Shown here: piece after piece, positions 1 through 49,956 of the stretch
Layout of the letters: every line of letters begins with the position of its first letter
How positions within the stretch are numbered: position 1 is the stretch's first letter
From: a virus
Length of the DNA stretch: 49,956 bases
Direction: 5' to 3' (one strand)
Virus record (IMG/VR): IMGVR_UViG_3300035698_021428
Notes under the pieces: generated by a model
The model's database searches: none
Told to the model about the DNA's origin: nothing
What the model saw: the letters and a program-made list of their open reading frames with translations, nothing else
Program-made: the position numbers and the translations under genes

Positions 1-90
1 AAGCATCAAAATAAATCAGATGAATGGTGGAGAGATACATTTGGAATCTTTCCAGAAGAACTTGAATCAATTCGTAGTATTTTAGGATAA
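1..90 (+). CDS. 3' end of a CDS entering from upstream of the window (...DEWWRDTFGIFPEELESIRSILG*), function unknown
   Basis: Frame 1 is open from the window edge to TAA at 88-90. The next gene starts 7 nt later. The overlapping minus ORF 6..293 looks spurious. Confidence 0.35.
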   Translation, partial: KHQNKSDEWWRDTFGIFPEELESIRSILG

Positions 91-96
91 ATCCAA

Positions 97-618
97 ATGC
101 CAAAGTTTGAAATAAAATCCAAAGAAATAATGTGTCGTCCTTTTGGTAAATGCGTTCGTTTGCTTGAGGATATACAAGGATGTCCTGGTAGTTTCGCCAA
201 CAGAAATACCAAGGATCTTATTTTATGCGATGGAAAAATTGAAACATCTGGAAAAGCAGATATAATCAATCTGGGGAATGTTCCTTCTGGCATATCATCA
301 GATGGTAAACAAGTTTTTATTGGTTTCTTCTACAAAATAGCACTACCAAATAACGTAATAATGTTTGTTCCTCAATATATGGTAAATATTATTGGCGGCG
401 AGCAAGATTACAAAGAAGAATATAATCGACAAAGAAACCAAATAAAACATGCGACTCCGTATGCCGAAGCTTGCAGCGATATTATTGCAGAAATCTTTAG
501 CAGAGAAATGAAAAAAGATCCAATAGGAAAGTGGGATTGCTTAAAACTACGAGCAGAAATAGAAAATGAATGTAATAAAGCCTGTGCAAAATCATGGTAT
601 CCCATAGAAAATTTGTAG
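97..618 (+). CDS. hypothetical protein (173 aa)
   Basis: ATG ORF from the track, tightly packed after the previous stop. No motif recognised. Ends in TAG. Confidence 0.6.
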   Translation: MPKFEIKSKEIMCRPFGKCVRLLEDIQGCPGSFANRNTKDLILCDGKIETSGKADIINLGNVPSGISSDGKQVFIGFFYKIALPNNVIMFVPQYMVNIIGGEQDYKEEYNRQRNQIKHATPYAEACSDIIAEIFSREMKKDPIGKWDCLKLRAEIENECNKACAKSWYPIENL

Positions 619-642
619 AAGTGAATAAGAATCTACTATAAT
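613..642 (+). promoter_or_regulatory. sigma70-like promoter candidate (TTGTAG - 18 nt - TATAAT) for the LysRS gene, possibly giving a leaderless mRNA
   Basis: TATAAT at 637-642 ends 6 nt before ATG 649 and there is no Shine-Dalgarno sequence. The 13-mer CTATAATAGCAAT (636-648) recurs at 49653-49665. Confidence 0.3.
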
Positions 643-648
643 AGCAAT

Positions 649-1803
649 ATGACAACACCTAATTGGACAGAAGACGTTAGAGCAAAAGGTAACACAAAAA
701 TTACCTGGGCCAATCATCTTTGCGATGACGAGCAAGCGAACGTTGTCGGTCGCGTCGTTTTTGTTCGATCATTCGGTTCGTTGACCTTCATCGTTATCCG
801 CGATGCGGCAGATAGTATACAGATTGGACTGAAGGGCAAGATTGCTCCGCCGCCGATGTGGAGCATTATCTCCGTTCATGGCGTAACTGGTAAGACCAAG
901 AAGGGCGAGCATACTGTTTGGACAGAGAAGTTTGAGTTGCTTGCTGAATGCAACGGAAATATGCCTGACAAGTTTCATGGCATCGAAAATGCTGAATACA
1001 TTTACAACAATAGGCCAGCGCATCTTATCGCTAATCCTGATCATTCTCATAATCTAATGATGCGTAGCCGAATTATTCGGGAGCTTCGTAGACGGCTTGA
1101 AGATGTTCATGCCTTTATGGAAGTCGAAACTCCCTTATTGAACGATGAACCTACAGGTGCCAATGCTAAGCCGTTCATAACTCATCATAATGCAGAGAGC
1201 GAAGACAAGTACCTGAGAATTGCTCTTGAGGTTCCGCTGAAGAAAGCTATCATTGCAGGTTTTCCTAATGTTTTTGAAATCGGTCGTGTATTCAGGAATG
1301 AAGGCGTTGACCGAACTCACCGCCCTGAGTTTACGATGGTTGAGATGTATTCATCTCCTGGTACGCTACAGAACATGAAGGATCTGTTCATTGACCTTGT
1401 ATCTCATTTGCGTGGAGAGTATATCAAGATTCCGACCTATGAGTATGACGACCTTGTAGCTGAACATGGCGAAGATTTTGATGAGCATATGCAGGAACTT
1501 TGCTTCGTCGCTGGTCAGCCTCTTGAACAGACACCGCTTTGCAAGGCTCGTGCTGATGGAAAGGCTGATAGGTTCGAGATCTTCGGTAGAGGCTTCGAGA
1601 TCGCCAACGCTTTTCAGGAGGTTCATACCGCCGAGGAACAGAGAGAGCGTCTTAGCGGCCAAACAGAAGGCTCTGATGACGGCTTGATTGGCGCTCTTGA
1701 GTACGGAATGGCTCCAACAGGCGGAATGGGTATCGGTATTGACCGATTGGTTATGTACCTGCTTGAAATAAACAATGTAAGAGACGTAATTCTTTTTCCA
1801 TAA
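649..1803 (+). CDS. lysS: lysyl-tRNA synthetase-like class II aminoacyl-tRNA synthetase, compact (384 aa)
   Basis: N-terminal OB-fold-like segment (VVGRVVFVRSFGSLTFIVIRD). Motif 2 'FEIGRVFRNEGVDRTHRPEFTMVEMY' is LysRS-type (FRNEG / H.PEFT). Motif 3 is 'GGMGIGIDRLVMYL'. About 120 aa shorter than bacterial LysS. Confidence 0.8.
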   Translation: MTTPNWTEDVRAKGNTKITWANHLCDDEQANVVGRVVFVRSFGSLTFIVIRDAADSIQIGLKGKIAPPPMWSIISVHGVTGKTKKGEHTVWTEKFELLAECNGNMPDKFHGIENAEYIYNNRPAHLIANPDHSHNLMMRSRIIRELRRRLEDVHAFMEVETPLLNDEPTGANAKPFITHHNAESEDKYLRIALEVPLKKAIIAGFPNVFEIGRVFRNEGVDRTHRPEFTMVEMYSSPGTLQNMKDLFIDLVSHLRGEYIKIPTYEYDDLVAEHGEDFDEHMQELCFVAGQPLEQTPLCKARADGKADRFEIFGRGFEIANAFQEVHTAEEQRERLSGQTEGSDDGLIGALEYGMAPTGGMGIGIDRLVMYLLEINNVRDVILFP

Positions 1804-1844
1804 AGAATTCAGTTTAATTTATACAATAAGTCGATAAAAAAGTT

Positions 1845-2036
1845 ATGGCAATCAATGATATTAAGAAACTAGGAGATCAGCTAGCAGGGCTCAAGACTCC
1901 TCAGGAAGCTCGTCAAGTTGGGCAGTCGCTTGATGCTGCTCTCAATGGACAAGAACCGCCAACAGCAGGAGAAGCCATTACAAAGGATCCTGCGCCAACT
2001 CAGCCGCCTTTATCAGCGGCAGCACGCCATCAGTGA
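1845..2036 (+). CDS. hypothetical protein (63 aa), weak call
   Basis: ORF track only. No clear RBS. The 3' end overlaps the tRNA at 2025. Confidence 0.3.
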   Translation: MAINDIKKLGDQLAGLKTPQEARQVGQSLDAALNGQEPPTAGEAITKDPAPTQPPLSAAARHQ

Positions 2037-2113
2037 GCGGCAGGACGCTCACCAGCCTCCTAAGCTGGCTCCTTCGAGAGAAGGTTTCTAGGTTCGAATC
2101 CTAGTGATGGCGC
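2025..2113 (+). tRNA. non-canonical long-variable-arm tRNA; hand-read anticodon CCU (2059-2061); an 8-bp acceptor / 5-bp T stem (tRNA-Sec-like fold) is possible
   Basis: Acceptor cgccatca/tgatggcg. D stem gagcg/cgctc. Anticodon arm ccagc-ctCCTaa-gctgg. The 19-nt variable arm has stem ccttc/gaagg and a GAGA loop. T arm is ctagg-ttcgaat-cctag. Confidence 0.6.
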
Positions 2114-2130
2114 TTTGACTAACAGATATT

Positions 2131-5115
2131 TTATGCTTCTCTTGCGGCTAAATATATTTTGTTATCTGCAAGTTGAACAAAAGTTAGCGGCATTCCGCCT
2201 AAAGCGGCTTCATAATACGCAACTGGAGTGCCTGTAACTTGCGTAAAAATAAGTTGGTTGTTTGCATTTACTGATAATGGAACTCCATTCCATGTAGTAG
2301 AATATGCAACTTGCGTTAAATAATTTCCAAGATCTTGTTCTTCAGTTATTGGCATATATCTTCTATTTTGGCTATCTATATATGTAGCAAATCGAGTGCC
2401 TTTATAAACAAAAGTTTGCGAATGTAGGTTTGCTGATTGGTTTTCAACCCAAACTCCAAGAGAGTTTTGACCAAGAGAATTTGTAAAATAAGTTGATGAT
2501 ATTCCTCCTAGAGAGACTACTCCTCCTGTTTCTGTAAAATCAGTTGAATAAACTACATTGAGACTATGGTCTTCGCTACTATTGGCAACTATAGCAATAG
2601 GATTTCCTCCTATTCTAACTGCATGATTTGCCATAATAGTAAAATTACTTACTGTAGAAGCAGCGGGCGGTAATGGCGTTGTTATCTCTTCAGGAACAAT
2701 TAGTATGGCAGCAGCCTTTGTTCCTGCTGGTTGACCGAATATAGTAGAAAATGGATCTTGTCCGCCGCTGCCGCCTTCGCCTGCTCCGACAGCGCTCGTT
2801 GCTCCTACATGAATATATCCAGCAGGCCAAGATCCATTAATAATACCTTCTATGTTTTGGCTTCCGCTAATTAAGCCAGTTAATATCAATGCTCGGCCTC
2901 TCGGCGGCGTAGAAACAGAAACTAATCGTCTTCCTGCTGCGGCAGTTACGCTAATAGTGCTTGCAACAGAAACAGTATCATCGACATCTATTTTCCAAAC
3001 ACCGACACCTGCAAAGAGAGTTGTTGCGCTCATTGTTACTATAAGATCCCCAGTAGAAGATGCTTGGACTTTATACCATTGAGTATGAAATCGATTAGAT
3101 GCTGAACTCGCATTGTCATCAGCAAGCTCTATAGTATCAAGATCGATTTCTCCGCCTGTTGGGGTTGTGTCATATACGGTACCTGCAACATCTAAAGTAA
3201 TAACATCTTTAAGCGTTCCGTCATTCATGACAGATATAACGCCAACAATATATTCACCTGTTGCAGCAAAAGCATTTGAAATTGTTTTTGTTGTAAAGTT
3301 GACAGTAGAAGCTTCAAATGCTTTGAATGCTGTTTCTGAACCATGATCAGAATAAACGTTTCTATCTACAGAAGAAGTGTTGGTAAGAGTTGCGCTCTCA
3401 GCAGTTGAATCTATTGTGAAATCATATTCTTGACTTGGATCAATCCCGCTAAAAGATGTTCCAAAACGAGCATTATTTGCCCTGGAAAGAGCTTGAGACT
3501 GAGTTAGCTCTGTTCCGTCCCATATAGCAATTCTGTTTACCTGGCAAGGCGCAGAATCATCATAATTTGTGCCATCGAAACGAACGCCTGAGGTTGTTAT
3601 TTTTGAATTTCCTGTACCGCCATAACTGTCTGCTGTCTTTGTTCCTAATCCTCCGAGCACAACTTCGTACTGAAAATCTTTAACAAGTTTACCATTTATA
3701 TAGATAAGCCAATGGCCATTGCCATCATGTGTTAATAAAATATGATATTCTTTTCCTGGCATAAGAGGTATGCCAGAGTTGAGATTATAGCTATTGATAC
3801 TTCCGCCTGTTCTCTCGATGGAAAGATAATTAAATTGCATACATCTCAGAACTAGGCCTTTCCAACCGTTAGCATCTGGATCTACTGTTGCAATATATAA
3901 ACCTCCATTGAATTCATTTGCTACAGCAAGACCAGTTGGAGGAACTTGGGGGTCGCCTTCTCCTAGAAGAAGCAAAGGATGAAGGATGCCCTCGCTATTG
4001 CCATCTACAATTCCATCTGTATCGAGAGGATATCTAGGGATGCCATACCATTCCATTGTTGATGGGCCAGCGTCTATAGAGTTATTTGCAAGAACAATTC
4101 GACCATCAGAGTTATTTAGCTTAACAGCTTTTGTATTTCCTTGAGCTAAATTTTCTTCTTCTTGTCCTGATAATTCAGAAAAAACTAAGGCATAATAGTT
4201 TCTTCCTGAAATATTGTAATCGCTATTAACAGTTATACCAGAAGCAGAAATGCCTACTATTTGACTATCTGTTTTTATAACGAGAGTCCCCCCTCCATCG
4301 TCATCAAGTATCTTGTAGTTATTTGAAAGCATGTCTTTTGTAATAAAAGCATGCGGCTCAATATTTAGGTTTCCTGCTGTATTGGGACCATCTATAATAA
4401 AAGCGGCAGAGCCATTTGTTGCTATAGAAATAACTCTTCCGTTTGAACCATCGCCTGTCCATGAAACAACTTCAAAATCACTTACAGGAGACTGCGTTGT
4501 AAAGAAAGCTAAAGCTTCTATACCTTCACCTAGAGATATGCCGTTATTTTGATTAACCTCAACATCACCTGTTAAAGTAATAGTTCCGTTTCCCAAAGCA
4601 GAAATACGGGCAGCAATGCCTCCTCCATAATCCATATGGATGTTATTTGGCATTGCCTGCGCATAAACAATGGCAGGCTGACTGCTATCCCTCTTTACAA
4701 AAACAGCTTGAGGAGTTGCGTTCTCATTACTGAAAGAGATAGTTCTGTCTGCTGTAGCGTTGCCTATCCAGGAGGTCTCTCTGAACATTCCGGAGCCATT
4801 ATCTTTTATGGCAAGATAATAATAAGCTATTCCGTCTACATTCGCATTTTCTGAAGCTCTGAATCCTTTTCCGTTGAATGGGTCAAAAACATGTCCGCCT
4901 AAAGGACCAATAGCCTCTTCGGAAGGACTAGCATCGAATCTTTGCGATCGACCATGCCATGAAATATTCGTTTTCCAAATAACTGGCAAATCACTAGCTG
5001 GAGCTATGATAACTAAATCAGGTTCAAAATCAAGATTGATAGCAAGCGATTCAGAGGAAACACCAGTATTACGAGATCCAGTATATGTTCCGACAGCAAT
5101 TAGGGGGGATGGCAT
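2131..5115 (-). CDS. large LamG/concanavalin-A-like lectin domain protein, probable fibre or receptor-binding protein (994 aa)
   Basis: Uninterrupted 994-aa ORF. LamG-type segment 'KEYHILLTHDGNGHWLIYINGKLVKDF'. Gly/Ser/Thr/Asn-rich beta-rich composition typical of phage fibres. Confidence 0.75.
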   Translation of the reverse strand: MPSPLIAVGTYTGSRNTGVSSESLAINLDFEPDLVIIAPASDLPVIWKTNISWHGRSQRFDASPSEEAIGPLGGHVFDPFNGKGFRASENANVDGIAYYYLAIKDNGSGMFRETSWIGNATADRTISFSNENATPQAVFVKRDSSQPAIVYAQAMPNNIHMDYGGGIAARISALGNGTITLTGDVEVNQNNGISLGEGIEALAFFTTQSPVSDFEVVSWTGDGSNGRVISIATNGSAAFIIDGPNTAGNLNIEPHAFITKDMLSNNYKILDDDGGGTLVIKTDSQIVGISASGITVNSDYNISGRNYYALVFSELSGQEEENLAQGNTKAVKLNNSDGRIVLANNSIDAGPSTMEWYGIPRYPLDTDGIVDGNSEGILHPLLLLGEGDPQVPPTGLAVANEFNGGLYIATVDPDANGWKGLVLRCMQFNYLSIERTGGSINSYNLNSGIPLMPGKEYHILLTHDGNGHWLIYINGKLVKDFQYEVVLGGLGTKTADSYGGTGNSKITTSGVRFDGTNYDDSAPCQVNRIAIWDGTELTQSQALSRANNARFGTSFSGIDPSQEYDFTIDSTAESATLTNTSSVDRNVYSDHGSETAFKAFEASTVNFTTKTISNAFAATGEYIVGVISVMNDGTLKDVITLDVAGTVYDTTPTGGEIDLDTIELADDNASSASNRFHTQWYKVQASSTGDLIVTMSATTLFAGVGVWKIDVDDTVSVASTISVTAAAGRRLVSVSTPPRGRALILTGLISGSQNIEGIINGSWPAGYIHVGATSAVGAGEGGSGGQDPFSTIFGQPAGTKAAAILIVPEEITTPLPPAASTVSNFTIMANHAVRIGGNPIAIVANSSEDHSLNVVYSTDFTETGGVVSLGGISSTYFTNSLGQNSLGVWVENQSANLHSQTFVYKGTRFATYIDSQNRRYMPITEEQDLGNYLTQVAYSTTWNGVPLSVNANNQLIFTQVTGTPVAYYEAALGGMPLTFVQLADNKIYLAAREA

Positions 5116-5250
5116 AAAATAAGTTCCTTAATAGTGATCTACTATAGTAATCGACATATTAGCTATTTTGATACACATCAGTCTTTTTCCTTTACTGGTG
5201 AGATTTTTGTGTGATAGAATATTTAAAGTCACCAAAAAAGGAAAGCGATT

Positions 5251-5457
5251 ATGGAAGAATTTATCGAACCTGAAATTGAAACCGGCATTCCCTGCTATAT
5301 CTGCGGAAAGCATTCAGGACTTGATTGCGCTGGAAGAGCGCCAGATGAAGCAACCAAATGCAAATTCTGTTTCAAGAAATGGTTGGACGAAGAACGTAGA
5401 TCACAAGAAGAACACGAAAAAGCCTATTTTAAAAAGCTCAATGACGAAAAATCCTAA
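5251..5457 (+). CDS. small Cys-rich (zinc-ribbon-like) protein, 68 aa
   Basis: CYIC...CKFC cysteine pairs. More protein-like than the overlapping 5168..5509 frame. Confidence 0.5.
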   Translation: MEEFIEPEIETGIPCYICGKHSGLDCAGRAPDEATKCKFCFKKWLDEERRSQEEHEKAYFKKLNDEKS

Positions 5458-5590
5458 CAATATACGAACTGCGTGGAATACGATTATTTACAAAGAAATA
5501 CTCCGATGAGGAAGGAAGTGTAGATCGCAGGGGGTATACTCATCAAGCAGAGTTGAAAGCCACTGACCATCAGCGGCAAGGAATAGAACA

Positions 5591-5707
5591 ATGAAGAATG
5601 CAATGAACTCAACATGCGGGACGACAGGAACGACACAAAGCGGCGGCGGTAGCTGCGGTTTTACATCGTCCCATACCCCAACGAGGTCTTGCCCTTCAGG
5701 TTTGTAA
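5591..5707 (+). CDS. candidate 38-aa Cys/Gly/Thr/Ser-rich peptide (MKNAMNSTCGTTGTTQSGGGSCGFTSSHTPTRSCPSGL)
   Basis: ATG 5591 is preceded by AAGGA about 10 nt upstream. TAA at 5705-5707 is followed by a plus-strand terminator at 5737. It competes with the minus ORF 5488..5721, which has a TTG start and no RBS. Confidence 0.25.
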   Translation: MKNAMNSTCGTTGTTQSGGGSCGFTSSHTPTRSCPSGL

Positions 5708-5736
5708 CATAATACAGACAATCAGAAGAGACGTAA

Positions 5737-5762
5737 GGCCTAGTTGAAAGACTAGGCTTTTT
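5737..5762 (+). terminator. rho-independent terminator
   Basis: Stem gcctagt/actaggc, loop tgaaag, then TTTTT. Confidence 0.8.
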
Positions 5763-5775
5763 CGTTTAACAGTAT

Positions 5776-5850
5776 GGCCGTCTACCAAAAATGGACAAAC
5801 GGCTCTGATTGCAAATCAGATGTGTGCGAGTTCGAGTCTCGCGGCGGCCT
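5776..5850 (+). tRNA. tRNA-Cys (GCA)
   Basis: Acceptor ggccgtc/ggcggcc. Anticodon arm tctga-ttGCAaa-tcaga. T arm gcgag-ttcgagt-ctcgc. Discriminator U. Confidence 0.8.
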
Positions 5851-5863
5851 TTGGAGAAATATC

Positions 5864-6052
5864 ATGAAAAAACCAACACTGGTTATAGGGACAATTGGAC
5901 ATGACGATCATGGAAAAACCAGCCTTACTCATGCCATGATGCTGAGAGCTAAAGCAAAAGGTAGAAACATAAACGTAGGTTGCGACATGGGCATGACTGA
6001 ACAAGGAAAATATCTGCTAGACAAAATATCTAGCATGAATAAAGATCAATAA
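5864..6052 (+). CDS. 62-aa EF-Tu N-terminal (P-loop / G1) fragment-like protein
   Basis: 'MKKPTLVIGTIGHDDHGKTSLTHAMMLRAKAKG' matches EF-Tu '[32 protein letters not shown]'. The ORF stops after about 60 codons, so no G3/G4 motifs or domains II/III are present. Confidence 0.55.
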   Translation: MKKPTLVIGTIGHDDHGKTSLTHAMMLRAKAKGRNINVGCDMGMTEQGKYLLDKISSMNKDQ

Positions 6053-6057
6053 AATTA

Positions 6058-6128
6058 GCAGGTATGGCATATTGGCTGTGCATCACTCTTCCAAGGTGAA
6101 TAAAGGAGTTCGATTCTCCTTACCTGCT
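6058..6128 (+). tRNA. tRNA-Gly (UCC)
   Basis: Perfect acceptor gcaggta/tacctgc. Anticodon arm tcact-ctTCCaa-ggtga. T arm aggag-ttcgatt-ctcct. Confidence 0.8.
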
Positions 6129-6491
6129 TTAGAAAGGAAAATTACAAACGAGTTCCAACCAATAGATAAAAGAGAATTTGATGGATGGCTTGACCCAAAA
6201 GGAAACTTCTATCAAACCCGATGTCATATAACATGGGCATCCGAAGATATAAAATACGAGAATAAAGAACTCTACAAAGCGTACAGGAAATGGTTCAGAC
6301 AAAGAAAATGCTTATCGAGTGAAACAGCGGTTGAATTTTTGATGAAGTATCATGGTTGGTGGAAGAGATCATCGATCGCAAATAGCAAATTGTGGTTGGG
6401 AGAAATGCCAGCTACTACTGCTCAAAGAAGATACATCAACAACGACATGGGCGAAAGACAGGATAACGGATATTTTGAAAAAGGATATTAG
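6072..6491 (+). CDS. hypothetical protein, start unresolved
   Basis: Open frame from the ORF track. Its TTG start lies inside tRNA-Gly, and no ATG/GTG/TTG occurs for about 95 codons after the tRNA end. The product '...FDGWLDPKGNFYQTRCHITWASEDI...' is not recognised. Confidence 0.4.
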   Translation: MAVHHSSKVNKGVRFSLPALERKITNEFQPIDKREFDGWLDPKGNFYQTRCHITWASEDIKYENKELYKAYRKWFRQRKCLSSETAVEFLMKYHGWWKRSSIANSKLWLGEMPATTAQRRYINNDMGERQDNGYFEKGY

Positions 6492-6498
6492 GTAAAAA

Positions 6499-6570
6499 GC
6501 GAGATTGATGTTAATGGTAGCATGACTGACTTCCACTCAGTTCGTATCAGTTCAAATCTGGTATCTCGCA
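6499..6570 (+). tRNA. second tRNA with UCC anticodon (tRNA-Gly-like)
   Basis: Acceptor gcgagat/atctcgc. D stem atgt/gcat. Anticodon arm actga-ctTCCac-tcagt. T arm atcag-ttcaaat-ctggt. Discriminator A. Confidence 0.7.
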
Positions 6571-6588
6571 TTTGGGCACAAGCTCATC

Positions 6589-6613
6589 GGAGACTTCGGT
6601 CTTCAACGTTTTT
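6589..6613 (+). terminator. terminator-like hairpin with UUCG loop
   Basis: ggagac-ttcg-gtcttc followed by aacgTTTTT. Confidence 0.4.
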
Positions 6614-6648
6614 GACAAGTGAATAGTTAGTTTTAAGTAATTTTCATT

Positions 6649-6679
6649 CCGCGGCGAAGGTTCGCCCTGCCGCGGTTTT
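6649..6679 (+). terminator. GC-rich hairpin plus T-run abutting the next tRNA
   Basis: Stem ccgcggc/gccgcgg (7 bp), 13-nt loop, then TTTT. It ends 1 nt before the tRNA at 6680. Confidence 0.4.
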
Positions 6680-6762
6680 GCTGATGTGAGCCGAATTGGT
6701 AAGGCAGCACTCTTGTAAAGTGCCGAGGAAACTCACTGCAGGTTCGAGTCCTGTCATCAGCT
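6680..6762 (+). tRNA. long-variable-arm (class II-like) tRNA; hand-read anticodon UGU (6714-6716)
   Basis: Perfect acceptor gctgatg/catcagc. Leu/Tyr-like D loop gaattggtaa. Anticodon arm gcact-ctTGTaa-agtgc. The 14-nt variable arm has stem gag/ctc and a GAAA loop. T arm gcagg-ttcgagt-cctgt. Confidence 0.6.
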
Positions 6763-6768
6763 TTCAAA

Positions 6769-7005
6769 CGAGAAGGAGAACAGCCAACCCATCGCTCTAC
6801 CCGTCACTGTTTCCATACGGATGAGAGGAAGGTCAGGACTGCACTTCGCAAAAACTCAGGAGGCCGTAAAATAGCCGTTCGAACTGGGGAGGCAGCAACC
6901 TCAAACAAGCCTAGCGTGGGCGAAGCGCTATAATGGTTGGGTTGGGGGCCACAAGATAAATGATGGGATAGAACAGGATCCTGCCTACGGGCACTTTCCT
7001 TCTCG
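6769..7005 (+). ncRNA. rnpB: RNase P RNA, bacterial type-A-like but compact (~237 nt)
   Basis: CR-I-like 'GAGGAAGGUCAGGAC' at 6825-6839 (E. coli: GAGGAAAGUCCGGGC). 'AGAUAAAUGAU' at 6954-6964 (E. coli: AGAUGAAUGAC). 'AUAGAAC..UCCUGCCUAC' at 6968-6988 (E. coli: ACAGAACCCGGCUUAU). The P4 helix 6830-6838/6979-6986 has bulged U6833 and three compensatory changes. The P1 helix is 6769-6779/6995-7005. No credible ORF. Confidence 0.8.
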
Positions 7006-7031
7006 TTTTTCAGTAGCATTGGTGTTAACGA

Positions 7032-7382
7032 TTAGCATTTCTGGTTATGTCTATTTTTTCTACCATTGCCTTTATTTAGATTACCGTAATTCGGCGTAAG
7101 AGAGTGACAATTAGGGCATAGTATTTCCAAATTAGTTTCTACATTATTTTTGTAGTTTCCATCTTTATGATGTATAGTAAGGGGCTTTTTGTTTGTAATT
7201 TTGTTTACTCTATCCCAATTACATTTTTCGCATTTTTCTCCTCGAATCAAATAAAGATATCTTCTAACAAAAGGTGAAATATTCTCGCCAGCTAGACCTG
7301 TTTTTTGTCCATTTTTCCATTTGCTAACATTCGTTTTAAAAACAAATTCCGAACTACATTTACGAGAGCAACATTTATTCAA
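7032..7382 (-). CDS. HNH homing-type endonuclease (116 aa)
   Basis: 'HHKDGNYKNNVETNLEILCPNCHS' HNH motif plus N-terminal Cys pairs. Free-standing inside the tRNA island. Confidence 0.85.
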   Translation of the reverse strand: MNKCCSRKCSSEFVFKTNVSKWKNGQKTGLAGENISPFVRRYLYLIRGEKCEKCNWDRVNKITNKKPLTIHHKDGNYKNNVETNLEILCPNCHSLTPNYGNLNKGNGRKNRHNQKC

Positions 7383-7452
7383 ATGAAAACTGACGAGTGA
7401 AAACTGAATGGACAGAACGAGAAGCTGTCGCCGGACGCATAACCGGCATTTT

Positions 7453-7553
7453 GTCTGCGTAGCTCAACGATAGAGCGCCCAACCTGCGATACAGTGTGCC
7501 CTTGGGAGACTGTCAGCTATGGGATGTTGCTGGTTCGAATCCAGTCGCAGACT
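7453..7553 (+). tRNA. tRNA-like gene (101 nt) with normal acceptor, D and T arms but a ~46-nt irregular anticodon region; anticodon not assignable by eye
   Basis: Acceptor gtctgcg/cgcagac. Arg-like D arm gtagctcaacgatagagc. T arm gctgg-ttcgaat-ccagt. Between them, cccaa...(a/t)tggg encloses the hairpin acagt-gtgcccttgggag-actgt. Confidence 0.5.
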
Positions 7554-7740
7554 TTTTGGATCGTTAGAGGTCTTCCACAGTTTTTATTCGGGCACGAATA
7601 ATGTTATTCTGGATCAAAGGAAGAGCCGGGTCTTTAGCCCTGTAGGAATCGCTGTCAAGGCGAGGAATCTCGAAATCACATTATGCGCATATGTCTTCGA
7701 GCAACGAGATCGGTGAAAGGCCGGCATAACGATCTGATAT

Positions 7741-7813
7741 TCCGTCTTAGCTCAATTGGCAGAGCAGCATACTCGTAATATGCAGGTTATCGGTTCGATG
7801 CCGGTAGACGGAT
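7741..7813 (+). tRNA. tRNA-Thr (CGU)
   Basis: Acceptor tccgtct/agacgga. D arm gctc-aattggc-agagc. Anticodon arm gcata-ctCGTaa-tatgc. T arm atcgg-ttcgatg-ccggt. Confidence 0.8.
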
Positions 7814-7886
7814 TTTAGTGAAAAAGAAGGAAAGCCAATATCGGATTTATTCTCAAAAATTAATGCCAAATTAAATCGATAAACTT

Positions 7887-8705
7887 TTATTCTGCATATG
7901 TTCTACGATACCAACCTTCATCTTGTTTGTGTTTAGATTCATTTAAGAACCAAGTGTAGTTACCTTTTTCTACAGATCCGTCTAACTTCTCGCTTCTAGC
8001 GGAACCATCTAAGAATCCAAAGTTGTTCTTATGATCTCCGTGCCAGTCGCCGTTGACAATATCTTTCTCGTATTTTTCTTCATCTGTATATCTACCTGAA
8101 TCCATCTGCGCCGCATCGCCGAGGACTATAAATCGAGATGGAACTGTCATGATATTGTGTATTTTCATTCGTTCGGTATAATTTCCGCCGCTACGATAAA
8201 GATTTTCAAACCCTTTTTTCGAACCTATATCACAATATAACCAGTCATTTGTAAAGTAACTTGTACCTAAAGCTCTCCCAACTGTGTGTTGATCTTGCTC
8301 ATTATGCCAAACAGTAGGCTCGCCGCTAGCGTAGTAACTTGTCCCGTTGTCTAACGGGCATGCAAAGATTTCTCCTCGTAAGCCAGTTGGGTAATATGCA
8401 TTTACTGGTCGAGCCTCTCTAAGAGTAAAGATATCTAAATCTGGATCATCAATAGCATCAAGAGATCCGCCCCACATCCATCGAACATTTCTTTCATAGT
8501 GCTCATCTGAAACAGGTACATTTTCATCATTTGAATCTGCATACATCGCCCAAGAAAGCAAATGCTGTCTTTGGTTGGATAAGCACTTAAGATTCATGGC
8601 AGTTTTTCTAGCAGAAGCAAGAGACGGAAGAAGAATAGCTATTAGAAGAGCTATGATGGATATAGAAACCAGCAACTCGATGAGGGTAAAACCTTGTTTG
8701 CGCAT
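7887..8705 (-). CDS. prepilin-type N-terminal cleavage/methylation domain protein (DUF1559-like pseudopilin), 272 aa
   Basis: 'MRKQGFTLIELLVSISIIALLIAILLPSL' is the type IV pilin-like leader plus hydrophobic helix. 'ARKTAMNLKCLSNQRQ' and the C-terminal 'HKNNFGFLDGS' resemble the DUF1559 family. Confidence 0.8.
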   Translation of the reverse strand: MRKQGFTLIELLVSISIIALLIAILLPSLASARKTAMNLKCLSNQRQHLLSWAMYADSNDENVPVSDEHYERNVRWMWGGSLDAIDDPDLDIFTLREARPVNAYYPTGLRGEIFACPLDNGTSYYASGEPTVWHNEQDQHTVGRALGTSYFTNDWLYCDIGSKKGFENLYRSGGNYTERMKIHNIMTVPSRFIVLGDAAQMDSGRYTDEEKYEKDIVNGDWHGDHKNNFGFLDGSARSEKLDGSVEKGNYTWFLNESKHKQDEGWYRRTYAE

Positions 8706-8826
8706 ATTTTACTCCGTAAGAATTAACTATGTATATATGCTTGTTTTTCGATAAAAATCCTTCATTGCAAAATCTACTCCCCAAGTGTGGCGGTAAAAAA
8801 TTAGTGTCATACATTTTTGGTATCAT

Positions 8827-9297
8827 ATGAAGAAAGGAGTTATGATGTCTAAGAAAAACGAAGATCATAAGATATATCTAACTTATGAATCTGGCGAAAG
8901 CGGCGGAGGAAATGTGCCAGGAGAATCTGGCCCATATTGCCGACAAGAAGATTCCTATGTAACATTCGAACTTCTTGGAGCATGGACAAAAGAATCAGAC
9001 TGGGTTGAAACAGTAACCGTTAACTTCTTGCCAAAAAGTAACGAAAGAATTTATGTTGTAGTAGTTCGTTATTCATCAGGACATACTTTCGGAAATTCAA
9101 GCGGGCACTGGCACATTGAGGGAGTATACAACAACCGAGACAATGCTGAAGCAATTGCCAAGACAATCGTTAATAAAACCTACAAAGAAGACGGCTACCT
9201 GCCTTGGGAAGGGTACTTCGAACGTCTCGAAGAGGTGAGTGTGGAAAGTATGGCCCCTGATGAAGGCAGGACCGTTTATAAAAATAAGAGTTACTAG
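8827..9297 (+). CDS. hypothetical protein (156 aa)
   Basis: ORF track. Ends in TAG and is followed at once by a strong terminator. Confidence 0.6.
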   Translation: MKKGVMMSKKNEDHKIYLTYESGESGGGNVPGESGPYCRQEDSYVTFELLGAWTKESDWVETVTVNFLPKSNERIYVVVVRYSSGHTFGNSSGHWHIEGVYNNRDNAEAIAKTIVNKTYKEDGYLPWEGYFERLEEVSVESMAPDEGRTVYKNKSY

Positions 9298-9304
9298 GTA
9301 TTCG

Positions 9305-9336
9305 CTGGTGCTGGACTAATCTTCAGCACCAGTTTT
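9305..9336 (+). terminator. rho-independent terminator
   Basis: Stem ctggtgctg/cagcaccag (9 bp), then TTTT. Confidence 0.75.
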
Positions 9337-9369
9337 CAAGTGCAATAAAAATATGATAAACTTGAGTGT

Positions 9370-9912
9370 ATGATTGATTACTCAAAAGATGATTGGTACG
9401 CCCTCGTAAGCAGAACCTACAAAGACCGCACAGAGGCTCGCTCAGGGCTTCCGCTCATGAACCATATCGATGAAGGTTTCAGGATCCTTGAGGCCATAGG
9501 AGCGAATGACGCTGCTATGAGAGCTTATTTCATCCATCCTCTTGTTCAGGATGATGAATCGCTCAAAAAATTCTTCTACGGCGAAGAACGAATAGAAAAT
9601 ATGTACGGCGCTGACTGGAACGGAGAAATCCTTCTTCTAGCCATGGAATACAGATCAGTAGCTAACGCATTTCTCTCTGACATGACTATTCTAGGAGTAG
9701 ACCAGATTCGTTTGAGCCCCCTAAAAGAAGTCAACGATATGTTGATTGCAAGCAAAGTTTTAGATCGCAAGAATTTTGAGAATCTTAAGAACATTTCTCG
9801 TGATTGTTTTGATATCCTTGACAAATATTTTAAGCTATGGCTTGAACGTTTAGGGATTTCAGAAAGGCAATATCAGAAACTTTGTAAAATATCGGTGAGA
9901 ACCTCATCATGA
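9370..9912 (+). CDS. hypothetical protein (180 aa)
   Basis: ORF track. ATGA overlap with the next gene. Confidence 0.6.
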   Translation: MIDYSKDDWYALVSRTYKDRTEARSGLPLMNHIDEGFRILEAIGANDAAMRAYFIHPLVQDDESLKKFFYGEERIENMYGADWNGEILLLAMEYRSVANAFLSDMTILGVDQIRLSPLKEVNDMLIASKVLDRKNFENLKNISRDCFDILDKYFKLWLERLGISERQYQKLCKISVRTSS

Positions 9913-10286
9913 ATAATGAAGAAGAATTGCTCAAAGCAGCTTTAGATCGTTGCGAGATCACTCATGAAGAGTTATCTTCTCACAAGATCTTTTATGAGCA
10001 GATATTCATGGGAGCAGGAGCTAGCCATAACTCTAAAGATAAAAATCGGTTCAATATGGATTTTTCAGGACAGGACTGCGCTTTACTTTACGAAAAAGTG
10101 AGAATAGCTTTATCTATGCTTTCTGGAGTCCAGCAATTAGAAACAAGCATATGTTCTTCACAAATGGAACCCGATGAGCACCTAGAAACGATTGAGTGCG
10201 AAACAGGACAATTAGAAATGATTGTTCAAGAAATAGCTATGGCTCTTACTGGAAAAGAAATAGGATTCAAAAATGAAAACGACTGA
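9909..10286 (+). CDS. hypothetical protein (125 aa)
   Basis: ORF track. Translationally coupled to both neighbours. Confidence 0.55.
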   Translation: MNNEEELLKAALDRCEITHEELSSHKIFYEQIFMGAGASHNSKDKNRFNMDFSGQDCALLYEKVRIALSMLSGVQQLETSICSSQMEPDEHLETIECETGQLEMIVQEIAMALTGKEIGFKNEND

Positions 10287-10701
10287 CAAAGTAGAACTTG
10301 TTGTTGGGGATTCTTATTGGTATGTCCAACTAGGACAAAGAATGACTGATGGGTCTTGGTTCTCTTCGCATCCAGTATATATATTTCCAGCAAAATATCT
10401 CGGACCAGAAGACAAGATGCACAAATTCGAACTAACATGCGCAATTGAAGGTAAAACTGAGCTTCTAGGCGGCTCTGATGAATATACAAGAATCAATGGT
10501 AGGATCTATGCTAATCAAATAAACGCTTGTAAAAGATCTGTGACTGTGAACAAAAAAGGTCGCAGGTTTCAGATGAGCAGAGTAAGAGAATTCAACAACG
10601 TTATTGCTGGACTCAAAACCACAATAGGAAAAATCGAAAAGCCTACCAGAAAAATGTGTTGTTGGCATTGTCACGGAACAGGCAAGCAAAATTACACCTG
10701 A
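10273..10701 (+). CDS. hypothetical protein (142 aa) with C-terminal CxxC pair
   Basis: ORF track. 'CCWHCHGTGKQ' at the C-terminus. Ends TGA TAA. Confidence 0.55.
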   Translation: MKTTDKVELVVGDSYWYVQLGQRMTDGSWFSSHPVYIFPAKYLGPEDKMHKFELTCAIEGKTELLGGSDEYTRINGRIYANQINACKRSVTVNKKGRRFQMSRVREFNNVIAGLKTTIGKIEKPTRKMCCWHCHGTGKQNYT

Positions 10702-11158
10702 TAAAAGAGCGTGGAGCATTGAGCGCGCATCCACTGAACGCCGAATCACTGAGCGACATAGTAGTCTTTTTGACTACATGAGCAAGTGAAGCTCTAAAGC
10801 GAACAAGGCGTTGTAGCAGATCCAAACGGACTGTAAAATCTCAAACCTTGTATGTCCCAACCATCGCAGCCCTGTCAGCCATCGAGCATGACAAGGTTAC
10901 TTGAAGGGTAGAGGCATGGATCTGCGATAAGCAGGTTGATGATTGGGAGAAAGTATACATGTTGGTAGTATGGAACCTTTCTGCGCTTAGTTGATCAGTG
11001 AAACAGATCTATAAAAATCTAACCAGCGCATTTACTTCGGGCCGCAGGACCGAAGTATGTGCCGAGCGAAGCGAGGCTACACAGAGAAAGACGTATATAA
11101 TATCTCAAAAATGACGAAGAAGTAATAGTGAGATCTTTTCAGCAACAGATCTTTAGAT
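10702..11158 (+). other. ~457-nt non-coding region rich in local hairpins, directly upstream of tRNA-His/Gln; candidate large structured RNA
   Basis: TAA/TGA stops are frequent in all frames. Hairpins include gtagtc-ttttt-gactac, acttcgg-gccgcagga-ccgaagt and agatct-tttcagcaac-agatct. Family not recognised. Confidence 0.25.
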
Positions 11159-11241
11159 GGTGGCTATGGCAGATTGGTAATGCACCTGGTTGTGGACCAG
11201 GAACCGTAAGGTTTATGCGGGTTCAAATCCCGTTAGTCACC
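11159..11241 (+). tRNA. tRNA-His (GUG) with encoded G-1 and an unusual 15-nt variable arm
   Basis: 5' g-gtggcta resembles E. coli tRNA-His GGUGGCUA. Anticodon arm cctgg-ttGTGga-ccagg. Variable arm aacc-gtaa-ggtt-tat. T arm gcggg-ttcaaat-cccgt. C73. Confidence 0.7.
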
Positions 11242-11249
11242 CTTTAGTT

Positions 11250-11321
11250 TGGGCTTTAGTGTAATCGGTAGCACAACAGTTTTTGATACTGTCAGTCTGG
11301 GTTCAAGTCCCAGTTGCCCAA
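11250..11321 (+). tRNA. tRNA-Gln (UUG)
   Basis: U1:A72. Anticodon arm acagt-ttTTGat-actgt, the same loop as E. coli tRNA-Gln. T arm ctggg-ttcaagt-cccag. Two U-U mismatches at the base of the acceptor stem. Confidence 0.7.
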
Positions 11322-11336
11322 TTTGAAAGGAAATAT

Positions 11337-11648
11337 ATGTCATCGCAATTTCCATCTAAAGTAAGTCAACTACTTCAAAATTTTGATGGTTGGCTTATCG
11401 GTTCTGCAGCTAATCCTGATAATCAAAACCCTAGAGACTTTGATATTCTCATCCCTTTTCATATGTGGCATAAAGCTTGTCTCTCAATACCTGAAAATGC
11501 CATTCCAAATAGCTTTGGCGGATGGAAGTTTATTGATAATAATGTTGAAATAGATATGTGGCCAGGCGATTTATCTTATCTTGCAGCAAGACCTAGATTT
11601 AAATACGCTTACCACTTAGCTAGCGATACCAGAATAAGTAAAATATAA
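11337..11648 (+). CDS. small nucleotidyltransferase-fold (Pol-beta-like) protein, 103 aa
   Basis: The ATG at 11337 follows the tRNA. 'WLIGSAANPDNQNPRDFDILI' fits the hG[GS]...D.D minimal NTase pattern. Confidence 0.5.
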   Translation: MSSQFPSKVSQLLQNFDGWLIGSAANPDNQNPRDFDILIPFHMWHKACLSIPENAIPNSFGGWKFIDNNVEIDMWPGDLSYLAARPRFKYAYHLASDTRISKI

Positions 11649-11672
11649 TCAAATACTTGAAAGGAAAAACAA

Positions 11673-12300
11673 ATGAGAATCGAGAAACAAGCAAAAGGCG
11701 TTAGACTACTCATGAACGACGAGGCTAAGAACCGGAGGTTGGTTCATCAATGCTTGCGTTGAAGCATCAGAAGCCGCTGGCTTCAATGAAATACTGCTTC
11801 CGCTCATTGAGCCAGAAAGTATCTATGAAGAAAAAGCGGGCACTGAGATTCTTAATCAAATGTACACCTTCAAAGACAAGGCAGGAAGAAACCTCTGTCT
11901 AAGACCCGAAGGTACTGCTACTGTCCAACTTGTTGCGCAGAAAATGCGGAACATGAAAGATGTGAAGCTATGGTATGAAACTCGTTGTTGGCGATACGAG
12001 CAGCCGCAGGCTGGGAGATACCGAGAATTCACTCAGTTCGGCGTAGAGTGGCTGAACCCCCGAAACCCTTCAGAGGCCCGAGAAAGTCTAGAAACGCTCG
12101 CCAGAGCGATTGTAGAGCGGCTGGGAGTTGATTACGAGTGGAACGGAACTGCCAAACGAGGATTGGCGTACTATATTGAAGATGGTTTTGAACTAAGCGT
12201 TCCGTCGCTTGTCGCTCAGAAGCAGGTGATTGGCGGTGGGGCTTATACTGAAGGCATCGGATTCGCCGTTGGCGTAGATCGTATTGCGTTGGCAATGTGA
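11673..12300 (+). CDS. histidyl-tRNA synthetase-like class II core (HisRS/HisZ-like, ~210 aa, no anticodon-binding domain), interrupted by a +1 frameshift near 11735-11745; possible pseudogene
   Basis: RBS plus ATG 11673 gives 29 codons, then TGA at 11760. The +1 frame continues with 'FINACVEASEAAGFNEILLPLIEP', 'LRPEGTA', motif 2 'RYEQPQAGRYREFTQFGVE', 'GGGAY' and motif 3 'GFAVGVDRIALAM'. Confidence 0.7.
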
Positions 12301-12374
12301 AAGGCATCCCGTGAAGGTGCGAATCTTTTCGGGATTTTAGACGATATGCTCTCTGCCTACAATAGGAGATTTTC

Positions 12375-12608
12375 ATGCCAGAGCTAACTGAAAAACGAAA
12401 ACGAATACTTGCCCTTGTTGAAACAATAACAGACGAACAAGCAATAGAATTGGTTTCTGAAGAAGAACTTGTTCCTAAGCTTCCTGTATTTCTACCTGCA
12501 AAAATAAGCAAAGAAAAGCTTCTCGAATTAGCTTTGGATATTAGAAAAACATGGCAGCAAAAAAGATCGTTGAAAAAGACGAGGATCTTAAGTGATCGAA
12601 GAATTTAA
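12375..12608 (+). CDS. hypothetical protein (77 aa)
   Basis: ORF track. AGGAG RBS upstream. Confidence 0.55.
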   Translation: MPELTEKRKRILALVETITDEQAIELVSEEELVPKLPVFLPAKISKEKLLELALDIRKTWQQKRSLKKTRILSDRRI

Positions 12609-12783
12609 GCTGTGCAAAGATTGCGGACGAAAAATAGCATACAAAGACGGAACTCCGATGGAGGGAGATTTTTGTACTGATGTCTGCGAATGGCATTACA
12701 ATGTTCCCCAGGAACAAAAAGATAAAATCAAAGAAATGCTTAAGAAAATAAAAGAAGAAGACAACAGAGAGAGCAGGTTCTAA
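12592..12783 (+). CDS. small zinc-ribbon-like protein (63 aa)
   Basis: GTG start. 'CKDCGRK...CTDVCEWH'. Confidence 0.45.
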   Translation: MIEEFKLCKDCGRKIAYKDGTPMEGDFCTDVCEWHYNVPQEQKDKIKEMLKKIKEEDNRESRF

Positions 12784-12788
12784 CCAGG

Positions 12789-13070
12789 ATGACGACAAAG
12801 AGACCTCTTACGACTCGGGAGAAGAATAGGGCTTTAGCTTCTTTATGTAAGAAAAAAGGATGCAAAGACTGCGGGTCTATGAAAAACCTGACTTTTCATC
12901 ACAAAGATCCAAGTCAAAAAATCATGAACATCAGCGACGGGGTGAGAAAAATGGGGGAATCTCGTTTTAGAAAAGAAATAAAGAAATGCGAAGTAGTATG
13001 TCGGGAGTGTCATGATAGGCTTCATGCTTTTGGGACTAGGTTGAATATATCAGTTAAGAGCATAACATGA
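12789..13070 (+). CDS. HNH endonuclease-like protein (93 aa)
   Basis: 'CKDCGS...LTFHHKDPSQK...CEVVCRECHDRLH'. Confidence 0.75.
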   Translation: MTTKRPLTTREKNRALASLCKKKGCKDCGSMKNLTFHHKDPSQKIMNISDGVRKMGESRFRKEIKKCEVVCRECHDRLHAFGTRLNISVKSIT

Positions 13071-13279
13071 CTGAAAATGAGTTAAAATACGGCAAAAAAT
13101 TAAACAGACTTCTTCATAAAAAAGCAATGGGATATGAGGGCTCTATGATTTTTTCTGAAGGAGTATTATACGGATGGAAGAATGCAGGTTTAATAACTGC
13201 TGCTGAAAGCAGTAGGCTTGTCAAGGCATTTTGTACTGAAAATGATGAAATCGATATGACTTACGAATATGGAAGATAA
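13067..13279 (+). CDS. hypothetical protein (70 aa)
   Basis: ATGA-coupled to the HNH gene. The last 9 nt overlap the tRNA-Ser 5' end. Confidence 0.5.
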   Translation: MTENELKYGKKLNRLLHKKAMGYEGSMIFSEGVLYGWKNAGLITAAESSRLVKAFCTENDEIDMTYEYGR

Positions 13280-13355
13280 TCCCGAACGGTGACGGGCACT
13301 ACTTGGAAAGTAGTTGGAGGTTAATAGCCTTGCGGTTCGATCCCGCTGTCTTCCT
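13271..13355 (+). tRNA. tRNA-Ser (GGA), long variable arm, best folded as 8-bp acceptor / 4-bp T stem
   Basis: Acceptor ggaagata/tgtcttcc. D stem cccg/cggg. Anticodon arm actac-ttGGAaa-gtagt. Variable arm tggaggttaatagcctt. T arm gcgg-ttcgatc-ccgc. Confidence 0.8.
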
Positions 13356-13358
13356 TTT

Positions 13359-13751
13359 ATGAACGAAGAAGAAAAAGAAAAACAAGAGTTGTTAGAAATA
13401 CTCAGAAGTAGCATGAAAGATATAGAGGATAGAAAGGCCTATGTCAAAGCCAATATAGATAAGTTTAGGCTACCTGAACTTGAATATGTAGAGCATGAGG
13501 ATTTACCTGGTATGTATTGGGAAGTATGCGCAATCCCGGTAGATTCCGATCCTCTTAATAAATATGAAGGTCGAGAAGGTAAGCCTTATATTCGTCTTGA
13601 GTGGGGCTGGGATGCGGGTATGTCTGAAGAAGATTTAGCCAAGATGTCTGATGATAGCCCCAGAGGAAAAGAATGGGTGTATTTGGATCTTAGATCGGTT
13701 AAAGGATTGAGAGATAAGCTGACAAAACTTATAGATAAATACGGCGAATAA
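13359..13751 (+). CDS. hypothetical acidic protein (130 aa)
   Basis: The ATG at 13359 lies just after the tRNA. The track ORF 13314 start lies inside the tRNA. Confidence 0.6.
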   Translation: MNEEEKEKQELLEILRSSMKDIEDRKAYVKANIDKFRLPELEYVEHEDLPGMYWEVCAIPVDSDPLNKYEGREGKPYIRLEWGWDAGMSEEDLAKMSDDSPRGKEWVYLDLRSVKGLRDKLTKLIDKYGE

Positions 13752-13780
13752 ATGATGACACCAGATGAAGCAATATTAAC

Positions 13781-13865
13781 GGAAAGTAATCCAGAACGGT
13801 GACTGGCGCTCATTGCTAATGAGTTGGAGGTTAATAGCCTTGGAGTTCAACCCTCCTGCTTTCCT
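13781..13865 (+). tRNA. tRNA-Ser (GCU), same 8/4-type fold and same variable arm
   Basis: Acceptor ggaaagta/tgctttcc. Anticodon arm gctca-ttGCTaa-tgagt. Variable arm tggaggttaatagcctt. T arm ggag-ttcaacc-ctcc. Confidence 0.8.
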
Positions 13866-13882
13866 TTTAGATAGGAATAAAA

Positions 13883-14059
13883 ATGGAATACGGTGCAGTT
13901 GAACGAAATAAAAACGGTAACGATCTTGTTGCAATCTCTGTAATCGTAGATGAAACCCAGGCGTATGAATTAAAGACTATACCTGAGTACAATGAACTCC
14001 TCAAGCAGGGTAATCTTGCCAAAAAGTGCAAAAATAAAAGCAACTGGATAAAAAAGTGA
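13883..14059 (+). CDS. hypothetical protein (58 aa; below the ORF-track size cut-off)
   Basis: ATG 13883 to TGA 14057-14059 (MEYGAVERNKNGNDLVAISVIVDETQAYELK...). Preferred over the minus ORF 13867..14106. Confidence 0.4.
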   Translation: MEYGAVERNKNGNDLVAISVIVDETQAYELKTIPEYNELLKQGNLAKKCKNKSNWIKK

Positions 14060-14065
14060 GTAATT

Positions 14066-14149
14066 GGAAGAGCTTCCGATGGAGCGGTAGTTTGTTTTGA
14101 AAACAAATGTGGTGTAAAAGCCTTGCAGGTTCGAGTCCTGTCTCATCCG
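14066..14149 (+). tRNA. tRNA-Ser (UGA), long variable arm, 7/5 fold with one A-A acceptor mismatch
   Basis: Acceptor ggaagag/ctcatcc. Anticodon arm tttgt-ttTGAaa-acaaa. T arm gcagg-ttcgagt-cctgt. Discriminator G. Confidence 0.7.
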
Positions 14150-14155
14150 TTTATT

Positions 14156-14641
14156 ATGAAAATTAGCTTCGCAACACTTTTAGATTTTTCTGAACTTAGG
14201 TTATTAATTGAATTTGTTCGCAATAAAAAACTTGATTACCCAGGTTATGATGATTGGATTAGCAAAACTAAATCTGAGCTAGACGCAGGTTGGAAAACAG
14301 CAATTATTGCTTGGGAAAATGACCGCATAGTCGGTAACGTTATTTTTCAACCACACAAACAATTAACTGGAATTAGAGAAATTAAAAACCTTAGAACAAT
14401 TAATAAGGTTGCGTCCCGTAAATTTGGTACATTTTTATTAAAACAAGCAGAATGGTACCAGCTAGATACCTATAATGAACTTCTTGCGGATTATCGAACA
14501 GGACAAAAAAGTATTGCGGCTCTTCTTGAAAGAGAAAGATATAAAATTGTCGGAATCAAGCCTTTATACGATGAAATAAATGATGTAATTGTTATGAAGA
14601 AAAATCCTTTCAAATCAATAAGAGATAAACATGAACATTGA
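14156..14641 (+). CDS. possible GNAT-family N-acetyltransferase (161 aa)
   Basis: ATG at 14156 after the tRNA. 'IVGNVIFQP...IKNLRT...ASRKFGTFLLKQAE' loosely fits GNAT motif A. Confidence 0.4.
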   Translation: MKISFATLLDFSELRLLIEFVRNKKLDYPGYDDWISKTKSELDAGWKTAIIAWENDRIVGNVIFQPHKQLTGIREIKNLRTINKVASRKFGTFLLKQAEWYQLDTYNELLADYRTGQKSIAALLERERYKIVGIKPLYDEINDVIVMKKNPFKSIRDKHEH

Positions 14642-14990
14642 TTTAGATATTGTTCCTTCGACTATTGAACAGGCTATTGATATACTTGAACGGTCGCTTT
14701 CAGATGAAGAGCGAAGCATGGTTATTCGGGATAAGGATGCTACTACCACGACTCATCACGGCGATGGCCGATGGATACGAAATAACTGGTCCCTTTGGCA
14801 AAAAGATCTACCGCTTGTTTTAGACTTCAATCGCAGAGGTATCCATCATGCAGACGATATGAGCGGGATACTCCTCACCAGTACCTCTCGACAGGTGAAA
14901 AAAGAACCGTTAGACTTAGATGAGCAGATCCAGTATTATCGAGATTACTGGCAAAGATCAGGTGTTGACCCTGATAACTTGGGAGGCTAA
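14631..14990 (+). CDS. hypothetical protein (119 aa)
   Basis: ORF track. Overlaps the previous gene by 11 nt. Confidence 0.55.
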   Translation: MNIDLDIVPSTIEQAIDILERSLSDEERSMVIRDKDATTTTHHGDGRWIRNNWSLWQKDLPLVLDFNRRGIHHADDMSGILLTSTSRQVKKEPLDLDEQIQYYRDYWQRSGVDPDNLGG

Positions 14991-14991
14991 A

Positions 14992-15540
14992 ATGTGTAGC
15001 AGCGATCGCAAACGCGCAAAAAAAGACCTAAGGCTTGCTACTTTTGTCGCAATATGTTCAATCCTTGCTTTTGTTCCGATTTGGTATTTTGCAATAAATG
15101 GCAGTATTATTGCTTCAACCTCAAACGATAATGATCCATTTCTAGTTGATATAAATATGATGTATATTGGCGATTTTGGGCTTGGTATTAGCACCTACCT
15201 TGATGAGAATCCACAATCAAGCGTCAAAGAAGCCTATAATGCAGCCTTATTGGATTCTGGGGCTAATTTCCGTAAAGCAATGAGCACGTTCACTGTGTAT
15301 CTAAATCCTAATCGTGAAATGTGGAAAGATTACTCACGATCAAAGGCAAGAAATGAAGCAATAAAACTTTTGATTCTTGCTAAATCTGTAGATAAAACTG
15401 GCGAGTATCTTGACCTGGTTATACTTGAGCATAGTAGCTGGATCGTTCGTAATCAAATTCTAACAGAAGAACTTGAAAAGCGACATCCTATGACAATATT
15501 TTCACAGTCAATATTACCAAATGATTTCATAGCAAAGTGA
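14992..15540 (+). CDS. hypothetical membrane-anchored protein (182 aa)
   Basis: GGGAGG RBS plus ATG 14992. One N-terminal TM helix (LATFVAICSILAFVPIWYFAI). Confidence 0.55.
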   Translation: MCSSDRKRAKKDLRLATFVAICSILAFVPIWYFAINGSIIASTSNDNDPFLVDINMMYIGDFGLGISTYLDENPQSSVKEAYNAALLDSGANFRKAMSTFTVYLNPNREMWKDYSRSKARNEAIKLLILAKSVDKTGEYLDLVILEHSSWIVRNQILTEELEKRHPMTIFSQSILPNDFIAK

Positions 15541-15585
15541 GGAAAAAGTTGCTAGACTGTGGGTTTCTTGAATCAGGGAGACAAG

Positions 15586-16215
15586 ATGTCTGAGCAAAAA
15601 AACGTATTGCCTAATAGCGACTGCAAAACCGGCGAAGCCAGTGCAATTAGGGATAAACACCCTTGCGAAGTTCCTCGTGATTATGTCTGTTCCATTTGCG
15701 ATCACAAAGGATCACTACATAGCGTTGGCATGATTCTTGAACGAGGCGATGACAGGGAAGACGGTGAAGACCAATACGCCTGCCCTAAATGCTTCTGGGA
15801 GCGAACCCCAATAGGAAAACACACGCCAGAGCCCTGGCATTGGCACATGGAAGATAGATCCACGATGTTTATTTCGGGCCTTCGTGATTACATCAAATAT
15901 CCTATTCTGAATGCAGCAAGATGCACAGCATGTCAAGATGCATGCGTTAATAATTTTCCTTGCGGATGGCCTTCTAAAGCTAATGCTGATCGTATCTGTA
16001 GTTGTGTCAACGCATGTACAGGTATTAAAGATCCTGAAAAAACAATAATTGAACTAAAGAGCGCCTTGCAAGATACTCTAGTGTTTGTAGGCAAAATAAT
16101 GAAAAATAAAAGGGATGCCGACCCAAACTATGATGAGTTCAATAACAAAGAATCAGAGATTTATGATAAACTTCACAGCGCTAGCCTGGCACTTAATAGT
16201 AAATATGGATGGTAG
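15586..16215 (+). CDS. Cys-rich hypothetical protein (209 aa)
   Basis: AGGGAG RBS plus ATG 15586. Multiple CxxC pairs. Confidence 0.55.
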   Translation: MSEQKNVLPNSDCKTGEASAIRDKHPCEVPRDYVCSICDHKGSLHSVGMILERGDDREDGEDQYACPKCFWERTPIGKHTPEPWHWHMEDRSTMFISGLRDYIKYPILNAARCTACQDACVNNFPCGWPSKANADRICSCVNACTGIKDPEKTIIELKSALQDTLVFVGKIMKNKRDADPNYDEFNNKESEIYDKLHSASLALNSKYGW

Positions 16216-16544
16216 AAGAAATTCAACAAGAAATTGACAAACTCCAACCGTTGTTTCGGGTTCTTGTCGAGTGGGATATAGTTGCTATCGTTGATAAGGA
16301 TTATCAATGCGAAGTTCATATCAACGAGAAAGAACGCAAAGCTTGTATCCTTCCTTGCTGTTGGGAAGGCTCAAAACCGAATGATTATGTATTTCATGAG
16401 CTAATGCATCTTTGTTGTCGAGAAATTAGTTTGGGAGAATATTCCGAACGGCGGGAAAAAGAAGAAATATTTGTTCAAGACTTAAGTAAGTTATTTAGAA
16501 GTTTTTTGGATCAATCCAACTATGAAGATTTATTGCGACATTGA
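16209..16544 (+). CDS. small protein with HExxH motif (HELMH), possible minimal metallopeptidase (111 aa)
   Basis: ORF track. 'YVFHELMHLCC'. Confidence 0.45.
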   Translation: MVEEIQQEIDKLQPLFRVLVEWDIVAIVDKDYQCEVHINEKERKACILPCCWEGSKPNDYVFHELMHLCCREISLGEYSERREKEEIFVQDLSKLFRSFLDQSNYEDLLRH

Positions 16545-16853
16545 CGGAACGCTTACAGACGAGCGATTCAAAACCTGGGGCAATCCTGTTATGCCTCGAA
16601 TAGACAAGCTAAAACAATTAATCAAAGATGGTAATCAGGTTGTTCTTTGGTCAGGGGAGGAACTAATTATGCTCGTAAATTTGCCAAGAAATATGGAATC
16701 AAAACTATTGCGGCTATAGGAAAACCAGATGTTGTTATTGATGACAACCCTAAGCTTCGTCCTGCAAAAAGAACAAAGTATCTATCTCCTGAACAATTTG
16801 AATCGCAAGATATTGATTCAGGACAGAAATGGTTAGATGTTTTGGGGGTTTGA
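16522..16853 (+). CDS. HAD-superfamily hydrolase/phosphatase split by a -1 frameshift at a G4 run (16654-16657); possible pseudogene or sequencing error
   Basis: Frame A carries 'MKIYCDIDGTLTD...NQVVLWSG' (HAD motif I DxDGT). Frame B carries 'GGTNYARKFAKKYGIKTIAAIGKPDVVIDDN'. One extra G would join them. Confidence 0.65.
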
Positions 16854-16855
16854 TT

Positions 16856-17161
16856 CTAGAAGCCGCTCAGATCGGGCCAACTATGAAGGGGTAGTCCTTC
16901 TCCTGCTCGCAGTTCATTGATCCAATCTCGATGGCGGCTAACGATTGTCCAATGCTTTTTTAGTTGATTATCTTGTTTAGCATCTGCGTCTGTATTCGAT
17001 GCAATACCATTAAGAGTTTGTTGCATAAGAGCAATTTGGATTTTAAGTTCTGCGTCTTTGTCATTGAGATCGTTAATACGGACCAATGACCATGTGAAAA
17101 GACCGCTGAGGATTAGGATCAAAAGTCCTAACAATGATTGTATAATTTTGTCTGAATTCAT
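16856..17161 (-). CDS. single-pass membrane protein with coiled-coil (101 aa)
   Basis: ATG at 17161 (MNSDKIIQSLLGLLILILSGLFTWSLV...). The longer track start would overlap tRNA-Ser. Confidence 0.5.
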   Translation of the reverse strand: MNSDKIIQSLLGLLILILSGLFTWSLVRINDLNDKDAELKIQIALMQQTLNGIASNTDADAKQDNQLKKHWTIVSRHRDWINELRAGEGLPLHSWPDLSGF

Positions 17162-17214
17162 AAAAGCTCTCCCTAAGAGTGTATGTTCTGCTGGTAAATA
17201 TTGAAATCCTTCCT

Positions 17215-17299
17215 GGAAGATAACCCCAAACGGCGACGGGCAATGTTTCGAAAACATTTGGAGGTTAATAGCCTTGCGGTTCGATCCCGCTGTCTTCCT
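17215..17299 (+). tRNA. tRNA-Ser (CGA), paralog of the 13271 tRNA (same acceptor, variable and T arms)
   Basis: Acceptor ggaagata/tgtcttcc. Anticodon arm aatgt-ttCGAaa-acatt. Variable arm tggaggttaatagcctt. T arm gcgg-ttcgatc-ccgc. Confidence 0.8.
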
Positions 17300-17401
17300 T
17301 TTTGAGTGAAATACTATAATCAGGTGAATATTGACTGTGGTACAATAGGAAAATCAACTGTTGCTATCGGATAAAGAATTAGATAAGGAGCTTGAAAATA
17401 A

Positions 17402-17872
17402 ATGAGTAGCAATGTATTTACCTATGGTATTCGGGCGCGCATACCTCAACTTAACGGCGCTGACGCAACTGCTGCCCTCGCATTCTTTCGGCCTTTGATC
17501 GGAGAACCAGAAGATATAGACGAGTCAGACGGCGTGGTGCGATACTTCTACTATGACGACTACTCAAATCCATATCCCGACCAATCCAAAAGTCGCAAGA
17601 GAGAGTATCAAGCTGTCAGAAACGAAACATACAAGCAAAAAGATCCAGGTTGGGGAGTACAGAAATCCTTCCATAGCATGTCTGACGAAGCAGGGCCAAC
17701 GGAAATGCTACTTTCGCTTGAGTTCATTCAGGACGAGATTCAGAAAATGGCAAAGAAATTTGGTCTGGATTCTTCACATATTATTGTATATGCGTACTCG
17801 TGGTATAATGGGACGAATGAGCCGATAACGCTGGATGCTAAGAATCCAGAGATCCTCATTGAGGAAAGTTAG
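17402..17872 (+). CDS. hypothetical protein (156 aa)
   Basis: ORF track. AGGAG upstream. Confidence 0.6.
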   Translation: MSSNVFTYGIRARIPQLNGADATAALAFFRPLIGEPEDIDESDGVVRYFYYDDYSNPYPDQSKSRKREYQAVRNETYKQKDPGWGVQKSFHSMSDEAGPTEMLLSLEFIQDEIQKMAKKFGLDSSHIIVYAYSWYNGTNEPITLDAKNPEILIEES

Positions 17873-17879
17873 GAATCAT

Positions 17880-18266
17880 ATGAAATGTTGCGAGCATCAA
17901 GACGTTTATTGGTATCCTTGTATAAATGAAGCAGGATGGAAGTGCCTGTCCTGCCAGAAAAAAGGCTTCGATCCAGAGCTTGATCGAGAATTTCTTGACA
18001 ATAAAGTTGAAGGCATTATACAAGATATGCAGGAAAGTAAATTTGTTTATTTTTCTAATAGTTCAGAAGGTGAGGCTGTTGTTGCAGCGGTCTGCGAAGA
18101 CTGCGAGAAACTAGGCCAATATGATCAGTACACGATTATCATGGAAATCATGAAGGTTTGCCAGCCTAGTCATGCGGCTTATTGGAAAAATAAACAGGCA
18201 GACGAGGAAAAGACAAAGAAATTCCCGAATATAGATTGGAATGGGATAGAGGCTGATCTGAAATAA
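17880..18266 (+). CDS. Cys-rich hypothetical protein (128 aa)
   Basis: AGGAA RBS plus ATG 17880 (MKCCEHQDVYWYPC...). Confidence 0.55.
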   Translation: MKCCEHQDVYWYPCINEAGWKCLSCQKKGFDPELDREFLDNKVEGIIQDMQESKFVYFSNSSEGEAVVAAVCEDCEKLGQYDQYTIIMEIMKVCQPSHAAYWKNKQADEEKTKKFPNIDWNGIEADLK

Positions 18267-18488
18267 GATACACCGTAAGCAATCAATTTTCGAGGACAGT
18301 ATAATGAAAATTTTAGTAACCCTGAACCTTCAAACTGTTGTTGAAGCAACAACAGACGAACAGTATCAAAAAGATATATTTAAGATGATAAGCCATCTCG
18401 AAGAGCATGGTTTTACTGTCAATATTGAGAGCGAAGAAAACGCAGAGTAATATCTCTTTCTTGTTTATGAAATTCGCATAGATCTTGT

Positions 18489-18510
18489 AGCCTTCTTCGG
18501 AAGGCTTTTA
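18489..18510 (+). terminator. rho-independent terminator
   Basis: agccttc-ttcg-gaaggct followed by TTTTATTTT. Confidence 0.8.
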
Positions 18511-18578
18511 TTTTGCGCAGAAGTGGCAGATAATTCCGCTACAATGATCTCGCTAATAGGCTTTTAGCGAGGAATGCA

Positions 18579-19538
18579 ATGACCGATCTGGTGACGTTTT
18601 CAAACTTTTTCATGATTTCTGGTTTTCTTTTGGCGGCTTATTCTGTAGTAGCCAACGATAGCGTTCAAACGCTTGGAACATTTATGGCCTCCAATAGCCA
18701 TAGGCGATGGTGGGTTCTTTGGTTGTCAGCGTCAGCAGTTCTTGTTGCTACGCTATTATTTAGCTGGTTTGTATATGATGGAGACATAAGTCAGGGGAGA
18801 TTAGACAGCATTCCATATGACGGCAATTTTCAATGGTACCATGCAGTAGCGCCTCTGATTCTTGTTTTCATGACTAGATTTGGGATACCTGTTTCTACAA
18901 CTTTTTTGGTTATCAGCGTATTTGCTAGTTCAGTTGTAATCGAAAAGGTTATATTAAAATCTGTGATGGGATATGGAGTTGCGGCGATAACGGCATATAC
19001 TCTATGGACAGTTTTGAGCAGATTCTTAGACGAACATGATAAAGTCGATCCCAAGAACCGCAATAGATGGTTTATAGCTCAATGGCTAACCACTGGCTTT
19101 TTGTGGTCTACCTGGTTGAGTCATGATATGGCAAACATCGCTGTCTACATGCCTCGGCAACTAAGCTTTCCATTGCTTCTAGTCGTCTTTGTTGTTCTTA
19201 TTAGCGGTTTGGCTATGACCTTCAAGCTTCGAGGCGGCAGGATCCAGAAAATCGTTCTCGACAAAACAGGCACTCGATATGCTAGAAGCGCGACCATTAT
19301 CGATTTCGTCTTTGCATGCATTCTCTTAGTTTTCAAAGAATGGTCCACGATACCAATGTCAACGACCTGGGTCTTCGTTGGTCTGCTTTGCGGTCGAGAA
19401 TTAGCGATTCATGCATCAGTAAAATTCGAGAGTACGAAAGCCGTATTCCCCATTATTGCCAAAGATTTTGCCAAGGTTCTTGTTGGGCTTGGCGTATCGC
19501 TAGTTCTTGTATGGATCATTCAAGGGACAAAAATATAG
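18579..19538 (+). CDS. polytopic membrane protein (319 aa), tentatively PiT/PHO4-like transporter
   Basis: About 9 hydrophobic segments. 'VVANDSVQTLGTF' and 'SHDMANIAVY' weakly resemble the duplicated GANDVAN signature of PiT phosphate transporters. Confidence 0.6.
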   Translation: MTDLVTFSNFFMISGFLLAAYSVVANDSVQTLGTFMASNSHRRWWVLWLSASAVLVATLLFSWFVYDGDISQGRLDSIPYDGNFQWYHAVAPLILVFMTRFGIPVSTTFLVISVFASSVVIEKVILKSVMGYGVAAITAYTLWTVLSRFLDEHDKVDPKNRNRWFIAQWLTTGFLWSTWLSHDMANIAVYMPRQLSFPLLLVVFVVLISGLAMTFKLRGGRIQKIVLDKTGTRYARSATIIDFVFACILLVFKEWSTIPMSTTWVFVGLLCGRELAIHASVKFESTKAVFPIIAKDFAKVLVGLGVSLVLVWIIQGTKI

Positions 19539-19636
19539 AAAGAGTAGAACAGTTGTTCATATTGCATATCTTGTAGAAGGAAAGAAAACGTTTCTTCGAG
19601 TAATAGAATGTATTGGTTCTAGTACAGGAGAACGCT

Positions 19637-19945
19637 ATGCCACAGTGTGTCAAATTCCCAAGTCAAGAAGGCAGGGCAACGGTACTTCCAGGAAATTTTG
19701 AAGTATACCTAAGTCTTGACGGCAAAAATGCTTGGATGGAATATATTCGTAATGCCTCTCAATGGGGAGCCTGGCGTCAGGCTGAACAAAAACTCTATTC
19801 GGTTCAGTTAGAGCAAAGCGGCAACGCTGAAGATTTATCAAGTAAGTTCCTTGCTCGCGAAACGCCATTTCGTAGAGCAGAAGAAGACATGTTTGATCTT
19901 GCTGCTCTTTGGGTCTCAGAAGGCCCTATTGAAGTTAAGCCATAA
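19637..19945 (+). CDS. hypothetical protein (102 aa)
   Basis: GGAGAA RBS plus ATG 19637. Confidence 0.5.
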   Translation: MPQCVKFPSQEGRATVLPGNFEVYLSLDGKNAWMEYIRNASQWGAWRQAEQKLYSVQLEQSGNAEDLSSKFLARETPFRRAEEDMFDLAALWVSEGPIEVKP

Positions 19946-19966
19946 TTCAAATCAAATCAAATGACA

Positions 19967-19998
19967 ACGCCGTTCTTTTCGTGAGGACGGCGTTTTCT
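19967..19998 (+). terminator. rho-independent terminator
   Basis: Stem aacgccgt/acggcgtt, then TTTT. Confidence 0.75.
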
Positions 19999-20069
19999 AT
20001 ACCCGAAGGCTTTTACCTTGTTTTGGTCGAAGAACTTGTAGAGTCATTTTATAAAATCTGGTAAAATAT

Positions 20070-21881
20070 ATGATTATTGAACGTCAGTTTGAAAGCGCAT
20101 TTTATCATGCTCCCATTGGATTCGCTATCGTCTCTTTCGAAGGATTGTTTTTACGAGTCAATAAGGCTCTCGAAGATCTTCTTGGCTACTCAGAAGAAGA
20201 ACTACTACGAATAACTTTCTATGACATAACTCATCCTGATGAACAAATACTCGGTAGGGAATGTATCGCAGAACTTATGAGCGGCGAGAAAGATTTTTGC
20301 CAGTTCGAAAAACGGTACATCCACAAAAACGGTCAATCAATATGGTGCCTGCTCAACACTTCCGTTGTTCGCAACGAGCGGAATGAACCTGTACATCTAG
20401 TTTCTCAAATACTAAACATACACGAGAAAAAAGAAGTTGATCTAAAACTACATAGAGAAAAACAACAGACTCAAAAAATACTTGATGCTATGGACTCTTT
20501 TATCTGGCATAAAGATACCAATAACAATATTCTTAGAACCAATAAAAAGGTAGCAGACAGTCTTGGCCTTAGAAGATCTGATATTGAAGGTCATTGTTCA
20601 ACTGAGTTTTACCCTATGGAATCGAAAAAACCGATATTTGGAATAACAGAACCAGTCTCTACCAAGAATGGCAAGAAATGGGTTTCAACTGACAAGATTC
20701 CAATGTTTGATGATGATGGAGAAGTTACAGGCATACTCGTTGTTTCAACTGATATAACCGAGATTAAACAACAAGAGCAAAAGCTTGAAGAGTATAGCAG
20801 TAGGCTTGAGGTTGCTCTCGATGCTGGCAATATAGGTATTTGGATATGGTATCCTAAAGAAAATCGTCTTGAATGGGATGATCGGATGTTCGATCTTTAT
20901 GGTAGAAAGAAAGATGATTTCAACGGAACTGTTGAAGACTGGTCTCGTTCTTTGGTTGAAGAAGACAGAGACAATGCCTGTGATAACATAGATCAATCGT
21001 TAGAGAAGGGCGTCCCGTTTATTAGCGAGTTTAGAATTCTAAAAAACGGAGAAATTCGGCACATTACAGCTTATGCGCTTCTTGAGTTAGATGACGAAGG
21101 CGAAATTGAAAGCATGATTGGCGCAAATTACGACATAACCGATATGAAGCGGACTGAGGCCAATCTAAGGAGATCCAATGAGGATCTTGAAAGGTTCGCC
21201 TATGCTGCGTCGCACGACCTTAGAGAGCCTCTTAGAACGATCAAGGGTTTTGCTGACCTGTTAGATTCTAAGTACAGCGACGGTTTTGATGAGACTGCTG
21301 AAAAGTACATGGCCTTCATAAAGCAAGGTTGTCTAAAAATGGAAACCCTCATTAACAGCCTGCTTGCTTATTCCAGAGTTGACAGAGATATGGAGTCTGA
21401 CGAAGTAGATGTCGATATGAATGCCACTGTCAGGACAGTATGCGAATCTTTGATGGCAAAAATAGCAGAGAATGATGCAGACATAGAATGGGATAAAAAT
21501 TTACCAGTAATACAGTCAAATTCTAATCTGATGTTTCAGCTATTGCTAAATCTTATAGGCAATGCGGTGAAGTTTAAAAGCGAAGACAGACGATGCAAGG
21601 TATGTATTACTTGCGAAAACTATGATACTGATGACGAGTTTTTAAAGTTTTGTGTCAGAGATAATGGTATAGGTATCGAGGAAAAATTCCAAGATCGTAT
21701 ATTTGAAATCTTTCAACGATTACATGACAGGTCTATGGAAGGGACAGGCGTTGGTTTGGCTCTTTGCAAGAAAATAGTAGAGAATTTTAATGGAAAGATA
21801 TGGGTGGAATCTGAGTATGGAAAAGGATCGTTATTCTGTTTTACACTCCCTAGGGGAAAGACTATCAATAAGAATAACTAA
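20070..21881 (+). CDS. cytoplasmic multi-PAS sensor histidine kinase (603 aa)
   Basis: Three PAS-like repeats. H-box 'FAYAASHDLREPLRTIKGF'. N box 'LLLNLIGNAVKF'. G1 'VRDNGIGIE'. G2 'GTGVGLALCKKIV'. No TM segment. Confidence 0.9.
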   Translation: MIIERQFESAFYHAPIGFAIVSFEGLFLRVNKALEDLLGYSEEELLRITFYDITHPDEQILGRECIAELMSGEKDFCQFEKRYIHKNGQSIWCLLNTSVVRNERNEPVHLVSQILNIHEKKEVDLKLHREKQQTQKILDAMDSFIWHKDTNNNILRTNKKVADSLGLRRSDIEGHCSTEFYPMESKKPIFGITEPVSTKNGKKWVSTDKIPMFDDDGEVTGILVVSTDITEIKQQEQKLEEYSSRLEVALDAGNIGIWIWYPKENRLEWDDRMFDLYGRKKDDFNGTVEDWSRSLVEEDRDNACDNIDQSLEKGVPFISEFRILKNGEIRHITAYALLELDDEGEIESMIGANYDITDMKRTEANLRRSNEDLERFAYAASHDLREPLRTIKGFADLLDSKYSDGFDETAEKYMAFIKQGCLKMETLINSLLAYSRVDRDMESDEVDVDMNATVRTVCESLMAKIAENDADIEWDKNLPVIQSNSNLMFQLLLNLIGNAVKFKSEDRRCKVCITCENYDTDDEFLKFCVRDNGIGIEEKFQDRIFEIFQRLHDRSMEGTGVGLALCKKIVENFNGKIWVESEYGKGSLFCFTLPRGKTINKNN

Positions 21882-22302
21882 AATACTTCTAGTTGAAGAT
21901 AACCCTGCGGATATAGAACTAACCAAAGAAGCTCTGAAATGCAAAACATGTCAACCTAGCTTACATGTTGTTACTGATGGAGAAAAAGCTATACAGTTTC
22001 TCCTAAACGAGGGAGATTACAAGGATTCTCCTAGACCTGATATTATTTTTTTGGATCTCAACCTTCCAAAAATGTGCGGAAAAGAGGTTCTTTCTATCAT
22101 AAAATCGAACGATGAATTGAAAAGTATACCTGTTATCGTTTTAACAACTTCTGAAAATGAGATTGACATAAATCAGACGTACCAAATGCATGCTAATTGC
22201 TATATTAGAAAACCTGTTGATTTTGAGTCTTTCAGAGAAGCTATACATTCAACAAAGAGTTTTTGGTTTACAGTTGCTAAACTACCGGAAAGCGAGAAGT
22301 AG
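21817..22302 (+). CDS. stand-alone CheY-like response-regulator receiver
   Basis: 'ILLVEDNPADIELTKEAL...PDIIFLDLNLPKMCG...PVIVLTTS...HANCYIRKPVDF'. The start is ATG 21817 or 21790, overlapping the kinase 3' end. Confidence 0.85.
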   Translation: MEKDRYSVLHSLGERLSIRITKILLVEDNPADIELTKEALKCKTCQPSLHVVTDGEKAIQFLLNEGDYKDSPRPDIIFLDLNLPKMCGKEVLSIIKSNDELKSIPVIVLTTSENEIDINQTYQMHANCYIRKPVDFESFREAIHSTKSFWFTVAKLPESEK

Positions 22303-22304
22303 CA

Positions 22305-22745
22305 ATGGACACGACTAGCGTTCTTCTTCTTGATGATGATCATGCATTTGCAAATTTGTTCAAAGAACACCTAACTGATCACGCCAAGGATCACTCAAAT
22401 ATAGAGCTTACTCACGTTGATTCGCTAAAAGCTATCGAGCTAGAGCAGCCTTTTGATATTTATTTTATTGATCACAGGCTCTACGGAAGACCTGCTTCCA
22501 TTGAAATTGTAGAAAGATTAAAAAACGCCGGTTTCGGTGGAAAGATTTTTGTTGTTTCTAAATATGGTGATTTTGATCTTCTCAAAGAACTCATGAAGCT
22601 GGGAATAGACGGGTTCATTGATAAAGATGAGATAAATTACGAAGAACTTGTCAGATTCATTGATAGTTTAAATGCTACTAAGTCTCTGCTTCGTAACCTG
22701 AACAATAAATTCGAAGAGCTAAAAAAGAAGCCTACAGACAGGTGA
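22305..22745 (+). CDS. second receiver-domain-like protein (146 aa), divergent
   Basis: 'VLLLDDDHAFANLFKEHL...FDIYFIDHRL...FVVSKYGD'. Starts 2 nt after the previous stop. Confidence 0.65.
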   Translation: MDTTSVLLLDDDHAFANLFKEHLTDHAKDHSNIELTHVDSLKAIELEQPFDIYFIDHRLYGRPASIEIVERLKNAGFGGKIFVVSKYGDFDLLKELMKLGIDGFIDKDEINYEELVRFIDSLNATKSLLRNLNNKFEELKKKPTDR

Positions 22746-22770
22746 ACAAAATAGTCGATATACTCGATAT

Positions 22771-22971
22771 ATGGTTACACTCACATTGGCAGGCATCGTT
22801 TCAAGCGGCTTCGGCCTTCTTTGGTTGATTCTCATCATTGTTGCTGTTCTCAGCGTCATTGGTTCTAAATCACACTCAGGATTGGCGAAAATTCTTTGAA
22901 TCGCATTTATTATTCTATTCCCATTGATCGGCATGATTTGCTGGGCAATCTTTGGACTGAATAAGGGTTGA
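22771..22971 (+). CDS. small two-TM PLDc_N-like (cardiolipin synthase N-terminal-like) membrane protein with an in-frame TGA at 22897-22899
   Basis: '...LSVIGSKSHSGLAKIL[TGA]IAFIILFPLIGMICWAIFGLNKG' matches the family pattern '..K.lW.llil.lP.lG...Y..fG'. The TGA falls on the conserved Trp. Confidence 0.5.
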
Positions 22972-23036
22972 ACATGATTTATTTTCGCATAGAAAGGTTG
23001 GTTTTCCTGTAATTATTTAATTACAAGGAGACCAAC

Positions 23037-23366
23037 ATGTGTAGAGCATCGCGCCGCCGAGAGACTCAAAGAGTACAGAAACGCAGGCACAACCTTATCG
23101 CTTCGATTCACGGGCGAGAGGGATATATCAGTTGGAGCGGAGTGTACATAGAAACTCTCTGGTGGCTGAATGAAAGAAACATTGGACAACTAAAGAACGA
23201 TTTACCAACAGAAATGATTTCGCCTTTTGGGAGCGAGCGGGATTATTGGCTGCGCGGAAAAAGAGCGAAAGCTGCTCGGTCCAATCTCTCTTTTGCAGAA
23301 GAACTTGAAAAACTCGGCTTCAGTCACAATATTAGTTTTAACATAGACGGTTCAACCAAACTTTGA
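23037..23366 (+). CDS. hypothetical basic protein (109 aa)
   Basis: AGGAGA RBS plus ATG. Confidence 0.55.
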   Translation: MCRASRRRETQRVQKRRHNLIASIHGREGYISWSGVYIETLWWLNERNIGQLKNDLPTEMISPFGSERDYWLRGKRAKAARSNLSFAEELEKLGFSHNISFNIDGSTKL

Positions 23367-23436
23367 GGCTAGCAGGTGATTGCGTTCTGTTATACAATGT
23401 GGCGAACACCATTTTATTCCTAACGGAGAACAAGTA

Positions 23437-26127
23437 ATGCAAGACAATGATTCCGGCGCAATCCGAGGATCATCAGGCGATCTTTTGATCCCTGAAGGTT
23501 CATATGCTCATTTTTAAGGACTAACAACTGGCGCAATTTCGACCAAGGTTGGGCCTGCAAGCGTTTCGCAATCGGGGCAAGAACGTCCTGTTGCGTTCGA
23601 TCCAGCAAGGCGACAATTCATTGAAGTTAGCCGAGAAAGTTCGGTCAAACTCAATGTTATCGCTGATGAAACCAGTTATGTTATTCTTTCAAATCCGTGC
23701 ATTGCAGTCGCAGACGGCGATGACCAGCTTATTTTTCCAGGATCTTCGGACAAGATTCCCAATCAAGGTCTAGAGAGCGGTCGAAAAGTTGTGGTTCATG
23801 GACCTGTCGAATTTTCGCTTTGGCCTGGACAGACTGCAGAAGTTGTCCCGGGTCATGCTCTTCGCTCAAATGAATATCTTGAACTTGTTGTTTATGATGC
23901 TGATGAAGCAAAAGCCAACTGGGAATCAGCCTCCGTTGTTGAGACCAAGAAAACTGGCGGCGATAAAGAAGATAAAGATGATACGCAGGTTACGTCTACT
24001 GCCCCTGCTGATCTTCTTATGGGACAACGATTGGTTGTCAAGGGAACTGAGGTTTCATTCTATCGTCCTCCAACTGGTATACAGGTTGTTCAGAACGAAG
24101 ACAATATCTTTATTCGACAAGCTGTTTCCCTTGAATTACTTGAATACTGTATTCTTATCGACGAAAATGGCAACAAAAGGTATGAGAAGGGACCAGCAGT
24201 TGTTCTTCCTCGTCCATCTGAACGATTTGAAAAAAGCTCTAGAGGCAATAGAAAATTTAGAGCCATTGAGCTTCAAGACCAGGCAGGCGTTCATATCAAA
24301 GCGCTCAAGACCTACCAGGATGACGACGGAAAAGATCGCAAAGCTGGTGATGAATTCTTCTTGACGGGCAAAGATCGTCCTATCTACTACCCTCGCGAAG
24401 AAGAAGCCGTTATTCCTTATAGCGATGGCGAAAAGATTCACTTCGCTGTTGCGGTTCCCAAGGGGGAAGGCCGCTACGTTATGAATAAGACCACCGGTGA
24501 GATCGCAACGATCATCGGCCCCAAGATGCTTCTTTGCGATCCGACTAATGAAGTCATCGTTCGTCGCATCCTTACTGACAGACAAAGTAATGATTGGTAT
24601 CCTGGTAATGATAACTCTAGGCAATACAATCGCAATCTTCGAGAGATTCAGGAAGCTGCAGGAACGGCTGGTGATTTTGTTGACGATACATCAACACGGC
24701 AGGCAGCAACCAGGGGGCTTCATTCGCTGCGAGAAAAAGGCAATCCAAGAGTAGGCGGAGCTTCGTTCTCAAGTATGTCCGCTTCCGCCGGATCGGAACG
24801 AGGTTTTGAAAGCTTCGAACAAGCTGGTTCAGCAATGATGGGAGAACTAGATCGGCCATCAAGCTATACAGAACCCAAAAGCATTACTCTTGATACACGT
24901 TTTGCAGGAGTTCCTGGTATTGAGCTTTGGACAGGCTACACCGTTATGGTCGTTGACAGAGAAGGAAACCGCCGAATCGTCAGCGGTCCAACCAATATTC
25001 TGCTCAATTATGACGAGTCATTAGAAATCATAGAACTTTCTACCGGCAAACCAAAATCAACAAAAGGATTGATTCGCACAGTATATCTTCGCAGAGATAA
25101 TAATAAGGTTTCCGATTATGTTGAAGTTGAGACAAAAGACCATGTGAAAGTACAAGTAAAACTGTCATTCCTGGTCAATTTTGTTGAAGACAATCCTAAT
25201 GACGATCAGGATGATACCGATTATCAAGAGCGTTGGTTTGCTAGCGAAAACTATGTCAAGCTTCTTTGCGATCATGTTCGCTCGATTCTTAAGGGCGAAG
25301 CTAAAAAGCACGATATCAATAACTTTTATATCAACTCAACATCTATCATCAGAGATATCATTCTTGGTAATCGTCAGGAAGATGGCAGAACAGGTATGTT
25401 CTTTGAACATAATGGTATGCATGTTATCGATGTTGAGGTTCTTGGAACAGAAATTCTTGATCACAGCATTGCTTCGCTACTTACTGGCTCTCAGCGAGAA
25501 GCAGTTGAATCAAGTATTCGTCTTCAGTCTGCCGAAAGAACGCTTAATGTAACTGAGCAAATGGAAGCGATGTCTCGTAAAGAAGCAGTTGCTAAGAATG
25601 AGACCAAGAAGCACGCACACGATCTAACGATAGAAAGCATTGGAAGAACTCTGAAGGAGTCCCTAGCAGACATATCTTCAGAACAAGACAAGTCCGTTCA
25701 TAGGCTTACTGCTCGTACTGCCGAAGCTGAAGCTACTAAAATGGCAAACGTTATTGAGGCCGAAGCTGCGGTCGCAGGAAGCGAGATTGAGCGAGAAGAT
25801 CAGAAACTCGATCATGAACAGAAAATCTTAGAAGCAGAAGAAATAGCTAGGCTTGACAAGGAAGCGATTGAAACCGAAGTCAAGGCCACAGTTGATAAGC
25901 TCAAGGCCCTTGAAGGTTCGGGGTTGACCGACGTTCTTGCTACGCTTGGTCGAGAAGACTTCTTGACCCGTATAGCTGAATCCAGCAATCTTGAACGATT
26001 GATTGGCGGAGCTAGCGTCCAAGATACTTTGACCGGAATTTTCGGCGTTGAGTCGCCTATTGCTAAGGCGTTCGTTGCTATCAAGGCAGGAAAGCCGCTT
26101 GCTCAATCTTTGCTCAATAGCGACTAG
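23437..26127 (+). CDS. major vault protein (MVP) homolog: vault repeats, SPFH-like shoulder and cap-helix (~896 codons) with one in-frame TAA at 23515-23517
   Basis: GGAGA RBS plus ATG 23437. 'LLIPEGSYAHF*GLTTGAISTKVGP..ERPVAF' vs human MVP '[25 protein letters not shown]..ERVLF'. 'GDEFFLTGKDRPIYYPREEEAVI' vs '[21 protein letters not shown]'. 'YVMNKTTGEIATIIGPKMLL' vs '[20 protein letters not shown]'. E/A/K-rich C-terminal helix. The track ORF 23791 starts at an internal GTG. Confidence 0.8.
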
Positions 26128-26158
26128 TAACGGCTGATATCAGCGATGATACGATTCA

Positions 26159-26188
26159 GAGCCTCCGTCTTTTGGCGGGGGCTCTTTT
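26159..26188 (+). terminator. rho-independent terminator after the MVP gene
   Basis: Stem gagcctccgtc/ggcgggggctc, loop tttt, then TTTT. Confidence 0.8.
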
Positions 26189-26302
26189 ATTTGTGTATCA
26201 TGTGAATAAAATATATGATAGAATAAACTTTGTACTAAAAGGCGGACAAGGCGCTGCCACTGACGAGGAAAATGTGCCGATGGGATAGTAGAACAATAAA
26301 CT

Positions 26303-26655
26303 GGGGGCGATATGGAATCGCTTCAGTAGGGTAGGAAGGATTGTTGCGAGCCGGGGAACCATGCTTAGGCCCCGTAAAAAAGTATGGAATAATTAGTTGC
26401 CAACAGCAACCCACTCCGCATCGCTGCTTGACAGCGGTGCCTGCAAGTCCTGAACGCCGATACGGGATACGCAGAAGATTTTCGGCTGGTCGTCTGAACA
26501 ACTGTTTCAACCAACAGACGATGAGATAAAGGATGAGACCGCTCCCTGTCGCAGACTGTCGCTGGTCGGCTAGGGGCTAAGATAAAACATCGACTACGCT
26601 CGTAGAAACGCCCAACAAACTACTGAACACGGCGGTTCGAATCCGCCCGCCTCCA
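26303..26655 (+). ncRNA. ssrA: tmRNA (SsrA), tag ANSNPLRIAA
   Basis: 5' GGGGGCGAUAUGGAAUCGC.. pairs with 3' ..GGCGGUUCGAAUCCGCCCGCCUCCA (G3:U70, T arm). The tag ORF GCC AAC AGC AAC CCA CTC CGC ATC GCT GCT TGA lies at 26399-26431. Confidence 0.85.
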
Positions 26656-26664
26656 TTTAGAAAG

Positions 26665-26690
26665 CCCGTATCCGCAAGGATGCGGGTTTT
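26665..26690 (+). terminator. rho-independent terminator after tmRNA
   Basis: cccgtatcc-gcaa-ggatgcggg followed by TTTT. Confidence 0.85.
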
Positions 26691-26760
26691 CTTTTGCGCA
26701 AATAAAATCTTCAGGTGCCCAGACGGTTATGTATAATGCATTTTATCAAGGAGCCAACAA

Positions 26761-26994
26761 ATGCGATTCATTCAATGGTTTATGCAATTGTTTATCGTTC
26801 CTCCTAAATCAAAACAGAAAAGAGCGTGCCTGGCCTGCGGCTGCATAGGAGACTATAACGATACTTCCTGGCACTGTTCTGTCGCTTCTATTGGGAGAAA
26901 TATTATAGAAGATGATTTTTGTCCTGATTGCAAAATAATGATTATTGAAAAATATGGCGAAGATATTCTTACACCAGTCGTTACTAGCAAGTGA
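26761..26994 (+). CDS. small zinc-ribbon-like protein (77 aa)
   Basis: AGGAG RBS. 'CLACGC...CPDC'. Confidence 0.55.
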   Translation: MRFIQWFMQLFIVPPKSKQKRACLACGCIGDYNDTSWHCSVASIGRNIIEDDFCPDCKIMIIEKYGEDILTPVVTSK

Positions 26995-27019
26995 TAGTAG
27001 CTCTTGTTATAATGTATCC

Positions 27020-27337
27020 ATGAATATCATCACTATCAACGGCAGACGATTTGAGGTCGAAGGAAATAATGTTTCCATTAGCAACGGGTGCGTGTCTGTT
27101 GATGGCAATCATGTTCTTGAGATATCAGGCGATATTAAAATCAAATGGCAAGGAGACCTGGCTAACCTGGAATGCGATAGATCAGTTAACTGCCATGATA
27201 TTAAGGGGAATGCATCTGCCGGCGGTTCTATCAATTGCGGCGATGTCAATGGCTCTGTTAAGGCCGGCGGCTCTGTCAACTGCGATGATGTAGGCAAATC
27301 TGTTAGCGCTGGCGGCTCTGTCAGAACGAATCAGTAA
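27020..27337 (+). CDS. beta-helix repeat protein, bactofilin-like (105 aa)
   Basis: Repeats 'AGGSINCGDVNGSVKAGGSVNCDDVGKSVSAGGSV'. TATAAT at 27008-27013 lies 6 nt before the ATG and there is no SD. Confidence 0.45.
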   Translation: MNIITINGRRFEVEGNNVSISNGCVSVDGNHVLEISGDIKIKWQGDLANLECDRSVNCHDIKGNASAGGSINCGDVNGSVKAGGSVNCDDVGKSVSAGGSVRTNQ

Positions 27338-27400
27338 AAGAGGTTGTTTAGGGCTGGATCAGTATTACTCTTTAGTGGATTATCGCTAAGGAGATATATT

Positions 27401-28564
27401 ATGGGTAGATTCCAAGACCTGATCGCAACTTCTGGTAGTATTGTAAATCTCAAAAATAAATTAGCATCTAAAGATGTTACTCCGAATAGAACTATTTTCT
27501 CTGCGCAGCTTCTTGCAAAACAAAAAGCCATTGTAGGTAAAGCTGTAGTTTCTATGCCTTTTACTGGCGTCAATCAACCGATTGAGCATCCAGATTTTAC
27601 TTACGACTATTTCATTAGCAATTTCTATTCTATGTGGCTCACCGGAACAAGCGATAATTTTGATAATATGAGTATGGGATGGGGAATTCCTACCAGAGGT
27701 TATCCTTACTTCTTTGATAATCTTATTCAACCGCTTATAGATAAAGGTTGTAAACGGTTTCATATCCATCTTCCTCACGGAAGACTGACGCCAGGAGTCA
27801 TGGATTTTTCTTCTTTGCTTCTTGCTATGGAAAACGGAAAGGATTTTGCTTACGAAGGTTTTTACGAAGCATTAGATGAAATTTATCTAAGCAATCCAGA
27901 TATAGTTTTTCTTTTGTACTTCGGGACAGTTCGTCTTGAGCGATATTTTCGAGATGCGCTTGACGAAAATAGGGTTGGAGATTGGATCAATAGAGCAATT
28001 GATAGCATTTTACCTGCTATTCATTCTCCGAATGTAGACATAGGGTTTGATGCTCCAATGGGAGATCCTGCTTCTTGGCCTCAAGATAATCCGGTATATC
28101 ATTTTATATCTTTAGTCAGGGCTCTTAAAGCAGAGCAAGGACGAGAAGTATATGTTGAGCCCCGACAACATGCTACAGGAACAAATTGGTTTGATTTCAA
28201 TGTTCTTAGCATAGAATCATTTTGGAACAGATCTGATCCTGATAGACATCAGGATGCTTCATGGGCAATTCATAACGGAGATATTCAAGCAAATGTTCTT
28301 CGAATGGATCTAACTCCTCTTCCGAAAGAAAACGGAGTAGTAACAGATTGGAGAACCTGGCTTCCCCAAAGAATTTCATCCATCATGATTGAAGACAAAT
28401 CCGGCAAACATCCATACATACATTCTCATGGACTTCATAGAGTTGCTGTCATGAATCCTCCTTCAACGGGTTCATATGGCCCCTTGGCAGAAAATATGAG
28501 AGAAATCTACGAAGCGACTATATCGTATGCTCAAGCCAATGGATCTTTATCTCCAATACAATAA
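27401..28564 (+). CDS. hypothetical protein (387 aa)
   Basis: AAGGAG RBS plus ATG 27401. No motif recognised. Confidence 0.65.
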   Translation: MGRFQDLIATSGSIVNLKNKLASKDVTPNRTIFSAQLLAKQKAIVGKAVVSMPFTGVNQPIEHPDFTYDYFISNFYSMWLTGTSDNFDNMSMGWGIPTRGYPYFFDNLIQPLIDKGCKRFHIHLPHGRLTPGVMDFSSLLLAMENGKDFAYEGFYEALDEIYLSNPDIVFLLYFGTVRLERYFRDALDENRVGDWINRAIDSILPAIHSPNVDIGFDAPMGDPASWPQDNPVYHFISLVRALKAEQGREVYVEPRQHATGTNWFDFNVLSIESFWNRSDPDRHQDASWAIHNGDIQANVLRMDLTPLPKENGVVTDWRTWLPQRISSIMIEDKSGKHPYIHSHGLHRVAVMNPPSTGSYGPLAENMREIYEATISYAQANGSLSPIQ

Positions 28565-28831
28565 TATATTACTTCCTGTAAGTTACAGAAGCCTAGCTGA
28601 ATACCGCCTCGAATAGGGGTTGTAGACAGTTTTTATTGGCGTGGAATAGTAGGTAGATGCCTTTTGGCTCGCCGATACATCTGAATCACTAGTAATAGCT
28701 AGCTTATTTTCAATATGGCTAGCAGGTGAATCAAATTCGACTAAACTTGTCGAACCATGAATCGTCGAACAGGGCTTGCGGCGGAGCCGCTGTTCGTATA
28801 CAAACCGACGCCGCAACAGGAGTGCGAAAGC

Positions 28832-30064
28832 ATGCGACTCAATAAGCTCAGTACGAGCATGACAATCATTGGAATGCTGTCTGCTGCATCTGCCTTTGCG
28901 CAGGATGGTGCCCAGGTCACGAATAGCGAGGACCATCAACGTATGATGTCATCTGAAATAATGAATGACGCAGTATCCCGCAGCGGTACACAATCTGGTC
29001 ATAATGGAAACGGATTCTTTTTCTCAGATCCCGATAGAGACTTCACCCTTAACATCGATGGACAGCTTCAGTTTCGCTACTATGCGAACTTTACTGACAT
29101 GGGAAAAACGGACACAACAACTGGTTTTGAGACGGCTCGAACAAAATTGAGATTTAGCGGCGATGTCAACACCTTCGATTATACAGTTGAAGGTGTTTTT
29201 GCTCCGTCAGGCGGCGGGTTTATGCTGCAAGACGCATTCTTCGGTCACTCTCTAGGTAGCAATGCCAACGTTCAGGTTGGTCAGTTTACGCTACCATTCA
29301 TGCGAGAACAGAACGTTGACAGTAGATATCAGCTTGCTGTTGAACGATCAGTTACCGATGCCGTATTTAATCAGGGCAGAGGCCAGGGTTTGCAGTTGAC
29401 GTTTACTCCTGTGGATATGGATAATGTTCGCTTTACAGCGGCATTCAGCGATGGGTTTAGCACGGCTAACACAGCGTACACATCTTCAATGGAAGCTGAT
29501 TACGCAATTACTGGTCGTTTAGATTGGCTCGCCGCAGGCGAATGGTCTCAGTTCGACGACTTTACTTCTCAACAAGATGAAGATTTTGGTTTCCTTGTAG
29601 GCCTTGCTGGTCACCTGCAGGAAGGCGGCGAAACTGGCGGAACTATGGACACTAAAATGTTCAGTTATACTGCAGATGCTAGCGTTGAGAATGGAGGGTT
29701 CAGTGCCTTTGTTTCAGGCGTTACTCGTTCTACCGAAACTACGGCAACTGAGTTCGATGATTTCGGGCTGGTCGCTCAAAGCGGTTTTAGGGTTACTGAA
29801 AAAGATGAACTATTCGCTCGATGGGATGCTGTCTACGCTGATAGCGATCGTGGTCTTACGAATGATGAGTTCAACTATCTGACCGCTGGCTACAATAGGT
29901 ATCTTGCTGGACACTCAGCTAAGTTCACAGCCGATGTTGTTTATGCTGTTGATGATACTGCTGGTATCGGAAGTCTGACCTCATCCCTTGGCGGACTTGG
30001 AATAATGAGCAGCATGGAAAGCGAAGATGTAGCCTTACGAGTACAGCTACAGCTTCTTTTCTGA
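28832..30064 (+). CDS. outer-membrane beta-barrel porin (porin O/P-like), 410 aa
   Basis: Signal peptide 'MRLNKLSTSMTIIGMLSAASAFA|QDG'. Alternating beta-strand pattern 'FTLNIDGQLQFRYYANF'. C-terminal '...LRVQLQLLF' with terminal Phe. Confidence 0.75.
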   Translation: MRLNKLSTSMTIIGMLSAASAFAQDGAQVTNSEDHQRMMSSEIMNDAVSRSGTQSGHNGNGFFFSDPDRDFTLNIDGQLQFRYYANFTDMGKTDTTTGFETARTKLRFSGDVNTFDYTVEGVFAPSGGGFMLQDAFFGHSLGSNANVQVGQFTLPFMREQNVDSRYQLAVERSVTDAVFNQGRGQGLQLTFTPVDMDNVRFTAAFSDGFSTANTAYTSSMEADYAITGRLDWLAAGEWSQFDDFTSQQDEDFGFLVGLAGHLQEGGETGGTMDTKMFSYTADASVENGGFSAFVSGVTRSTETTATEFDDFGLVAQSGFRVTEKDELFARWDAVYADSDRGLTNDEFNYLTAGYNRYLAGHSAKFTADVVYAVDDTAGIGSLTSSLGGLGIMSSMESEDVALRVQLQLLF

Positions 30065-30094
30065 TCTGATAGCGACATCTAAATCGTATTTGAG

Positions 30095-30131
30095 CGACGG
30101 GCTGCACGGATTGCGGCTCGTCGTTTCTTTT
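30095..30131 (+). terminator. rho-independent terminator after the porin gene
   Basis: Stem cgacgggctgc/gcggctcgtcg, then TTTCTTTT. Confidence 0.7.
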
Positions 30132-30197
30132 AACTGGTGTAGCTTTTTTTTGATATGATACACGCTTGATAGCAAAGCATATAGAAAAGGAAATGAA

Positions 30198-30446
30198 ATG
30201 CCTTACGATCCTCGACATCATTCTGAAGGCGGTAATAGGTCTACGACCAATGACGATCTTCAGGCACTAACTGGAGAATACAGAGTTGTTCTGGTAGACA
30301 CTTTCGATGGTAGCGATTGTGTTATCGGGAATTATAAAGACCTTGACGAAGCTACTAAAATAGCTGATAAAAAAGGCGGGCAAATGACTATTGTATATGT
30401 CTATGATAGCGCAGGAAAGATAGTATATAGCGCAGGTAGTTTTTAA
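30198..30446 (+). CDS. hypothetical protein (82 aa)
   Basis: AAGGAAA RBS plus ATG. Confidence 0.55.
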   Translation: MPYDPRHHSEGGNRSTTNDDLQALTGEYRVVLVDTFDGSDCVIGNYKDLDEATKIADKKGGQMTIVYVYDSAGKIVYSAGSF

Positions 30447-30700
30447 TGTTTTCAAATAGCTTGATTCGTATTCGTCATTTACAATTAAGCGAAATTCGCG
30501 CCCGTCTCATTCGTACTCGAAAGTTACTCACTCTATCTGATTCTCCAAAGACAAACAAAGAAATCATGACACAAATGTTTCTTAACCAACAGATTATGGC
30601 CGAGATGTTCGAAGGGCTTCTTCCTGAGCTTCCTGCCTCGTCAAACAACGAAGATATCACCGAGCAATCGGAATCTTTTAAGGAAGTTATTCAGGCCTAA
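30446..30700 (+). CDS. hypothetical protein (84 aa)
   Basis: TAATG coupling to the previous gene. Confidence 0.5.
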   Translation: MFSNSLIRIRHLQLSEIRARLIRTRKLLTLSDSPKTNKEIMTQMFLNQQIMAEMFEGLLPELPASSNNEDITEQSESFKEVIQA

Positions 30701-30722
30701 AGACAAAAGTACAGGAGTAGTT

Positions 30723-30977
30723 ATGAATAGCGATAAAAAGAATATGCCAACAAATATGGCATATCGAGATGTAGACTGGTCTATTGTTTATGAAGTAGAG
30801 AAAATTTGCACGGTTAGCGAAACTATTGTTATCAATTTTATCAACGGCAAAAGTTTTCGTGTTGCGCTACCAGGGGTTTTAATGAAGGCTATGATTCAAC
30901 ATGGTGTAGATAAAGCCGAAAAACTCTTCATTGAACAAGACCTTGATCGGGATGATAAAGAGCACGGGCTTTACTAG
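30723..30977 (+). CDS. hypothetical protein (84 aa)
   Basis: AGGAG RBS plus ATG. Confidence 0.55.
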   Translation: MNSDKKNMPTNMAYRDVDWSIVYEVEKICTVSETIVINFINGKSFRVALPGVLMKAMIQHGVDKAEKLFIEQDLDRDDKEHGLY

Positions 30978-31079
30978 TTAATATCTGCTCAAATCGTCAA
31001 AAACAAGCCACTGACGATCATCTGGTGAAGTCTTTTTGGATAGAATAACGTTTTCGATTCCTAGATAAGAAAGACCCTA

Positions 31080-32729
31080 ATGGCAACCAAACTTGGAAAA
31101 GGCGAGTATCCCAGCGATCATTCGCCAGAAGACTTTAAATGCTTTGGCCCTCCTGCTCAGGAAGACGGTCAGTTTGACGGCATGATGATGGCTGACATGG
31201 GCTGCTTCAAGCAAGATGGTACAGATTCCAACAAATTCTACCATGGCGCAGTTGTTCAATCCAAAAAAGATGATAGCTGGTATGCCTACTATGAATGGGG
31301 CAGAACTGGGAAAGGTTCTTCTGATAAGCAATTCGTTTGTTGTTCGTCGAAAGAAGAAGCTGAACAAGTATTCTGCAAGCAGATGCACTCCAAAAATGAC
31401 AAGCGAGGCGAATGGGTCAAGATAGGCAGTAAAGACATTCTAAGAGCGAAGACAGGCAAAGACTGCTACCTTATCCGTCCGCTCGCAAAGCGATCTCATG
31501 GCCTTCCAGACGCTCAGACAATCGTCCATGACGATAGCGGCAAAGCTGGCAGCGCCGTCGCTAAGAAAACAACCAAAAAGACCGGAAAGAAAACCAGCAA
31601 AAAGATTGCTAAGAAAAAATCAAACGTTGATCCAAAGACTCTTAGTCTTATGAAGGATATGAACGTTGCAGCGGTTGAATTTACTCGCTCGCAGGTTGAT
31701 AGCGATGCAGTCCCAACTCAAGGCGTTATCGATGAAGGCAGAGATGTTCTTATCGAAGCGGAAAAAAGAGTTAAGAAAATTGGATCAAAGCTTGAAGAAC
31801 AAATTAGCGATAGAGACCTTCGAGATCTAACGTATCATCTCTATTCTCGAATCGGGAAGCCAAAGCCTCTCAATACGCTTGAATCTGCCTGGATTCTTTC
31901 TCAAGACAACATCATGCGTTGGCGAATGGACCTTGATACATTTGAGCAGGCATTATATGCTCTTGACCTAGGCATTGGCAGCGATACTCAGAATACCTTT
32001 GATCCGTTCAATGGCATGAATATTGAGATGATTCATCTCGACCCGACTAAAACGGCTGAAGGTCAATTTATTCACAATTGGATGCCTGGCGCAACGAAAA
32101 ACGTCCACGGGCACGTTGGCGACATGAGTATTGTCAACGCATGGGGCGTTCGTCAAACTGATTTTGCACCAAAATTTGAAGCAACTGCTGCAAAGATTGG
32201 TAATCGCAATTTCACCCCATCTGACAAACCTATCAAGCAGCCCCGAAAACGATCTGATATCTCGCCAGAAATGGCTAAACTATTCGATCAAGCAAATGTC
32301 AATCTCTTATTCCATGGAACAAGATCTGTCAATGTTCCTGGCATTCTTCGCACAGGGCTAAGGCTCCCCAGAGAGCTTGTTGGAGTTGTCCTTACTGGCG
32401 CAATGTTTGGACCCGGTATCTATTGGGCCGATGATTGGAAAAAATCAGACGGTTACACTTCTCGACCAGGAACTTATTGGTCAAGAGGCGGGGGACAGGT
32501 CAAAGGTCGCAAGGCTTTTATGTTTGTTGCCAATGTTGCTCTTGGCAATCCTCATATTGCTCGCGGTCCTCAAGGATATACTGCTCCGCCGAAAGGTTGC
32601 GATTGTGTTGCAGGTCTTGCTAATAAGAGCAGCGTAGCCAACAACGAATGGATTGTTTACGACAGTATGCAAAATTCTCTTACATATCTTATTGAATACG
32701 AAGTTTCAGGCAGCAGCCGTCGCTGGTAA
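31080..32729 (+). CDS. poly(ADP-ribose) polymerase-like protein: WGR, Lys-rich linker, helical regulatory domain and PARP catalytic domain (549 aa)
   Basis: WGR 'FYHGAVVQSKKDDSWYAYYEWGRTGKG'. Linker 'AKKTTKKTGKKTSKKIAKKKS'. Catalytic H-Y-E triad: 'LLFHGTRSVNVPGIL', 'FGPGIYWADDW' and 'NNEWIVYDSMQNSLTYLIEYEV' (PARP1: '[22 protein letters not shown]'). Confidence 0.9.
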   Translation: MATKLGKGEYPSDHSPEDFKCFGPPAQEDGQFDGMMMADMGCFKQDGTDSNKFYHGAVVQSKKDDSWYAYYEWGRTGKGSSDKQFVCCSSKEEAEQVFCKQMHSKNDKRGEWVKIGSKDILRAKTGKDCYLIRPLAKRSHGLPDAQTIVHDDSGKAGSAVAKKTTKKTGKKTSKKIAKKKSNVDPKTLSLMKDMNVAAVEFTRSQVDSDAVPTQGVIDEGRDVLIEAEKRVKKIGSKLEEQISDRDLRDLTYHLYSRIGKPKPLNTLESAWILSQDNIMRWRMDLDTFEQALYALDLGIGSDTQNTFDPFNGMNIEMIHLDPTKTAEGQFIHNWMPGATKNVHGHVGDMSIVNAWGVRQTDFAPKFEATAAKIGNRNFTPSDKPIKQPRKRSDISPEMAKLFDQANVNLLFHGTRSVNVPGILRTGLRLPRELVGVVLTGAMFGPGIYWADDWKKSDGYTSRPGTYWSRGGGQVKGRKAFMFVANVALGNPHIARGPQGYTAPPKGCDCVAGLANKSSVANNEWIVYDSMQNSLTYLIEYEVSGSSRRW

Positions 32730-32743
32730 AAATTAGGAAAATT

Positions 32744-34927
32744 ATGCAAACTATTATTCGTCAAAGTCTTTCTGAATCAGAACTCCTTGATATGGCTAGA
32801 CAAGGTTGCACAGAAGACGCTATTCAAGATGATGGTAAAAAATTAACTCATTATCAAAATTCTGGCACCAATTATGCAGAGTCTCTTGGATTAAATCCTA
32901 AACGATATGAAATCGTTGCAAATGTAATCTATCCATCAAGAAACAGTAGAAATTATTTCTTCGGTCATCATAACACTCAAGAAATACCTGATAATGCAAA
33001 ATTGTTCTTAAAAGCTTCTTACAGCCGAGAACACTATAATGATAAATCAAAAGAAACAGTTCACAGATCTAAACTTTTGTTGAAAAACTTTTGTTTCAAG
33101 CATATCCAGCGACCACGGCATGACGGGTATAACTACGTTAGTCTAGACAAACAAAAATTTATTGCATGCGGAACCATTGAAATCGATGGCAAAGATATAC
33201 TCCTTCAAGGCGATTTTTCATTCTTCGTTGAAGCATTCGGCGTAACTCTAACCAAAGAACTTAAGCTTGACTGGGGCCAAGACAGTTCTCCAATGTTCGA
33301 TGATCTCCCCGCAACTATTTCCTGTATTAGTTATCTAAACGCTTGCTCTGGTCCCTATGGCTACTATGAAGAAAAACGGGATAGAAATAATTCTCAGTTC
33401 AATTTTGATTCCAGTGGCATATATGCCCTTGTTAGTAATTTCGGGTCTGACAAAACTATTATCAGCAATTTTCTTCATGGAATTCTTGCTGCAGGAATCG
33501 TTCCTCAAGCTATAGAGCCCAAAGGAATCTCCAAGATCTATAATAAAATCAGTGAGTATGCCGAATCATTGATGAAGACAGACCCGTATGCGGCATGTTG
33601 TTATCGACAGATTGCTAGGGAAGCAAAACGAACAATCAATAGCGTTAAGGTATCAGTTGTCTATAATGAACTTTTCGCTGGCGTTGACTCGGCAGAAACT
33701 CTCAAGTCTGTTCTTGAACCGTTTGAAGAATCGATGAGCGACCCAAGCAAATACAATGCGTTTGAGAATGCTCTTTCTGGTCTAGGAGCATTCAAGGATC
33801 GTCGTCGTAAAGCTCTAAAAAGTCAAGGGAACAGGGCTCTAACGAAAATCATGGAAGAGAAAGAATCTCTGACCTTTGATTTGAAAAAACACAAACGTCT
33901 TAATAAAGCTATTGAAGCTGGTGACATTCCCATCGGAACATTTTTCCGCAAAAAAGAACAGTTCTTTATTCTCAATGACAACTGGGATCTTTGGGAAAAG
34001 ATGCTCGCGCTCGATTACGATGTTACTGTCAAATTAGCTCAGGAAGTTTCTCGCAGGTCAACCTACGAGAAGGATCTGATGTCCTACTTCTATTTCGTAT
34101 TGGTCGATCTGCCAGCATACCTCAAGAAGCATACAGGATACAAATGGTCATGTATGCCAAGACTGGTTGACAGCGAAAGAGAACTCGAAGCGCCCAAAGT
34201 TGATGAGACAGGAACCGCTCGTTCTCGCTCTGCTCTAACGCCGATCGTTGACAACGATGCTAAAACCGTAACGGTTCCCTATGCGTCTCTCGCGATCGCC
34301 GGACGACAGACAACATATTGCTACAGTCATACCTATATGGCGATTCGCAAAGGTCTCATGTTCAATGGCAACGTCTCCACAGAAGATCTGGGAGAAAAGC
34401 TTAATGGTCGAGACGACTATGGGCTCATGTTCTATACATTGACTGGATCTTTCCAAGGTAGAGGATACCCGACATTTCTTATTATCTTCGAACGTCATTC
34501 TAAAAATGGCAGTAAAGATACAACTGTCCACTTTCATCGGGTTCATCCCAGCCGTTCCAAAGATGGCGACTATAACCCTATTCATAACTGGATTCGGGTC
34601 TGTTATAATTGGATGGCTGGCAATATCAACGCCAAGCGAATTAGGGCGCAGCAAGGCGATTTGTTCTTTGTTTCGACAGACAAGACTCCTGAGTTCGATA
34701 CTCGCGTTATGCAGTATGACAATCACAGGTTTGATAAGCCTGTTGGTTTCTCTCCATACGAAGGCAAGGATAAGAACATCCTTGGCTATATGAAGCTTGA
34801 CGAACCACTGACGCTAAACCATCACGAGCATGATAACGAGAATGTTCCTGCTGGGATCTTCGAGGTACGGCAATGCCGTAGCTGGGAAGCCAACCCCAAG
34901 GGCATTTGGACGATTAATATCGATTGA
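32744..34927 (+). CDS. large uncharacterised protein (727 aa) immediately downstream of the PARP
   Basis: AGGAAA RBS. 14-nt gap after the PARP stop. No PARG (GGG..QEE), macro or other motif recognised by eye. Confidence 0.7.
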   Translation: MQTIIRQSLSESELLDMARQGCTEDAIQDDGKKLTHYQNSGTNYAESLGLNPKRYEIVANVIYPSRNSRNYFFGHHNTQEIPDNAKLFLKASYSREHYNDKSKETVHRSKLLLKNFCFKHIQRPRHDGYNYVSLDKQKFIACGTIEIDGKDILLQGDFSFFVEAFGVTLTKELKLDWGQDSSPMFDDLPATISCISYLNACSGPYGYYEEKRDRNNSQFNFDSSGIYALVSNFGSDKTIISNFLHGILAAGIVPQAIEPKGISKIYNKISEYAESLMKTDPYAACCYRQIAREAKRTINSVKVSVVYNELFAGVDSAETLKSVLEPFEESMSDPSKYNAFENALSGLGAFKDRRRKALKSQGNRALTKIMEEKESLTFDLKKHKRLNKAIEAGDIPIGTFFRKKEQFFILNDNWDLWEKMLALDYDVTVKLAQEVSRRSTYEKDLMSYFYFVLVDLPAYLKKHTGYKWSCMPRLVDSERELEAPKVDETGTARSRSALTPIVDNDAKTVTVPYASLAIAGRQTTYCYSHTYMAIRKGLMFNGNVSTEDLGEKLNGRDDYGLMFYTLTGSFQGRGYPTFLIIFERHSKNGSKDTTVHFHRVHPSRSKDGDYNPIHNWIRVCYNWMAGNINAKRIRAQQGDLFFVSTDKTPEFDTRVMQYDNHRFDKPVGFSPYEGKDKNILGYMKLDEPLTLNHHEHDNENVPAGIFEVRQCRSWEANPKGIWTINID

Positions 34928-34958
34928 CATGGGGTCGCTGAAAAGTAGCAAGCGACCA

Positions 34959-34988
34959 ACGAAAGAGGTACTTATACGAAAGAGGTAC
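34959..34988 (+). repeat. 13-nt direct repeat ACGAAAGAGGTAC x2 (34959-34971, 34976-34988)
   Basis: Exact duplication separated by TTAT, ending 5 nt before ATG 34994. Each copy contains an AGAGG SD-like core. Confidence 0.7.
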
Positions 34989-34993
34989 ACACC

Positions 34994-35386
34994 ATGAATG
35001 GCGCAAAAGAATTTGATCAGACAATTGGAGCAGAAGGACACCGTATTCCTCGCAACGCAACGATGCTTTCCCAGCAGTTGACGAATATGGGATTCAAAAA
35101 AGTCAGGGCGCAGTGGACTGTTAAGTTCACAGCCGAGGCTCCTGACGGATCTGGCCGTTTAACCAAGAGCATCGTCGGAACGGTTGATAAACAGGTGCAT
35201 GGCAACGGTCCTCGTGCAATCGGTGGAAATGGCCAAACAGGTTTGTCTTCTGCTATCGCCAATTCAACAGGCGGAGGGAATGTATCAGCAGTTCCCAAAT
35301 CCGCTGCTAGTTCAGCAACTACTACCGCCCCTGTTCTTCCCAGCGCATTCGGCAGAGGCGGGATCGATAGAGGTTGTGGCGACTGA
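34994..35386 (+). CDS. hypothetical protein with Gly/Ser/Ala-rich C-terminal half (130 aa)
   Basis: ORF track. Confidence 0.5.
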   Translation: MNGAKEFDQTIGAEGHRIPRNATMLSQQLTNMGFKKVRAQWTVKFTAEAPDGSGRLTKSIVGTVDKQVHGNGPRAIGGNGQTGLSSAIANSTGGGNVSAVPKSAASSATTTAPVLPSAFGRGGIDRGCGD

Positions 35387-35417
35387 TTTCAAATAAATAA
35401 TTCCTTTCTGAAATTAG

Positions 35418-35443
35418 CCCCTGGTCTCCGGATCAGGGGTTTT
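35418..35443 (+). terminator. rho-independent terminator
   Basis: cccctggtc-tccg-gatcagggg followed by TTTT. Confidence 0.85.
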
Positions 35444-35513
35444 CTTATAATTTAATAACAAATTCAATCTAATAATCTAAAGGGAGACATGGTATTAAAG
35501 AGTAATACAAGGT

Positions 35514-38157
35514 ATGAGTATTCCACAAAATGCAGATCTTTCCATAGTATCTCAAGCTGAAGCCGATCGCCACAAGATGGTTACAGATAATAATGAAGTT
35601 GGAGGAACAAGGGCATTTGTTTCAAATCCTGATTCAAATTTCTCATTTTCTCATCCGAAGGTTCTTCAGCTTGGAAATACCACATCAAATAAAGACGCTG
35701 TTCTTGCGTATCGAATTCTAGTAGTAGAATCAGGCGGGAAAGCAAAGACCCCAGATTTTAATTGGCATTCTGGTATATTTTCTACAGGAGAAAATCTTCG
35801 GGTAACTCATAACGGATCATATTATTACCAGTTTAGAACAATGTGGGATGTTGGCACAAGCGGAAGCTTACCAGAAGGAACAAGTATTATTGAGCTTCTT
35901 GAAATGTATTCCACTGCTGAATCAGCAATTGCTTCAACGCAAAAAAATTGCTTTTTATATTCAAAAAAGCAGCGGCGTAAATCACTTAGTCTGCAAGCTT
36001 GCTGATCCTAATATAGGATACGAAGATCCCACAGAACTATTGCAAAATGGTGTTTGGTATGATATAAGAATGAAATATAAGCCAGAAACAGGAAGCTCAG
36101 CAGATGGAATTTTGCTTGTAGAACAAAAACTTGCGACAGCTAGCTCATGGACTACTTTGATAAATGTAACAAATCATACTCAGAATGCTGATATAATGTG
36201 GGTAGAATATCAGCACAAGGCCTCAAGCGGATTGTCTCCAGGCATAACATCTTCTAAAACCTGGATTGCTTCTAGTTATCAAAGATTAGATAGTTTTGAG
36301 GCTGACGATTATGAATATAATAGATTTAGAACGTCAACGTGCCTGGACGTATCTTCGTCTATAGCTAAAATTAGAGTTCACTGCGATGATGAAACAATTG
36401 ATACATCTTCTGGAGGGTTTATTGTTCAATACGGAACAAATTCGACTTTATCATCAGGTGTTATTGATTCATCCTATACAGCTTTTAGCGCTAGAACCCA
36501 TGACTGCGCTACCGTATCTCTAACTTCATTATCTGCTGATACAAGATATTATTACAGGTTAAAATTTCAAGATGACGAAAGTTCTCCTACCGATACTTAT
36601 ACTGTGCCAGAAATACGGTCATTCAAAACTCTAGCAACTACTACTGGCGGAACTCGAAAAATACTAATTGGAGGATGTAAGGGGCACGCAGGATGGAGAG
36701 GCGGCAATGCTGCTTTCGATCACTTAATAGCTGCTGAAGGCACTCCTGACATGATAATATTCAATGGAGACATGATATATGATACAGACCTAACGCAATT
36801 GGGTTCAGGAAATAGCGACTATGAACTATGGGACTTAACTGAGGATAATTATTCATCAGCTTATAGACTTTCATTTGGAGAATATGATTTCGCAAAAATA
36901 CTTTCTGAATGCGCTTTCTTTGGGATGTGCGAAGATCATGAATTCTTTAATTCATGTGATGGTAATATGCGAGGGCAAGCAGTCAATATGGGATTAGCAG
37001 TTGATAATGCTGGAACAGCATATCCTACTTCTCATATGAATACAACATATCTAAACGGAGGCGGCGCGCCAGTTACAGCCGATGGTATATTCACCATAGC
37101 CACTGATGTTATGGCGTCATGGTGGGGAAACGGAACAATAAACGCAGCCGACTCTGGTTCAGGACGAGATTATTATCGTTCGTTTGAGCATGGTAATGTA
37201 TTAGTTCTTATGTTAGATACCAGAACACGAAGCACTGCAACTAGCCTAATTACATCAGCACAAGAGACATGGATTCAAACAACTATAGCAGCTTCGGACG
37301 CCAAATATATTGTTATTAGTAGCCCCGCTTCATGGGGAGATTATCTTATCAATATAAGTCCAGCCGAGGCATGGGGAAGCAATGCAAATCTCAGAGCGCA
37401 ACGTGCTAGTATATTTAACTGGATAAAAAACAATGCTTCTGATAAAGTAGTTTATCTTATAGGCGGAGATAGGCATACTCCTTATGTTGCGTATCCTAGC
37501 GATTTAACCGGACCAGATGGTCCTCTCAAAAGAATTGCAATGGCATCGCCATTTAACCAAGATAACAATTTCAACACAAGCGCTATTACCGCAATGGCAT
37601 CTGACCCATCAGTCGTATCAGTTATAAGTACCGATGATTATACTGGCTTATCAATGGTCAGAACTTCTGGTTTATTAGTAGAAATTGACGAAGCAACGGA
37701 TACCGTTCGATTAGTTATGTATGATGATAATGGAAATAAATTGATAGATGAAAGCGACTCCTATGCATTATCAACCGAAACCAGTAATGAAATATCAAGG
37801 GCCATATCTATAACAACGGCTCCTACGCACATACCTTCTCCGACCTTTTCTCTAGCAGGAACAAGCTATGCAACAAGATTTATTGATCCGAACATAGAAG
37901 CTATGATAACAAAGCAAAATCTAAATGCGCCTGTTAGCGTTTCCTTTGAATCAGTAACTAATGATTATGAAATCCGCTATACCACAAATAGCAATAGAAA
38001 TCCAACAAGCAAGAGTATTCTATATTCTGGTCCTTTGAGCATAAGTAGAAACTTGACTGGCGTTGATAATACTGTTGTTAAAGCCAGGATATTCCACAAA
38101 AATAATCCTGGAATTCATAGCCGTATAACTAAGTTAGAATTCAACGTAATTATGTGA
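35514..38157 (+). CDS. LamG-like plus PhoD-like metallophosphatase (alkaline phosphatase D family) fusion, ~880 aa, read across a +1 frameshift at an A7 run (35941-35947)
   Basis: Track ORFs 35514..36005 and 35848..38157 overlap. Removing one A gives '...AIASTQKIAFYIQKSSGVNHLVCKLAD'. PhoD_N-like 'LSADTRYYYRLKF'. Metallophosphatase motifs 'FNGDMIYD' and 'GMCEDHEFFN'. Confidence 0.7.
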
Positions 38158-38916
38158 TCATAGTCCGGTTTTTGGATTTGGAGATTTTCCTTTTAGCCGT
38201 TTGTAGCATGGTAAATATTTATGGACTTCAATGTTTTCCCAGTTATTTCGAGAGTTCCAAAAATGGACTCCGTATGTTCCTGATTTGATATTGAACTGGT
38301 TATCAATAATATTCCCAATGTCATGCGGATGAAATGTTAGCACAGAATCCATAGCTATGTTTCCAAAATATTTTTGAACCGTATCTGACCATCGGTAAGG
38401 GCCGGTGGTCCATAAGCCCAATAATATTTGCGCAGCTTTCTGTCTTTTTTCTGGCATATCATTCTTACTGCAATAGCCATCTTTATACCTGAGTCTATCG
38501 AATGATTCTCTGATGTTATCAAAGTGTTGTTTAATAAGTGGGTGACCGGGAACTATCCCTATAACATCATTATTCAGGCACTTTTTGTTTGAATAACCAA
38601 GTTGTTTTGCGAAATAATATTCTCTGTTAGCAACAAGTTTATCAATGGGTTTTACCATCATGATATCTACATCTATGTAGACTCCTCCGTATTTTTCTAG
38701 GATCTCATATCGTAAAATATCTGCTTTGAATTGAGGATATTCGAAATAATCATAAATATCAGGTATGCGATTTTTAGGTATATTACTTTCATCCCACCAT
38801 TTGTATTCCCAGTCAGGATGCAATTCTTTCAAGTGTTGAATAAAAAACTTGAATGGCTCCGGTATATGACGTTTGCCAATCCATATCTGATGAATAATTT
38901 TAGGTATCTCTGACAT
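38158..38916 (-). CDS. DXD-motif glycosyltransferase (Gly_transf_sug / OCH1-like), 252 aa
   Basis: 'IPKIIHQIWIGKRHIPEPF' and 'YGGVYIDVDI'. Confidence 0.8.
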   Translation of the reverse strand: MSEIPKIIHQIWIGKRHIPEPFKFFIQHLKELHPDWEYKWWDESNIPKNRIPDIYDYFEYPQFKADILRYEILEKYGGVYIDVDIMMVKPIDKLVANREYYFAKQLGYSNKKCLNNDVIGIVPGHPLIKQHFDNIRESFDRLRYKDGYCSKNDMPEKRQKAAQILLGLWTTGPYRWSDTVQKYFGNIAMDSVLTFHPHDIGNIIDNQFNIKSGTYGVHFWNSRNNWENIEVHKYLPCYKRLKGKSPNPKTGL

Positions 38917-39628
38917 AACAGGGTAGTTCCTTATAGAGATCGTAAAGTTCTTCTTCTGGTTTTAAATAATGCATTAGATGGAAAGCATAAGACTCTTTAG
39001 GTATGTCTTGTATTCTCTTTATATTCTTTGTTCTTTTAGAACATAAAATCATCTTGTAACCTGGGGCGGCTATACTATTGTACTCATCTTGATAAAGACG
39101 GTTTAGCATTAGTACGCCTGTTGTTTTAAGACCAAGACGCCATTCTGCATTTAGTCGAGCTTTGCGATCTTTTATTTCTCTCCAATGAAAATCAGGATCG
39201 CCTTCTCGACACTCATCAAATGACCGACGCATCTCTTTCCATATCGAAGAAAAAATACGATGTTTCGATTTAACTGCCATAAAGCAGTTGCTAACACATC
39301 TTTTTGTTTGCGAACTATCTTGCTTGCATAACATGCATTTTGTGTTCCATACCAATGAATCAAATGGTTTCAAAGAAAACAGGTCAAAATCAAAATATAT
39401 ACCTCCGTACTTCTCTAGAATACCATAACGTAACATATCTGTTTTGAATATAGGATTGTCAAAATGGTTATAGATGTCTTGGTGCGGCGTCTTGGGGCAG
39501 TTTTTATCGTCCCACAAGGTATATGACCAATCTTCGTGCATCTCTCTTGTATGCTTCGAAAAATACTGAAAAGGTTCTGGTATATTTTCTCCCAACCAGA
39601 TTTGGTGCAAATTTCGTTCTATCTTCAT
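38900..39628 (-). CDS. paralogous DXD-motif glycosyltransferase, 242 aa
   Basis: 'NLHQIWLGENIPEPF' and 'YGGIYFDFDL'. Overlaps its paralog by 17 nt. Confidence 0.8.
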   Translation of the reverse strand: MKIERNLHQIWLGENIPEPFQYFSKHTREMHEDWSYTLWDDKNCPKTPHQDIYNHFDNPIFKTDMLRYGILEKYGGIYFDFDLFSLKPFDSLVWNTKCMLCKQDSSQTKRCVSNCFMAVKSKHRIFSSIWKEMRRSFDECREGDPDFHWREIKDRKARLNAEWRLGLKTTGVLMLNRLYQDEYNSIAAPGYKMILCSKRTKNIKRIQDIPKESYAFHLMHYLKPEEELYDLYKELPCYVRDT

Positions 39629-39748
39629 ACACTCTTATCGGCAAAGGAATTCGATCTCTTTAATCAGTAAAAGCTTTTATGTACATGGCGGGCAATTCAT
39701 CTAAGAAACAAAAACATAACTGGCTCGTCTCACAGGAAAGAGGTCGTT

Positions 39749-40579
39749 ATGCTCAGCGCATTTGTAGCAGCGACGGTCATACTGAGTTTATTCTTAGGAG
39801 GCTGTGTAAATCACAATAATAGAGTAGGGGTTGAAATACTAAACCCCCAGCAACTTGTTACTAGCGAACAAGAAATCTATTATTTGAGAACAAGAATTGT
39901 TGTAGAGGTCATGGGCGATGCAAACGCAAGATCTTACAGTAAAATTGTTGAAGATATTTGGTATGCGGAAAGTATCTTCGAACCGCTAGGTATCAAACTT
40001 GTTATCGTTGAAATAGCTATCGCCTTACCTAACCAATCATGGGACGGGTACAGAGATAGCGATGCTAATAAATACGAAAACACAATGTCAATTTATTATA
40101 TATTCAGCAAACCAACAATGCGGCGAGGGCCAGATATTGTAGGTATGGCAATGTTTCCGTGGTTTGAAAATCCACATGGTATTTTTATGCATGGGCCTTC
40201 CGTTGATAAAACAACTCTTTCTCACGAAATGGGTCATTACTTTGGCTTGTACCACACTTTTGGCGGCGGAGATCAGAAAGATGATTTCGTGGAAGATACT
40301 CTTACAAAAGAACAATATGCCGAAGAGACAGAAGGCAAAAAGCCGTATAATAGCTATAACAATATAATGAATTATCACTGGTTTAAAGGTAGGTCATTTA
40401 TAACAGAAGGTCAAGTCAACAGAATGAAACACTTTCTATTAACAGATAGAAAAAATATCATTATAGAAGATGTGGGAAGAACATTTCCTCCTGTTAGTAA
40501 AAGAGTAGAATCAACAAAAATAGTAGAAGATTTAAAGGAGATCAAAGATGCAGATGAGAGTATGGAAGTTAGGGAATGA
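39749..40579 (+). CDS. M43 (pappalysin/cytophagalysin-like) zinc metalloprotease, probable lipoprotein (276 aa)
   Basis: Lipobox-like 'LSLFLGGC'. Zinc site 'HEMGHYFGLYHTF' (HExxHxxGxxH). Confidence 0.85.
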   Translation: MLSAFVAATVILSLFLGGCVNHNNRVGVEILNPQQLVTSEQEIYYLRTRIVVEVMGDANARSYSKIVEDIWYAESIFEPLGIKLVIVEIAIALPNQSWDGYRDSDANKYENTMSIYYIFSKPTMRRGPDIVGMAMFPWFENPHGIFMHGPSVDKTTLSHEMGHYFGLYHTFGGGDQKDDFVEDTLTKEQYAEETEGKKPYNSYNNIMNYHWFKGRSFITEGQVNRMKHFLLTDRKNIIIEDVGRTFPPVSKRVESTKIVEDLKEIKDADESMEVRE

Positions 40580-40874
40580 AGGCGTGCCAGCGGAAGAATC
40601 CGATGTACCAAAATTTAAGAAAGTTTTAGAAGAAGCTCTCAAAAATCCGTCAAGCGATGGCAATATTGATATTGTATGGAAAGGAGAAGTCAGTTTACAC
40701 GAAAGCATGATACACAATGCTTCTACTTCTCAAACATTCGGCGGAGGGATCATTTCAAGCCCTGCGAGTATTGCCGTGCAGGGAGTAACATTCTCAGGTT
40801 TAAATACGCCAACACAAGAAAATACTACAAGTGAAAAACCAAAGCCTAAACTACGGATGGCAAACGAAGGCTAA
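40548..40874 (+). CDS. hypothetical protein (108 aa)
   Basis: AAGGAG RBS. Overlaps the protease 3' end. Confidence 0.5.
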   Translation: MQMRVWKLGNEGVPAEESDVPKFKKVLEEALKNPSSDGNIDIVWKGEVSLHESMIHNASTSQTFGGGIISSPASIAVQGVTFSGLNTPTQENTTSEKPKPKLRMANEG

Positions 40875-40894
40875 CAACGATTGGAATTGAAGCA

Positions 40895-41428
40895 ATGGAC
40901 TGGCTTACAGCAGATCTGCATTTGGGTCATGCGAACATTATCAAATTTTGCAAACGACCATTTCGTAATGTCGGAGAAATGGATCAAGCTATAATTAATA
41001 ACATCAACGAGAAGGTTGGCAAAGATGATCGTCTAATTGTTCTCGGAGATTTTTCTATGGGCAAAGAAAGGCCTCAATATATCAGGAGAATCAACTGCGA
41101 TAATATTTGGTTGATTACAGGAAATCACGACAAACGGCCAGGCACAAGCGATGGGTTCACAAGAGTAGAAGTCTATCACGAAGAAAAGTTTCAACTATCA
41201 GACGGAACCCATAAAGATATTGTTCTTTTTCATTATCCGATTTTAGAATGGAACAAATGGCACAGAGGTTCGTGGCACCTGTTCGGACACGTTCATCGAG
41301 GACGAAACAAGCAATACAAAGAAGAACTCGCGCTTGATGTCGGAGTCGATAATCATAACTACGAACCCTTGTGTATCGCTGATATTGAAAAAATTATGTC
41401 CAAGAAAAAAGTGGAAAAGCCCTTATGA
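40895..41428 (+). CDS. calcineurin-like metallophosphoesterase (177 aa)
   Basis: 'DLHLGH', 'VLGDFS', 'GNHD' and 'GHVH' motifs in the canonical order. Confidence 0.85.
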   Translation: MDWLTADLHLGHANIIKFCKRPFRNVGEMDQAIINNINEKVGKDDRLIVLGDFSMGKERPQYIRRINCDNIWLITGNHDKRPGTSDGFTRVEVYHEEKFQLSDGTHKDIVLFHYPILEWNKWHRGSWHLFGHVHRGRNKQYKEELALDVGVDNHNYEPLCIADIEKIMSKKKVEKPL

Positions 41429-41549
41429 AAAATGGGCAAAGCAAAATGATCTTTGGGTCACCGATGAAAAAATTGAAGACCGATCTATAACTGAAGGTTA
41501 CGGAGAATCTTAGCTTGCTGGTGAATACAGATGCTTATACAGTGTAGGC

Positions 41550-42167
41550 ATGACTGTAGTCCCCCTGCTTGATATCGCTTTGACCGATTTTTGTATAGAA
41601 CGCCTCTTCGATCCCAAGAAGGCTGGTACAACTATTCTGTCTTATACTCCATTAGAGTTTACGATGGAGATCCAGGTCCATTGGGGTGAAGCTTTTTGGC
41701 GTGAGCAAGAAGGCTATGCCCCATTTTGCAAGTTGGTTTTCATGAGAAACTGGATCGATTCTGTTCGAGCAGGGGCCGTCCCTATTACTCGCGAAAATCA
41801 ACATCTTGTCAAAAGCGGATATCTAGCAAGAACCGGCAAAGAATTACCTGTACTTACGCAGTGGATTGAGTGTTCCGAGGCTCCAAGAGCAGAGTATCTT
41901 GTCCTCGTATTGTATTCAAAAGAACAAATTGAACAGGAATCCAAAGACCAAGGCCAAGAAATTGAATTTGAAGCTGATTGGGGAGTTGTTGCTGTTTTAG
42001 GGCAGGTTTCAGATTCAGAAGAGCCTATGGCTCCTATAACAATGATGAGGAATGCTCTGGGGACGGCTGAGGGCGGCTCTGGATACCCTTTAGACAGAGA
42101 AGCGTATCAGAGATCGGCTGATTTCTGGGGCTCTCACGCTGTCGTAAAAACGCCACTGACCACTTAG
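41550..42167 (+). CDS. conserved hypothetical protein (205 aa)
   Basis: ORF track. 'PMAPITMMRNALGTAEGGSGYPLD' looks like a conserved family signature that I cannot name with confidence. Ends in TAG. Confidence 0.6.
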   Translation: MTVVPLLDIALTDFCIERLFDPKKAGTTILSYTPLEFTMEIQVHWGEAFWREQEGYAPFCKLVFMRNWIDSVRAGAVPITRENQHLVKSGYLARTGKELPVLTQWIECSEAPRAEYLVLVLYSKEQIEQESKDQGQEIEFEADWGVVAVLGQVSDSEEPMAPITMMRNALGTAEGGSGYPLDREAYQRSADFWGSHAVVKTPLTT

Positions 42168-42233
42168 CGGGTGAAACATGGTTGCAAACAGGGAAACAGT
42201 TGTTTTTAGGCAATAGCCAGTTGAGAAGAACAT

Positions 42234-42629
42234 ATGTCCGAATCAAAATGTAATATGTCGAAACCATGCAATGATTGTCCATTTCGACAAGATTCGACAA
42301 AAGGCTGGTTGGGGGCTTATTCGCCAGAAGAAGTCATTTCTGTAATTTCAAACGACCAGCCTTTCTATTGTCATGTTGATGTTCAGAATCGTCACGGGTA
42401 TGAAAAAGATGATTGGCAAGAATGGGCTGAAAATCATGGGGAACAATGCGCTGGAGCAATGATCTTCGCCAACAATATTTGTAAACTTAGTCGAGACCCG
42501 ATGAAAATGGCAGCGCAACAAAAACTTGGAAGAGATAAGGATACGGTCTTTAGTACGCCGCAACAGTTTATTGAGCATCACTCAGTAACGATCGACGGCA
42601 AAAGAAGAAAGCAAAGAATGGCAGACTAA
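42234..42629 (+). CDS. hypothetical Cys-rich protein (131 aa)
   Basis: ORF track. 'CNDCPFR'. Confidence 0.55.
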   Translation: MSESKCNMSKPCNDCPFRQDSTKGWLGAYSPEEVISVISNDQPFYCHVDVQNRHGYEKDDWQEWAENHGEQCAGAMIFANNICKLSRDPMKMAAQQKLGRDKDTVFSTPQQFIEHHSVTIDGKRRKQRMAD

Positions 42630-42648
42630 TCCGCATTAGTTTTTATTA

Positions 42649-42720
42649 GCTTCGTTAGCTCAATGGTAGAGCAATAGTTTCTAAAACTACAGGTTGTCGG
42701 TTCGAGTCCGACACGAGGCA
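42649..42720 (+). tRNA. suppressor tRNA, anticodon CUA (reads UAG); body resembles tRNA-Lys
   Basis: Acceptor gcttcgt/acgaggc. D arm gctc-aatggta-gagc. Anticodon arm atagt-ttCTAaa-actac (anticodon 42681-42683, A27-C43 mismatch). T arm gtcgg-ttcgagt-ccgac. A73. Confidence 0.75.
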
Positions 42721-42775
42721 TTGAAAGGGTTGAATTAAATGGATGGTCTTAACCGATTATAGCTAGGAGATAATC

Positions 42776-42982
42776 ATGTGTAGTAGAAATTGCAGAAGTT
42801 TGACAGTTGGAGAACAGGTTAGAGCCAAGCTTGGTACTATGTCTAGTAGAGAAGCAATGCGTCTCAATATAGACCATCGAGCGGGCCGTATCTGTGATAA
42901 AGATGTTCGAGATTCATTTGCTCTGCGAGACATTCGAAGCATTAATAACGGGACTCATCCAAGCCGTCGCAAGAATAGGTAA
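42776..42982 (+). CDS. hypothetical basic protein (68 aa)
   Basis: AGGAGA RBS plus ATG. Confidence 0.5.
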   Translation: MCSRNCRSLTVGEQVRAKLGTMSSREAMRLNIDHRAGRICDKDVRDSFALRDIRSINNGTHPSRRKNR

Positions 42983-42987
42983 TAATT

Positions 42988-49956: not shown

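Follow-up and report, generated by a model that had tools for sequence, protein, structure and literature searches.

The tRNA(CCU) locus and its surroundings

The window, that is, the whole stretch of viral DNA analysed here (49,956 nucleotides), carries 12 tRNA genes and a tmRNA gene according to ARAGORN, with two CUA suppressor tRNAs among the tRNAs. The first of the 12 is a tRNA-Arg(cct) of 88 nt at positions 2026-2113 on the plus strand, referred to below as tRNA(CCU). Its gene starts at G2026 when the molecule is drawn with seven acceptor and five T-stem pairs (7/5 register), and at C2025 when it is drawn with eight and five (8/5 register). No CCA is encoded, and TTT follows directly on the 3' side; an ORF lying upstream (1846-2035) has its stop codon within the 5' end of the gene. 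Its parts, in 5' to 3' order, and the other features of the window that are discussed in the text are the following:

2025..2113, plus strand: whole tRNA(CCU) gene (ARAGORN, Rfam tRNA-Sec model, covariance model R1 described below, minimum free energy (MFE) folding)
2025..2032, plus strand: 5' strand of the acceptor stem, CGCCAUCA, pairing with 2105-2112 through 8 Watson-Crick pairs
2033..2034, plus strand: GU linker, positions 8-9 (G2033 U2034), read from the sequence, without the canonical U8
2035..2050, plus strand: D arm, 5-bp stem GAGCG (2035-2039) / CGCUC (2046-2050), 6-nt loop GCAGGA
2052..2068, plus strand: anticodon arm, stem CCAGC (2052-2056) / GCUGG (2064-2068), loop CUCCUAA (2057-2063)
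2069..2087, plus strand: variable region of 19 nt, CU, a 5-bp hairpin and UUU (sequence and ARAGORN drawing)
2088..2104, plus strand: T arm, 5-bp stem CUAGG (2088-2092) / CCUAG (2100-2104), consensus loop UUCGAAU
2105..2113, plus strand: 3' strand of the acceptor stem, UGAUGGC followed by G2112 and C2113; the 3' strand of the 8-bp stem is UGAUGGCG (2105-2112)
649-1803, plus strand: compact LysRS of 384 aa, 220 nt upstream of tRNA(CCU)
2131-5115, minus strand: protein of 994 aa, neighbour of tRNA(CCU)
6680-6762: Thr(UGU) with an extra arm; G1-C72, C2-G71, G35 and U36 kept
11160-11242: His(GUG) with an extra arm; G-1:C73 and the GUG anticodon kept
13271-13355: Ser(GGA), 8/4, U73
14066-14149: Ser(UGA), starting with GGAAGAG, related to the GGA/CGA scaffold
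17215-17299: Ser(CGA), 8/4, U73

The window comes from a large phage and represents 50 kb of a genome that is probably much larger, so that the remainder may contain further AGG readers, synthetases or regions with recoding. Many accessory genes are present, and the window showed no Sec machinery. The LysRS falls in a divergent clade of short enzymes (366-405 aa) encoded on phage-like, ORFan-rich contigs, one of them with a Cas cluster. Homologues of the 994-aa protein lie on phage contigs, between terminase/portal genes, or capsid and adaptor/tail genes. Two of the three Ser tRNAs, Ser(GGA) and Ser(CGA), share an 8/4 scaffold with U73 (GGAAGAUA...), and the body of tRNA(CCU) resembles none of the three.

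Another RNA of the window was detected at 6775-7003 as a match to the Rfam model for bacterial RNase P class A (49.9 bits, E ~1e-13; gathering score 100), its 229 nt spanning all 367 positions of the model. The P1 helix, CR-I, CR-IV and CR-V are present, as is a P4 helix with its bulged U, and the specificity domain is nearly all missing. A motif scan of IMG/VR returned 13 clear homologues of this RNA (12 distinct sequences) on contigs of 29-476 kb, save for one fragment of 5.8 kb, most of them inside tRNA arrays; a variable P4 position covaries among the homologues (A-U, G-C, C-G). These RNAs seem to form a family of miniature RNase P RNAs encoded by phages, and the member found here may be relevant to the maturation of the phage's irregular tRNAs.

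No orthologue of tRNA(CCU) was found in any of the collections searched. Scanning viral contigs with the exact 3' half of the tRNA and its anticodon arm yielded none, the scan of genome contigs gave one archaeal match only, and a first metagenome scan gave nothing. A second metagenome scan returned 33 archaeal tRNA-Arg(CCU) genes, most of them interrupted by a canonical intron in the anticodon loop, plus one match that is no tRNA, all of which are irrelevant to the present case. Following the relatives of the 994-aa protein (in viral contigs and in the protein collection) and those of the LysRS (in the protein collection) did not lead to an orthologue either; the contigs on which tRNAs were then sought, those of four of the closest LysRS relatives from its clade, have none near the LysRS gene. 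The closest relatives (contigs L123 and L124) show about 75% nucleotide identity, and DNA similarity ends at the LysRS stop codon. Megablast against GenBank phages and plasmids gave no match to the window.

Fold, acceptor register and covariance-model scores

All stems of tRNA(CCU) form without a single mismatch, each of the 27-28 pairs being Watson-Crick, and its G+C content of 58% compares with 41% in the whole window. Folding gave an MFE of -41.2 kcal/mol (z = -4.18), and none of 200 shuffles of this single sequence folded equally well. The single-sequence MFE fold, in which the GU linker is part of a D stem of 7 bp, was judged sterically implausible for an L-shaped tRNA and was discarded. 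Sequence and ARAGORN drawing agree base for base with the hand fold of the original prediction, including the stems, the GU linker, the 19-nt arm and the CUCCUAA loop. The CCU anticodon proposed there was also confirmed: ARAGORN places it at C2059 C2060 U2061, starting at position 34, and the Rfam tRNA-Sec alignment gives the identical loop.

Several hallmarks of a working tRNA are intact, namely G18 and G19 in the D loop (G2043 and G2044, with A2045 immediately 3' as A20), the consensus T loop, U33, and a 7-nt anticodon loop with A37. U8, A14 and A21 are absent, a G14:C21 pair extends the D stem to 5 bp, and the single nucleotide A2051 separates the D arm from the anticodon arm. The hairpin of the variable arm is formed by CCUUC (2071-2075) and GAAGG (2080-2084) and is closed by a GAGA tetraloop. 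tRNA(CCU) is confirmed as a real and intact phage tRNA gene with a CCU anticodon, which reads AGG.

With a T stem of 5 bp and an acceptor stem of 7 or 8 bp, the fold of tRNA(CCU) is either 7/5 or 8/5. Read as 7/5, the molecule has G2112 as its discriminator G73; read as 8/5, it pairs G2112 with C2025, and C2113 becomes the discriminator. The 8-bp acceptor of the original prediction held up in part: C2025 and G2112 can pair and the Rfam tRNA-Sec register has 8 bp, but ARAGORN draws 7 acceptor pairs starting from G2026, which makes C2025 position -1. The eighth pair, C2025:G2112, may form. By chance alone, between one gene in four and one in three should have a pair between positions -1 and 73, and among the matches listed in the IMG/VR scan described below some of the other long CCU tRNAs have it and others do not.

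Two regularities of the window favour the 8-bp helix. First, the base 5' of the first pair is U or A in all window tRNAs if His and tRNA(CCU) are read with eight pairs. Second, in all tRNA genes of the window the acceptor helix ends in one unpaired base to which TT(T) is directly joined, and an extra C before the T run occurs only in His (g-1:C73) and in tRNA(CCU) (c-1:G73). Against the 8/5 fold counts the fact that the irregular Ser tRNAs of the window retain 12 bp (8/4), and to our knowledge an acceptor branch of 13 bp is otherwise specific to tRNA-Sec. If the acceptor were truly 8 bp long, the discriminator would be a C, which is not among the determinants of Arg, and a branch of 13 bp would be out of the ordinary for a tRNA that EF-Tu has to bind.

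The general tRNA model of Rfam (RF00005) gave no match above its gathering score at the position of tRNA(CCU). The best Rfam match was the tRNA-Sec model RF01852, with 37.6 bits (E = 4e-6) against a gathering score of 47, in an alignment that shows the CCU anticodon and the 8-bp acceptor register. This score is not diagnostic, since equivalent values (37.9, 37.3 and 31.6 bits) were obtained on the same model for the three Ser tRNAs of the window, which are genuine ones. Of the Sec-like fold that had been claimed, the GU linker, the 5-bp D stem and the long arm stand. The D arm does resemble that of tRNA-Sec and allo-tRNAs, also in the lack of U8 and A14, and the match to RF01852 proved to be unspecific.

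We also used a covariance model, R1, derived from 10 long-variable-arm CCU tRNAs of other phages with the window left out. tRNA(CCU) matched R1 over its full length with 55.7 bits (E = 5.5e-15). The extra-arm tRNAs of the window scored 58.2 bits (Thr(UGU)) and 41.5 bits (His(GUG)), its canonical tRNAs 26-42 bits, Ser(UGA) 24.3 bits and the 8/4 Ser(CGA) 20.1 bits, and the 8/4 Ser(GGA) gave no match. As the extra-arm Thr(UGU) scores highest, R1 is not specific for Arg or for CCU, and it mainly recognises a tRNA with a short extra hairpin. Crude isotype HMMs (about 300 phage tRNAs) left the body of tRNA(CCU) unassigned, with Tyr, Trp, Gln and Arg on top and 1-3 bits apart.

Identity elements and the meaning of AGG

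The determinants of bacterial ArgRS are A20, C35, U or G36, A or G73 (U73 being also accepted), G2-C71 and C3-G70, with A20 as the main one (PMC9976931). In 7/5 numbering tRNA(CCU) has A20, C35, U36, G73 and C3-G70, and G2-C71 is absent; the discriminator is G2112 in this register, versus C2113 in the 8/5 register. An A directly after the D-loop GG was present in 31 of 37 Arg tRNAs (84%) versus 21 of 311 non-Arg phage tRNAs (7%). The argument from A20 is weakened by the phage Ser tRNAs, as 6 of 30 also have an A after GG.

The bacterial SerRS set comprises G73, C72, G2-C71, R4-Y69, C11-G24, a large arm and G30-C40 (PMC9976931). Five of these seven elements are present in tRNA(CCU) in 7/5 numbering (G73, G1-C72, A4-U69, G30-C40 and the large arm); G2-C71 and C11-G24 are missing, with C2-G71 and A11-U24 in their places. 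Some serylation of tRNA(CCU) could thus occur. LeuRS requires A73 (PMC9976931), and Leu identity is excluded because tRNA(CCU) has a G at this position, or a C in the 8/5 register. The Arg identity of tRNA(CCU) appears well supported by its sequence.

AGG had been called a rare codon in the original prediction, and it was found not to be rare here: it accounts for 100 of 14,398 codons in the 50-kb window (6.9 per 1000), with AGA at 19.4 per 1000. Its meaning was examined at 15 AGG sites pooled from three conserved proteins of the window, the LysRS, a PAS histidine kinase and a homologue of the major vault protein (MVP). In the LysRS, where 120 homologues were compared, the column of AGG codon 122 is Arg in 118 of them and those of codons 216 and 308 are Arg in all 120, and K occupies any of these three columns in at most 1 of the 120. 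One of the codons falls in a conserved RNEG stretch, whose Arg in the phage LysRS is presumably the motif-2 arginine of class II enzymes. Of the seven AGG sites in the histidine kinase, four have Arg as the plurality residue and the other three K, Q and E/R, and none has Ser or Leu. In the MVP homologue, Arg is the plurality residue at three of five sites, with K/R at one and Leu at the other.

The residues of the homologues at the pooled AGG sites were R in 43%, S in 2.5% and L in 5.5% of cases. The corresponding values at AGA sites were 45%, 4% and 3%, and K amounted to 11.7% at AGG versus 9.4% at AGA. This AGG profile is indistinguishable from those of AGA and CGN; for comparison, Ser codons gave S fractions of 0.08-0.25 and Leu codons gave L fractions of 0.41-0.58. 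AGG is, to judge by these alignments, an Arg codon in this window. Alignment of AGG with conserved Arg had been set beforehand as the test that would speak against recoding, and the outcome at the 15 sites runs contrary to the insertion of Ser or Leu that had been proposed.

Under the standard code 11, ORF coverage of the window was 86%, and making any single stop codon sense brought no gain, so the window gives no sign of stop-codon recoding. A LysRS gene split by a recoded stop codon was also considered and rejected: TAG and TGA both occur in the gap, and reassignment of a single stop gave no better ORF coverage.

Related phage tRNAs, competing explanations and known systems

A scan of IMG/VR for CUCCUAA with a T loop 20-40 nt downstream, of which 120 rows of matches were listed, revealed at least about 18 genuine tRNA(CCU), 85-99 nt long, on viral contigs; by sequence they fall into 8 lineages or more. 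Among the matches listed, no locus with a long CCU tRNA had a second CCU tRNA of normal length, and 12 of 14 long CCU tRNAs had an A after the D-loop GG. At least 7 loci place the long CCU tRNA beside other Arg tRNAs. One of these contigs (L129) has 37 tRNAs, a near-complete set in which the long CCU tRNA is the only AGG reader, and its block reads Ser(GCU)-CCU-Arg(UCU)-Lys-Arg(CCG)-Arg(ACG). In the alignment of the long CCU tRNAs, 17 of 23 pairs show compensatory changes, those of the extra hairpin included. By sequence comparison, tRNA(CCU) belongs to a recurring phage class of 85-99 nt with a hairpin in the variable arm. A limited literature search, which is no proof of novelty, found no published description of an extra-arm CCU class.

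Other tRNAs on the contigs with long CCU tRNAs also have extra arms, namely Lys, Gly, Cys, Asn, Thr, His and Trp tRNAs. Together with Thr(UGU) and His(GUG) of the window, these cases show that the restriction of long arms to Leu, Ser, Tyr and Sec, a premise of the original prediction, fails in phages. As the extra-arm Thr and His tRNAs of the window keep their own identity sets, an extra arm alone is no sign of Ser identity.

Two further ideas were discarded. The long CCU tRNA might have been a recent copy of Ser(GCU), which is one anticodon mutation away, but the two are only 56-60% identical in contigs L003 and L080, and in L129 Ser(GCU) is not among the top matches of the long CCU tRNA, all of which is background level. 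GNRA loops as a mark that tells inserted arms from genuine Ser arms were dropped too, as E. coli tRNA-Ser also has GAAA-capped arms.

Our preferred reading, to which we assign a probability of roughly 0.6, is that tRNA(CCU) is a phage tRNA-Arg(CCU) that decodes AGG as Arg and has a hairpin inserted in its variable region and a compact Sec-like D arm. We infer its expression, its charging with Arg and its processing route as follows. The gene would be transcribed without an encoded CCA, and the 5' end would be cut by RNase P, possibly involving the phage's own miniature RNase P RNA (6770-7003). The 3' end would then be trimmed at the T-rich trailer and CCA would be added. Host or phage ArgRS would charge the tRNA through A20, C35, U36 and G73, and the product would supply decoding of AGG, which the phage uses at the frequency given above together with the commoner AGA. 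ArgRS is a class I synthetase, and the class I approach leaves the variable region of the tRNA facing the solvent, so the extra arm can be tolerated by this enzyme.

A further-reaching proposal, which we regard as rather unlikely, holds that the variable-arm hairpins of class I tRNAs, seen here in Arg-CCU and in other phages also in those for Thr, His, Lys, Gly, Cys and Asn, are a deliberate and so far undescribed phage architecture and not neutral insertions. It is conceivable that such a hairpin confers resistance to tRNA-targeting defence nucleases, or a distinction from host tRNAs by them. It is likewise conceivable that it serves the phage maturation machinery, including an RNase P RNA without specificity domain. 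A sharper variant of the proposal would give tRNA(CCU) an 8-bp acceptor and a dual Arg/Ser identity.

We consider it improbable that tRNA(CCU) is a tRNA-shaped molecule that does not act in elongation, such as a decoy or sponge for a tRNA-targeting nuclease of the host or for a modification enzyme, a processing signal of the LysRS transcript, or an 8/5 tRNA rejected by EF-Tu. Its score below the threshold of the general tRNA model, its lack of U8, A14 and A21, the possible 8-bp acceptor, the overlap with the stop codon of ORF 1846-2035 and the failure to find an orthologue are all consistent with such a role. Phage tRNAs are also known to counter tRNA-cleaving defence systems. Variants of allo-tRNA(UAU) converted to CUA suppressors were inactive in E. 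coli, so that most allo-tRNA(UAU) may not serve translation (PMC5389517). Yet the stems are perfect, the loop motifs are intact and the branch has 12 bp in the 7/5 register; moreover, AGG is used at an ordinary frequency, and in other phages the class is kept with covariation and fills the CCU slot of Arg tRNA blocks.

Quite improbable, too, is that tRNA(CCU) acts as an allo-tRNA-like missense tRNA causing low-level statistical mistranslation or damage to host proteins. SerRS ignores the anticodon, and tRNA(CCU) combines a variable arm of tRNA-Ser-like size and five of the seven SerRS determinants with a Sec/allo-like D arm, a GU linker and a Sec-model score equal to that of real Ser tRNAs. 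Allo-tRNAs with anticodons for AGA and AGG are known (PMC5389517), and the two CUA suppressor tRNAs of the window indicate that the phage tampers with decoding. On the other hand, AGG stands at invariant catalytic Arg positions of the phage LysRS and is Arg-like across the 15 sites, and with about 100 AGG codons in the 50-kb window efficient Ser insertion would harm the phage proteome. The lack of G2-C71 and C11-G24, a scaffold unrelated to the phage Ser tRNAs and the 5-bp T stem also argue against it, comparable CCU tRNAs elsewhere behave as an Arg isoacceptor, and the extra-arm Thr and His tRNAs would need to be mis-serylated as well.

That the gene is a decaying, functionless pseudogene seems very unlikely: it falls under the threshold of both Rfam models and has no second member in the collections searched, but its pairs are all Watson-Crick, its loop motifs are intact and its G+C content is 17 points above the surroundings, and the departures from the core are coordinated, as in the G14:C21 pair, and thus unlike random decay. 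Hardly any credence is left for tRNA(CCU) as a Lys-charged partner of the LysRS that reads AGG as Lys, which the adjoining gene on the same strand, the divergent short clade of the enzyme and the slight excess of K at AGG over AGA (a conservative Arg-to-Lys change being partly hidden in alignments) might suggest, since bacterial LysRS reads U34, U35, U36 and A73 (PMC9976931) and tRNA(CCU) has C34, C35 and G73, the three LysRS AGG sites are strictly Arg, and the contigs of four clade members have no tRNA near the LysRS gene.

If the preferred reading of tRNA(CCU) as tRNA-Arg with an inserted hairpin is true, a long variable arm no longer points to Leu, Ser, Tyr or Sec in phages, and annotation based on architecture, or screens for altered genetic codes, would wrongly take such genes for pseudogenes or for devices of recoding. 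An Arg tRNA whose arm is class II-like and whose core is Sec-like would then probably be acceptable to ArgRS, EF-Tu and the ribosome, a point of relevance to tRNA engineering. With its irregular tRNAs, two amber suppressors, tmRNA, LysRS and miniature RNase P RNA, the window makes this genome a good system for the study of virus-owned tRNA biology.

Comparison with known systems places tRNA(CCU) outside several groups that it resembles. Like bacterial tRNA-Sec, it could combine an 8-bp acceptor with five T-stem pairs, and it likewise has the GU linker, a lengthened D stem and a long arm. However, tRNA-Sec has a UCA anticodon and a D stem of 6 bp with a loop of 4 nt, compared with CCU, 5 bp and 6 nt in tRNA(CCU), and in the 8/5 register the discriminator is C in tRNA(CCU) and G in Sec. 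As anticodon, D arm, score (37.6 vs 47) and discriminator differ, tRNA(CCU) is not a tRNA-Sec.

Allo-tRNAs are defined by an 8/4 or 9/3 composition of acceptor and T stem, which gives a branch of 12 bp, and those with the 9/3 composition include readers of AGA and AGG (PMC5389517). Like them, tRNA(CCU) has a long variable arm, a D arm that is compact and Sec-like, a non-Ser anticodon and, when read as 7/5, G73, and it too is matched by the tRNA-Sec model (PMC5389517). Allo-tRNAs have G73 or U73, compared with G73 (7/5) or C (8/5) in tRNA(CCU), and a tetraloop in the D arm, compared with a 5-bp stem and the 6-nt loop GCAGGA; unlike them, tRNA(CCU) has Arg determinants, and AGG means Arg in the window. 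Because its T stem has 5 bp and its fold is 7/5 or 8/5, neither 8/4 nor 9/3, tRNA(CCU) is not an allo-tRNA, and the likeness that had been put forward does not extend to membership of that class.

Nematode nev-tRNAs, which are derived from tRNA-Leu and charged with Leu (PMC3333845), similarly combine variable arms with anticodons of class I amino acids (PMC3333845). In contrast to them, tRNA(CCU) lacks A73, and AGG aligns with Arg.

Canonical tRNA-Arg(CCU), such as E. coli argW, has in common with tRNA(CCU) the CUCCUAA loop, A20 after G18 G19, C35 and U36, as well as a purine at position 73 and a 7/5 branch (in that register) and the consensus T loop. The canonical tRNA differs in its variable region of about 5 nt, compared with 19 nt and a 5-bp hairpin, and has U8 N9 and A14/A21 where tRNA(CCU) has G8 U9 and a paired G14:C21 and stays below the RF00005 threshold.

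Finally, irregular 8/4 Ser and His tRNAs have already been reported in a phage tRNA cluster (PMC5389517). Such clusters mix canonical and irregular tRNAs, as the window does with its 8/4 Ser(GGA) and Ser(CGA). The irregular Ser and His tRNAs reported there keep the architecture of their cognate class, whereas in tRNA(CCU), read as tRNA-Arg, a class II-like arm would have been added to a class I isoacceptor.

A miniature RNase P RNA and the ends of the tRNA genes

The tRNA cluster of the window contains the following RNA:

6770-7003, + strand: miniaturised bacterial-type RNase P RNA, ~230 nt

It scored 49.9 bits on Rfam RF00010, below the gathering score of 100. This RNA retains P1, CR-I (GAGAGGAAGGUCAGGAC), CR-IV and CR-V, as well as the P4 helix, including its bulged U, and the specificity domain is deleted nearly in its entirety. 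A motif scan revealed 13 clear homologues on viral contigs from IMG/VR (L170-L181 and L026), which are for the most part large (29-476 kb); the majority of these homologues lie within tRNA arrays, and covariation in P4 was detected among them. A limited literature search found no paper that connects huge or jumbo phages with an RNase P RNA.

The flanks of 13 tRNA genes of the window were also compared. None of them encodes CCA, and in all 13 the acceptor helix is followed by one unpaired base and then directly by TT or TTT. The base directly 5' of each gene is U or A, assuming 8 acceptor pairs for the His tRNA and for the probable tRNA-Arg(CCU) with a variable-arm hairpin (CCU tRNA). These shared flanks suggest that the tRNA genes have a processing signal in common.

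Further unusual tRNAs

Two tRNAs were not called by ARAGORN, and two others carry a short variable-arm hairpin:

17215-17299, + strand: tRNA-Ser(CGA) with 8 acceptor-stem and 4 T-stem base pairs (8/4) and U73
7453-7553, + strand: 101-nt tRNA (Rfam RF00005, 46.9 bits)
6680-6762, + strand: tRNA-Thr(UGU), 83 nt, short variable-arm hairpin
11160-11242, + strand: tRNA-His(GUG), 83 nt, short variable-arm hairpin

The tRNA-Ser(CGA) was recovered both by our covariance model, built from long-variable-arm CCU tRNAs of other phages, and by the Rfam tRNA-Sec model (31.6 bits on the latter). Its scaffold is that of the 8/4 tRNA-Ser(GGA) at 13271-13355, from which it differs in the anticodon arm. The 101-nt tRNA contains ~29 additional nt in the anticodon-loop region, an insert much below the size of a group I intron. 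The hairpins of the Thr and His tRNAs are capped by GAAA or GUAA, and the respective Thr or His identity elements are kept; similar extra arms were observed in other phage contigs on Lys, Gly, Cys, Asn, Thr, His and Trp tRNAs.

Two well-formed tRNAs have the amber-suppressor anticodon CUA:

42649-42720, + strand: CUA tRNA (tRNA model, 68.6 bits)
45505-45577, + strand: CUA tRNA (tRNA model, 63.9 bits)

Despite their presence, 17 of the 71 ORFs of the window terminate at TAG, and no sign of TAG recoding was detected inside it.

Genes upstream of the CCU tRNA

649-1803, + strand: compact class II lysyl-tRNA synthetase (LysRS), 384 aa
1846-2035, + strand: predicted ORF of 63 codons with a high content of Ala, Pro and Gln

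Typical LysRS enzymes have ~500 aa, whereas this one falls in a small clade with members of 366-405 aa, seen only on metagenomic, phage-like contigs. The ORF begins just past the LysRS gene and extends into the CCU tRNA, with its TGA stop at tRNA positions 8-10; no similarity was found between it and the sequence 3' of LysRS in the closest relatives.

tmRNA, MVP homologue and PARP-domain protein

23791-26127, + strand: near full-length major vault protein (MVP) homologue, by protein similarity
26303-26658, + strand: phage-encoded tmRNA (Rfam, 129.6 bits)
31080-32729, + strand: protein with WGR and PARP catalytic domains

The tmRNA encodes the tag peptide ANSNPLRIAA. The MVP homologue shows 37-52% identity to proteins of about 650-980 aa and had 537 matches with E < 1e-30 in the protein collection searched; the PARP-domain gene lies ~5 kb downstream. 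Such a pairing is unexpected in a phage and recalls the MVP and vPARP components of the eukaryotic vault.

Follow-up and report, generated by a model that had tools for sequence, protein, structure and literature searches.

During phage infection, few proteins are as abundant or as contested as elongation factor Tu (EF-Tu): Qbeta replicase borrows it, and toxins modify it. In many bacteria its gene, tuf, is transcribed with upstream tRNA genes, as in the thrU-tyrU-glyT-thrT-tufB operon of Escherichia coli, which includes tRNA-Gly(UCC) and tRNA-Thr(UGU). Lit and the type IV Thoeris caspase, the latter a promiscuous enzyme, cut EF-Tu in switch I (R45/R59 and G59-I60), just past the segment retained in the mini-protein described here (10.1101/2024.10.24.620036), while Avs7 includes EF-Tu as a structural component, bound through domains II and III (PMC13581612). 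According to one report, the tRNA regions of phages can serve as anti-defence loci (PMC13096335). Small pieces of elongation factors have been met in phages as well. Gp247 of the Caulobacter phage Colossus is a 98-aa N-terminal subdomain of EF-Ts, proposed by its authors to be a translational modulator (PMC3556154). ORF27 of phage Aaphi23 is mentioned solely in the key of a genome-map figure, as 'Tu, elongation factor' (PMC3391216), and beyond this label no description of EF-Tu N-terminal mini-proteins in phages was found in the literature. Finally, engineered P-loop beta-alpha polypeptides of 40-55 residues bind NTPs and nucleic acids and perform strand separation and phosphoryl transfer (10.1101/2020.07.30.228619; PMC10119929).

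Organisation of the locus

The window, i.e. the whole stretch of 49,956 nucleotides that was analysed, contains a short ORF on the plus strand (5864..6052, with ATG at 5864 and TAA at 6050-6052), the 62-aa product of which is MKKPTLVIGTIGHDDHGKTSLTHAMMLRAKAKGRNINVGCDMGMTEQGKYLLDKISSMNKDQ. The gene order is tRNA-Cys, mini-EF-Tu, tRNA-Gly, tRNA-Gly, tRNA-Thr and so on, with the following features:

5735..5760, plus strand: terminator-like hairpin, 11-bp stem followed by a T run (consensus scan, pattern match only)
5776..5850, plus strand: tRNA-Cys (GCA) (ARAGORN; Rfam 46.4 bits)
5853..5856, plus strand: Shine-Dalgarno-like GGAG, 7 nt 5' of the ATG (direct sequence reading)
5864..6052, plus strand: mini-EF-Tu ORF, 62 aa and TAA stop (sequence, Pfam, PDB, tblastn, HMMER family matches, dN/dS)
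5870..5977, plus strand: EF-Tu-like segment, residues 3-38, comprising strand beta1, P-loop and helix alpha1, equivalent to EF-Tu ~9-45 (Pfam, PDB, hhalign, AlphaFold2)
5897..5920, plus strand: Walker A / G1 P-loop GHDDHGKT, residues 12-19 (alignments)
5978..6049, plus strand: family-specific C-terminal half, residues 39-62 (alignments, HMM against EF-Tu, AlphaFold2)
6057..6129, plus strand: tRNA-Gly (UCC) (ARAGORN; Rfam 57.9 bits)

The sequence-only reading that had singled out this locus gave the ORF correctly, as well as its distance of 13 nt from the end of tRNA-Cys, and both flanking tRNAs were confirmed by ARAGORN and Rfam; the spacer to the start of tRNA-Gly is 4 nt, not the 5 nt given there. 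In the window, tRNA-Gly(UCC) and tRNA-Thr(UGU) lie just 3' of the ORF (ARAGORN). The tRNA-Cys resembles, by alignment, the first tRNA-Cys located 5' of the mini-gene in two related contexts (L007 and L010). The GC content of the ORF (38%) and its GC3 (34%) are like those of the neighbouring genes, and a scan found a 9-bp hairpin at 6015-6035, in the 3' end of the ORF. The putative terminator hairpin at 5735..5760 might close the upstream unit 15 nt 5' of tRNA-Cys. Besides tRNAs, genes of a tmRNA and synthetase-like proteins appear to be located near the array. Recoding of TAG, which would shift ORF boundaries, was considered in view of two tRNA(CUA) genes and rejected: TAG terminates 9 of 39 long ORFs, and the stop codon of the mini-EF-Tu ORF is TAA.

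Relationship to EF-Tu

The ORF had been read as the first ~40 residues of EF-Tu, including the G1 motif in the form GHDDHGKT. The homology and the motif hold, whereas the extent does not: the match spans EF-Tu residues ~9-33, up to 45 in Thermus-type EF-Tu, rather than 1-40. The search with the Pfam profile GTP_EFTU (PF00009) proposed in that reading gave a significant match (E=4.6e-5) of ORF residues 4-38 to profile positions 2-36 of 188, although its score of 23.5 bits falls below the Pfam gathering score of 26.5 bits. Taken individually, 16 of the 18 members of the family defined below also match this profile. EF-Tu is the best match of the ORF among all solved structures and Pfam families. 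With phmmer against PDB (2e-5), EF-Tu accounted for 59 of 60 proteins among the matches listed, and with the family profile (1.9e-8) the top 58 matches were all EF-Tu. When E. coli EF-Tu was compared with the whole window by tblastn, 5870-5938 was found with 65% identity over 23 aa (E=7.5e-5), the next best match having E=0.2. Alignment of the family profile with EF-Tu by hhalign gave a probability of 95.5-96.1% and halted at residue 27-39. The strand KPTLVIGTIGH that precedes GHDDHGKT in the ORF corresponds to 'KPH.N.GTIGH' followed by GHVDHGKT in EF-Tu. ParA/MinD/APS-kinase-like proteins, another conceivable source on account of 'KG..V.LGCD', were discarded, since profile searches rank EF-Tu far ahead and GTP_EFTU is matched by nearly all members.

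The remainder of the G domain was not recovered. An HMM of the C-terminal half had no match in E. coli or Thermus EF-Tu at G2 (the threonine of switch I RGITI) or G3 (DCPGH, DxxG), its best scores being negative and located elsewhere. G4 (NKxD), G5 (SAx) and domains II and III are absent: the ORF stops at residue 62, and tblastn with full-length EF-Tu gave no further piece in the window. Judged from this domain content, the mini-protein can neither carry aminoacyl-tRNA nor function as a GTPase activated by the ribosome. The statement that the ORF 'then ends' after its EF-Tu part has to be corrected, as residues 39-62 form a conserved family extension without detectable similarity to EF-Tu. It begins with the motif GCDMGMTEQGK (residues 39-49, nt 5978-6010), after which a helix is predicted. 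By eye it is tempting to take this second motif for switch I, with which it is collinear (APEE[KR] versus TPEGR), but the C-terminal-half HMM does not find this site, its scores being negative, and the hhalign alignment ends at 27-39. Its identification with G3 (DCPGH versus CDPGM), which would imply an internal deletion, is not supported either, because the same HMM finds no such site and scores negatively.

The mini-EF-Tu family

The ORF is a genuine gene for a small protein, is under selection and belongs to a rare conserved family, which has been seen so far only in phage-like contigs. A word-index protein search with the single ORF returned nothing, and the family surfaced only with an exhaustive HMMER search against 1.84 billion representatives, which yielded short proteins aligned across the whole query (P0001: 3.3e-9, 50% identity, residues 3-54). 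Profile searches enlarged the family beyond this first set. Conservation in relatives, the other check proposed in the sequence-only reading, was thereby observed: there are ~20 short homologues of similar length, about 57-108 aa, in metagenomic contigs of phage-like appearance. The family as defined here includes the window ORF, P0001, P0003-5, P0010-12, P0014-18, P0021, P0029, P0030, P0032 and P0033, i.e. proteins of ~60-110 aa with an N-terminal GxxxHGK[TS][ST]L..A followed by V.LGCD.GMT.EG[RK].

The window ORF aligns end to end with the members at 31-50% identity and carries G12, H16, G17, K18, T19, A24, C40, D41 and G48 of the family pattern; reciprocal tblastn from seven relatives gave matches falling on 5855-6046 of the window. 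The P-loop GxxxHGK[TS] is common to the family, with G12, G17 and K18 invariant and H16 nearly so. The second motif, V.LGCD.GMT.EG[RK]..L (consensus LGCDPGMTxEG[RK]), is present in most members and has no detectable EF-Tu counterpart; it is missing in a subgroup of P0012, P0016 and P0017. Another subfamily (P0015, P0018, P0030, P0032, P0033) contains an extra segment between helix 1 and the strand of the second motif.

The window copy has no near relative from which a copy-specific dN/dS could be obtained, and the values come from pairs of relatives. P0010 and P0014 share 82% amino acid identity with pS of 0.73 (saturated), pN of 0.12 and dN/dS of about 0.05 or less; other family pairs with finite dS gave dN/dS of 0.13-0.55. 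Retention of 82% protein identity despite saturated synonymous sites indicates that the protein itself is under selection.

These results bear on the two origins offered in the sequence-only reading, a decayed EF-Tu gene and a retained fragment. The latter has turned out to be a conserved small-protein family, whereas decay is contradicted by the lack of any other remnant in any frame of the 50-kb window, the neighbour-like GC and GC3, the ~20 short relatives and the purifying selection in one pair. A related explanation might be that a 5' fragment of tuf was carried in with tRNAs of a host tRNA-tuf operon and is now an inert, neutral spacer ORF. It is in line with this that tRNA-Gly(UCC) and tRNA-Thr(UGU) of the E. 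coli tufB operon are also found just 3' of mini-EF-Tu and that the Pfam score lies under the gathering score. On the other hand, short homologues across lineages keep their protein sequence at saturated synonymous divergence, a conserved C-terminal motif without detectable EF-Tu origin evolved in the family, the composition is ameliorated, and in the window copy the frame is uninterrupted, a GGAG ribosome-binding site is present, and the residues that are invariant in motif-bearing members are all kept. The inert relic, already largely refuted by the dN/dS result, is thus very improbable.

Exact and more distant counterparts were sought in several collections. The exact 62-aa sequence was not found in a collection of 15 billion proteins, and a contig index held no exact record of it, of the synthetase-like ORF 649..1803 or of the prepilin-like ORF 7887..8705. 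INPHARED phages gave no near or distant DNA match to the window genome, and no relatives were found in IMG/VR via the neighbouring ORFs or the mini-EF-Tu ORF. In JGI metagenomes the DNA pattern HGKT...CDxxMT returned only an already known contig and 3 chance matches. A motif-pair DNA pattern applied to one genome for each of 185,579 species gave 6 chance matches and no member; to the extent tested by this pattern, the family is absent from cellular genomes.

Genomic contexts and expression

Six of the nine contexts are located in or beside phage tRNA arrays (the window, L007/L008, L009, L010, L019 and L021), and several of these six share ancestry. The available DNA of the other three (L001/L002, L003-6 and L020) carries no tRNA, and the link with tRNAs is therefore not obligatory. 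Among the carriers are scaffold_13 of ERZ23486238, with a length of 402 kb, and a 23.6-kb contig of SRR8466245. Besides the size of this scaffold, phage-like traits of the contexts include genes for HNH endonucleases, Mu Gam, primase and a UvrD helicase with an intein, as well as densely packed small ORFs of the same orientation. No protein neighbour conserved across contexts was found; the 139-aa ORF of the window was considered as a shared neighbour and dismissed, the ORFs 3' of the mini-gene in L007 and L010 not being homologous to it.

In L009, L010 and L021 the ATG is located 1-2 nt after the 3' end of a tRNA, which leaves no space for a ribosome-binding site. Such a layout suggests that the mRNA is freed by tRNA processing in these phages. 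Probably, the mini-gene is co-transcribed with the tRNAs, and RNase P together with tRNA 3'-end processing would release an mRNA of ~200 nt, akin to tRNA punctuation. The same arrangement invites the explanation that the ORF acts only in cis, as a tRNA spacer, processing substrate or translated leader with an irrelevant peptide: it is tightly packed between tRNAs (gaps of 13 and 4 nt), has the 9-bp hairpin 6015-6035 in its 3' end, and in relatives its ATG adjoins tRNA 3' ends. However, the amino acid sequence is kept while synonymous sites are saturated, and some members occur without tRNAs on the available DNA (L001/L002, L003-6, L020), so that a purely cis-acting role is disfavoured and has hardly any probability.

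Predicted fold and possible nucleotide binding

AlphaFold2 predicts (pLDDT 80) a 60-residue beta-(P-loop)-alpha-beta-alpha unit, and structure searches returned generic alpha/beta matches only. Walker A, GxxxxGK[ST], is present as GHDDHGKT, with both glycines and the lysine invariant across the family. The second motif is predicted to form a strand ending in a conserved aspartate (hhhGCD), which has a Walker-B-like look.

It is possible, if unlikely, that EF-Tu served as raw material only and that the product is an autonomous minimal P-loop protein, probably an oligomer, which would perform an RNA or tRNA task in the array; its phosphate ligands would be NTPs, (p)ppGpp or else RNA or tRNA, contacted at the 5' phosphates or the backbone. 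The strongest conservation indeed falls on the generic Walker A residues (G12, G17, K18, T19), while the EF-Tu-specific V20 and D21 vary; the end of the hhhGCD strand resembles Walker B, the insert between helix 1 and the second-motif strand is present in P0015, P0018, P0030, P0032 and P0033, the mini-gene adjoins tRNA genes, and engineered P-loop polypeptides of 40-55 residues are active (10.1101/2020.07.30.228619; PMC10119929). Against this, base-recognition motifs are absent, one subgroup lacks the GCD motif, and 'KP..(I/V)G.(I/L)GH' with the near-invariant histidine before GK is specific for EF-Tu and not for P-loops in general. Conservation of this N-terminal strand and histidine suggests that more than phosphate binding has been preserved.

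Another explanation could be that the mini-protein is one half of a split NTPase and, by fragment complementation, provides the strand and helix of Walker A for a protein of the phage or host that is devoid of a P-loop. In PDB, EF-Tu cut by trypsin in switch I is listed as separate chains, including an N-terminal chain of 37 residues; 5i4r_C is a 45-residue chain, and 2hcj_A is presumably the N-terminal chain of 'trypsin-modified' EF-Tu. The N-terminal piece can therefore form a module of its own. In L003-6 the mini-gene is located 29 nt upstream of a UvrD-type helicase gene, which might point to a partner, but this helicase has its own AAA_19/UvrD motifs. Neighbours are not conserved across contexts, and tblastn detected in the window neither an EF-Tu that lacks its N-terminus nor any other G domain without a P-loop. 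A split NTPase is improbable on these grounds.

Origin and possible function

The best explanation overall, with a probability of about 0.5, is that of a selected phage mini-EF-Tu protein, derived from the captured start of tuf and acting in trans as an EF-Tu mimic. A 5' piece of tuf may have been captured, possibly along with tRNA genes as they occur in tRNA-tuf operons, and then kept and remodelled. The window has no remainder of a decayed tuf (tblastn with full-length EF-Tu), and the composition of the ORF matches that of the phage.

That the product is a functional trans-acting protein is highly probable. A mechanism of mimicry, decoy or modulation specifically is proposed only tentatively, from sequence derivation and genomic setting; the role of decoy or regulator suggested in the sequence-only reading is plausible in this sense. 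The mini-protein might mimic the G1/helix-A face of EF-Tu, still bind phosphate via the conserved GxxxHGK[TS], and compete for a partner by which the EF-Tu of the host is normally recognised. The likeliest partner would be a component of host defence or a toxin that targets EF-Tu, an alternative being a partner in the translation apparatus. Together with the nearby tRNAs, tmRNA and synthetase-like genes, the mini-protein may thus protect or tune translation during infection.

Several points speak against mimicry. Strand beta1 and a large part of helix A lie in the interior of complete EF-Tu, and an isolated copy therefore need not present the same surface. The family does not conserve V20 and D21 of GHVDHGKT, which are the residues specific to the ribosome-coupled GTPase of EF-Tu. 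The switch I sites cleaved by Lit and the caspase are not detectably kept in the mini-protein, according to the C-terminal-half HMM.

EF-Tu N-terminal mini-ORFs are also encountered in cultured phages (Aaphi23 ORF27, which is phrog_27465, Dolphis gp88 and Va2 QPB08564), and these seem to have been acquired independently. Aaphi23 ORF27 covers positions 1-59 of phrog_27465 (6e-46), whereas the window ORF matches it (E=8.1e-7) only at profile positions 10-35 of 59, the part derived from EF-Tu, and 14 of 21 mini-proteins match it as well; the window ORF and phrog_27465 are probably related through EF-Tu. Other phages appear to have made similar captures.

A broader scenario, which is rather doubtful, would be that phages repeatedly excised the first 30-45 residues of EF-Tu and that one lineage, mostly in large-phage tRNA arrays, turned this piece into a natural 60-residue Walker-A (and Walker-B-like) beta-alpha-beta-alpha protein serving as a phosphate binder or decoy, its mRNA being leaderless via tRNA processing in some genomes. 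If true, phages would possess a novel type of counter-defence factor or translation modulator, which would at the same time be the natural equivalent of the 'P-loop prototypes'. Mini-EF-Tu in tRNA arrays is a concrete and cheaply testable candidate for interference with translation or with EF-Tu-directed immunity. A natural, selected Walker A protein of 60 residues also bears on the minimal size of functional P-loop proteins, a question that, to our knowledge, has so far been approached only with designed polypeptides. Even if the protein were inert, the locus would document the entry and persistence of host tuf fragments in phage genomes.

Comparison with known systems

Compared with EF-Tu itself, the mini-protein retains ~10% of the factor and shares strand beta1, the G1 P-loop ..HGKT and helix A, while the switch I threonine, DxxG, NKxD, SAx and domains II and III are lacking, the 24 C-terminal residues are unrelated, and V and D of GHVDHGKT are replaced in the mini-EF-Tu family. 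As in the tRNA-tuf operon, the start of EF-Tu is co-oriented with and directly 3' of tRNAs, and tRNA-Gly(UCC) and tRNA-Thr(UGU) are found in both clusters; the order differs, however, the tuf part comprises 62 codons, and the spacers are 1-13 nt instead of about 100 nt. Lit, type IV Thoeris and Avs7 likewise make EF-Tu a contested protein in infection, but none of these systems is linked to the mini-EF-Tu locus, and Avs7 binds domains II and III, which the mini-protein does not have.

The engineered or ancestral 'P-loop prototypes' have a similar size, predicted topology and conserved Walker A (10.1101/2020.07.30.228619; PMC10119929; PMC7758060), but they are laboratory constructs made from a consensus, whereas mini-EF-Tu is a natural, recently derived fragment known from sequence. 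Phrog_27465 (ORF27 of the Haemophilus/Aggregatibacter phage Aaphi23, 59 aa) is, like mini-EF-Tu, a small phage ORF with an N-terminus copied from EF-Tu. The Aaphi23 type has preserved EF-Tu residues 1-27 with hardly any change, and this suggests that it was captured recently and separately; the tail is different, and the gene is located in the nin region of a temperate phage, away from tRNAs. Colossus gp247 is similar in that a phage has retained only a short N-terminal part of one of the elongation factors of its host, but it derives from EF-Ts and is a defined interaction subdomain with a phenylalanine that inserts into EF-Tu, whereas mini-EF-Tu is an element of the nucleotide-binding core.

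The mini-gene and its resemblance to EF-Tu

A short open reading frame on the forward strand lies wedged between tRNA-Cys and tRNA-Gly genes, as the sequence-only reading described, and both tRNAs are detected by ARAGORN as well as by Rfam. The locus is organised as follows.

5735..5760, +, terminator-like hairpin upstream of tRNA-Cys
5776..5850, +, tRNA-Cys(GCA) (ARAGORN; Rfam, 46.4 bits)
5864..6052, +, mini-ORF, ATG to TAA, 62 codons
6057..6129, +, tRNA-Gly(UCC) (ARAGORN; Rfam, 57.9 bits)

The spacer of 13 nt after tRNA-Cys was reported correctly, whereas the one before tRNA-Gly measures 4 nt rather than 5 nt. A GGAG sequence (5853-5856) is located 7 nt upstream of the ATG, and the encoded protein is MKKPTLVIGTIGHDDHGKTSLTHAMMLRAKAKGRNINVGCDMGMTEQGKYLLDKISSMNKDQ. 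Within the 3' end of the ORF, 15 nt ahead of the stop codon, lies an inverted repeat (6015..6035, +; TGCTAGACAAAATATCTAGCA) whose 9-bp arms match perfectly around a loop of 3 nt. Immediately downstream, an ORF (6072/6135..6491) without any family match, and lacking an ATG close to its 5' end, is flanked by two tRNA-Gly(UCC) genes (6057..6129 and 6499..6570, +); the tRNA pair may represent a duplication round an inserted gene.

The match to the Pfam profile GTP_EFTU that the sequence-only reading anticipated was obtained with E=4.6e-5 and 23.5 bits, below the gathering score of 26.5 bits, and aligns residues 4-38 with profile positions 2-36 of 188. A phmmer search against all PDB sequences gave E=2e-5, EF-Tu accounting for 59 of the 60 matches listed. 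When E. coli EF-Tu (serving purely as a probe) was compared with the window by tblastn, a single significant match was found (5870-5938, 65% identity over 23 aa, E=7.5e-5) and none better than E=0.2 elsewhere, so the 50 kb contain neither a second EF-Tu piece nor a full-length tuf. The EF-Tu residues matched are approximately 9-33, extending to 45 against Thermus-type EF-Tu, and comprise strand beta1, the G1 P-loop and helix A. The proposed likeness to the first ~40 residues, including G1, thus stands with this narrower extent, and the ORF does not simply end there: its last 24 residues resemble no part of EF-Tu. G1 is the only defining feature of EF-Tu present and every other one fails, hence the ORF should not carry an elongation factor annotation. 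The Walker A motif is retained, but the elements required for the GTPase cycle, for binding tRNA and for coupling to the ribosome have all been lost.

A family of short proteins

A word-indexed protein search with the mini-ORF gave no match. HMMER, run exhaustively over 1.84 billion representative proteins, gave 13, of which seven are short (66-108 aa) and align with practically the full length of the query, its part unlike EF-Tu included; the best, P0001, matched at 3.3e-9 with 50% identity over residues 3-54. Profile searches brought the family to about 20 members, which bears out the expected conservation of the ORF in relatives. Members share an N-terminal motif, K(P)...(I/V)G.(I/L)G(H)..HGK[TS][ST]L..A, and most carry a second one, (K)G..V.LGCD(P)GMT.(E/D)G(R/K)..(L/M)(I/V). 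One subgroup (P0015, P0018, P0030, P0032, P0033) has an insert of 25-35 residues between helix 1 and the second motif, and another (P0012, P0016, P0017) is without the GCD motif. The family profile matches EF-Tu at 1.9e-8 with ranks 1-58 all EF-Tu, and 16 of 18 members individually match GTP_EFTU (E ≤ 0.1), indicating that the N-terminal half is EF-Tu-derived throughout the family and not merely in the window copy, which belongs to the family as delineated here.

When both motifs were combined in one DNA pattern, the only member recovered from JGI metagenomes was an already known one, and 185,579 bacterial and archaeal species, one genome each, yielded no true member; a search of IMG/VR also gave no member. 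The family is rare, with no sighting in cellular genomes so far.

Genomic contexts

All recovered contexts are phage-like; besides a 402-kb metagenomic scaffold, they feature HNH endonucleases, Mu Gam, a Toprim primase, a UvrD helicase bearing an intein, a Lar-like restriction-alleviation gene, small RF-1-domain proteins and runs of small co-oriented ORFs. A tRNA array contains or adjoins the mini-gene in six of nine distinct contexts.

Gene order around the mini-gene in the tRNA-linked contexts
Window: Cys, mini, Gly
Contigs L007/L008: Cys, Cys, Met, two reverse-strand ORFs, mini, Lys, Ala
Contig L010: Cys, Cys, Met, mini, Lys, Ala
Contig L021: Met, Met, mini, Lys
Contig L009: Leu, mini; ten tRNAs in 4.8 kb
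Contig L019: Asn, Thr, one ORF, mini

The other three (L001/L002, L003-6, L020) have no tRNA on the recovered DNA. Since the window tRNA-Cys resembles the first tRNA-Cys of L007 and L010, and the HNH genes of the arrays are homologous as well, several tRNA-linked loci have a common ancestry and cannot be counted as independent. The second tRNA-Cys of L007 (9015..9099) and L010 (1073..1157) is 85 nt long with an 11-nt variable-region insert. In the window, too, several tRNAs of normally short kinds are oversized, namely Arg(CCU) (88 nt, 2026..2113), Thr(UGU) (83 nt, 6680..6762) and His (83 nt, 11160..11242).

The window itself appears to be part of a large phage, although no structural hallmark gene was found in it. 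It encodes 13 tRNAs detected by ARAGORN and one more by Rfam, a tmRNA, two class II synthetase-like ORFs and HNH endonucleases, the ORFs being dense, co-oriented and mostly unannotated. One of them (32744..34927) shows 33% identity over ~400 aa to a protein of the 402-kb scaffold, which also carries a mini-gene relative.

649..1803, class II Asp/Asn/Lys-type synthetase-like ORF, 384 aa
26303..26655, +, tmRNA (Rfam, 129.6 bits), tag peptide ANSNPLRIAA

The tRNA missed by ARAGORN (7453..7553, +, 101 nt, 46.9 bits) probably carries an insert or intron and adjoins an HNH endonuclease ORF (7032..7382, -). Two tRNAs with CUA anticodons (42649..42720 and 45505..45577, +), amber suppressors, were labelled Pyl by ARAGORN; despite them, global recoding is not apparent, since under standard translation TAG closes nine of the 39 long ORFs. 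A truncated HisRS-like catalytic core (11860..12300, +; Pfam tRNA-synt_His, 4.4e-14; frame reaching upstream to ~11760) is without the anticodon-binding domain and lies ~540 nt downstream of tRNA-His/tRNA-Gln; after the mini-EF-Tu, it is a second cut-down translation protein beside tRNAs. Unusual cargo for a phage-like region is formed by a Major Vault Protein homologue (23791..26127; MVP shoulder, 5e-25), a protein with PARP catalytic and WGR domains (31080..32729) and a PAS histidine kinase (20070..22745) followed by two response-regulator receiver proteins. A 272-aa protein (7887..8705, -) has an N-terminal prepilin-type methylation motif (N_methyl, 6.5e-8); such architecture is typical of Planctomycetota and Verrucomicrobiota and may hint at the host.

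Expression

The ATG of the mini-gene lies 1-2 nt past the last base of the tRNA in L009 (4186/4188), L010 (1257/1260) and L021 (397/399), leaving no space for a Shine-Dalgarno sequence. This implies that either a leaderless mRNA, generated when the 3' end of the tRNA is processed, is translated, or the ribosome-binding site falls within the tRNA. Judging from the junctions, the mini-gene would be co-transcribed with the tRNAs and a small mRNA freed by tRNA end-processing; the message would be leaderless or nearly so in these three contigs and would possess a 13-nt leader with GGAG in the window.

Selection

The closest pair with available DNA, P0010 (L009) and P0014 (L020), encodes proteins 82% identical; with pS 0.73 (synonymous sites saturated) and pN 0.12, dN/dS is ~0.05 or less, and other pairs with finite dS gave 0.13-0.55. 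The window copy has an intact frame, a ribosome-binding site and all residues invariant across motif-bearing members, and its composition (GC 38%, GC3 34%) is like that of neighbouring genes. A recently decayed tuf, one option of the sequence-only reading, is thereby ruled out, and its other option, a retained fragment, is the one that agrees with the data. Together these features argue strongly against an inert, neutral relic and against a spacer acting purely in cis, both of which are less likely readings contradicted by dN/dS. The product of the mini-ORF is thus a small phage protein that stems from the N-terminus of EF-Tu and is under selection, and we infer that it acts in trans.

Predicted structure and possible mode of action

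AlphaFold2, run with an 18-sequence family alignment (mean pLDDT 80, pTM 0.58), predicted strand 5-7, the P-loop, helix 18-31, strand 35-37 and helix 46-61, i.e. a minimal beta-(P-loop)-alpha-beta-alpha unit. It might serve as the complementing half of a split NTPase, a less likely possibility given that no conserved partner was found.

Our preferred, still tentative explanation (probability roughly 35-40%) is that the mini-protein mimics the G1/helix-A face of EF-Tu and would compete for a partner of the host factor. Mimicry is attractive because EF-Tu is a target of anti-phage systems: Lit and the type IV Thoeris caspase cleave it at R45/R59 (10.1101/2024.10.24.620036), directly past the segment retained in the mini-protein, and Avs7 uses it as a structural cofactor (PMC13581612); moreover, phage tRNA regions can serve as anti-defence loci (PMC13096335). 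In native EF-Tu, however, strand beta1 and helix A are mostly buried; the family does not conserve V20 and D21, which are specific to EF-Tu, and the cleavage-site sequences are not detectably kept. The main rival, which we regard as rather unlikely, is that EF-Tu supplied only raw material for an autonomous minimal binder of phosphate, nucleotide or RNA, comparable to engineered P-loop prototypes (10.1101/2020.07.30.228619; PMC10119929). The mini-protein is clearly no artefact and is cheap to test.

Comparison with known systems

Further small ORFs with an EF-Tu-like start were found by tblastn against INPHARED phages. ORF27 of Aaphi23 (59 aa, nin region) corresponds to phrog_27465 (E=6e-46), a PHROG of unknown function also matched by 14 of 21 mini-proteins through their EF-Tu part, which is all that it has in common with the window ORF. 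Pseudomonas phage Dolphis gp88 has 92 aa, and Vibrio phage Va2 QPB08564 (195 aa) keeps EF-Tu through EEKERGITV. Metagenomic singletons with an EF-Tu N-terminus include P0025, P0022/P0026/P0031 and P0035, the last (67 aa, 7.9-kb Logan contig) joining EF-Tu residues 1-35 to two DnaJ-type CxxCxGxG zinc-finger repeats. The tails of these mini-ORFs are mutually unrelated, so they look like separate captures. Another protein, P0034 (171 aa, JGI), is a reduced EF-Tu G domain without switch I.

The only trace of EF-Tu mini-ORFs found in the literature was a 'Tu' key in a genome-map figure (PMC3391216). The family, its second motif, the link to tRNA arrays and the repeated occurrence of EF-Tu N-terminal mini-ORFs in unrelated phages appear to be undescribed. 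That phages carry truncated translation-factor modules of host origin, and that they mimic molecules of the host, is already known in kind; a related precedent is the 98-aa truncated EF-Ts of phage Colossus, proposed to be a translation modulator (PMC3556154).

Follow-up and report, generated by a model that had tools for sequence, protein, structure and literature searches.

The tRNA gene and its neighbourhood

The window, a stretch of 49,956 nucleotides with a GC content of 41%, taken from the IMG/VR virus record IMGVR_UViG_3300035698_021428, carries an 83-nt tRNA gene that combines a UGU anticodon with a long variable arm (Table 1). ARAGORN, run on the window, called this gene as tRNA-Thr(tgt) at exactly 6680-6762 on the plus strand. 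In total, the program returned 13 tRNA calls, a tmRNA and two tRNAs with a CTA anticodon, and one more tRNA-like gene was called by Rfam only. None of the window's tRNAs has an encoded CCA end. The neighbouring tRNA genes include an ordinary class I tRNA-Thr(CGU), and the same arrangement recurs elsewhere: a long-arm Thr(UGU) gene adjoins an ordinary Thr(CGU) or Thr(GGU) gene in the window and at loci L012, L052, L053 and L061. A GC-rich hairpin followed by TTTT runs up to the first base of the tRNA. It was missed by the terminator scan because its loop is longer than 8 nt, and the scan for promoters and terminators around the gene gave counts equal to those of shuffled controls. Downstream of the tRNA, at a distance of 13 nt, comes a 229-nt minimal RNase P-like RNA (6775-7003), and full-length RNase P RNAs were found inside related tRNA arrays, which suggests that such elements bring along a larger share of the tRNA maturation pathway than commonly supposed.

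Table 1 Features of the tRNA(UGU) gene and of its surroundings in the window
Feature	Position	Strand	Basis
tRNA(UGU) gene, class II-like body, Thr-type identity positions, without encoded CCA	6680..6762	+	ARAGORN, Rfam, fold, covariation
Acceptor stem 5' strand GCUGAUG, partner CAUCAGC at 6755-6761, 7/7 Watson-Crick pairs	6680..6686	+	sequence
Class II-type D arm GCC(G)-AAUUGGUA-(A)GGC after the 3-nt connector UGA	6690..6705	+	Rfam alignment, D-region neighbours
Anticodon arm, 5-bp stem GCACU/AGUGC, 7-nt loop CUUGUAA	6707..6723	+	sequence, Rfam, covariation
Anticodon TGT	6714-6716	+	sequence; U33, A37 and A38 present
Variable region, 14 nt, C-GAG-GAAA-CUC-ACU; GNRA tetraloop on a 3-bp stem	6724..6737	+	fold, middle-pair covariation
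T arm GCAGG-UUCGAGU-CCUGU, wobble pair G49-U65	6738..6754	+	Rfam, fold, covariation
Discriminator U73	6762..6762	+	sequence
Putative upstream terminator or leader hairpin, ccgcggc(13 nt)gccgcgg then TTTT	6649..6679	+	sequence
tRNA-Thr(CGU), ordinary class I, 73 nt, U73, C2-G71	7741..7813	+	ARAGORN
tRNA-Arg(CCU), 88 nt, 5-bp variable stem capped by GAGA	2026..2113	+	ARAGORN
tRNA-His(GUG), variable hairpin ACC-GUAA-GGU, C73, G-1 encoded at 11159	11160..11242	+	ARAGORN, Rfam

The proteins encoded in the window include a shortened class II LysRS, a major-vault-protein homologue, a PARP/WGR protein and a histidine kinase. No phage structural gene was found in the window, and PHROG matches were few. 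Protein relatives gave no further connection: a search for relatives of the neighbouring 994-aa protein returned none in viral contigs or in GenBank phages, and the contigs with homologues of LysRS (L097-L100) or of PhoD (L095, L096) contain no tRNA and have only that single gene in common with the window. For the tRNA itself, the closest homologues lie in cultured jumbo phages and on IMG/VR contigs of 134-529 kb. From this we infer that the element is a huge phage or some comparable giant mobile element.

Fold of the tRNA

The window tRNA reached 54.1 bits with the Rfam tRNA model RF00005, whose gathering score is 29, at an E-value of 6e-9 for the whole window. The model aligned CUUGUAA onto its anticodon loop and UGU onto the anticodon positions with full posterior probability. 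The covariance model returned neither another anticodon, nor an 8-nt loop, nor a low score, in agreement with the initial annotation, which had read a UGU anticodon on a class II-like tRNA from the letters alone. The minimum-free-energy fold is a cloverleaf with an additional 3-bp hairpin, GAG-GAAA-CUC, at the place where a 14-nt variable arm had been proposed; its energy z-score of -1.65 is unremarkable and proves nothing alone. The perfect acceptor stem and the canonical T arm of that first reading were both recovered (Table 1), and the gene displays the features of a canonical elongator tRNA: a 7-bp acceptor stem and a 5-bp T stem, hence a 7/5 acceptor/T geometry, a GTTCRA T loop, G18G19 and a 7-nt anticodon loop with U33.

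Two regions deviate from the model. In the RF00005 alignment, ten bases of the variable region (gaggaaacuc) stand as an insertion, and a further insertion of one base follows U8. The D region, UGAGCCGAAUUGGUAAGGCA, begins with a 3-nt connector and forms a 3-bp stem with G13·A22, and A14, A15, G18, G19 and A20a are present. The earlier description of the D loop as Leu/Tyr-like was thus appropriate: the 3-bp stem and the GAAUUGGUAA loop are of the Leu/Tyr/Ser type.

Related long-arm Thr(UGU) tRNAs in viral and metagenomic contigs

Homologues were gathered with two sequence patterns. The first combined a TGGTA D loop, a CTTGTAA loop, a long spacer and a T loop, and retrieved nine viral loci, seven of them with Thr(tgt) genes of 83-91 nt. 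The second described the variable arm and the T arm only and was blind to the anticodon; it retrieved 6 viral, 67 metagenomic and 15 genomic loci. Altogether, 18 distinct long-arm Thr(UGU) genes were collected from viral and metagenomic contigs, the family having been gathered partly by a pattern with a fixed arm sequence. ARAGORN placed the motif of the second pattern in 83 tRNAs. Leu tRNAs were the most numerous (37), followed by Thr(UGU) (17, of which 13 distinct), Gln(UUG) (7, 5 distinct), Ser (6), Asn (4, all distinct), Arg(UCU) (4, 3 distinct), Tyr (2), Gly (2, both distinct), Met (2, 1 distinct), Lys (1) and Arg(ACG) (1). Among the 15 motif matches in 185,579 species-representative genomes there was no Thr tRNA; these carried Leu anticodons or, in Woesearchaeota, Ser(UGA). 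A control scan for CGU and GGU anticodons gave mostly class I Pro tRNAs in a different register, and also two long-arm Thr(CGU) genes (L120 and L125).

Two family members come from cultured jumbo phages. Cronobacter phage GAP32 (L005) has an 85-nt gene that is entered in GenBank as tRNA-Thr, "discovered using tRNAScan-SE", and the member in Yersinia phage fHe-Yen9-04 (L009) is likewise annotated as tRNA-Thr in GenBank. A direct BLAST search of the window tRNA against GenBank phages gave no match at E <= 1e-3; the GAP32 homologue surfaced only under a relaxed search, with about 74% identity over 58 nt. The gene type is therefore already in GenBank as tRNA-Thr, and its class II-like architecture appears to be undiscussed: a literature search of incomplete coverage, and so weak as negative evidence, returned no description of long-arm Thr tRNAs in phages. 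We conclude that the window tRNA, most likely a threonine tRNA, belongs to a recurrent and apparently undescribed family of long-arm Thr(UGU) tRNAs in large bacteriophages and is not the sign of a change in the genetic code.

The class II-type D arm with its extra connector nucleotide occurs in six family members, and the extra nucleotide recurs in those Tyr, Ser and Asn tRNAs that have this D arm. The remaining members bear the same variable arm on an ordinary 4-bp D stem. The D regions nearest to that of the window tRNA belong to a sister Thr tRNA (L053) and to a Tyr tRNA (L007), the latter one edit away; a mini-arm Asn tRNA (L047), a mini-arm Ser tRNA (L039) and then Leu(UAG) tRNAs come next. 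The body could be either a Leu- or Tyr-like scaffold with a remodelled acceptor and anticodon, or a Thr tRNA that gained the arm.

Covariation fixes the anticodon loop

Covariation was assessed in an alignment of 15 homologues from other contigs. In this alignment, 97.5% of the cells were paired, and the observed covariation score of 0.714 was reached by none of 500 shuffles. Sliding the 3' partners by 1-3 columns left pairing at only 30-55%. All five pairs of the anticodon stem changed on both sides, including the closing pair 31-39, which is U-A in 12 sequences and A-U in three. Because all anticodon-stem pairs covary, the 7-nt loop is fixed, and an 8- or 9-nt loop exposing GUA is excluded. 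In the variable stem, the middle pair also covaried (A-U in ten sequences, G-C in four, U-A in one); the two outer pairs were invariant, partly because the search pattern demanded them. The Levitt pair 15-48, for which the last U of the window's variable region supplies position 48, is A-U in 14 sequences and G-C in L012. This pair behaves as expected, indicating that the arm sits in an otherwise canonical tertiary frame.

These data bear on whether the gene is a tRNA pseudogene, or a tRNA-like element unused in translation. In favour of this, CCA is not encoded and the D arm has an extra connector nucleotide, but no tRNA of the window encodes CCA, and that nucleotide is shared with the sister and Tyr, Ser and Asn tRNAs described above. 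Moreover, the helices are intact and held by compensatory changes across a diverse family, in which U33, A37, G18G19 and the T loop are conserved. We consider a pseudogene extremely improbable.

The second reading that the loop decides is the one raised in the initial annotation, which saw in CUUGUAA a Tyr loop shifted by one nucleotide. In its full form, the gene would be a tRNA-Tyr derivative whose anticodon loop has slipped by one nucleotide, be it through recent mutation, as a Tyr gene in decay or as a suppressor of the frameshift type. The body does have Tyr-like traits: its arm (1 nt, 3 bp, 4-nt loop, 3 nt) is laid out much like that of bacterial Tyr tRNAs such as the tRNA-Tyr of E. coli, its D region is one edit from that of the L007 Tyr tRNA, and one phage Tyr(GUA) tRNA, present in both L011 and L060, bears an identical arm. 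However, UGU occupies a 7-nt loop in all 18 distinct homologues, which come from unrelated contigs, and it stands behind U33 in 17 of them, L061 having C33 (UCUGUAA). The covarying closing pair, U31-A39 or A31-U39, confines this loop in the 15 aligned homologues. CUUGUAA is also the canonical Thr(UGU) loop, identical to that of both ordinary short Thr(UGU) tRNAs in our reference set, where Tyr loops read CUGUAAA or CUGUAAC, and the acceptor end and discriminator are of the Thr type. The shifted-Tyr reading is thus unsupported because of structure, identity positions and codon use (see below); it is largely refuted, and we give it hardly any credence.

Identity positions match threonine

Thr tRNAs are otherwise class I, and ThrRS is a class II synthetase that approaches its tRNA from the side of the variable region, where a protruding arm could interfere. 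Threonine identity resides in acceptor-stem pairs and anticodon nucleotides, with a weak contribution of position 73 (PMC9976931, NAR 2023). A73 is crucial for Leu identity in E. coli and for Tyr identity; bacterial tRNA-Ser conserves G1-C72 and G2-C71; E. coli LeuRS uses the tertiary determinants A14, A15-U48, G18G19 and A20a; and LeuRS and SerRS both ignore the anticodon, SerRS reading the length and orientation of the long variable arm (PMC9976931).

We compared these positions across a labelled reference of 421 unique tRNAs from all fetched loci, in which the Leu training set was chosen by the same variable-arm motif. G1-C72 together with C2-G71 was present in 18/18 long-arm Thr(UGU) tRNAs and in 10/13 ordinary short Thr tRNAs. 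U73 was found in 14/18 and 13/13 of them, respectively, hence in 27 of the 31 Thr tRNAs of the set, the other four long-arm members having A73. Tyr tRNAs have G2-C71 instead in 8/11 cases and A73 in 10/11; Leu tRNAs have mixed pairs and A73 in 60/65; Ser tRNAs have G2-C71 instead in 31/32 and G73 in 25/32. When the acceptor stem was scored as a whole with position weights, the isotypes did not separate; only 1-72, 2-71 and 73 were informative.

The window tRNA carries both ThrRS acceptor pairs, G1-C72 and C2-G71, and the ThrRS anticodon nucleotides G35 and U36 in a 7-nt loop. It departs from the class I architecture, in which the variable loop has 4-5 nt; this is a structural norm and no known ThrRS determinant. 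A Tyr tRNA would have GUA (G34, U35) and A73, in place of which the window tRNA has UGU and U73, although it shares the long variable arm with a short stem (3 bp, 4-nt loop). A Leu tRNA would have A73 instead of U73; the Leu tertiary determinants are all present, as judged from sequence only. The Ser set of G2-C71, usually G73, and a long arm is replaced by C2-G71, U73 and a 3-bp arm, and the 7/5 geometry differs from the 8/4 or 9/3 acceptor/T-stem geometry of allo-tRNAs.

Two of these observations count against the Thr reading: the Leu tertiary set is present, so that only U73 opposes leucylation, and the window's own tRNA-Ser(GGA) also has U73. They lend some weight to the idea of a class II tRNA that mis-decodes, that is, one charged through its body with Leu, Ser or Tyr and inserting that amino acid at ACA, in the manner of the nematode nev-tRNAs or of the allo-tRNAs. 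Such a tRNA would profit from the indifference of LeuRS and SerRS to the anticodon, and Mukai et al. considered a long arm with G73 or U73 to be SerRS-compatible in allo-tRNAs (PMC5389517). The four family members with A73 also fit, and L121 offers a true case of a Thr anticodon on a Ser-like tRNA: this tRNA has a GGU anticodon with G1-C72, G2-C71, G73 and a 5-bp arm, and from its sequence is what a Ser-type mis-decoder would look like. By contrast, the window tRNA has U73 instead of the A73 demanded by Leu and Tyr identity, C2-G71 instead of the G2-C71 of nearly all Ser tRNAs in the reference, and an arm of merely 3 bp, and the ThrRS determinants are kept in every family member. In addition, tRNAs of other isotypes that bear the same mini-arm keep isotype-matched acceptor ends, and ACA behaves as a synonym of the other Thr codons, as described below. 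We therefore judge mis-decoding to be very unlikely.

ACA behaves as a threonine codon

In 38 ORFs of the window, ACA is the commonest codon of the Thr box (227/643, 35%) and makes up 2.0% of 11,202 codons. Codon exchanges were counted, in both directions, in two genes with relatives that are 80-87% identical: PhoD, compared with L095 (87% amino-acid identity), and LysRS, compared with L099 (80%). Of 31 changed ACA positions in these two genes, 16 were exchanged with ACG, ACU or ACC. The other 15 involved Asp, Ser, Val, Glu, Ala, Ile, Asn, Arg, Gly or Pro, and none of the 31 was an exchange with a Tyr or Leu codon. A column comparison of LysRS with 106 cellular sequences, to which the phage enzyme has only 35-40% identity, was too noisy to be informative: two of nine ACA positions fell in Thr/Ser columns and two in Leu columns, and other Thr codons scattered just as much. 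Reading TAG as sense lengthened the window's ORFs no more than reading TGA or TAA did, which gave no sign that TAG is recoded.

Given the gene, its fold, anticodon and identity nucleotides, its family and this codon usage, we consider it probable that the tRNA is an ACA decoder charged by ThrRS, built on a class II-like body whose extra arm would be tolerated and would not define identity; threonine charging and tolerance of the arm are what we infer from the comparison of sequences. The host ThrRS, or possibly a phage ThrRS, would recognise G1-C72, C2-G71, G35 and U36, and CCA would be added post-transcriptionally. The tRNA would then read ACA, and perhaps other ACN codons depending on the modification of U34, and would supplement the decoding of the element's most frequent Thr codon.

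A GNRA-capped mini-arm on other isotypes

The arm is not restricted to Thr tRNAs. Three tRNAs of the window bear a mini-arm with a GNRA cap, namely GAAA (Thr), GUAA (His) and GAGA (Arg), and GNRA-capped mini-arms are also found on phage Gln, Asn, Arg, His, Met, Lys and Gly tRNAs. Mini-arm tRNAs keep the acceptor features of their own isotype, such as U1-A72 in Gln, G73 in Asn, A73 in Tyr, and G-1 with C73 in His, indicating that the arm does not override identity. By raw count, 22 of 30 distinct motif carriers outside class II are ANN readers, and in arrays with several Thr isoacceptors the arm is on UGU only.

What the arm is for is a separate matter. It might have a selected, phage-specific function beside Thr decoding, either as a structural mark through which phage tRNAs become poor substrates of tRNA-cleaving host defences, or as a handle for selective treatment by phage factors such as the adjacent minimal RNase P-like RNA or enzymes of modification or repair, an idea that is compatible with a ThrRS-charged ACA decoder since it concerns the role of the arm only. 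We know of no nuclease that is blocked by a variable arm, which counts against an evasion role, and the published escapes from tRNA nucleases are anticodon-loop changes. Phage tRNAs are nonetheless able to defeat tRNA-targeting defences (PMC10264068, PMC11464382, PMC11555353). The recurrence of the same GNRA mini-arm on many class I isotypes in large phage contigs, three times in this window alone, would fit a selected function, as would the absence of Thr from the matches in species-representative genomes, the confinement of the arm to UGU among the Thr isoacceptors of arrays and the RNase P RNAs lying within these arrays. Against this, descent from one ancestral gene explains the isoacceptor specificity equally well, long-arm Thr(CGU) genes exist too, and cellular Leu tRNAs carry an identical arm, which may thus be a mere inherited scaffold. 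A selected function of the arm is possible, if somewhat unlikely in our estimation. The broader proposal, that large phages keep class I isotypes, Thr(UGU) foremost, with a GNRA mini-arm as a selected phage mark, serving as a shield against tRNA-targeting host immunity or routing tRNAs to phage machinery such as the RNase P RNAs of the same arrays, we put forward tentatively and regard as unlikely. Our leading guess is that the arm is an inherited scaffold, kept for stability or for handling or evasion and not for the choice of synthetase. A link to PARIS through cleavage of tRNA-Thr was also considered and was dropped, as the PARIS paper makes no mention of it.

Comparison with known systems

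Textbooks confine long variable arms in bacteria to Leu, Ser and Tyr (and Sec) tRNAs. The conserved and covarying Thr family shows that this restriction is loosened in large phages, with no apparent recoding, and its sister tRNAs extend the finding to at least seven further isotypes. For annotators, it carries a warning: a class II shape combined with a class I anticodon does not by itself indicate a code change, and the acceptor end should be checked. The purpose of the arm can be tested now, because GAP32 and fHe-Yen9-04 are cultured phages of Enterobacterales.

Among the closest known counterparts are the tRNA-Thr of vB_CsaM_GAP32 (JN882285.1, 278688-278772) and that of fHe-Yen9-04, which share with the window tRNA the UGU anticodon and the G1-C72/C2-G71 pairs. 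Their arm, C-GGG-GAAA-CCC-AUU, is in the same register as that of the window, but both differ from it in having A73, not U73, and a D stem of the class I type with 4 bp. With bacterial tRNA-Thr(UGU) (for example E. coli thrU) and ordinary phage tRNA-Thr, the window tRNA has in common the CUUGUAA loop, G1-C72, C2-G71, G35, U36 and the 7/5 geometry, and U73 is also that of the other phage Thr tRNAs collected. It differs from ordinary Thr tRNAs, with their 4-5-nt variable loop and 4-bp D stem, by its 14-nt hairpin variable region, its class II-type D arm and its 3-nt connector.

The body, in turn, is matched by tRNA-Leu (UAG, GAG and CAG) of Patescibacteria-like organisms, Chlamydiae and Thiomargarita, which have the identical arm N-GRG-GAAA-CYC-AYU and, as in the window tRNA, a D arm GCC-RAAUUGGUAAA-GGC with A15-U48. 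These Leu tRNAs have A73 and Leu anticodons, in contrast to U73, C2-G71 and UGU in the window. Finally, the nev-tRNAs of nematodes (PMC3333845) and the allo-tRNAs of bacteria and phages (PMC5389517) likewise combine a long arm with an anticodon foreign to Leu, Ser and Tyr. Nev-tRNAs are charged through their body with Leu and allo-tRNAs with Ser, and allo-tRNAs have an 8/4 or 9/3 acceptor/T geometry; the window tRNA, by contrast, has a 7/5 geometry and an acceptor end that matches the amino acid of its anticodon.

An RNase P-like RNA lies next to the long-arm tRNA

Downstream of the long-arm Thr(UGU) tRNA, the gene with the GAG-GAAA-CUC variable hairpin, and starting 13 nt after it, we detected an element resembling a minimal bacterial type-A RNase P RNA. 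The match spanned the whole RF00010 model with a score of 49.9 bits (E = 2.6e-14), below the gathering score of 100. Helices P1-P3 are retained, and so are GAGGAAGGUCAGG in CR-I, ACAGGAUCCUGCCUA in CR-V, and AGAUAAAUG. The P4 strands read CAGGA/UCCUG, compensatory with respect to the consensus CCGGG/CCCGG, and about 46 nt stand in place of the specificity-domain positions. Natural RNase P RNAs comprising the catalytic domain only are otherwise known from Pyrobaculum-type archaea.

Full-length class A RNase P RNAs were found on two contigs that also carry a long-arm Thr(UGU) gene, L007, a 134-kb IMG/VR viral contig, and L061. Both RNAs are located within tRNA arrays and, in L061, tRNAs flank the ends of the RNase P RNA. 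A literature search returned no account of a phage-encoded RNase P RNA.

Features of the window and of related contigs
Feature	Location	Strand	Remarks
Class II lysyl-tRNA synthetase, shortened	window 649-1803	+	384 aa
Mini-arm tRNA	window 2026-2113	+	GNRA-capped variable arm
GC-rich hairpin, then T run	window 6649-6679	+	
Minimal bacterial type-A RNase P RNA-like element	window 6775-7003	+	229 nt; RF00010 match
GC-rich hairpin, then T run	window 7430-7452	+	
tRNA-like gene	window 7453-7553	+	RF00005, 46.9 bits
Mini-arm tRNA	window 11160-11242	+	GNRA-capped variable arm
Major vault protein homologue	window 23791-26127	+	
tmRNA	window 26303-26658	+	129.6 bits; predicted tag ANSNPLRIAA
PARP catalytic/WGR protein	window 31080-32729	+	
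PhoD-like gene	window 35514-38160	+	
CTA-anticodon tRNA	window 42649-42720	+	
CTA-anticodon tRNA	window 45505-45577	+	
Full-length RNase P class A RNA	L007 528-902	-	176 bits, above gathering score
Full-length RNase P class A RNA	L061 10911-11273	-	180 bits, above gathering score
tRNA, anticodon GGU (Thr)	L121, match at 1509-1565	-	84 nt; 7-kb viral contig

Unusual tRNAs in the window and related contigs

Short GNRA-capped variable hairpins, or mini arms, are present on two further tRNAs of the window. Across the window and other large phage-like contigs (L010, L011, L012, L041, L047, L067 and others), they are found on many class I isotypes: Arg, His, Gln, Asn, Met, Lys and Gly. The Gln tRNA of L010 and the Tyr tRNA of L011 have identical D and variable arms, but differ in their acceptor stems and anticodons. 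In L121, a tRNA with a Thr anticodon combines a Ser-like acceptor end (G1-C72, G2-C71, G73) with a GAAA-capped variable stem of 5 bp, making it a candidate Ser-for-Thr mis-decoder.

The two hairpins followed by T runs stop exactly at the 5′ ends of tRNA genes, and could represent either terminators of the upstream unit or leader structures for processing. In the tRNA-like gene that follows the second of these hairpins, the acceptor, D and T arms are intact, but the anticodon loop is replaced, atop a 4-bp stem, by 38 nt including a hairpin, ACAGU...ACUGU. ARAGORN made no call at this gene, and no anticodon could be assigned. The two CTA-anticodon tRNAs, which differ from each other, would serve as amber suppressors. 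Read with the standard bacterial code, the window's long ORFs are intact, and reading TAG as a sense codon lengthened ORFs no more than did reading TGA or TAA. The tmRNA has a counterpart in L051, a contig that carries long-arm Thr, His and Asn tRNAs.

Protein-coding genes of the window

The PhoD-like gene shares 83.6% DNA identity with one 878-aa gene of L095, a 120-kb contig, the flanking genes not being common to the two. The window version is divided between two overlapping frames (35514-36005 and 35848-38157), as opposed to the single gene of L095, pointing to a frameshift, an error in sequencing or a pseudogene. The lysyl-tRNA synthetase is short compared with the bacterial enzyme of about 495 aa, and metagenomic contigs carry a set of relatives of 365-405 aa; no tRNA-Lys was found within the window. 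Finally, about 5 kb separates the PARP catalytic/WGR protein from the major vault protein homologue, in which shoulder and repeat domains are present. This pairing, unexpected next to bacterial-type RNAs, recalls the components of eukaryotic vaults.

What the first reader, a model, noticed from the sequence alone, without database searches (positions are those of the whole stretch)
6769..7005. Compact (~237 nt) RNase P RNA gene embedded in the tRNA island
The region has no credible ORF but carries the universal RNase P RNA core:
- GAGGAAGGUCAGGAC (CR-I).
- AGAUAAAUGAU (J18/2-like).
- AUAGAAC..UCCUGCCUAC (CR-V).
- A P4 helix (6830-6838 with 6979-6986) that keeps the bulged U and shows three compensatory base-pair changes relative to E. 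coli.
- P1 and P2 closing helices.

The specificity domain appears strongly reduced: about 130 nt where E. coli has about 250. To my knowledge, an RNase P RNA carried by a phage-like element next to its own tRNAs is not a routinely described feature. It would let the element process its own, partly non-canonical, tRNA precursors.
Basis: partly seen in the sequence, partly recalled or inferred. Interest (0 to 1): 0.85.

Follow-up and report, generated by a model that had tools for sequence, protein, structure and literature searches.

The report
Phage-borne miniature RNase P ribozyme gene
The window holds a stripped-down gene for RNase P RNA, the ribozyme that trims tRNA precursors; it belongs to a family of at least 72 sequences seen only on phage contigs and usually inside tRNA arrays, so some large phages appear to carry their own tRNA-processing ribozyme.

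Summary
Window 6768-7006 (+) matches Rfam bacterial RNase P class A over the whole model (49.9 bits, E 2e-14). That is below the curated cut-off of 100, which is why routine annotation misses it.

I found 72 distinct homologues. All are on IMG/VR viral contigs, metagenome contigs of up to 525 kb, or the deposited 642-kb phage genome LR756502.1. Limited scans of 185,579 species-representative genomes and a plasmid search found none.

Covariation supports every helix: 94% of cells are paired (33-42% in slid controls) and 49 of 54 pairs change on both sides. This includes the P4 and P6 pseudoknots, which were left out of the alignment model. The fixed bases are the catalytic-core motifs, the P4 bulged U, GCAA and GGU.

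The specificity domain is reduced to one stem plus a hairpin (about 34 nt) and P18 is missing. The median length is 201 nt.

52 of 72 copies lie within 1 kb of tRNAs, which are almost all on the same strand and often abut the RNA. No RnpA gene was found.

Most likely this is a trans-acting, catalytic-domain-only RNase P RNA that uses the host's protein subunit to process phage tRNA arrays. Activity is untested, and I found no prior description.

The parts
6768..7006 (+). Whole compact RNase P RNA gene (239 nt, from the P1 5' end to the P1 3' end)
   Evidence: RF00010 full-length match at 6775-7003, 49.9 bits, E 2.3e-14. Family model R1 scores 6775-7000 at 136.5 bits. The nhmmer family profile gives E 4e-37 and finds a single copy in the window.
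6768..6784 (+). P1 5' strand (10-bp outer stem, GAACA internal loop, then 2 bp)
   Evidence: ACGAGAAGGA at 6768-6777 pairs with UCCUUCUCGU at 6997-7006, read. GC at 6783-6784 pairs with 6991-6992. In the family all 9 P1 pairs covary.
6991..7006 (+). P1 3' strand, followed by a U run at 7006-7010
6788..6793 (+). P2 5' strand (CCCAUC)
   Evidence: Pairs 6 of 6 with GAUGGG at 6962-6967. All 6 P2 pairs covary and about 97% of P2 cells are paired in the family.
6962..6967 (+). P2 3' strand (GAUGGG)
6795..6825 (+). P3 hairpin, longer here than the 3-bp GAAA-capped P3 of most relatives
   Evidence: CUC at 6795-6797 pairs with GAG at 6823-6825. The inner CCGU/ACGG pairing (6801-6804 with 6817-6820) is read. 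Family P3 has 2 of 3 pairs covarying.
6825..6839 (+). CR-I / J3-4 and the P4 5' strand, GAGGAAGGUCAGGAC; P4 is 6830-6838 with bulged U6833
   Evidence: GAGGAAG and UC are at least 97% invariant in 72 sequences. P4 is 99.5% paired with 6 of 8 pairs showing double changes.
6839..6842 (+). P5 5' strand (CUGC)
   Evidence: Pairs with GCAG at 6892-6895. P5 covaries, with strand pairs such as CAUC/GAUG, CUAC/GUAG, CACC/GGUG and CUGC/GCAG.
6844..6849 (+). P6 pseudoknot 5' strand (CUUCGC)
   Evidence: Pairs with GCGAAG at 6920-6925 in the P17 loop. P6 was not in the alignment model, yet 5 of 5 pairs covary (94.4% paired, 89.5%).
6855..6888 (+). Vestigial specificity domain: a P7-like 5-bp stem (6855-6859 with 6884-6888) enclosing one 3-bp hairpin (6862-6864 with 6874-6876) and conserved junction bases GGAG and CG
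   Evidence: All pairs form. The stem and hairpin covary. The Rfam alignment shows about 110 S-domain model positions replaced by 19 nt.
6892..6898 (+). P5 3' strand and J5/15 (GCAG-CAA); GCAA at 6895-6898 is invariant
   Evidence: GCAA was not part of any search pattern.
6900..6946 (+). P15-P16-P17 arm with the P6 3' strand (6920-6925) and the J16/15 GGU (6940-6942)
   Evidence: P15, P16 and P17 all pair and covary. GGU is at least 97% invariant and was not in any search pattern.
6954..6962 (+). CR-IV / J18-2-like strand AGAUAAAUG; no P18 lies between P15 and this strand
   Evidence: Rfam alignment (23 P18 model positions replaced by 1 nt). The conserved AGA..AUG was partly forced by my last search pattern.
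6973..6987 (+). CR-V: J2/4 ACAGGA plus the P4 3' strand UCCUGCCU (6979-6986) and A6987
6680..6762 (+). tRNA-Thr(UGU) ending 5 nt before P1; no encoded CCA, trailer starts UU
   Evidence: In 23 of 72 relatives a same-strand tRNA ends 12 nt or less before the RNA.

Best explanation
The region is a gene for a miniature, bacterial type-A-derived RNase P RNA carried by a large phage (or a phage-like element).

It keeps the whole catalytic (C) domain: P1-P5, the P4 and P6 pseudoknots, P15-P17 with the GGU loop, and the CR-I, CR-IV and CR-V strands. It has lost P18 and almost all of the specificity (S) domain, which normally reads the tRNA T-loop and D-loop.

Proposed mechanism, step by step:
1. The RNA is transcribed together with neighbouring same-strand tRNAs (inferred from adjacency).
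2. It is released from the polycistronic transcript by the tRNA-processing cuts themselves. RNase Z or exonucleases act at the upstream tRNA 3' end, and RNase P acts at the downstream tRNA 5' end (inferred).
3. It folds into a C-domain-only ribozyme held together by P4 and P6 (the fold is shown by covariation).
4. It binds the host's RnpA protein, since no phage rnpA was found (inferred).
5. It cleaves 5' leaders and the short inter-tRNA spacers of the phage's tRNA arrays and tmRNA in trans, recognising the acceptor stem and cleavage site rather than the T-loop (inferred from what is known of C-domain-only constructs).

The benefit to the phage would be extra or protected RNase P capacity when dozens of phage tRNAs are expressed at once.
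For: Homology:
- RF00010 matches full-length with E 2.3e-14.
- All 14 short family loci scanned against Rfam hit the RNase P clan full-length at 32-77 bits; a larger relative, L094, also hits it.

Fold (72 distinct sequences):
- 94.2% of cells are paired, against 33-42% with slid partners.
- 49 of 54 pairs have double changes.
- The covariation score is 0.734, against 0.179 for shuffles (0 of 500 shuffles reach it).
- P4 (99.5% paired, 6 of 8 pairs compensatory, bulged U invariant) and P6 (5 of 5 pairs covary) were not in the alignment model.

Selection on the active site:
- The invariant bases are GAGGAAG-UC, GCAA, GGU, AGA..AUG, ACAG-A and CUA, while the helices drift freely.
- UC, GCAA, GGU and CUA were not imposed by the last search pattern.

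Context:
- 52 of 72 copies are within 1 kb of tRNAs.
- 597 of 599 neighbouring tRNAs are on the same strand.
- A tRNA lies 12 nt or less upstream in 23 copies and 12 nt or less downstream in 20.
- Examples: L114, L116 and L139 are flanked on both sides, and L140 sits inside a 28-tRNA array.

Phage carriage:
- IMG/VR contigs of up to 476 kb carry it.
- The deposited 642-kb phage genome LR756502.1 carries it.
- A phage DNA polymerase and a UvsX-like recombinase flank the L140 copy.
- The genome-contig scans returned no family member: the first pattern gave no hit, and none of the 9 hits to the looser pattern matched the family profile. The plasmid search found none.

Plausibility of a C-domain-only enzyme:
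- The E. coli C-domain alone is catalytic with and without C5 protein. It depends on a P6 or 'P6-mimic' pairing, and it does not need P18 once the S-domain is gone (Mao et al. 2018, PMC5839562). That is exactly the set of elements this family keeps and loses.
- Separating polycistronic tRNA transcripts is the essential task of E. coli RNase P, and extra M1 RNA improves it (PMC7049720).
Against: - No activity, expression or end-mapping data exist.
- The Rfam score is half the curated cut-off (49.9 vs 100).
- No RnpA was found in the window or in 278 kb of family loci, or in the viral collection. The protein partner is therefore assumed to come from the host, and C-domain-only RNAs are poor catalysts without protein at physiological salt (my own knowledge).
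- 20 of 72 copies, including the one in the 642-kb phage, have no tRNA within 1 kb.
- Several phages carrying the RNA, this window among them, encode tRNAs without CCA. The invariant GGU therefore cannot be explained simply by CCA pairing on primary transcripts.
- The window's own 50 kb contains no capsid, portal or terminase gene.
Confidence: 0.75

Rival explanations
1. Decoy or hijacker rather than enzyme. The RNA keeps the RnpA-binding core so that it can soak up the host's RNase P protein. This would starve host tRNA maturation, or retarget the protein, and cleavage by the phage RNA itself would not be the point.
For: - No phage rnpA was found, so the RNA must compete for host protein if it binds any.
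- Loss of the S-domain would be expected to lower activity on normal pre-tRNAs (PMC5839562).
- 20 of 72 copies are not next to tRNAs.
Against: - The invariant positions include elements tied to substrate and catalysis rather than only to protein binding: the bulged U in P4, GCAA in J5/15 and GGU in J16/15.
- The P6 pseudoknot, needed for C-domain catalysis (PMC5839562), is maintained by covariation.
- The tight same-strand embedding in tRNA arrays fits a processing role.
- A decoy and an enzyme are not mutually exclusive.
Confidence: 0.1
2. It is an active RNase P-type ribozyme, but its main substrates are not ordinary phage tRNAs. Having lost T-loop recognition, it might be specialised for tRNA-like or hairpin substrates such as tmRNA, non-canonical tRNAs or phage mRNA punctuation sites.
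For: - The S-domain module that measures the T-loop is gone.
- The window holds a tmRNA, two tRNA(CUA) genes and a tRNA-like gene with a 12-nt anticodon-loop insertion 450 nt downstream.
- Some carriers show no tRNAs nearby.
Against: Most copies sit among perfectly ordinary tRNAs covering most anticodons, and nothing ties the RNA specifically to the odd ones. C-domain-only constructs still cleave tRNA precursors (my own knowledge; their activity on model substrates is in PMC5839562).
Confidence: 0.08
3. It is a cellular rnpB: the window and its relatives are fragments of an uncultured, reduced bacterium or symbiont mis-binned as viral.
For: - The window has cell-like genes: a histidine kinase, response regulators, a porin, PhoD and a prepilin-type protein.
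- It has no structural phage gene.
- Its source contig is not on record.
Against: - No family member was found among 185,579 bacterial and archaeal species genomes with two patterns. Those patterns covered only the GAGGAAGGTC P4 variant.
- Relatives lie on IMG/VR contigs, on the deposited 642-kb phage genome, and next to a phage DNA polymerase and UvsX.
- The window has an HNH endonuclease and phrog_21276, whose best matches are jumbo phages.
- The GC range of 38-66% across the family fits many phages of many hosts, not one lineage.
Confidence: 0.04
4. It is a decaying relic of a captured host rnpB, or a fragment left by integration into rnpB, with no function.
For: - Large internal deletions relative to type A.
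- A few copies look damaged or rearranged at the 5' side (L129, L003).
Against: - 72 distinct sequences with mean column identity near 50% keep every helix by compensatory change, and keep the core motifs invariant.
- The molecules are complete from P1 to P1, not 3' fragments.
- The same deletions (S-domain, P18) are shared by the great majority of the family (60 of 72 are 215 nt or shorter; a few larger forms exist).
Confidence: 0.03

Closest known systems
Bacterial RNase P RNA, type A (Rfam RF00010; E. coli M1 RNA)
   Same: - It is the best-scoring Rfam family, and the match spans the whole model.
- It has the same order of elements P1-P2-P3-P4-P5-P6-(S)-P15-P16-P17-J18/2-P2'-J2/4-P4'-P1'.
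- It has the same CR-I, CR-IV and CR-V motifs, the bulged U in P4, the A-rich J5/15 and the GGU in the P15-P16 internal loop.
- It has the type-A-specific P6 pseudoknot with the P17 loop.
   Different: - P7-P14 (including CR-II and CR-III) are reduced to one 5-bp stem plus one 3-bp hairpin.
- P18 is absent, and in most members P3 is cut to 3 bp.
- Length is 185-215 nt in most members, against about 380 nt.
- The score is below the curated Rfam cut-off (32-77 bits vs 100 or 84).
- It is carried by phages, not cells, and no rnpA gene accompanies it.
Archaeal type T RNase P RNA (Pyrobaculum/Thermoproteaceae; Lai et al. 2010, as summarised in PMC7191817)
   Same: It is a natural RNase P RNA of about 200 nt that keeps the C-domain and lacks nearly the whole S-domain (P11, J11/12, J12/11 with CR-II and CR-III, P12), yet is catalytically active. 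It is the only previously known natural C-domain-only form that I am aware of.
   Different: - Type T is archaeal in sequence and partners with archaeal proteins, and it is restricted to one archaeal family.
- The present family is bacterial type A in sequence and helices. Most members score best against RF00010; 2 of the 14 scanned loci scored slightly better against the archaeal model.
- The present family keeps P15-P17, P6 and the GGU loop, and resides in phages.
- The reduction is therefore convergent.
Engineered C-domain-only bacterial RNase P RNAs (e.g. Eco CP RPR; Mao et al. 2018, PMC5839562)
   Same: They have the same set of retained elements. The experiments show that such an RNA is active with or without C5 protein, needs P6 or a 'P6-mimic', and does not need P18.
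   Different: Those are laboratory deletions with reduced efficiency. Here the architecture is natural, maintained by selection across 72 sequences, and retains a small conserved P7-like stem and hairpin with fixed junction bases whose role is unknown.
Theta (minimal HDV-like) ribozymes next to phage tRNAs (Kienbeck et al. 2024, PMC10879173)
   Same: A ribozyme encoded by phages, placed immediately beside phage tRNA genes, and proposed to make tRNA maturation independent of host enzymes.
   Different: Theta ribozymes are small self-cleaving RNAs that act in cis on the tRNA 3' trailer, and they have an unrelated fold. [quoted passage not shown] The RNA here is a trans-acting RNase P homologue for the 5' side.
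Translation-related cargo of huge phages (tRNA arrays, tmRNA, aaRS; Al-Shayeb et al. 2020, PMC7162821)
   Same: The genomic setting is the same: the window has 12 tRNAs, a tmRNA and aaRS genes. One family member lies in the deposited 642-kb phage genome LR756502.1.
   Different: RNase P is not mentioned in that paper (0 occurrences). The RNA adds a processing ribozyme to the known list.

Membership tests
RNase P RNA (universal core) | CR-I (GAGGAAxGUC), CR-IV (AGAxxAAUG) and CR-V (ACAGAAxCCxGCxUA) sequence motifs in the canonical order | tested here: met
   They lie at window 6825-6839, 6954-6962 and 6973-6987. They are at least 97% conserved in 72 homologues, though part of that conservation was forced by the search patterns.
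RNase P RNA (universal core) | P4 long-range helix with a bulged U, formed by CR-I and CR-V | tested here: met
   6830-6838 with 6979-6986, 8 of 8 paired, U6833 bulged. In the family it is 99.5% paired, 6 of 8 pairs have compensatory changes, and the bulged U is invariant.
RNase P RNA (universal core) | Site-specific cleavage of pre-tRNA 5' leaders | not testable with these tools
   This needs an in vitro or in vivo assay.
Bacterial type A (RF00010) | Reaches the curated Rfam gathering score (100 bits) | tested here: not met
   49.9 bits for the window. Relatives score 32-77 bits. Nothing was reported in the default scan.
Bacterial type A (RF00010) | C-domain helices P1, P2, P3, P5, P15, P16, P17 and the P6 pseudoknot | tested here: met
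   All pair in the window and all covary in the family.
Bacterial type A (RF00010) | GGU in the P15-P16 internal loop (3'-CCA binding site) and the A-rich J5/15 | tested here: met
   GGU at 6940-6942 and GCAA at 6895-6898. Both are at least 97% invariant and neither was in any search pattern.
Bacterial type A (RF00010) | Specificity domain P7-P14 with CR-II and CR-III (T-loop/D-loop recognition) | tested here: not met
   About 110 model positions are replaced by 19 nt in the Rfam alignment. Only a 5-bp stem and a 3-bp hairpin remain (6855-6888).
Bacterial type A (RF00010) | P18 hairpin docking on P8 | tested here: not met
   23 model positions are replaced by 1 nt. The family alignment shows 2-4 nt between P15 3' and CR-IV.
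Bacterial type A (RF00010) | Works with an RnpA (C5) protein subunit | tested here: inconclusive
   - No RnpA-like ORF was found in the window by Pfam scans of 41 ORFs.
- None was found in a six-frame search of the window plus 278 kb of relatives. The probes were validated as PF00825.
- None was found in viral contigs.
- Use of the host protein cannot be tested here.
Archaeal type T (minimal RNase P RNA) | C-domain retained with the S-domain nearly absent | tested here: met
   The definition of type T is taken from PMC7191817.
Archaeal type T (minimal RNase P RNA) | Archaeal sequence type and host range (Thermoproteaceae) | tested here: not met
   The best Rfam family is bacterial class A for the window and for 12 of the 14 scanned family loci. 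The carriers are phage contigs.

The most novel reading that the evidence does not exclude
Large and huge phages of many hosts carry their own RNase P ribozyme. It is a natural, roughly 200-nt, bacterial-type RNA made of the catalytic domain alone, which would be the smallest bacterial-type RNase P RNA known. It is embedded in and released from phage tRNA arrays, and it commandeers the host's RnpA protein (or works without protein) to mature phage tRNAs independently of the host RNA subunit. It would be the first virus-encoded RNase P, and the second independent natural loss of the specificity domain after archaeal type T.
Probability: 0.6. Interest if true: 0.88.

Novelty: new variant of a known kind. 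Interest (0 to 1): 0.85.

Why it matters
RNase P is regarded as a universal cellular housekeeping enzyme, and phages with tRNA genes are assumed to depend on the host's copy. A phage-encoded catalytic subunit would matter in four ways.

- **Phage biology.** It adds a ribozyme to the translation toolkit of large phages, alongside tRNAs, tmRNA and aaRS, and it points to tRNA 5' processing as a bottleneck or a battleground during infection.
- **RNase P function.** It is a natural experiment showing that a bacterial-type RNase P can function without its specificity domain. Until now this was known only from engineered constructs and one archaeal family. The experiment comes with 72 sequence variants that mark which bases are indispensable.
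- **Biotechnology.** It offers a very small RNase P scaffold (about 190-200 nt) for structural work and for tRNA-array or guide-RNA processing tools.
- **Annotation.** All members score below Rfam's RNase P cut-off, so they are invisible to standard pipelines. A dedicated model would recover them in viromes.

Tried and rejected
- **Default Rfam scan of the window.** It gave no RNase P hit. The match appears only with an E-value threshold on a short stretch.
- **Thermodynamic folding of the region alone.** The z-score was -1.5, which is uninformative. The real fold is pseudoknotted and was recovered only by comparative analysis.
- **First 15-mer scan of viral contigs.** It returned 106 stretches, mostly chance. 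Profile screening kept 8 true members (7, plus the divergent L003) and one larger relative, L094.
- **The 3'-strand pattern.** It added only non-homologous loci, L107-L113.
- **My first gapped patterns.** They fixed both P4 strands, so P4 looked invariant and said nothing about pairing. A P4-free pattern, prompted by the variant found in LR756502.1, solved this.
- **Search for RnpA.** The search combined Pfam on 41 window ORFs, an HMM of three recalled and Pfam-validated RnpA sequences against six-frame translations, and a viral-collection scan. All were negative.
- **Search for any conserved protein neighbour.** It found only synteny within one sub-clade, plus an artefactual cluster that is the antisense translation of the RNA.
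- **Locating the window's own contig.** Only a 1.5-kb ENA fragment turned up.
- **TAG recoding.** I considered this because of the two tRNA(CUA) genes. TAG ends 10 of 33 long + strand ORFs, so nothing supports it.
- **Cis-cleavage of the abutting downstream tRNA.** I considered and set this aside. A 2-6 nt linker from the end of P1 seems too short to reach the active site. That is inference from known holoenzyme geometry and was not tested.
Full report
**1. The observation**

- GAGGAAGGUCAGGAC lies at 6825-6839.
- AGAUAAAUG lies at 6954-6962.
- ACAGGAUCCUGCCUA lies at 6973-6987.
- An 8-bp P4 forms between 6830-6838 and 6979-6986, with U6833 bulged.
- P1 is a perfect 10-bp stem (6768-6777 with 6997-7006) plus two further pairs.
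- P2 is a 6-bp helix (6788-6793 with 6962-6967).

A default Rfam scan of the whole window reports a tmRNA and ten tRNAs but no RNase P. With an E-value threshold on the 641-nt neighbourhood, RF00010 (bacterial RNase P class A) matches 6775-7003 over model positions 1-367 at 49.9 bits, E 2.3e-14. The gathering score is 100, so the hit is significant but sub-threshold.

In that alignment about 110 model positions of the specificity domain are replaced by 19 nt, and the 23 positions of P18 by 1 nt. Single-sequence folding is uninformative (z = -1.5).

**2. A family**

Pattern scans followed by profile screening found homologues in three places.
- IMG/VR viral contigs.
- JGI/NCBI metagenome contigs: 33 loci, on contigs of up to 524,692 bp.
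- One record of the annotated phage collection: LR756502.1, an unannotated 642,428-bp 'uncultured phage' genome.

A covariance model built from 28 members recovers 80 loci at E <= 1e-8. These comprise 72 distinct sequences, and the window copy scores 136.5 bits.

All 14 short family loci scanned against Rfam hit the RNase P clan over the full model at 32-77 bits, always below the curated cut-offs; a larger relative, L094, also hits it at 37.3 bits.

Two scans of one genome per 185,579 bacterial and archaeal species gave nothing. One returned no hit. The other returned nine hits, about the chance expectation, and none matched the family profile. Both patterns contained GAGGAAGGTC, so only that P4 variant was covered. 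No plasmid record matched.

**3. The structure**

I defined the helices on the typical 195-nt member L040 and projected them onto three alignments.

| Alignment | Sequences | Cells paired | Slid controls | Pairs with double changes | Covariation score (shuffles) |
|---|---|---|---|---|---|
| MAFFT | 28 | 92.9% | 31-44% | 38 of 54 | 0.600 (0.173) |
| Model-based | 32 | 95.4% | 32-47% | 40 of 54 | 0.638 (0.170) |
| Model-based | 72 distinct | 94.2% | 33-42% | 49 of 54 | 0.734 (0.179; 0 of 500 reach it) |

P4 and P6 are pseudoknots and were not in the model, so they are independent tests.
- P6 joins the strand after P5 to the P17 loop. In the window this is CUUCGC with GCGAAG. All five of its pairs covary.
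- P4 looked invariant as long as my search patterns fixed both of its strands.
- The copy in LR756502.1 (AGU[U]CAACA with GUUGACU) and a P4-free pattern then revealed many variants, including CAGGA/UCCUG, CGCGA/UCGCG, CGGGA/UCCCG, CGCGU/ACGCG, CGCGC/GCGCG, CGCCA/UGGCG and CUCGA/UCGAG.
- Across these, P4 is 99.5% paired, 6 of 8 pairs have double changes, and the bulged U never changes.

I made one slip: the P5 5' strand was shifted by one column in the structure given to the model. The counts used the corrected structure.

**4. What is conserved**

Across the 72 sequences, only 34 positions of the window copy are at least 97% identical. They fall in these blocks:
- GAGGAAG-UC (CR-I with the bulged U)
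- GCAA (P5 end and J5/15)
- GGU (J16/15)
- AGA..AUG (CR-IV)
- ACAG-A and CUA (CR-V)

GAGGAAG, AGAYRRATG and ACAGAA were imposed by the last search pattern. UC, GCAA, GGU and CUA were not. Helices drift by compensation while the active-site strands stay fixed, which is the signature of selection on a working ribozyme core.

**5. What is missing**

Between the two P5 strands there is only the P6 strand, a 5-bp stem (6855-6859 with 6884-6888), a 3-bp hairpin (6862-6864 with 6874-6876), and conserved junction bases (GGAG on the 5' side, CG on the 3' side).
- There is no P8-P14, and no CR-II or CR-III.
- P18 is absent.
- In most members P3 is a 3-bp stem with a GAAA-type loop. The window's P3 is longer.

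The median length is 201 nt including 10-nt P1 strands (range 185-372), and 60 of 72 are 215 nt or shorter. A few larger relatives exist: L094 at 372 nt and L161 at 322 nt.

The true remnant is about 34 nt.

**6. Context**

In the window the RNA follows tRNA-Thr(UGU) (6680-6762) by 5 nt. It is part of a + strand island with 12 tRNAs, a tmRNA and aaRS genes.

Family-wide:
- 52 of 72 copies have a tRNA within 1 kb.
- 597 of 599 neighbouring tRNAs are on the same strand.
- A tRNA ends 12 nt or less upstream in 23 copies, and one begins 12 nt or less downstream in 20.
- Some copies are flanked on both sides, for example L114 (tRNA 1616-1686, RNA 1691-1901, tRNA 1902-1972). L140 sits inside a 28-tRNA array.
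- A sub-clade, and the 642-kb phage, have no tRNA nearby.

Evidence that the carriers are phages:
- They are IMG/VR entries of up to 476 kb.
- One is the deposited 642-kb phage genome LR756502.1.
- A phage DNA polymerase (phrog_17, 4e-109) and a UvsX-like recombinase flank the L140 copy.

The window itself has an HNH endonuclease next to the RNA (7032-7382, minus strand), which is 52% identical to a neighbour of the L071 copy. It also has a phrog_21276 protein whose best matches are jumbo phages such as XacN1. It has no structural gene within these 50 kb, and many cell-like auxiliary genes. GC of the RNA ranges from 38 to 66%, which suggests many hosts.

**7. Protein partner**

No RnpA was found by any of three routes.
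- Pfam scans of 41 window ORFs.
- An HMM of three RnpA sequences that I recalled from memory and then validated as PF00825 (E about 1e-33), searched against six-frame translations of the window and 278 kb of relatives.
- A scan of the viral collection.

No other protein is conserved next to the RNA across the family.

**8. Mechanism**

*Shown:* homology to RNase P RNA; the fold; conservation of the core; carriage on phage contigs; tRNA adjacency.

*Inferred:* the RNA is co-transcribed with tRNAs and released by the tRNA-end cuts. It then assembles with host RnpA and cleaves the leaders and short spacers of phage tRNA arrays in trans.

The inference rests on published work.
- An E. coli C-domain alone is catalytic with and without C5 protein. 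It needs a P6 or 'P6-mimic' pairing, and it does not need P18 once the S-domain is removed (PMC5839562). That is exactly what this family keeps and discards.
- Separating polycistronic tRNA transcripts is the essential function of E. coli RNase P, and extra M1 RNA improves it (PMC7049720).

Rivals are listed with their tests: a protein decoy, a specialised non-tRNA substrate range, a cellular origin, and a relic. The covariation and the invariant catalytic bases argue against the relic reading and make a pure decoy less likely. The distribution argues against a cellular origin.

**9. Comparison and novelty**

The RNA is best described as a new, S-domain-less and P18-less structural variant of bacterial type A RNase P RNA. 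It is convergent with archaeal type T and resides in phages. It fails two defining features of RF00010 (the S-domain and P18) and the curated score, so I do not file it as an ordinary member.

Nine full-text searches and targeted reading found no description of a phage- or virus-encoded RNase P RNA.
- The huge-phage paper does not mention RNase P at all.
- The theta-ribozyme paper treats 5' maturation as the job of RNase P and discusses host dependence only for other maturation steps.
- The P Finder survey lists minimal forms only in Thermoproteaceae.

The library lacks most subscription journals, so prior art cannot be excluded.

**10. Verdict**

Confidence that this is a true RNase P RNA homologue under selection is about 0.97. 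Confidence that it acts as a tRNA 5'-processing ribozyme during infection is about 0.75. Interest is 0.85.

Noticed in passing
window tRNAs at 2026-2113, 5776-5850, 6057-6129, 6499-6570, 6680-6762, 7741-7813, 11160-11242, 11249-11322, 13271-13355, 14065-14150, 42649-42720, 45505-45577; tmRNA 26303-26658: None of the 12 tRNAs or the tmRNA encodes a 3'-CCA. All but one (tRNA-Gly 6057-6129: U then A) are followed, right after the discriminator, by UU or UUU, which is an RNase Z-type trailer signature. Across the family the carriers split into phages whose tRNAs all encode CCA (L015, L114, L117, L122, L129, L139, L144) and phages with CCA-less, U-initiated trailers (window, L040, L058, L094, L123, L128). 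The GGU of J16/15 is invariant in both groups.
   Followed up: partly
window 7453-7553 (+): A tRNA-like gene found by Rfam (46.9 bits, 101 nt) but not by default ARAGORN. With introns allowed, ARAGORN reads it as tRNA-Ala(UGC) with a 12-nt insertion in the anticodon loop and a long extra arm.
   Followed up: partly
window 42649-42720 and 45505-45577 (+): There are two tRNAs with a CUA anticodon (amber suppressors, labelled Pyl by ARAGORN). However, TAG ends 10 of 33 long + strand ORFs, and making TAG a sense codon lengthens ORFs less than doing the same for TGA or TAA. So this window shows no sign of TAG recoding.
   Followed up: partly
window 26303-26658 (+): A full-length tmRNA (129.6 bits) with tag peptide ANSNPLRIAA. 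A tmRNA fragment also lies next to the family copy in L129 (1590-1631).
   Followed up: no
window 7032-7382 (-): An HNH endonuclease gene lies 26 nt downstream of the RNA on the opposite strand (PHROG HNH families, 1e-11). A 52% identical homologue lies about 700 nt from the family copy in L071 (13651-13938). It may be a homing endonuclease associated with the tRNA/RNase P island.
   Followed up: partly
window 23791-26127 (+) and 31080-32729 (+): Two genes unusual for a phage-like element. One is a major-vault-protein homologue (MVP shoulder 5e-25, with Vault repeats). The other is a WGR-PARP protein (PARP catalytic domain 9e-21).
   Followed up: no
window 649-1803 (+) and 11860-12300 (+): A class II aaRS of the Asp/Asn/Lys type (2e-60... 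reported as 9.7e-60) is present. A 146-aa HisRS fragment lies about 600 nt downstream of tRNA-His(GUG). The HisRS looks truncated or split.
   Followed up: no
window 20070-22745 (+), 18579-19538 (+), 28757-30064 (+), 35848-38157 (+): A PAS histidine kinase with two response-regulator receivers sits beside phosphate-related genes: a PHO4-like transporter fragment, porin O/P and a PhoD-like phosphatase. This looks like an auxiliary phosphate-acquisition module.
   Followed up: no
L094:4372-4743 (-) and L161:3092-3413 (+): Larger relatives of the family (372 and 322 nt), also beside tRNA arrays. L094 has the window's P4 variant. In L094 about 96 nt occupy the S-domain position and 76 nt the P18 position. 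They may be intermediates between full-size type A and the compact form.
   Followed up: partly
L003:2017-2256 (+) and L129:945-1133 (-): Aberrant members. In L003 no P1 or P2 5' strand is evident, and a local GNRA hairpin (AGCC-GUAA-GGCU) sits where the P2 3' strand should be. L129 keeps the 3' strands of P1 and P2 but its 5' side does not pair. These could be rearranged or degenerate copies, or an even more reduced form.
   Followed up: partly
L019, L051, L118, L131, L135, L137, L142 (flanks of the RNA): In the tRNA-less sub-clade the upstream ORF ends inside J1/2 of the RNA (its stop codon is the UGA of CUGAG). The conserved neighbours include a ThiF/E1-like protein and a JAB/MPN-like protein; both identifications are by eye from the sequences.
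   Followed up: no
window 6589-6604 (+): A terminator-like hairpin (GGAGACUUCGGUCUUC followed by a U run) lies between tRNA-Gly (6499-6570) and tRNA-Thr (6680-6762). A second GC-rich hairpin followed by UUUU (about 6651-6679) abuts the tRNA-Thr 5' end. tRNA-Thr plus the RNase P RNA may therefore form their own transcription unit.
   Followed up: no

Follow-up and report, generated by a model that had tools for sequence, protein, structure and literature searches.

A tRNA-like gene with a 46-nt arm in place of the anticodon arm in the tRNA array of a putative huge phage

We detected a 101-nt tRNA-like gene in which a complete type-I tRNA body carries a 46-nt irregular arm where the 17-nt anticodon arm should be. 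Based on its anatomy, on the failure of all intron models and on the lack of orthologs, we propose with moderate confidence that it is a lineage-specific, non-decoding tRNA derivative in a huge-phage tRNA array, the anticodon arm having been replaced by, or expanded into, a 46-nt hairpin. Its RNA would almost certainly be unable to read codons, and it is presumably neither aminoacylated nor used in decoding. Taken alone, the gene is probably a disabled tRNA whose weight lies mainly in annotation; tRNA finders overlook it or, when run in intron mode, take it wrongly for a tRNA-Ala.

Genomic setting

The stretch of DNA analysed here (49,956 nt, hereafter the window) has the appearance of a huge-phage fragment, with a G+C content of 41%, 13 tRNA genes and a tmRNA gene. 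Two of the tRNA genes are tRNA(CTA) genes, despite which no sign of TAG recoding was seen in the window ORFs. The encoded proteins include a LysRS-like enzyme, a homolog of the major vault protein, a PARP, a histidine kinase with a response regulator, and a SpoU methylase. Read along the plus strand, the order around the tRNA-like gene is tRNA-Thr(tgt), RNase P RNA, an HNH gene (minus strand), a hairpin, the tRNA-like gene, a spacer RNA and tRNA-Thr(cgt), as follows:

6680, plus strand: tRNA-Thr(tgt), upstream neighbour in the array
6775..7003, plus strand: phage-encoded miniature RNase P RNA, 450 nt upstream of the tRNA-like gene
7032..7382, minus strand: HNH gene of the homing-endonuclease type, opposite in strand to the tRNA-like gene and 70 nt upstream of it
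7430..7447, plus strand: GC-rich hairpin followed by a T run, similar to an intrinsic terminator, whose end lies 5 nt upstream of the gene; the closest relative (L207, see below) lacks it
7453..7553, plus strand: tRNA-like gene, 101 nt
7554..7740, plus strand: spacer with a conserved structured RNA, directly 3' of the gene (the RNA starts about 5 nt downstream)
7741, plus strand: tRNA-Thr(cgt), downstream neighbour in the array

The HNH gene has a weak match to the Pfam HNH family and a match to an NCBIfam HNH region (E=1.8e-7). It belongs to a large mobile family; its 196 homologs are all at most 60% identical to it, and one of them lies within the tRNA array of another phage (L178). No sigma-70-type promoter was found near the tRNA-like gene and, with a terminator-like hairpin 5 nt upstream, the gene may be untranscribed.

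A canonical type-I body

The Rfam tRNA model RF00005 covers exactly positions 7453..7553 and is matched end to end, scoring 46.9 bits (E=5.6e-7, with the whole window searched), well above the gathering score of 29 for this family. The tRNA match is far beyond chance. In the alignment, 38 inserted bases stand in place of 9 model positions of the anticodon arm. By default, ARAGORN called no gene at these coordinates. The parts of the gene, all on the plus strand, are:

7453..7459: 5' strand of the acceptor stem, GTCTGCG, with 7/7 Watson-Crick pairs to 7546..7552 (sequence, Rfam alignment and fold)
7460..7461: connector U8 and A9, canonical; U8-A14 and the triple A9-(U12-A23) are possible (sequence)
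7462..7476: D arm, GCTC / AACGATA / GAGC, stem with 4/4 pairs (Rfam alignment); the 7-nt loop reads A14, A15, C16, G18, A19, U20, A21
7477..7477: G26, for which the canonical pair with A44 (7524) is possible (sequence)
7478..7523: 46-nt irregular arm, CCCAA-[36]-ATGGG
7524..7528: variable loop, ATGTT, 5 nt (A44 U45 G46 U47 U48; Rfam alignment)
7529..7545: T arm, GCTGG / TTCGAAT / CCAGT, stem with 5/5 pairs and a canonical T loop (Rfam alignment)
[quoted passage not shown]

If C27..G43 is assigned to the arm and positions 44-48 to ATGTT, eight of the nine classical tertiary pairs are possible in the sequence. Among them are U8-A14, A9-A23-U12, C13-G22-G46, the Levitt pair A15-U48, G26-A44 and U54-A58, by which every tertiary contact of the core can form, as well as G18-U55. 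The sole loss is the universal elbow pair G19-C56, which is impossible because the D loop AACGATA has a single G and position 19 is an A; of the two contacts that join the D loop to the T loop, G18-U55 is the one still possible. The gene does not encode a CCA, and TTTT comes next on its 3' side. An encoded CCA is likewise absent from those window tRNAs whose 3' ends were read, several of which end in T.

All that a preliminary description of this DNA had said of the body is borne out by the sequence, namely a perfect 7-bp acceptor stem, a canonical D arm, a 5-nt variable loop and a canonical T arm. The loss of G19 had been overlooked. Calling this D arm Arg-like expresses a resemblance only, and a tRNA-Pro(TGG) at another phage locus (L161) has a body near-identical to that of the gene.

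An extended arm without a decoding loop

The arm contains the hairpin ACAGT-13 nt-ACTGT (7491..7513). Its elements, all on the plus strand, are:

7478-7481 with 7520-7523: base helix CCCA/TGGG, aligned by Rfam as the base of the anticodon stem and present in the minimum-free-energy (MFE) and centroid folds
7484..7490: CTGCGAT, a possible vestigial anticodon loop (C32 U33 GCG A37 U38), one base off the canonical register (inspection of the sequence)
7486-7487 with 7516-7517: 2-bp helix GC/GC (MFE and centroid folds)
7491-7495 with 7509-7513: 5-bp helix ACAGT/ACTGT (MFE and centroid folds)
7496-7508: apex (MFE and centroid folds)

The cloverleaf with this extended arm is the minimum-free-energy fold of the gene (-37.7 kcal/mol, 45% of the ensemble), with pair probabilities of 0.92-0.99 both for CCCA/UGGG and for ACAGU/ACUGU. 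When folded alone, the 46-nt arm does not significantly exceed shuffled sequences in stability (z=-1.3). By eye, no K-turn or C/D-box pattern was seen in its internal loops, and shuffled arms pair in trans with the miniature RNase P RNA or with the downstream structured RNA at least as well as it does.

The anticodon stems of functional tRNAs have 5 bp, rarely 6 (review PMC7609411). An exhaustive scan of the native sequence found no 5-bp stem around a 7-nt loop; the only two candidates have 4 of 5 pairs and both lack U33. Nowhere does the gene offer a 7-nt loop, with U33 and a purine as base 37, that is closed by an anticodon stem of 5 bp (or at most 6). Two heptamers in the arm, CTGCGAT and CTTGGGA, resemble anticodon loops, and neither is closed by a stem. 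As about two heptamers of the form Y-U-NNN-R-N are expected by chance in 36 nt, CTGCGAT is not significant. The arm is as it had been drawn at the outset (cccaa, 36 nt, atggg, with an acagt/actgt hairpin and no 5-bp stem with a 7-nt loop), and among the explanations then offered for it, an extended anticodon arm on a canonical body is the one that the Rfam alignment and the folds bear out. Another of them, a tRNA-derived regulatory RNA, is conceivable for this singleton locus, which shows no signal of conservation.

Relatives of the gene and replacement in its slot

Comparison of homologous loci, which the preliminary description had called for, revealed no ortholog. Exact and degenerate DNA patterns gave none in IMG/VR, a query with positions 5700..8000 of the window gave no hit over the gene among GenBank phages, and none was present in the metagenome loci anchored on the LysRS-like gene or in those anchored on the HNH gene, whose homologs are all at most 60% identical. 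The homologs of a neighbouring 994-aa protein are at most 38% identical and occur in unrelated small phages, with no ortholog of the tRNA-like gene beside them, and exact-protein look-ups of two window proteins gave no match. Among the GTDB genomes no ortholog was found either; the only similarity there was to a tRNA-Leu(GAG) of Flavobacteriaceae, which has the T arm and acceptor stem in common with the gene. We judge this likeness to be chance or convergence because a pilin-like neighbour points to a host in the Planctomycetota.

The same pilin-like neighbour led to four further loci (L207-L210), none of which has an ortholog of the gene. Among the nearest relatives are two IMG/VR contigs, 488 and 498 kb in length. 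In L207, the closest relative, the pilin-like gene has 76% amino acid identity and the RNase P RNA 86% nucleotide identity, and an ordinary 72-nt tRNA-Thr(CGU), i.e. (cgt), occupies the slot of the tRNA-like gene. The flanks of this slot are conserved between the two phages, with ACATTTT on one side and TTTG.ATCGTTAGAGG on the other. In a further syntenic locus (L173), a counterpart of the gene is absent. The ordinary tRNA between conserved flanks in L207, together with the lack of a counterpart in L173, indicates that in this huge-phage array tRNA slots are exchanged like cassettes while the spacers are kept.

Neither the gene nor its arm is conserved among related phages and, in the sequences compared, the gene is specific to its lineage. 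The source of the insert was not found as a second copy in the window or in any fetched locus. As to a parent tRNA, the body resembles both the tRNA-Pro(TGG) of L161 and the tRNA-Leu of Flavobacteriaceae, and neither likeness is decisive.

Proposed processing and origin

RNase P and the CCA-adding enzyme recognise the minihelix formed by the acceptor stem and T arm. In the gene this minihelix is intact, as are the D arm and almost every tertiary contact. The body thus retains all the features on which RNase P, 3' processing and CCA addition depend, from which we infer that these enzymes would recognise its transcript. RNase P would cut the 5' end, and the 3'-processing and CCA-adding enzymes, none of which reads the anticodon arm, would complete an RNA of about 101-104 nt, excised from the array transcript as a tRNA-like molecule. 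The loss of G19 could weaken recognition of the elbow by these enzymes. We hypothesize that the gene is a disabled tRNA cassette that probably still works as a processing or 'punctuation' unit immediately 5' of the structured RNA at 7554..7740, a role suggested by its position. It would probably have arisen by the cassette-like reshuffling of the array that accompanies the neighbouring HNH homing endonuclease. In a single sequence with no ortholog, selection on the body would look the same as a recent origin.

Long-arm tRNA-like genes in other phages

Phage tRNA arrays repeatedly contain complete tRNA bodies whose anticodon arms are very long. A possible, if rather doubtful, alternative is therefore that the gene belongs to an undescribed functional class of phage tRNA-like RNAs that lack an anticodon and do not decode. 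Members of such a class would combine a canonical type-I body with an arm base of 4-5 bp and an interior of 36-70 nt in place of the anticodon stem-loop. They would be found repeatedly in large-phage tRNA arrays, in many cases together with a miniature RNase P RNA encoded by the phage, and would mature as tRNAs do. They might act as decoys or sponges for host defence nucleases that target tRNAs (at the anticodon), or for tRNA-binding factors of defence or translation, or else as scaffolds or regulators; these roles are proposals. A rule-based scan of phage tRNA-array loci found the following further genes:

L121 3292-3416: long cloverleaf gene
L157 7498-7615 and 7347-7479, minus strand: two long cloverleaf genes
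L163 2339-2437: long cloverleaf gene
L175 1711-1809: long cloverleaf gene
L180 1754-1866, minus strand: long cloverleaf gene

The Rfam tRNA model also matches L121 2377-2480 (31 bits) and the two L157 genes (36.8 and 34.6 bits). A pattern scan of IMG/VR returned at least 120 loci, and many among the matches listed are tRNA-like with enlarged anticodon regions. One family, with 15 sequence variants on about 43 contigs, has kept both the cloverleaf and an extended arm of about 57 nt. Its acceptor stem shows covariation from A-U to G-C, and the changes in its arm are one-sided only, compatible with pairing. The plan that the gene of the window has in common with these consists of G26, a base helix of 4-5 bp (4 bp here), a long interior and a 5-nt variable loop running from A44 to U48; it fits this plan together with a family spanning 94 nt, a gene at L053, L121 3292-3416 and the L157 genes. 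The recurrence of long-arm tRNA-like genes and the conservation of one family hint at a dedicated function rather than mere disablement.

On the other hand, the gene has no homology in sequence or arm to any of the genes listed, it is absent from the closest relatives of its phage, and shuffled sequences are as stable as its irregular arm. The assemblage is itself heterogeneous: the interiors of the long-arm genes are unrelated in sequence and differ in shape, with apices that range from GNRA-like tetraloops to 7-nt loops, and its members may be independently damaged tRNAs. In the literature we found no description of long-arm tRNA-like genes of phages, nor of phage RNase P RNA. Should long-arm RNAs be produced and matured, they would amount to tRNA mimics whose role is not decoding, and this would bear on the conflict between phages and hosts over tRNAs.

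A possible dead pseudogene

It is also conceivable, and in our view unlikely, that the gene is a dead tRNA pseudogene, untranscribed or without any role, into which about 28-30 nt (the hairpin 7491..7513 and a few bases) were recently inserted; such a gene would persist only because the event is recent. Its being a singleton without conservation would agree with this, as would the irregular and thermodynamically unremarkable arm, the loss of G19, the terminator-like hairpin directly upstream with no promoter detected, and the high plasticity of an array with a homing endonuclease next to the gene. However, the tRNA body shows no decay except at G19, no source copy of the inserted segment was found in the window or the fetched loci, and the boundaries of the gene coincide exactly with a functional tRNA slot that feeds the conserved downstream RNA.

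Intron readings

The preliminary description had also considered a short intron, and this option did not survive a scan of excision products, an enumeration of bulge-helix-bulge motifs and an Rfam search for group I introns. In the exhaustive scan of all single deletions, no product combined a 5-bp stem with U33 and a purine at position 37. The best products are non-canonical, having C37 with G32, or C33, or a mismatched stem. In the best of them, CCCAT-GTCAGCT-ATGGG, G32 occurs with C37, and the 'intron' would fall inside the anticodon stem. The canonical bulge-helix-bulge has two bulges of about 3 nt with a 4-bp helix between them; under relaxed settings (bulges of 2-4 nt, helix of 3-5 bp) we obtained 20 hits, none of which can coexist with the three other arms (acceptor, D and T) and the base of the anticodon stem.

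The catalytic core of group I introns takes about 200 nt or more, and the insert, at 29-38 nt, is an order of magnitude too short for one. A search of positions 7400..7620 against Rfam at E<=1 gave RF00005 as the only match and no intron family. A Pfam scan of 38 window ORFs revealed neither a splicing endonuclease nor an RNA ligase, the window being 50 kb of a genome of probably more than 400 kb.

What is left is a short intron of some other type, neither bulge-helix-bulge nor group I, that phage or host enzymes would splice to give a decoding tRNA, and we consider this very improbable. Excision of 29 nt would yield CCCAT-GTCAGCT-ATGGG, with a perfect 5-bp stem, U33 and the anticodon CAG; another product would be like tRNA-Arg(GCG), given that the heptamer CTGCGAT resembles the anticodon loop of Arg(GCG). 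Moreover, genes for ligating cleaved tRNAs have been reported in huge phages (PMC7162821). Against this stand the non-canonical character of every excision product and the position of the 29-nt candidate within the anticodon stem, together with the missing bulge-helix-bulge motif, an insert too short to self-splice and unmatched by any Rfam intron, the window ORFs scanned, which include no endonuclease or ligase gene, and the expectation that a heptamer like CTGCGAT occurs by chance.

ARAGORN was run in its intron mode, as had been advised at the outset in case a standard fold had been missed; none emerged, and the output was only a forced and non-canonical tRNA-Ala(TGC) of class II type, with the stem CCCAA/TTGGG, a 12-nt intron and a 22-nt variable arm. 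This hardly credible reading can point to a perfect 5-bp complement with a chance of about 3% of occurring in the interior, to long variable arms on type-I bodies in other tRNAs of the same phage, and to the likeness of the 3' 31 nt to the class II tRNA-Leu(GAG) of Flavobacteriaceae, including part of the 3' strand of the variable arm, but it puts C instead of U at position 33, has C3-G70 at pair 3-70 and no G3:U70 for Ala identity, offers U-G, G.G and U-G for a variable stem (no stable helix), folds at -21.2 kcal/mol, about 16 kcal/mol worse than the -37.7 of the extended arm, has a pairing probability of about 0 for CCCAA/TTGGG, and would destroy the canonical G26-A44 pair and the geometry of the 5-nt variable loop.

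Comparison with known systems

Small non-decoding RNAs that stand in line with the genes of a phage tRNA cluster are known from T4, where they are encoded by rnaC and rnaD (species 1 and 2 RNAs). These adjoin the homing endonuclease gene segB, just as the tRNA-like gene described here adjoins an HNH gene, and rnaC has a canonical T arm (CCGGG-TTCGAAT-CCCGG) and paired ends. The search of GenBank phages with positions 5700..8000 of the window showed no sequence similarity to rnaC or rnaD, and the folds differ: the T4 RNAs lack a canonical D arm and cloverleaf, whereas in our gene the type-I body is complete and only the anticodon arm is changed. To our knowledge, the function of rnaC and rnaD is still unknown. 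Considering these RNAs, non-decoding tRNA-like RNAs in phage clusters are not new in themselves; what is new is that a complete type-I body carries a 46-nt arm.

Intron-containing pre-tRNAs of archaea and eukaryotes are similar in that a short insertion (tens of nucleotides) interrupts their anticodon arm, the tRNA being normal in other respects. In contrast to these, the gene has no bulge-helix-bulge, excision leaves no canonical anticodon arm, no splicing endonuclease is encoded among the window ORFs scanned, and the context is that of a bacterium or phage (tmRNA, bacterial-type RNase P RNA). Group I introns in the anticodon loops of bacterial tRNAs likewise interrupt a bacterial-type tRNA gene in the anticodon region, and homing endonucleases are often associated with them. 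Here, however, the tRNA-like gene does not contain the HNH gene, which is encoded on the opposite strand, and the insert has 29-38 nt.

Some tRNAs with an L-shaped body likewise deviate from the usual 5 bp in having a 6-bp anticodon stem. Those tRNAs have a normal 7-nt anticodon loop (PMC7609411), whereas the arm described here has 46 nt with about 14 interrupted pairs and no anticodon loop. The tRNA-like domain of tmRNA, YrlA and mascRNA-type elements are tRNA-shaped modules that tRNA enzymes recognise without any decoding, as may be the case for the product of our gene. In these mimics a complete D arm is missing or the ends are permuted, while the gene encodes a straightforward cloverleaf, and Rfam gave no match to tmRNA, YrlA or another tRNA-like family at its locus.

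Besides the tRNA-like gene, the array around it holds the phage-encoded miniature RNase P RNA and the conserved structured RNA of the spacer. Miniature RNase P RNAs occur in about 19 phage contigs, and the phage of the window has type-I tRNAs with long variable arms. Arguably, these three (the RNase P RNA, the spacer RNA and the long-variable-arm tRNAs) are more notable than the tRNA-like gene itself.

RNase P RNA and long-arm tRNA-like genes in phage tRNA arrays

The phage tRNA array that holds the tRNA-like gene also encodes a miniature RNase P RNA of the bacterial type, which matches Rfam family RF00010 with 49.9 bits (E=1.8e-12) and covers the model from end to end. At 229 nt only, this RNA has lost almost the entire specificity domain, while the CR-I, CR-IV and CR-V motifs are retained. 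An ORF overlapping it on the minus strand (6804..7019) is probably spurious. The same kind of match to RF00010 was obtained in all eight other loci tested, with lengths of 190-240 nt and scores of 49-107 bits, the gathering score being exceeded by one of the eight. A profile search with nhmmer extended the miniature RNase P RNA to ~19 phage contigs, nearly all of the copies lying inside tRNA clusters. We found no description of a phage miniature RNase P RNA in the searchable literature.

Miniature RNase P RNAs in the window and in other phage loci (L-numbers; L207 is the closest relative of the window locus and L173 a syntenic one; further loci exist)
Window 6775..7003, plus strand: inside the phage tRNA array
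L183 482-672
L158 6195-6396
L171 2115-2309
L153 12072-12271
L166 5318-5514
L173 3875-4116
L157 4033-4246
L207 15161-15379

Other phage contigs contain genes in which a complete tRNA body is combined with an anticodon region of 45-80 nt, and one family of these long-arm genes is conserved over ~43 contigs. In some of them (L163, L175, L045) the arm is a near-perfect hairpin of 16-19 bp. In L163 the distance between the long-arm gene and a miniature RNase P RNA is 2.3 kb; within the 10.7 kb examined of this locus ARAGORN called no ordinary tRNA.

Long-arm tRNA-like genes (minus-strand coordinates converted from reverse-complement scan output)
L121 2377-2480 and 3292-3416
L163 2339-2437
L175 1711-1809
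L157 7347-7479 and 7498-7615, minus strand: Rfam boundaries 7346-7479 and 7497-7615
L180 1754-1866, minus strand
L012 6692-6802: example of the 94-nt-span family

A structured spacer downstream of the tRNA-like gene

The spacer of ~180 nt between the tRNA-like gene and tRNA-Thr(cgt) is more conserved between the window and L207 than the tRNA genes that flank it.

Window 7554..7740, plus strand: spacer
L207 9718-9897, minus strand: its counterpart

It folds into a multi-branch structure with the closing helix GGATCGTTA/TAACGATC, and five compensatory pairs were counted, from these two sequences only. The spacer had no Rfam match, nor did a two-anchor pattern search of IMG/VR return any. We consider it a candidate for a new structured RNA, which would be set free by the processing sites of the flanking tRNAs.

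Unusual tRNAs

Several tRNAs with anticodons other than Leu, Ser and Tyr combine a type-I body with a long variable arm, whose stem has 5 bp in Arg(cct), 3 bp in Thr(tgt) and 4 bp in His(gtg); Arg(tct) in relatives has the same architecture. Such arms may affect the choice of the charging synthetase. Besides, an apparently intact tRNA-Ser(CGA) was called neither by ARAGORN nor by Rfam at the gathering threshold. Its anticodon arm is AATGT-TTCGAAA-ACATT, and it gives a close alignment to the tRNA-Ser(gga) of both the window and L121.

tRNAs with long variable arms: window 2026..2113, 6680..6762 and 11160..11242; L121 3776-3867; L173 1143-1234
Window 17217..17301, plus strand: tRNA-Ser(CGA)
Window 42649..42720 and 45505..45577, plus strand: amber-suppressor-type tRNAs, anticodon CTA

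As to the two amber-suppressor-type tRNAs, no in-frame use of TAG is apparent in the ORFs of the window; any recoding would need to affect genes in other parts of the genome. TAG is the stop of 9 of the 29 long plus-strand ORFs, and little is gained by read-through.

Protein genes of the window

Window 649..1803: LysRS-like enzyme
Window 7887..8705, minus strand: prepilin-type protein (N_methyl, DUF1559-like)
Window 23791..26127: major-vault-protein (MVP) homolog
Window 31080..32729: WGR-PARP protein

The LysRS-like enzyme is truncated (384 aa) and scores 329 bits to lysS, under the family cut-off. The prepilin-type protein gene adjoins the tRNA array. Nearly all cellular homologs of this protein belong to Planctomycetota/Phycisphaerae, which suggests a host among the Planctomycetota. 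The window also encodes the MVP homolog, with Vault repeats and the MVP shoulder domain, and, a few kb away, the WGR-PARP protein; this combination recalls the components of eukaryotic vaults.

Follow-up and report, generated by a model that had tools for sequence, protein, structure and literature searches.

The window analysed in this work is the whole stretch of 49,956 nucleotides of the IMG/VR virus record IMGVR_UViG_3300035698_021428. At positions 11159-11241, it contains a tRNA gene that combines a histidine anticodon with a hairpin in the variable region. Long arms in bacteria and their viruses are found on the tRNAs for Leu, Ser, Tyr, and Sec, and this split is treated as nearly fixed. 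The question raised by this locus is whether a gene that departs from the split still encodes a working tRNA-His and what its extra arm represents. An earlier reading of the same DNA (the sequence-only reading) had described a bacterial-type tRNA-His that belongs to a lineage-specific tRNA design and had suggested evasion of host anticodon nucleases or redirected aminoacylation as possible outcomes. The explanation favoured in this work, to which we assign a probability of about 0.65, is that the gene encodes a working histidine tRNA, neither a pseudogene nor a tRNA of changed identity, and that the arm is a structural appendage whose sequence is free.

The tRNA-His gene was called by ARAGORN, as the sequence-only reading had proposed to check, and the call tRNA-His(GTG) covers 11160-11242 with the anticodon at 11192-11194. 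The tRNA body at 11160-11241 (plus strand) is also matched by Rfam RF00005 with 58.4 bits and an E-value of 3.9e-10, which is the highest RF00005 score that any sense-codon tRNA of the window reaches. The acceptor stem, as read from the sequence, is 11160-11166/11234-11240 and is unbroken. It is followed by the D arm (11169-11183), the anticodon arm (11185-11201, GUG at 11192-11194), the T arm (11217-11233), and the discriminator C73 at 11241. The universal bases are all there (U8, A14, G18G19, U33, the T-loop UUCAAAU, and G53:C61). The acceptor stem of 7 bp, extended by G-1:C73, and the T stem of 5 bp give the 7/5 geometry. Folding 11159-11242 to the minimum free energy yields a cloverleaf in which the acceptor stem, with G-1:C73 included, reaches 8 bp, together with a fourth hairpin. 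The energy of this fold is -32.9 kcal/mol (z -3.1), and one of 200 shuffled sequences is equally stable. All 25 base pairs are standard. The reading as a bacterial-type tRNA-His with G-1:C73 is confirmed. A pseudogene was considered and rejected because the score is high (58.4 bits against a gathering score of 29), the stems are unbroken, and the universal bases are complete.

The ends of the gene are also those of a histidine tRNA. The encoded G-1 at 11159 (plus strand) pairs with C73 at 11241, and this assignment is based on the sequence, the fold, and the upstream context in the clade. G-1 is preceded by A-3 and U-2, and the resulting ..AUG|G context is common to almost all canonical tRNA-His genes of the clade. 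Bacterial RNase P prefers a U on the 5' side of its cut, and the conserved U before G-1 fits this preference. RNase P would cut after U-2 and, as G-1 is paired with C73, leave G-1 in place. The gene does not encode a 3' CCA and ends with CACCC followed by UUU. The search for promoter-like sites upstream of the gene identified none above the shuffled background. The next gene is a tRNA-Gln(UUG) with a normal variable loop at 11249-11322 on the plus strand (ARAGORN and Rfam), and these two genes, which are 7 nt apart, are probably co-transcribed.

The extra arm spans 15 nt at 11202-11216 on the plus strand, between the anticodon and T arms, and it was delimited by the RF00005 alignment, the fold, and ARAGORN. 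Its 4-bp stem AACC/GGUU is formed by 11202-11205 and 11210-11213. The loop GUAA (11206-11209) is a GNRA tetraloop, and the spacer UAU (11214-11216) is unpaired and lies directly before the T stem. The RF00005 alignment models 12 nt on the 3' side of the anticodon stem as an insertion. This position is the canonical extra-arm site, as in tRNA-Leu, tRNA-Ser, and tRNA-Tyr. The 10 nt in excess of the normal length fold into a compact hairpin of 4 bp that is capped by a GNRA loop. The stem-loop AACC-GUAA-GGUU-UAU that had been proposed from the letters is the fourth hairpin of the minimum free energy fold, and no alternative fold that takes up the extra bases was found.

Two ideas about the arm were tried and rejected. 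The GNRA cap does not set inserted arms apart, since it occurs with equal frequency in the Ser arms of these phages (25 of 32 tetraloops) and is also present in E. coli tRNA-Leu(UAG). The arm is also not considered to have been donated by a class II tRNA through recombination, as matches to other genes are confined to the T arm and acceptor and the best of them is to a short-arm tRNA-His; a single match of 13 nt to a Ser arm was identified with an E-value of 0.01.

The constraint on the arm was evaluated by comparison with an orthologue. Metagenomes were scanned with a pattern in which the length of the variable region was left free, and one close orthologue was identified at positions 3515-3598 of locus L066. 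The arm differs at 7 of 15 positions between the two genes and the body at 4 of 69 positions (Fisher p 3e-4), which corresponds to an arm turnover of about eight times the body rate. The arm of the orthologue, GCCG-GAAA-CGGU-AAU, has a 4-bp stem, a GNRA loop, and a 3-nt spacer, and all four pairs are kept. Two of the arm pairs have changed on both sides and one has changed on one side. The body has also undergone a compensatory change, from A7:U66 in the window to G7:C66 in L066, and all 25 pairs are standard in both genes. The covariation comes from two sequences alone, as L066 is the only close orthologue found, and 47 of 500 shuffles reach the same value, so this is a weak control. Each of the four arm pairs is represented by three to four pair types across seven long-arm tRNA-His genes, in which the distant arms were aligned by hand because MAFFT placed them one column off. 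A covariance model built from the window and L066 (R1) acted as a general tRNA detector and recovered no further close orthologue, and an exact 37-mer of the tRNA-His had no match in IMG/VR.

The pattern of change shows that selection holds the shape of the arm and leaves its sequence free. The compensatory changes in both the acceptor stem and the arm indicate purifying selection on the whole fold. An arm sequence that varies while its fold is kept argues against a sequence-specific binding site. The covariation means that the hairpin has to fold, which falls short of proof that the hairpin has a positive function.

The tRNA-His is accompanied by other long-arm tRNAs in the window. The tRNA-Thr(UGU) gene at 6680-6762 (plus strand; ARAGORN and Rfam) exhibits the same lineage trait with the extra arm GAG-GAAA-CUC, and the corresponding arm in locus L001 is GGG-GAAA-CCC. 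The tRNA-Arg(CCU)-like gene at 2026-2113 (plus strand; ARAGORN, fold z -4.0) has the arm CCUUC-GAGA-GAAGG and an unusually long D stem, and it was not reported by RF00005 even at an E-value of 0.1. The three long-arm tRNAs with anticodons other than Leu, Ser, and Tyr that the sequence-only reading had counted in the window were thus recovered as Arg(CCU), Thr(UGU), and His(GUG). The window contains 12 tRNA genes called by ARAGORN and one called by Rfam only (7453-7553). It also encodes a tmRNA, an RNase P-like RNA, a shortened LysRS, a HisRS fragment, and other genes. In L001, L011, and L066, a search for the RNase P-like RNA gave no match. The window is part of a huge-phage genome that is kin to Sinorhizobium phage Phosso. 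The DNA of positions 10000-12500 had no match in the INPHARED phage collection.

The distribution of long arms was determined by running ARAGORN on the window and 61 loci (1.22 Mb), which represent about 55 related phage loci. A total of 803 tRNA genes were identified, and 695 of them are unique. A variable region of at least 10 nt is present in 59 of the 544 tRNAs with anticodons other than Leu, Ser, and Tyr. The strict set was restricted to tRNAs in which the 7-bp acceptor stem is unbroken, the anticodon and T stems have 5 bp each, the T loop is canonical, and the D loop contains GG. A long arm is present in 42 of the 335 such tRNAs in the strict set, which is about 12% or one in eight. The long-arm tRNAs are spread over 24 to 28 of the 47 tRNA-bearing sources (24 in the strict set). 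The strict-set arms belong to tRNAs for Lys (9), Thr (7), Asn (7), Trp (4), Cys (4), Arg (4), Gln (4), and His (1). The Ala, Glu, Gly, Met, Phe, Pro, Val, and CUA classes of the strict set have no arm in 141 genes, compared to 42 arms in 194 genes of the other classes (Fisher p 1.7e-11). That seven amino-acid classes lack arms is compatible both with a filter imposed by partner enzymes and with the targeting of particular tRNAs. The tRNA-Leu genes depart in the opposite direction, with a short variable loop in 20 of 41 strict genes.

The design of the arms is uniform. The stems are 3-4 bp long. Tetraloops account for 37 of 57 loops, 28 of them being GNRA, and 43 of 57 arms have a 3' spacer of 3-4 nt. 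This spacer matches that of the Tyr arms of the same phages, whereas Ser arms have 0-2 nt and Leu arms have 1-2 nt. The Phosso genome encodes an 86-nt tRNA-Asn(GUU) and an 83-nt tRNA-Thr(UGU), each with redundant short-arm copies, and five of its six tRNA-Leu are short-looped. The tRNAs that carry the arm vary by phage; tRNA-His is armed in the window and unarmed in L001-L012. Six further armed tRNA-His genes were identified (L013, L014, L045, L057, L058, and L066), and all of them have G-1 and C73. All of these except the L066 gene have mismatched acceptor stems and may be less functional.

The arm of the tRNA-His is one case of a clade-wide trait. This supports and extends the lineage-specific design that had been proposed: in the suggested comparison, related huge phages have arms of like kind on about 12% of their tRNAs with class I identity, and the L066 orthologue keeps the arm through compensatory changes. 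The pattern scan of 185,579 reference genomes identified no cellular genome with such a long-arm tRNA-His, and the literature search identified no description of long-arm class I tRNAs in huge phages.

The identity of the tRNA-His was evaluated next to its anticodon class. The gene keeps the complete bacterial set of His identity elements. The discriminators of long-arm tRNAs in the clade are those of short-arm tRNAs of the same class, namely C in 6 of 6 His, U in 6 of 6 Cys, G in 6 of 7 Asn, and G in 6 of 7 Trp genes. The class II tRNAs of the same phages have G73 or U73 with Ser arms and A73 with Leu and Tyr arms. An identity switch is unlikely because the discriminators match each anticodon class. 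The T arm and 3' acceptor strand of the tRNA-His are closest to those of a short-arm tRNA-His in L028 (92% over 26 nt). By these features, the gene is a His tRNA into which an insertion was introduced and not a class II tRNA with a mutated anticodon.

A candidate partner enzyme is encoded close by. The mini histidyl-tRNA synthetase gene (mini-HisRS) is located at 11673-12300 on the plus strand, and the tRNA-His lies 430 nt upstream of it. It was identified by Pfam tRNA-synt_His and by NCBIfam hisS, the latter with 159 bits, which is below the cut-off. The 0-frame ORF spans 11673-11762, and the main ORF runs on in the +1 frame up to a stop at 12300. The product aligns to residues 8-154 and 233-320 of the T. 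thermophilus HisRS, and it comprises the class II catalytic core but neither the insertion domain nor the anticodon-binding domain. Searches with the mini-HisRS recovered 9 and then 56 IMG/VR loci on contigs of up to 608 kb. They also recovered the cultured 469-kb phage Phosso, in which the gene has a histidyl-tRNA synthetase annotation and neighbours a tRNA-His. A canonical G-1/C73 tRNA-His is located within 1.5 kb of the mini-HisRS in 20 of 54 non-redundant loci.

The mini-HisRS probably recognises only the acceptor end, because it consists of the catalytic core only. The G-1:C73 pair is the main determinant for HisRS, and HisRS reduced to its catalytic domain and minihelix substrates of the acceptor stem are both known to function. 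For these reasons, the mini-HisRS could plausibly charge tRNA-His whatever the tRNA body. Class II synthetases such as HisRS approach the tRNA from the variable-loop side, so the arm could hinder a full-length host HisRS. Such hindrance could make the arm more than a neutral appendage.

The mini-HisRS gene also has a feature of its own. It is split over two frames in 24 of 55 loci, including the window and the complete Phosso genome. The N-terminal 0-frame ORF always reaches [Leu/Val]-His, followed by 0-12 codons and a stop, and the conserved protein goes on in the +1 frame. The candidate shift site [C/G]UU-CAY, in which CAY is a His codon, is present in all 24 split genes. A Shine-Dalgarno-like run (GGAGG or GGGGG) is located upstream in 19 of 24, mostly 3 nt before the UU codon, and UGA directly follows the site in 13 of 24. 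The candidate programmed +1 frameshift cassette of the window is located at 11734-11748 on the plus strand and consists of GGAGG (11734-11738), a 3-nt spacer, GUU (11742-11744), CAU (11745-11747), and then C. L020 and L042 have a +1-frame stop directly before UUC, and the 0-frame stop is located directly after CAC in L020 and two codons after CAU in L042. These stops pin the shift to a slip from GUU to UUC while the A site holds the His codon. L008 has CUU-CAU-C elsewhere in the same gene. The prfB site is composed of a Shine-Dalgarno sequence, 3 nt, and CUU-UGA-C, and the mini-HisRS site has the same layout except that the stop is replaced by a His codon. This likeness suggests a feedback in which scarce His-tRNA would cause a pause, the pause would promote the +1 shift, and the shift would yield full-length HisRS. 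The literature search identified no frameshifted HisRS or such autoregulation, and the frameshift-controlled mini-HisRS could be a new case of autoregulation by recoding.

The favoured explanation, a working tRNA-His with a structural appendage, can be put as a sequence of steps. Following cleavage by RNase P, HisRS would attach histidine through G-1:C73, and the adjoining mini-HisRS is a likely enzyme. The arm would project from the tRNA core as in class II tRNAs, whose long arms pass EF-Tu and the ribosome, and it would be compatible with both. It would be tolerated because the enzymes that handle armed tRNAs do not read the variable region. It may be retained either solely because an unfolded insertion would be harmful or because its bulk shields or marks the phage tRNAs.

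The possibility that the gene is decaying or has a non-translational role, as a pseudogene, a decoy, or a processing signal, is very improbable. The tRNA arrays of these phages are highly redundant and some relatives have armed tRNA-His with several acceptor-stem mismatches, which would suit decay, but the gene in the window has a perfect acceptor stem, every universal base, and the highest sense-codon score, and L066 has compensatory changes in its arm as well as in its acceptor stem, where G7:C66 replaces A7:U66. It is hardly credible that the arm redirects charging to SerRS, LeuRS, or TyrRS, with the His codons then being read as another amino acid, in the manner of nev-tRNAs and allo-tRNAs. 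Recognition of a long variable arm by bacterial SerRS is indeed largely independent of the anticodon (PMC5389517). However, G-1:C73 and GUG are intact, and the discriminator is C instead of the G/U of Ser or the A of Leu and Tyr tRNAs in the same phages. The 4-bp arm is shorter than most Ser arms (at least 5 bp), its 3-nt spacer exceeds those of Ser (0-2 nt) and Leu (1-2 nt), and the geometry is 7/5 and not 8/4. The redirected aminoacylation that had been suggested from the sequence is thus not upheld, as the full His set is intact and the discriminators follow the anticodon class and not Ser, Leu, or Tyr.

What the arm is for divides the remaining explanations. It may be a functionless expansion, where insertions in large and redundant tRNA arrays survive at the one site that the fold permits, in those tRNAs whose partners ignore the region, and where a tight hairpin is kept since a floppy insert would misfold the tRNA. 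This explanation is tenable and somewhat doubtful. It is consistent with the unconstrained arm sequence, with GNRA as a common stable cap that is as frequent in Ser arms and occurs in E. coli tRNA-Leu, with the different arm carriers between phages (His in the window and not in L001-L012), and with the redundant short-arm Asn and Thr copies of Phosso. However, comparable arms are to our knowledge unreported in other tRNA-rich phages or bacteria, so redundancy alone does not produce them, and the arms outlast heavy sequence turnover without loss. An unlikely alternative, which takes up the nuclease evasion suggested in the sequence-only reading, is that the arm acts as a steric shield or self-mark against host tRNA-cleaving defence nucleases or other host enzymes, or as a tag for a phage factor. 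The known targets of anticodon nucleases and VapC-type toxins overlap Lys, His, Asn, Arg, Trp, Cys, Gln, and Thr, which are arm-bearing classes in these phages. The phages carry their own synthetase cores, tmRNA, and RNase P-like RNA, and an arm that evolves about eight times faster than the body is what an arms race would give, but a neutral model predicts this rate equally. Known evasion by phage tRNAs involves changes in the anticodon loop and not in the variable region, and neither a nuclease nor an arm-binding protein was identified.

The armed tRNA-His, the core-only HisRS, and the His-codon frameshift could also be combined into a host-independent and self-regulating His-decoding module in which the arms are an insulation mark, a proposal that we regard as quite speculative. 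The mark would keep off host synthetases, modification enzymes, and defence nucleases, and the phage enzymes that recognise only the acceptor end would still accept the tRNA. If true, the module would be a natural and partly orthogonal translation system in a virus. Apart from this proposal, the clade of 400-600-kb phages breaks the arm rule both ways, as eight class I identities are armed and about half of the tRNA-Leu are unarmed. It provides a natural experiment on which synthetases and other partners tolerate an arm and on the cost or benefit of that arm. Bench tests are possible because Phosso is cultured, infects Sinorhizobium meliloti, and carries examples. Naturally tolerated arms on eight more identities are also of use to engineers of orthogonal or tagged tRNAs.

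The tRNA-His was compared with the E. coli hisR gene, which was taken by its coordinates; blastn of the tRNA-His against E. coli genomes gave no match. Both genes share the GUG anticodon, the encoded G-1:C73, and the identical 8-nt 5' acceptor strand GGUGGCUA. The close resemblance to E. coli tRNA-His that had been noted from the sequence corresponds to 52 identical bases among 74 aligned positions (70%), with a 10-nt insertion in the variable region as the one long gap. The tRNA-His differs from hisR in its 15-nt hairpin in place of 5 unpaired nt, G4:U69 in place of a G:C pair, a shorter D loop, and the CCA that is not encoded.

The tRNA-His also has the structure that defines class II tRNAs, a variable region of at least 10 nt with a stem-loop. 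The Tyr arms of the same phages have the same 3-nt 3' spacer. E. coli tRNA-Leu(UAG), whose short arm has 3 bp and a GNRA tetraloop (PMC12360207), and bacterial tRNA-Tyr share with the tRNA-His the insertion site and a 3-4-bp stem with a GNRA tetraloop. Class II tRNAs differ in that they have Leu, Ser, Tyr, or Sec identity in bacteria, whereas the tRNA-His has His identity and a discriminator that is neither A nor G. The arm of the tRNA-His cannot be an identity element.

The class II arm on a class I anticodon is a likeness to the nematode nev-tRNAs, which reportedly have a V-arm with Gly or Ile anticodons, are charged with Leu, and misread codons. The identity of nev-tRNAs contradicts their anticodon, whereas the identity elements in the window match it. 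A mismatch of the nev-tRNA type was therefore rejected, as the discriminators follow the anticodon class and the 3' half is closest to a short-arm tRNA-His. Allo-tRNAs combine an 8/4 or 9/3 geometry of the acceptor and T stems with a long D stem and a discriminator of the Ser type, G73 or U73 (Mukai et al., 2017; PMC5389517). In phages and alpha-proteobacteria, the 8/4 tRNA-His has no G-1 and carries A73 or U73 (PMC5389517). These tRNAs share with those of the window their unusual structure, their location in phage tRNA clusters, and the combination of a long variable arm with non-Ser anticodons. Assignment of the tRNA-His to either group was rejected because of its 7/5 geometry and its G-1 and C73. 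Engineered tRNAs with hairpin tags in the variable arm indicate that a hairpin at this site can be compatible with translation (PMC7590224). Those tRNAs are synthetic and are built on an allo-tRNA chassis, whereas the armed phage tRNAs are natural and clade-wide.

The gene of mini-HisRS, the histidyl-tRNA synthetase of these phages that consists of the catalytic core only, requires a +1 frameshift in 24 of the 55 loci. The frameshifted gene of the window is located at 11673-12300 (+) and its candidate frameshift cassette at 11734-11748. The other related loci that require the frameshift are L001, L003, L011, L016, L018, L020, L021, L023, L025, L027-L031, L033, L034, L036-L038, L042, L044, L049, and L067 (the cultured Sinorhizobium phage Phosso), and also L008. 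The shift site is invariably [C/G]UU-CAY, in which the CAY triplet codes for His. Most of the sites are preceded by an SD-like run (GGAGG or GGGGG), with a spacing to the UU codon that is mostly 3 nt, and UGA often follows the site directly. In L020 and L042, the flanking stops fix the position of the shift at GUU>UUC. The architecture of this site is similar to that of prfB, but a His codon occupies the A site. As suggested by this arrangement, the supply of His-tRNA may autoregulate HisRS through the frameshift. No account of such autoregulation of a frameshifted HisRS was found in the literature searched.

Two types of tRNA with the GUG anticodon coexist in the clade. The canonical tRNA-His that adjoins the mini-HisRS gene has an encoded G-1 and C73. 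The second type lacks G-1 and exhibits a G1:U72 pair and A73, as identified at L023 9290, L027 8982, L028 10695, L030 9378, L031 9267, and L068 9719 (Phosso). The absence of G-1 together with A73 denotes the alpha-proteobacterial type of tRNA-His (PMC5389517), and the second type belongs to it. The coexistence of both types hints at a pairing of the canonical tRNA-His with mini-HisRS, one that may not be served by the host HisRS. In nearly every canonical tRNA-His gene of the clade (11156-11159 in the window), the three bases that precede G1 are A-U-G, thus a U stands 5' of G-1. This U is consistent with an RNase P cut that falls one nucleotide 5' of the standard position.

A match to bacterial class A RNase P RNA (229 nt) is located at 6775-7003 (+) in the window, directly 3' of tRNA-Thr(UGU). 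The match scored 49.9 bits (E 4e-13), short of the gathering score (100), and it lacks most of the specificity domain. This candidate may represent a miniature RNase P RNA of the phage. No RNase P-like RNA was found when it was sought in L001, L011, and L066, the last of which is a metagenome contig with a close orthologue of the window tRNA-His.

Other translation genes are also present in the window. The shortened lysyl-tRNA synthetase (384 aa) at 649-1803 (+) scored 329 bits, under the NCBIfam cut-off of 468, and exhibits 81% identity to a gene on a 488-kb IMG/VR contig. Among the tRNA classes of the clade, Lys carries an extra arm most often. Two tRNAs with the CUA anticodon (amber suppressors) are located at 42649-42720 (+) and 45505-45577 (+), with 68.6 and 63.9 bits, and another is located at L068 27258 in Phosso; the ORF lengths within the window exhibit no clear sign of TAG recoding. 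A one-piece tmRNA at 26303-26658 (+), with 129.6 bits, encodes the tag peptide ANSNPLRIAA. The window also encodes a major-vault-protein-like ORF with Vault repeats and a shoulder domain at 23791-26127 (+) and, at 31080-32729 (+), a WGR domain alongside a PARP catalytic domain. Both are uncommon among phages.

About half of the tRNA-Leu genes of the clade (20/41 in the strict set) exhibit a short variable loop of 4-6 nt and A73. Examples are located at L002 20095-20406, L003 5664 and 6068, and L068 1268, 3435, 8424, 8605, and 19781 (Phosso). These leucine tRNAs have the shape of class I, the opposite case to the extra arms on class-I tRNAs.

Several other tRNA genes are enlarged. Two tRNA-like genes, 101 nt at 7453-7553 (+) in the window and 124 nt at L066 3606-3729, were detected by Rfam only, as end-to-end matches to the tRNA model that are far above normal tRNA length, and both were called without an anticodon. 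The window gene has a 38-nt insert in place of the anticodon loop region that folds as an extended hairpin. The small contig L066, which also holds the tRNA-His orthologue, has a 92-nt tRNA-Ala(CGC) with an extra arm at 2111-2202. A 92-nt long-arm tRNA with the GUG anticodon was identified at L070 3498-3589, on a contig that binning placed in a Methanobacteriota MAG; the contig may be mis-binned, or the tRNA may be an allo-tRNA-like gene. The long-arm tRNA-Arg(CCU) at 2026-2113 (+) in the window was called by ARAGORN only and was not matched by the Rfam tRNA model at E 0.1. Its predicted fold has a short D loop and a long D stem (up to 7-bp) that directly stacks onto the acceptor stem, and thereby resembles the folds of tRNA-Sec or allo-tRNAs.
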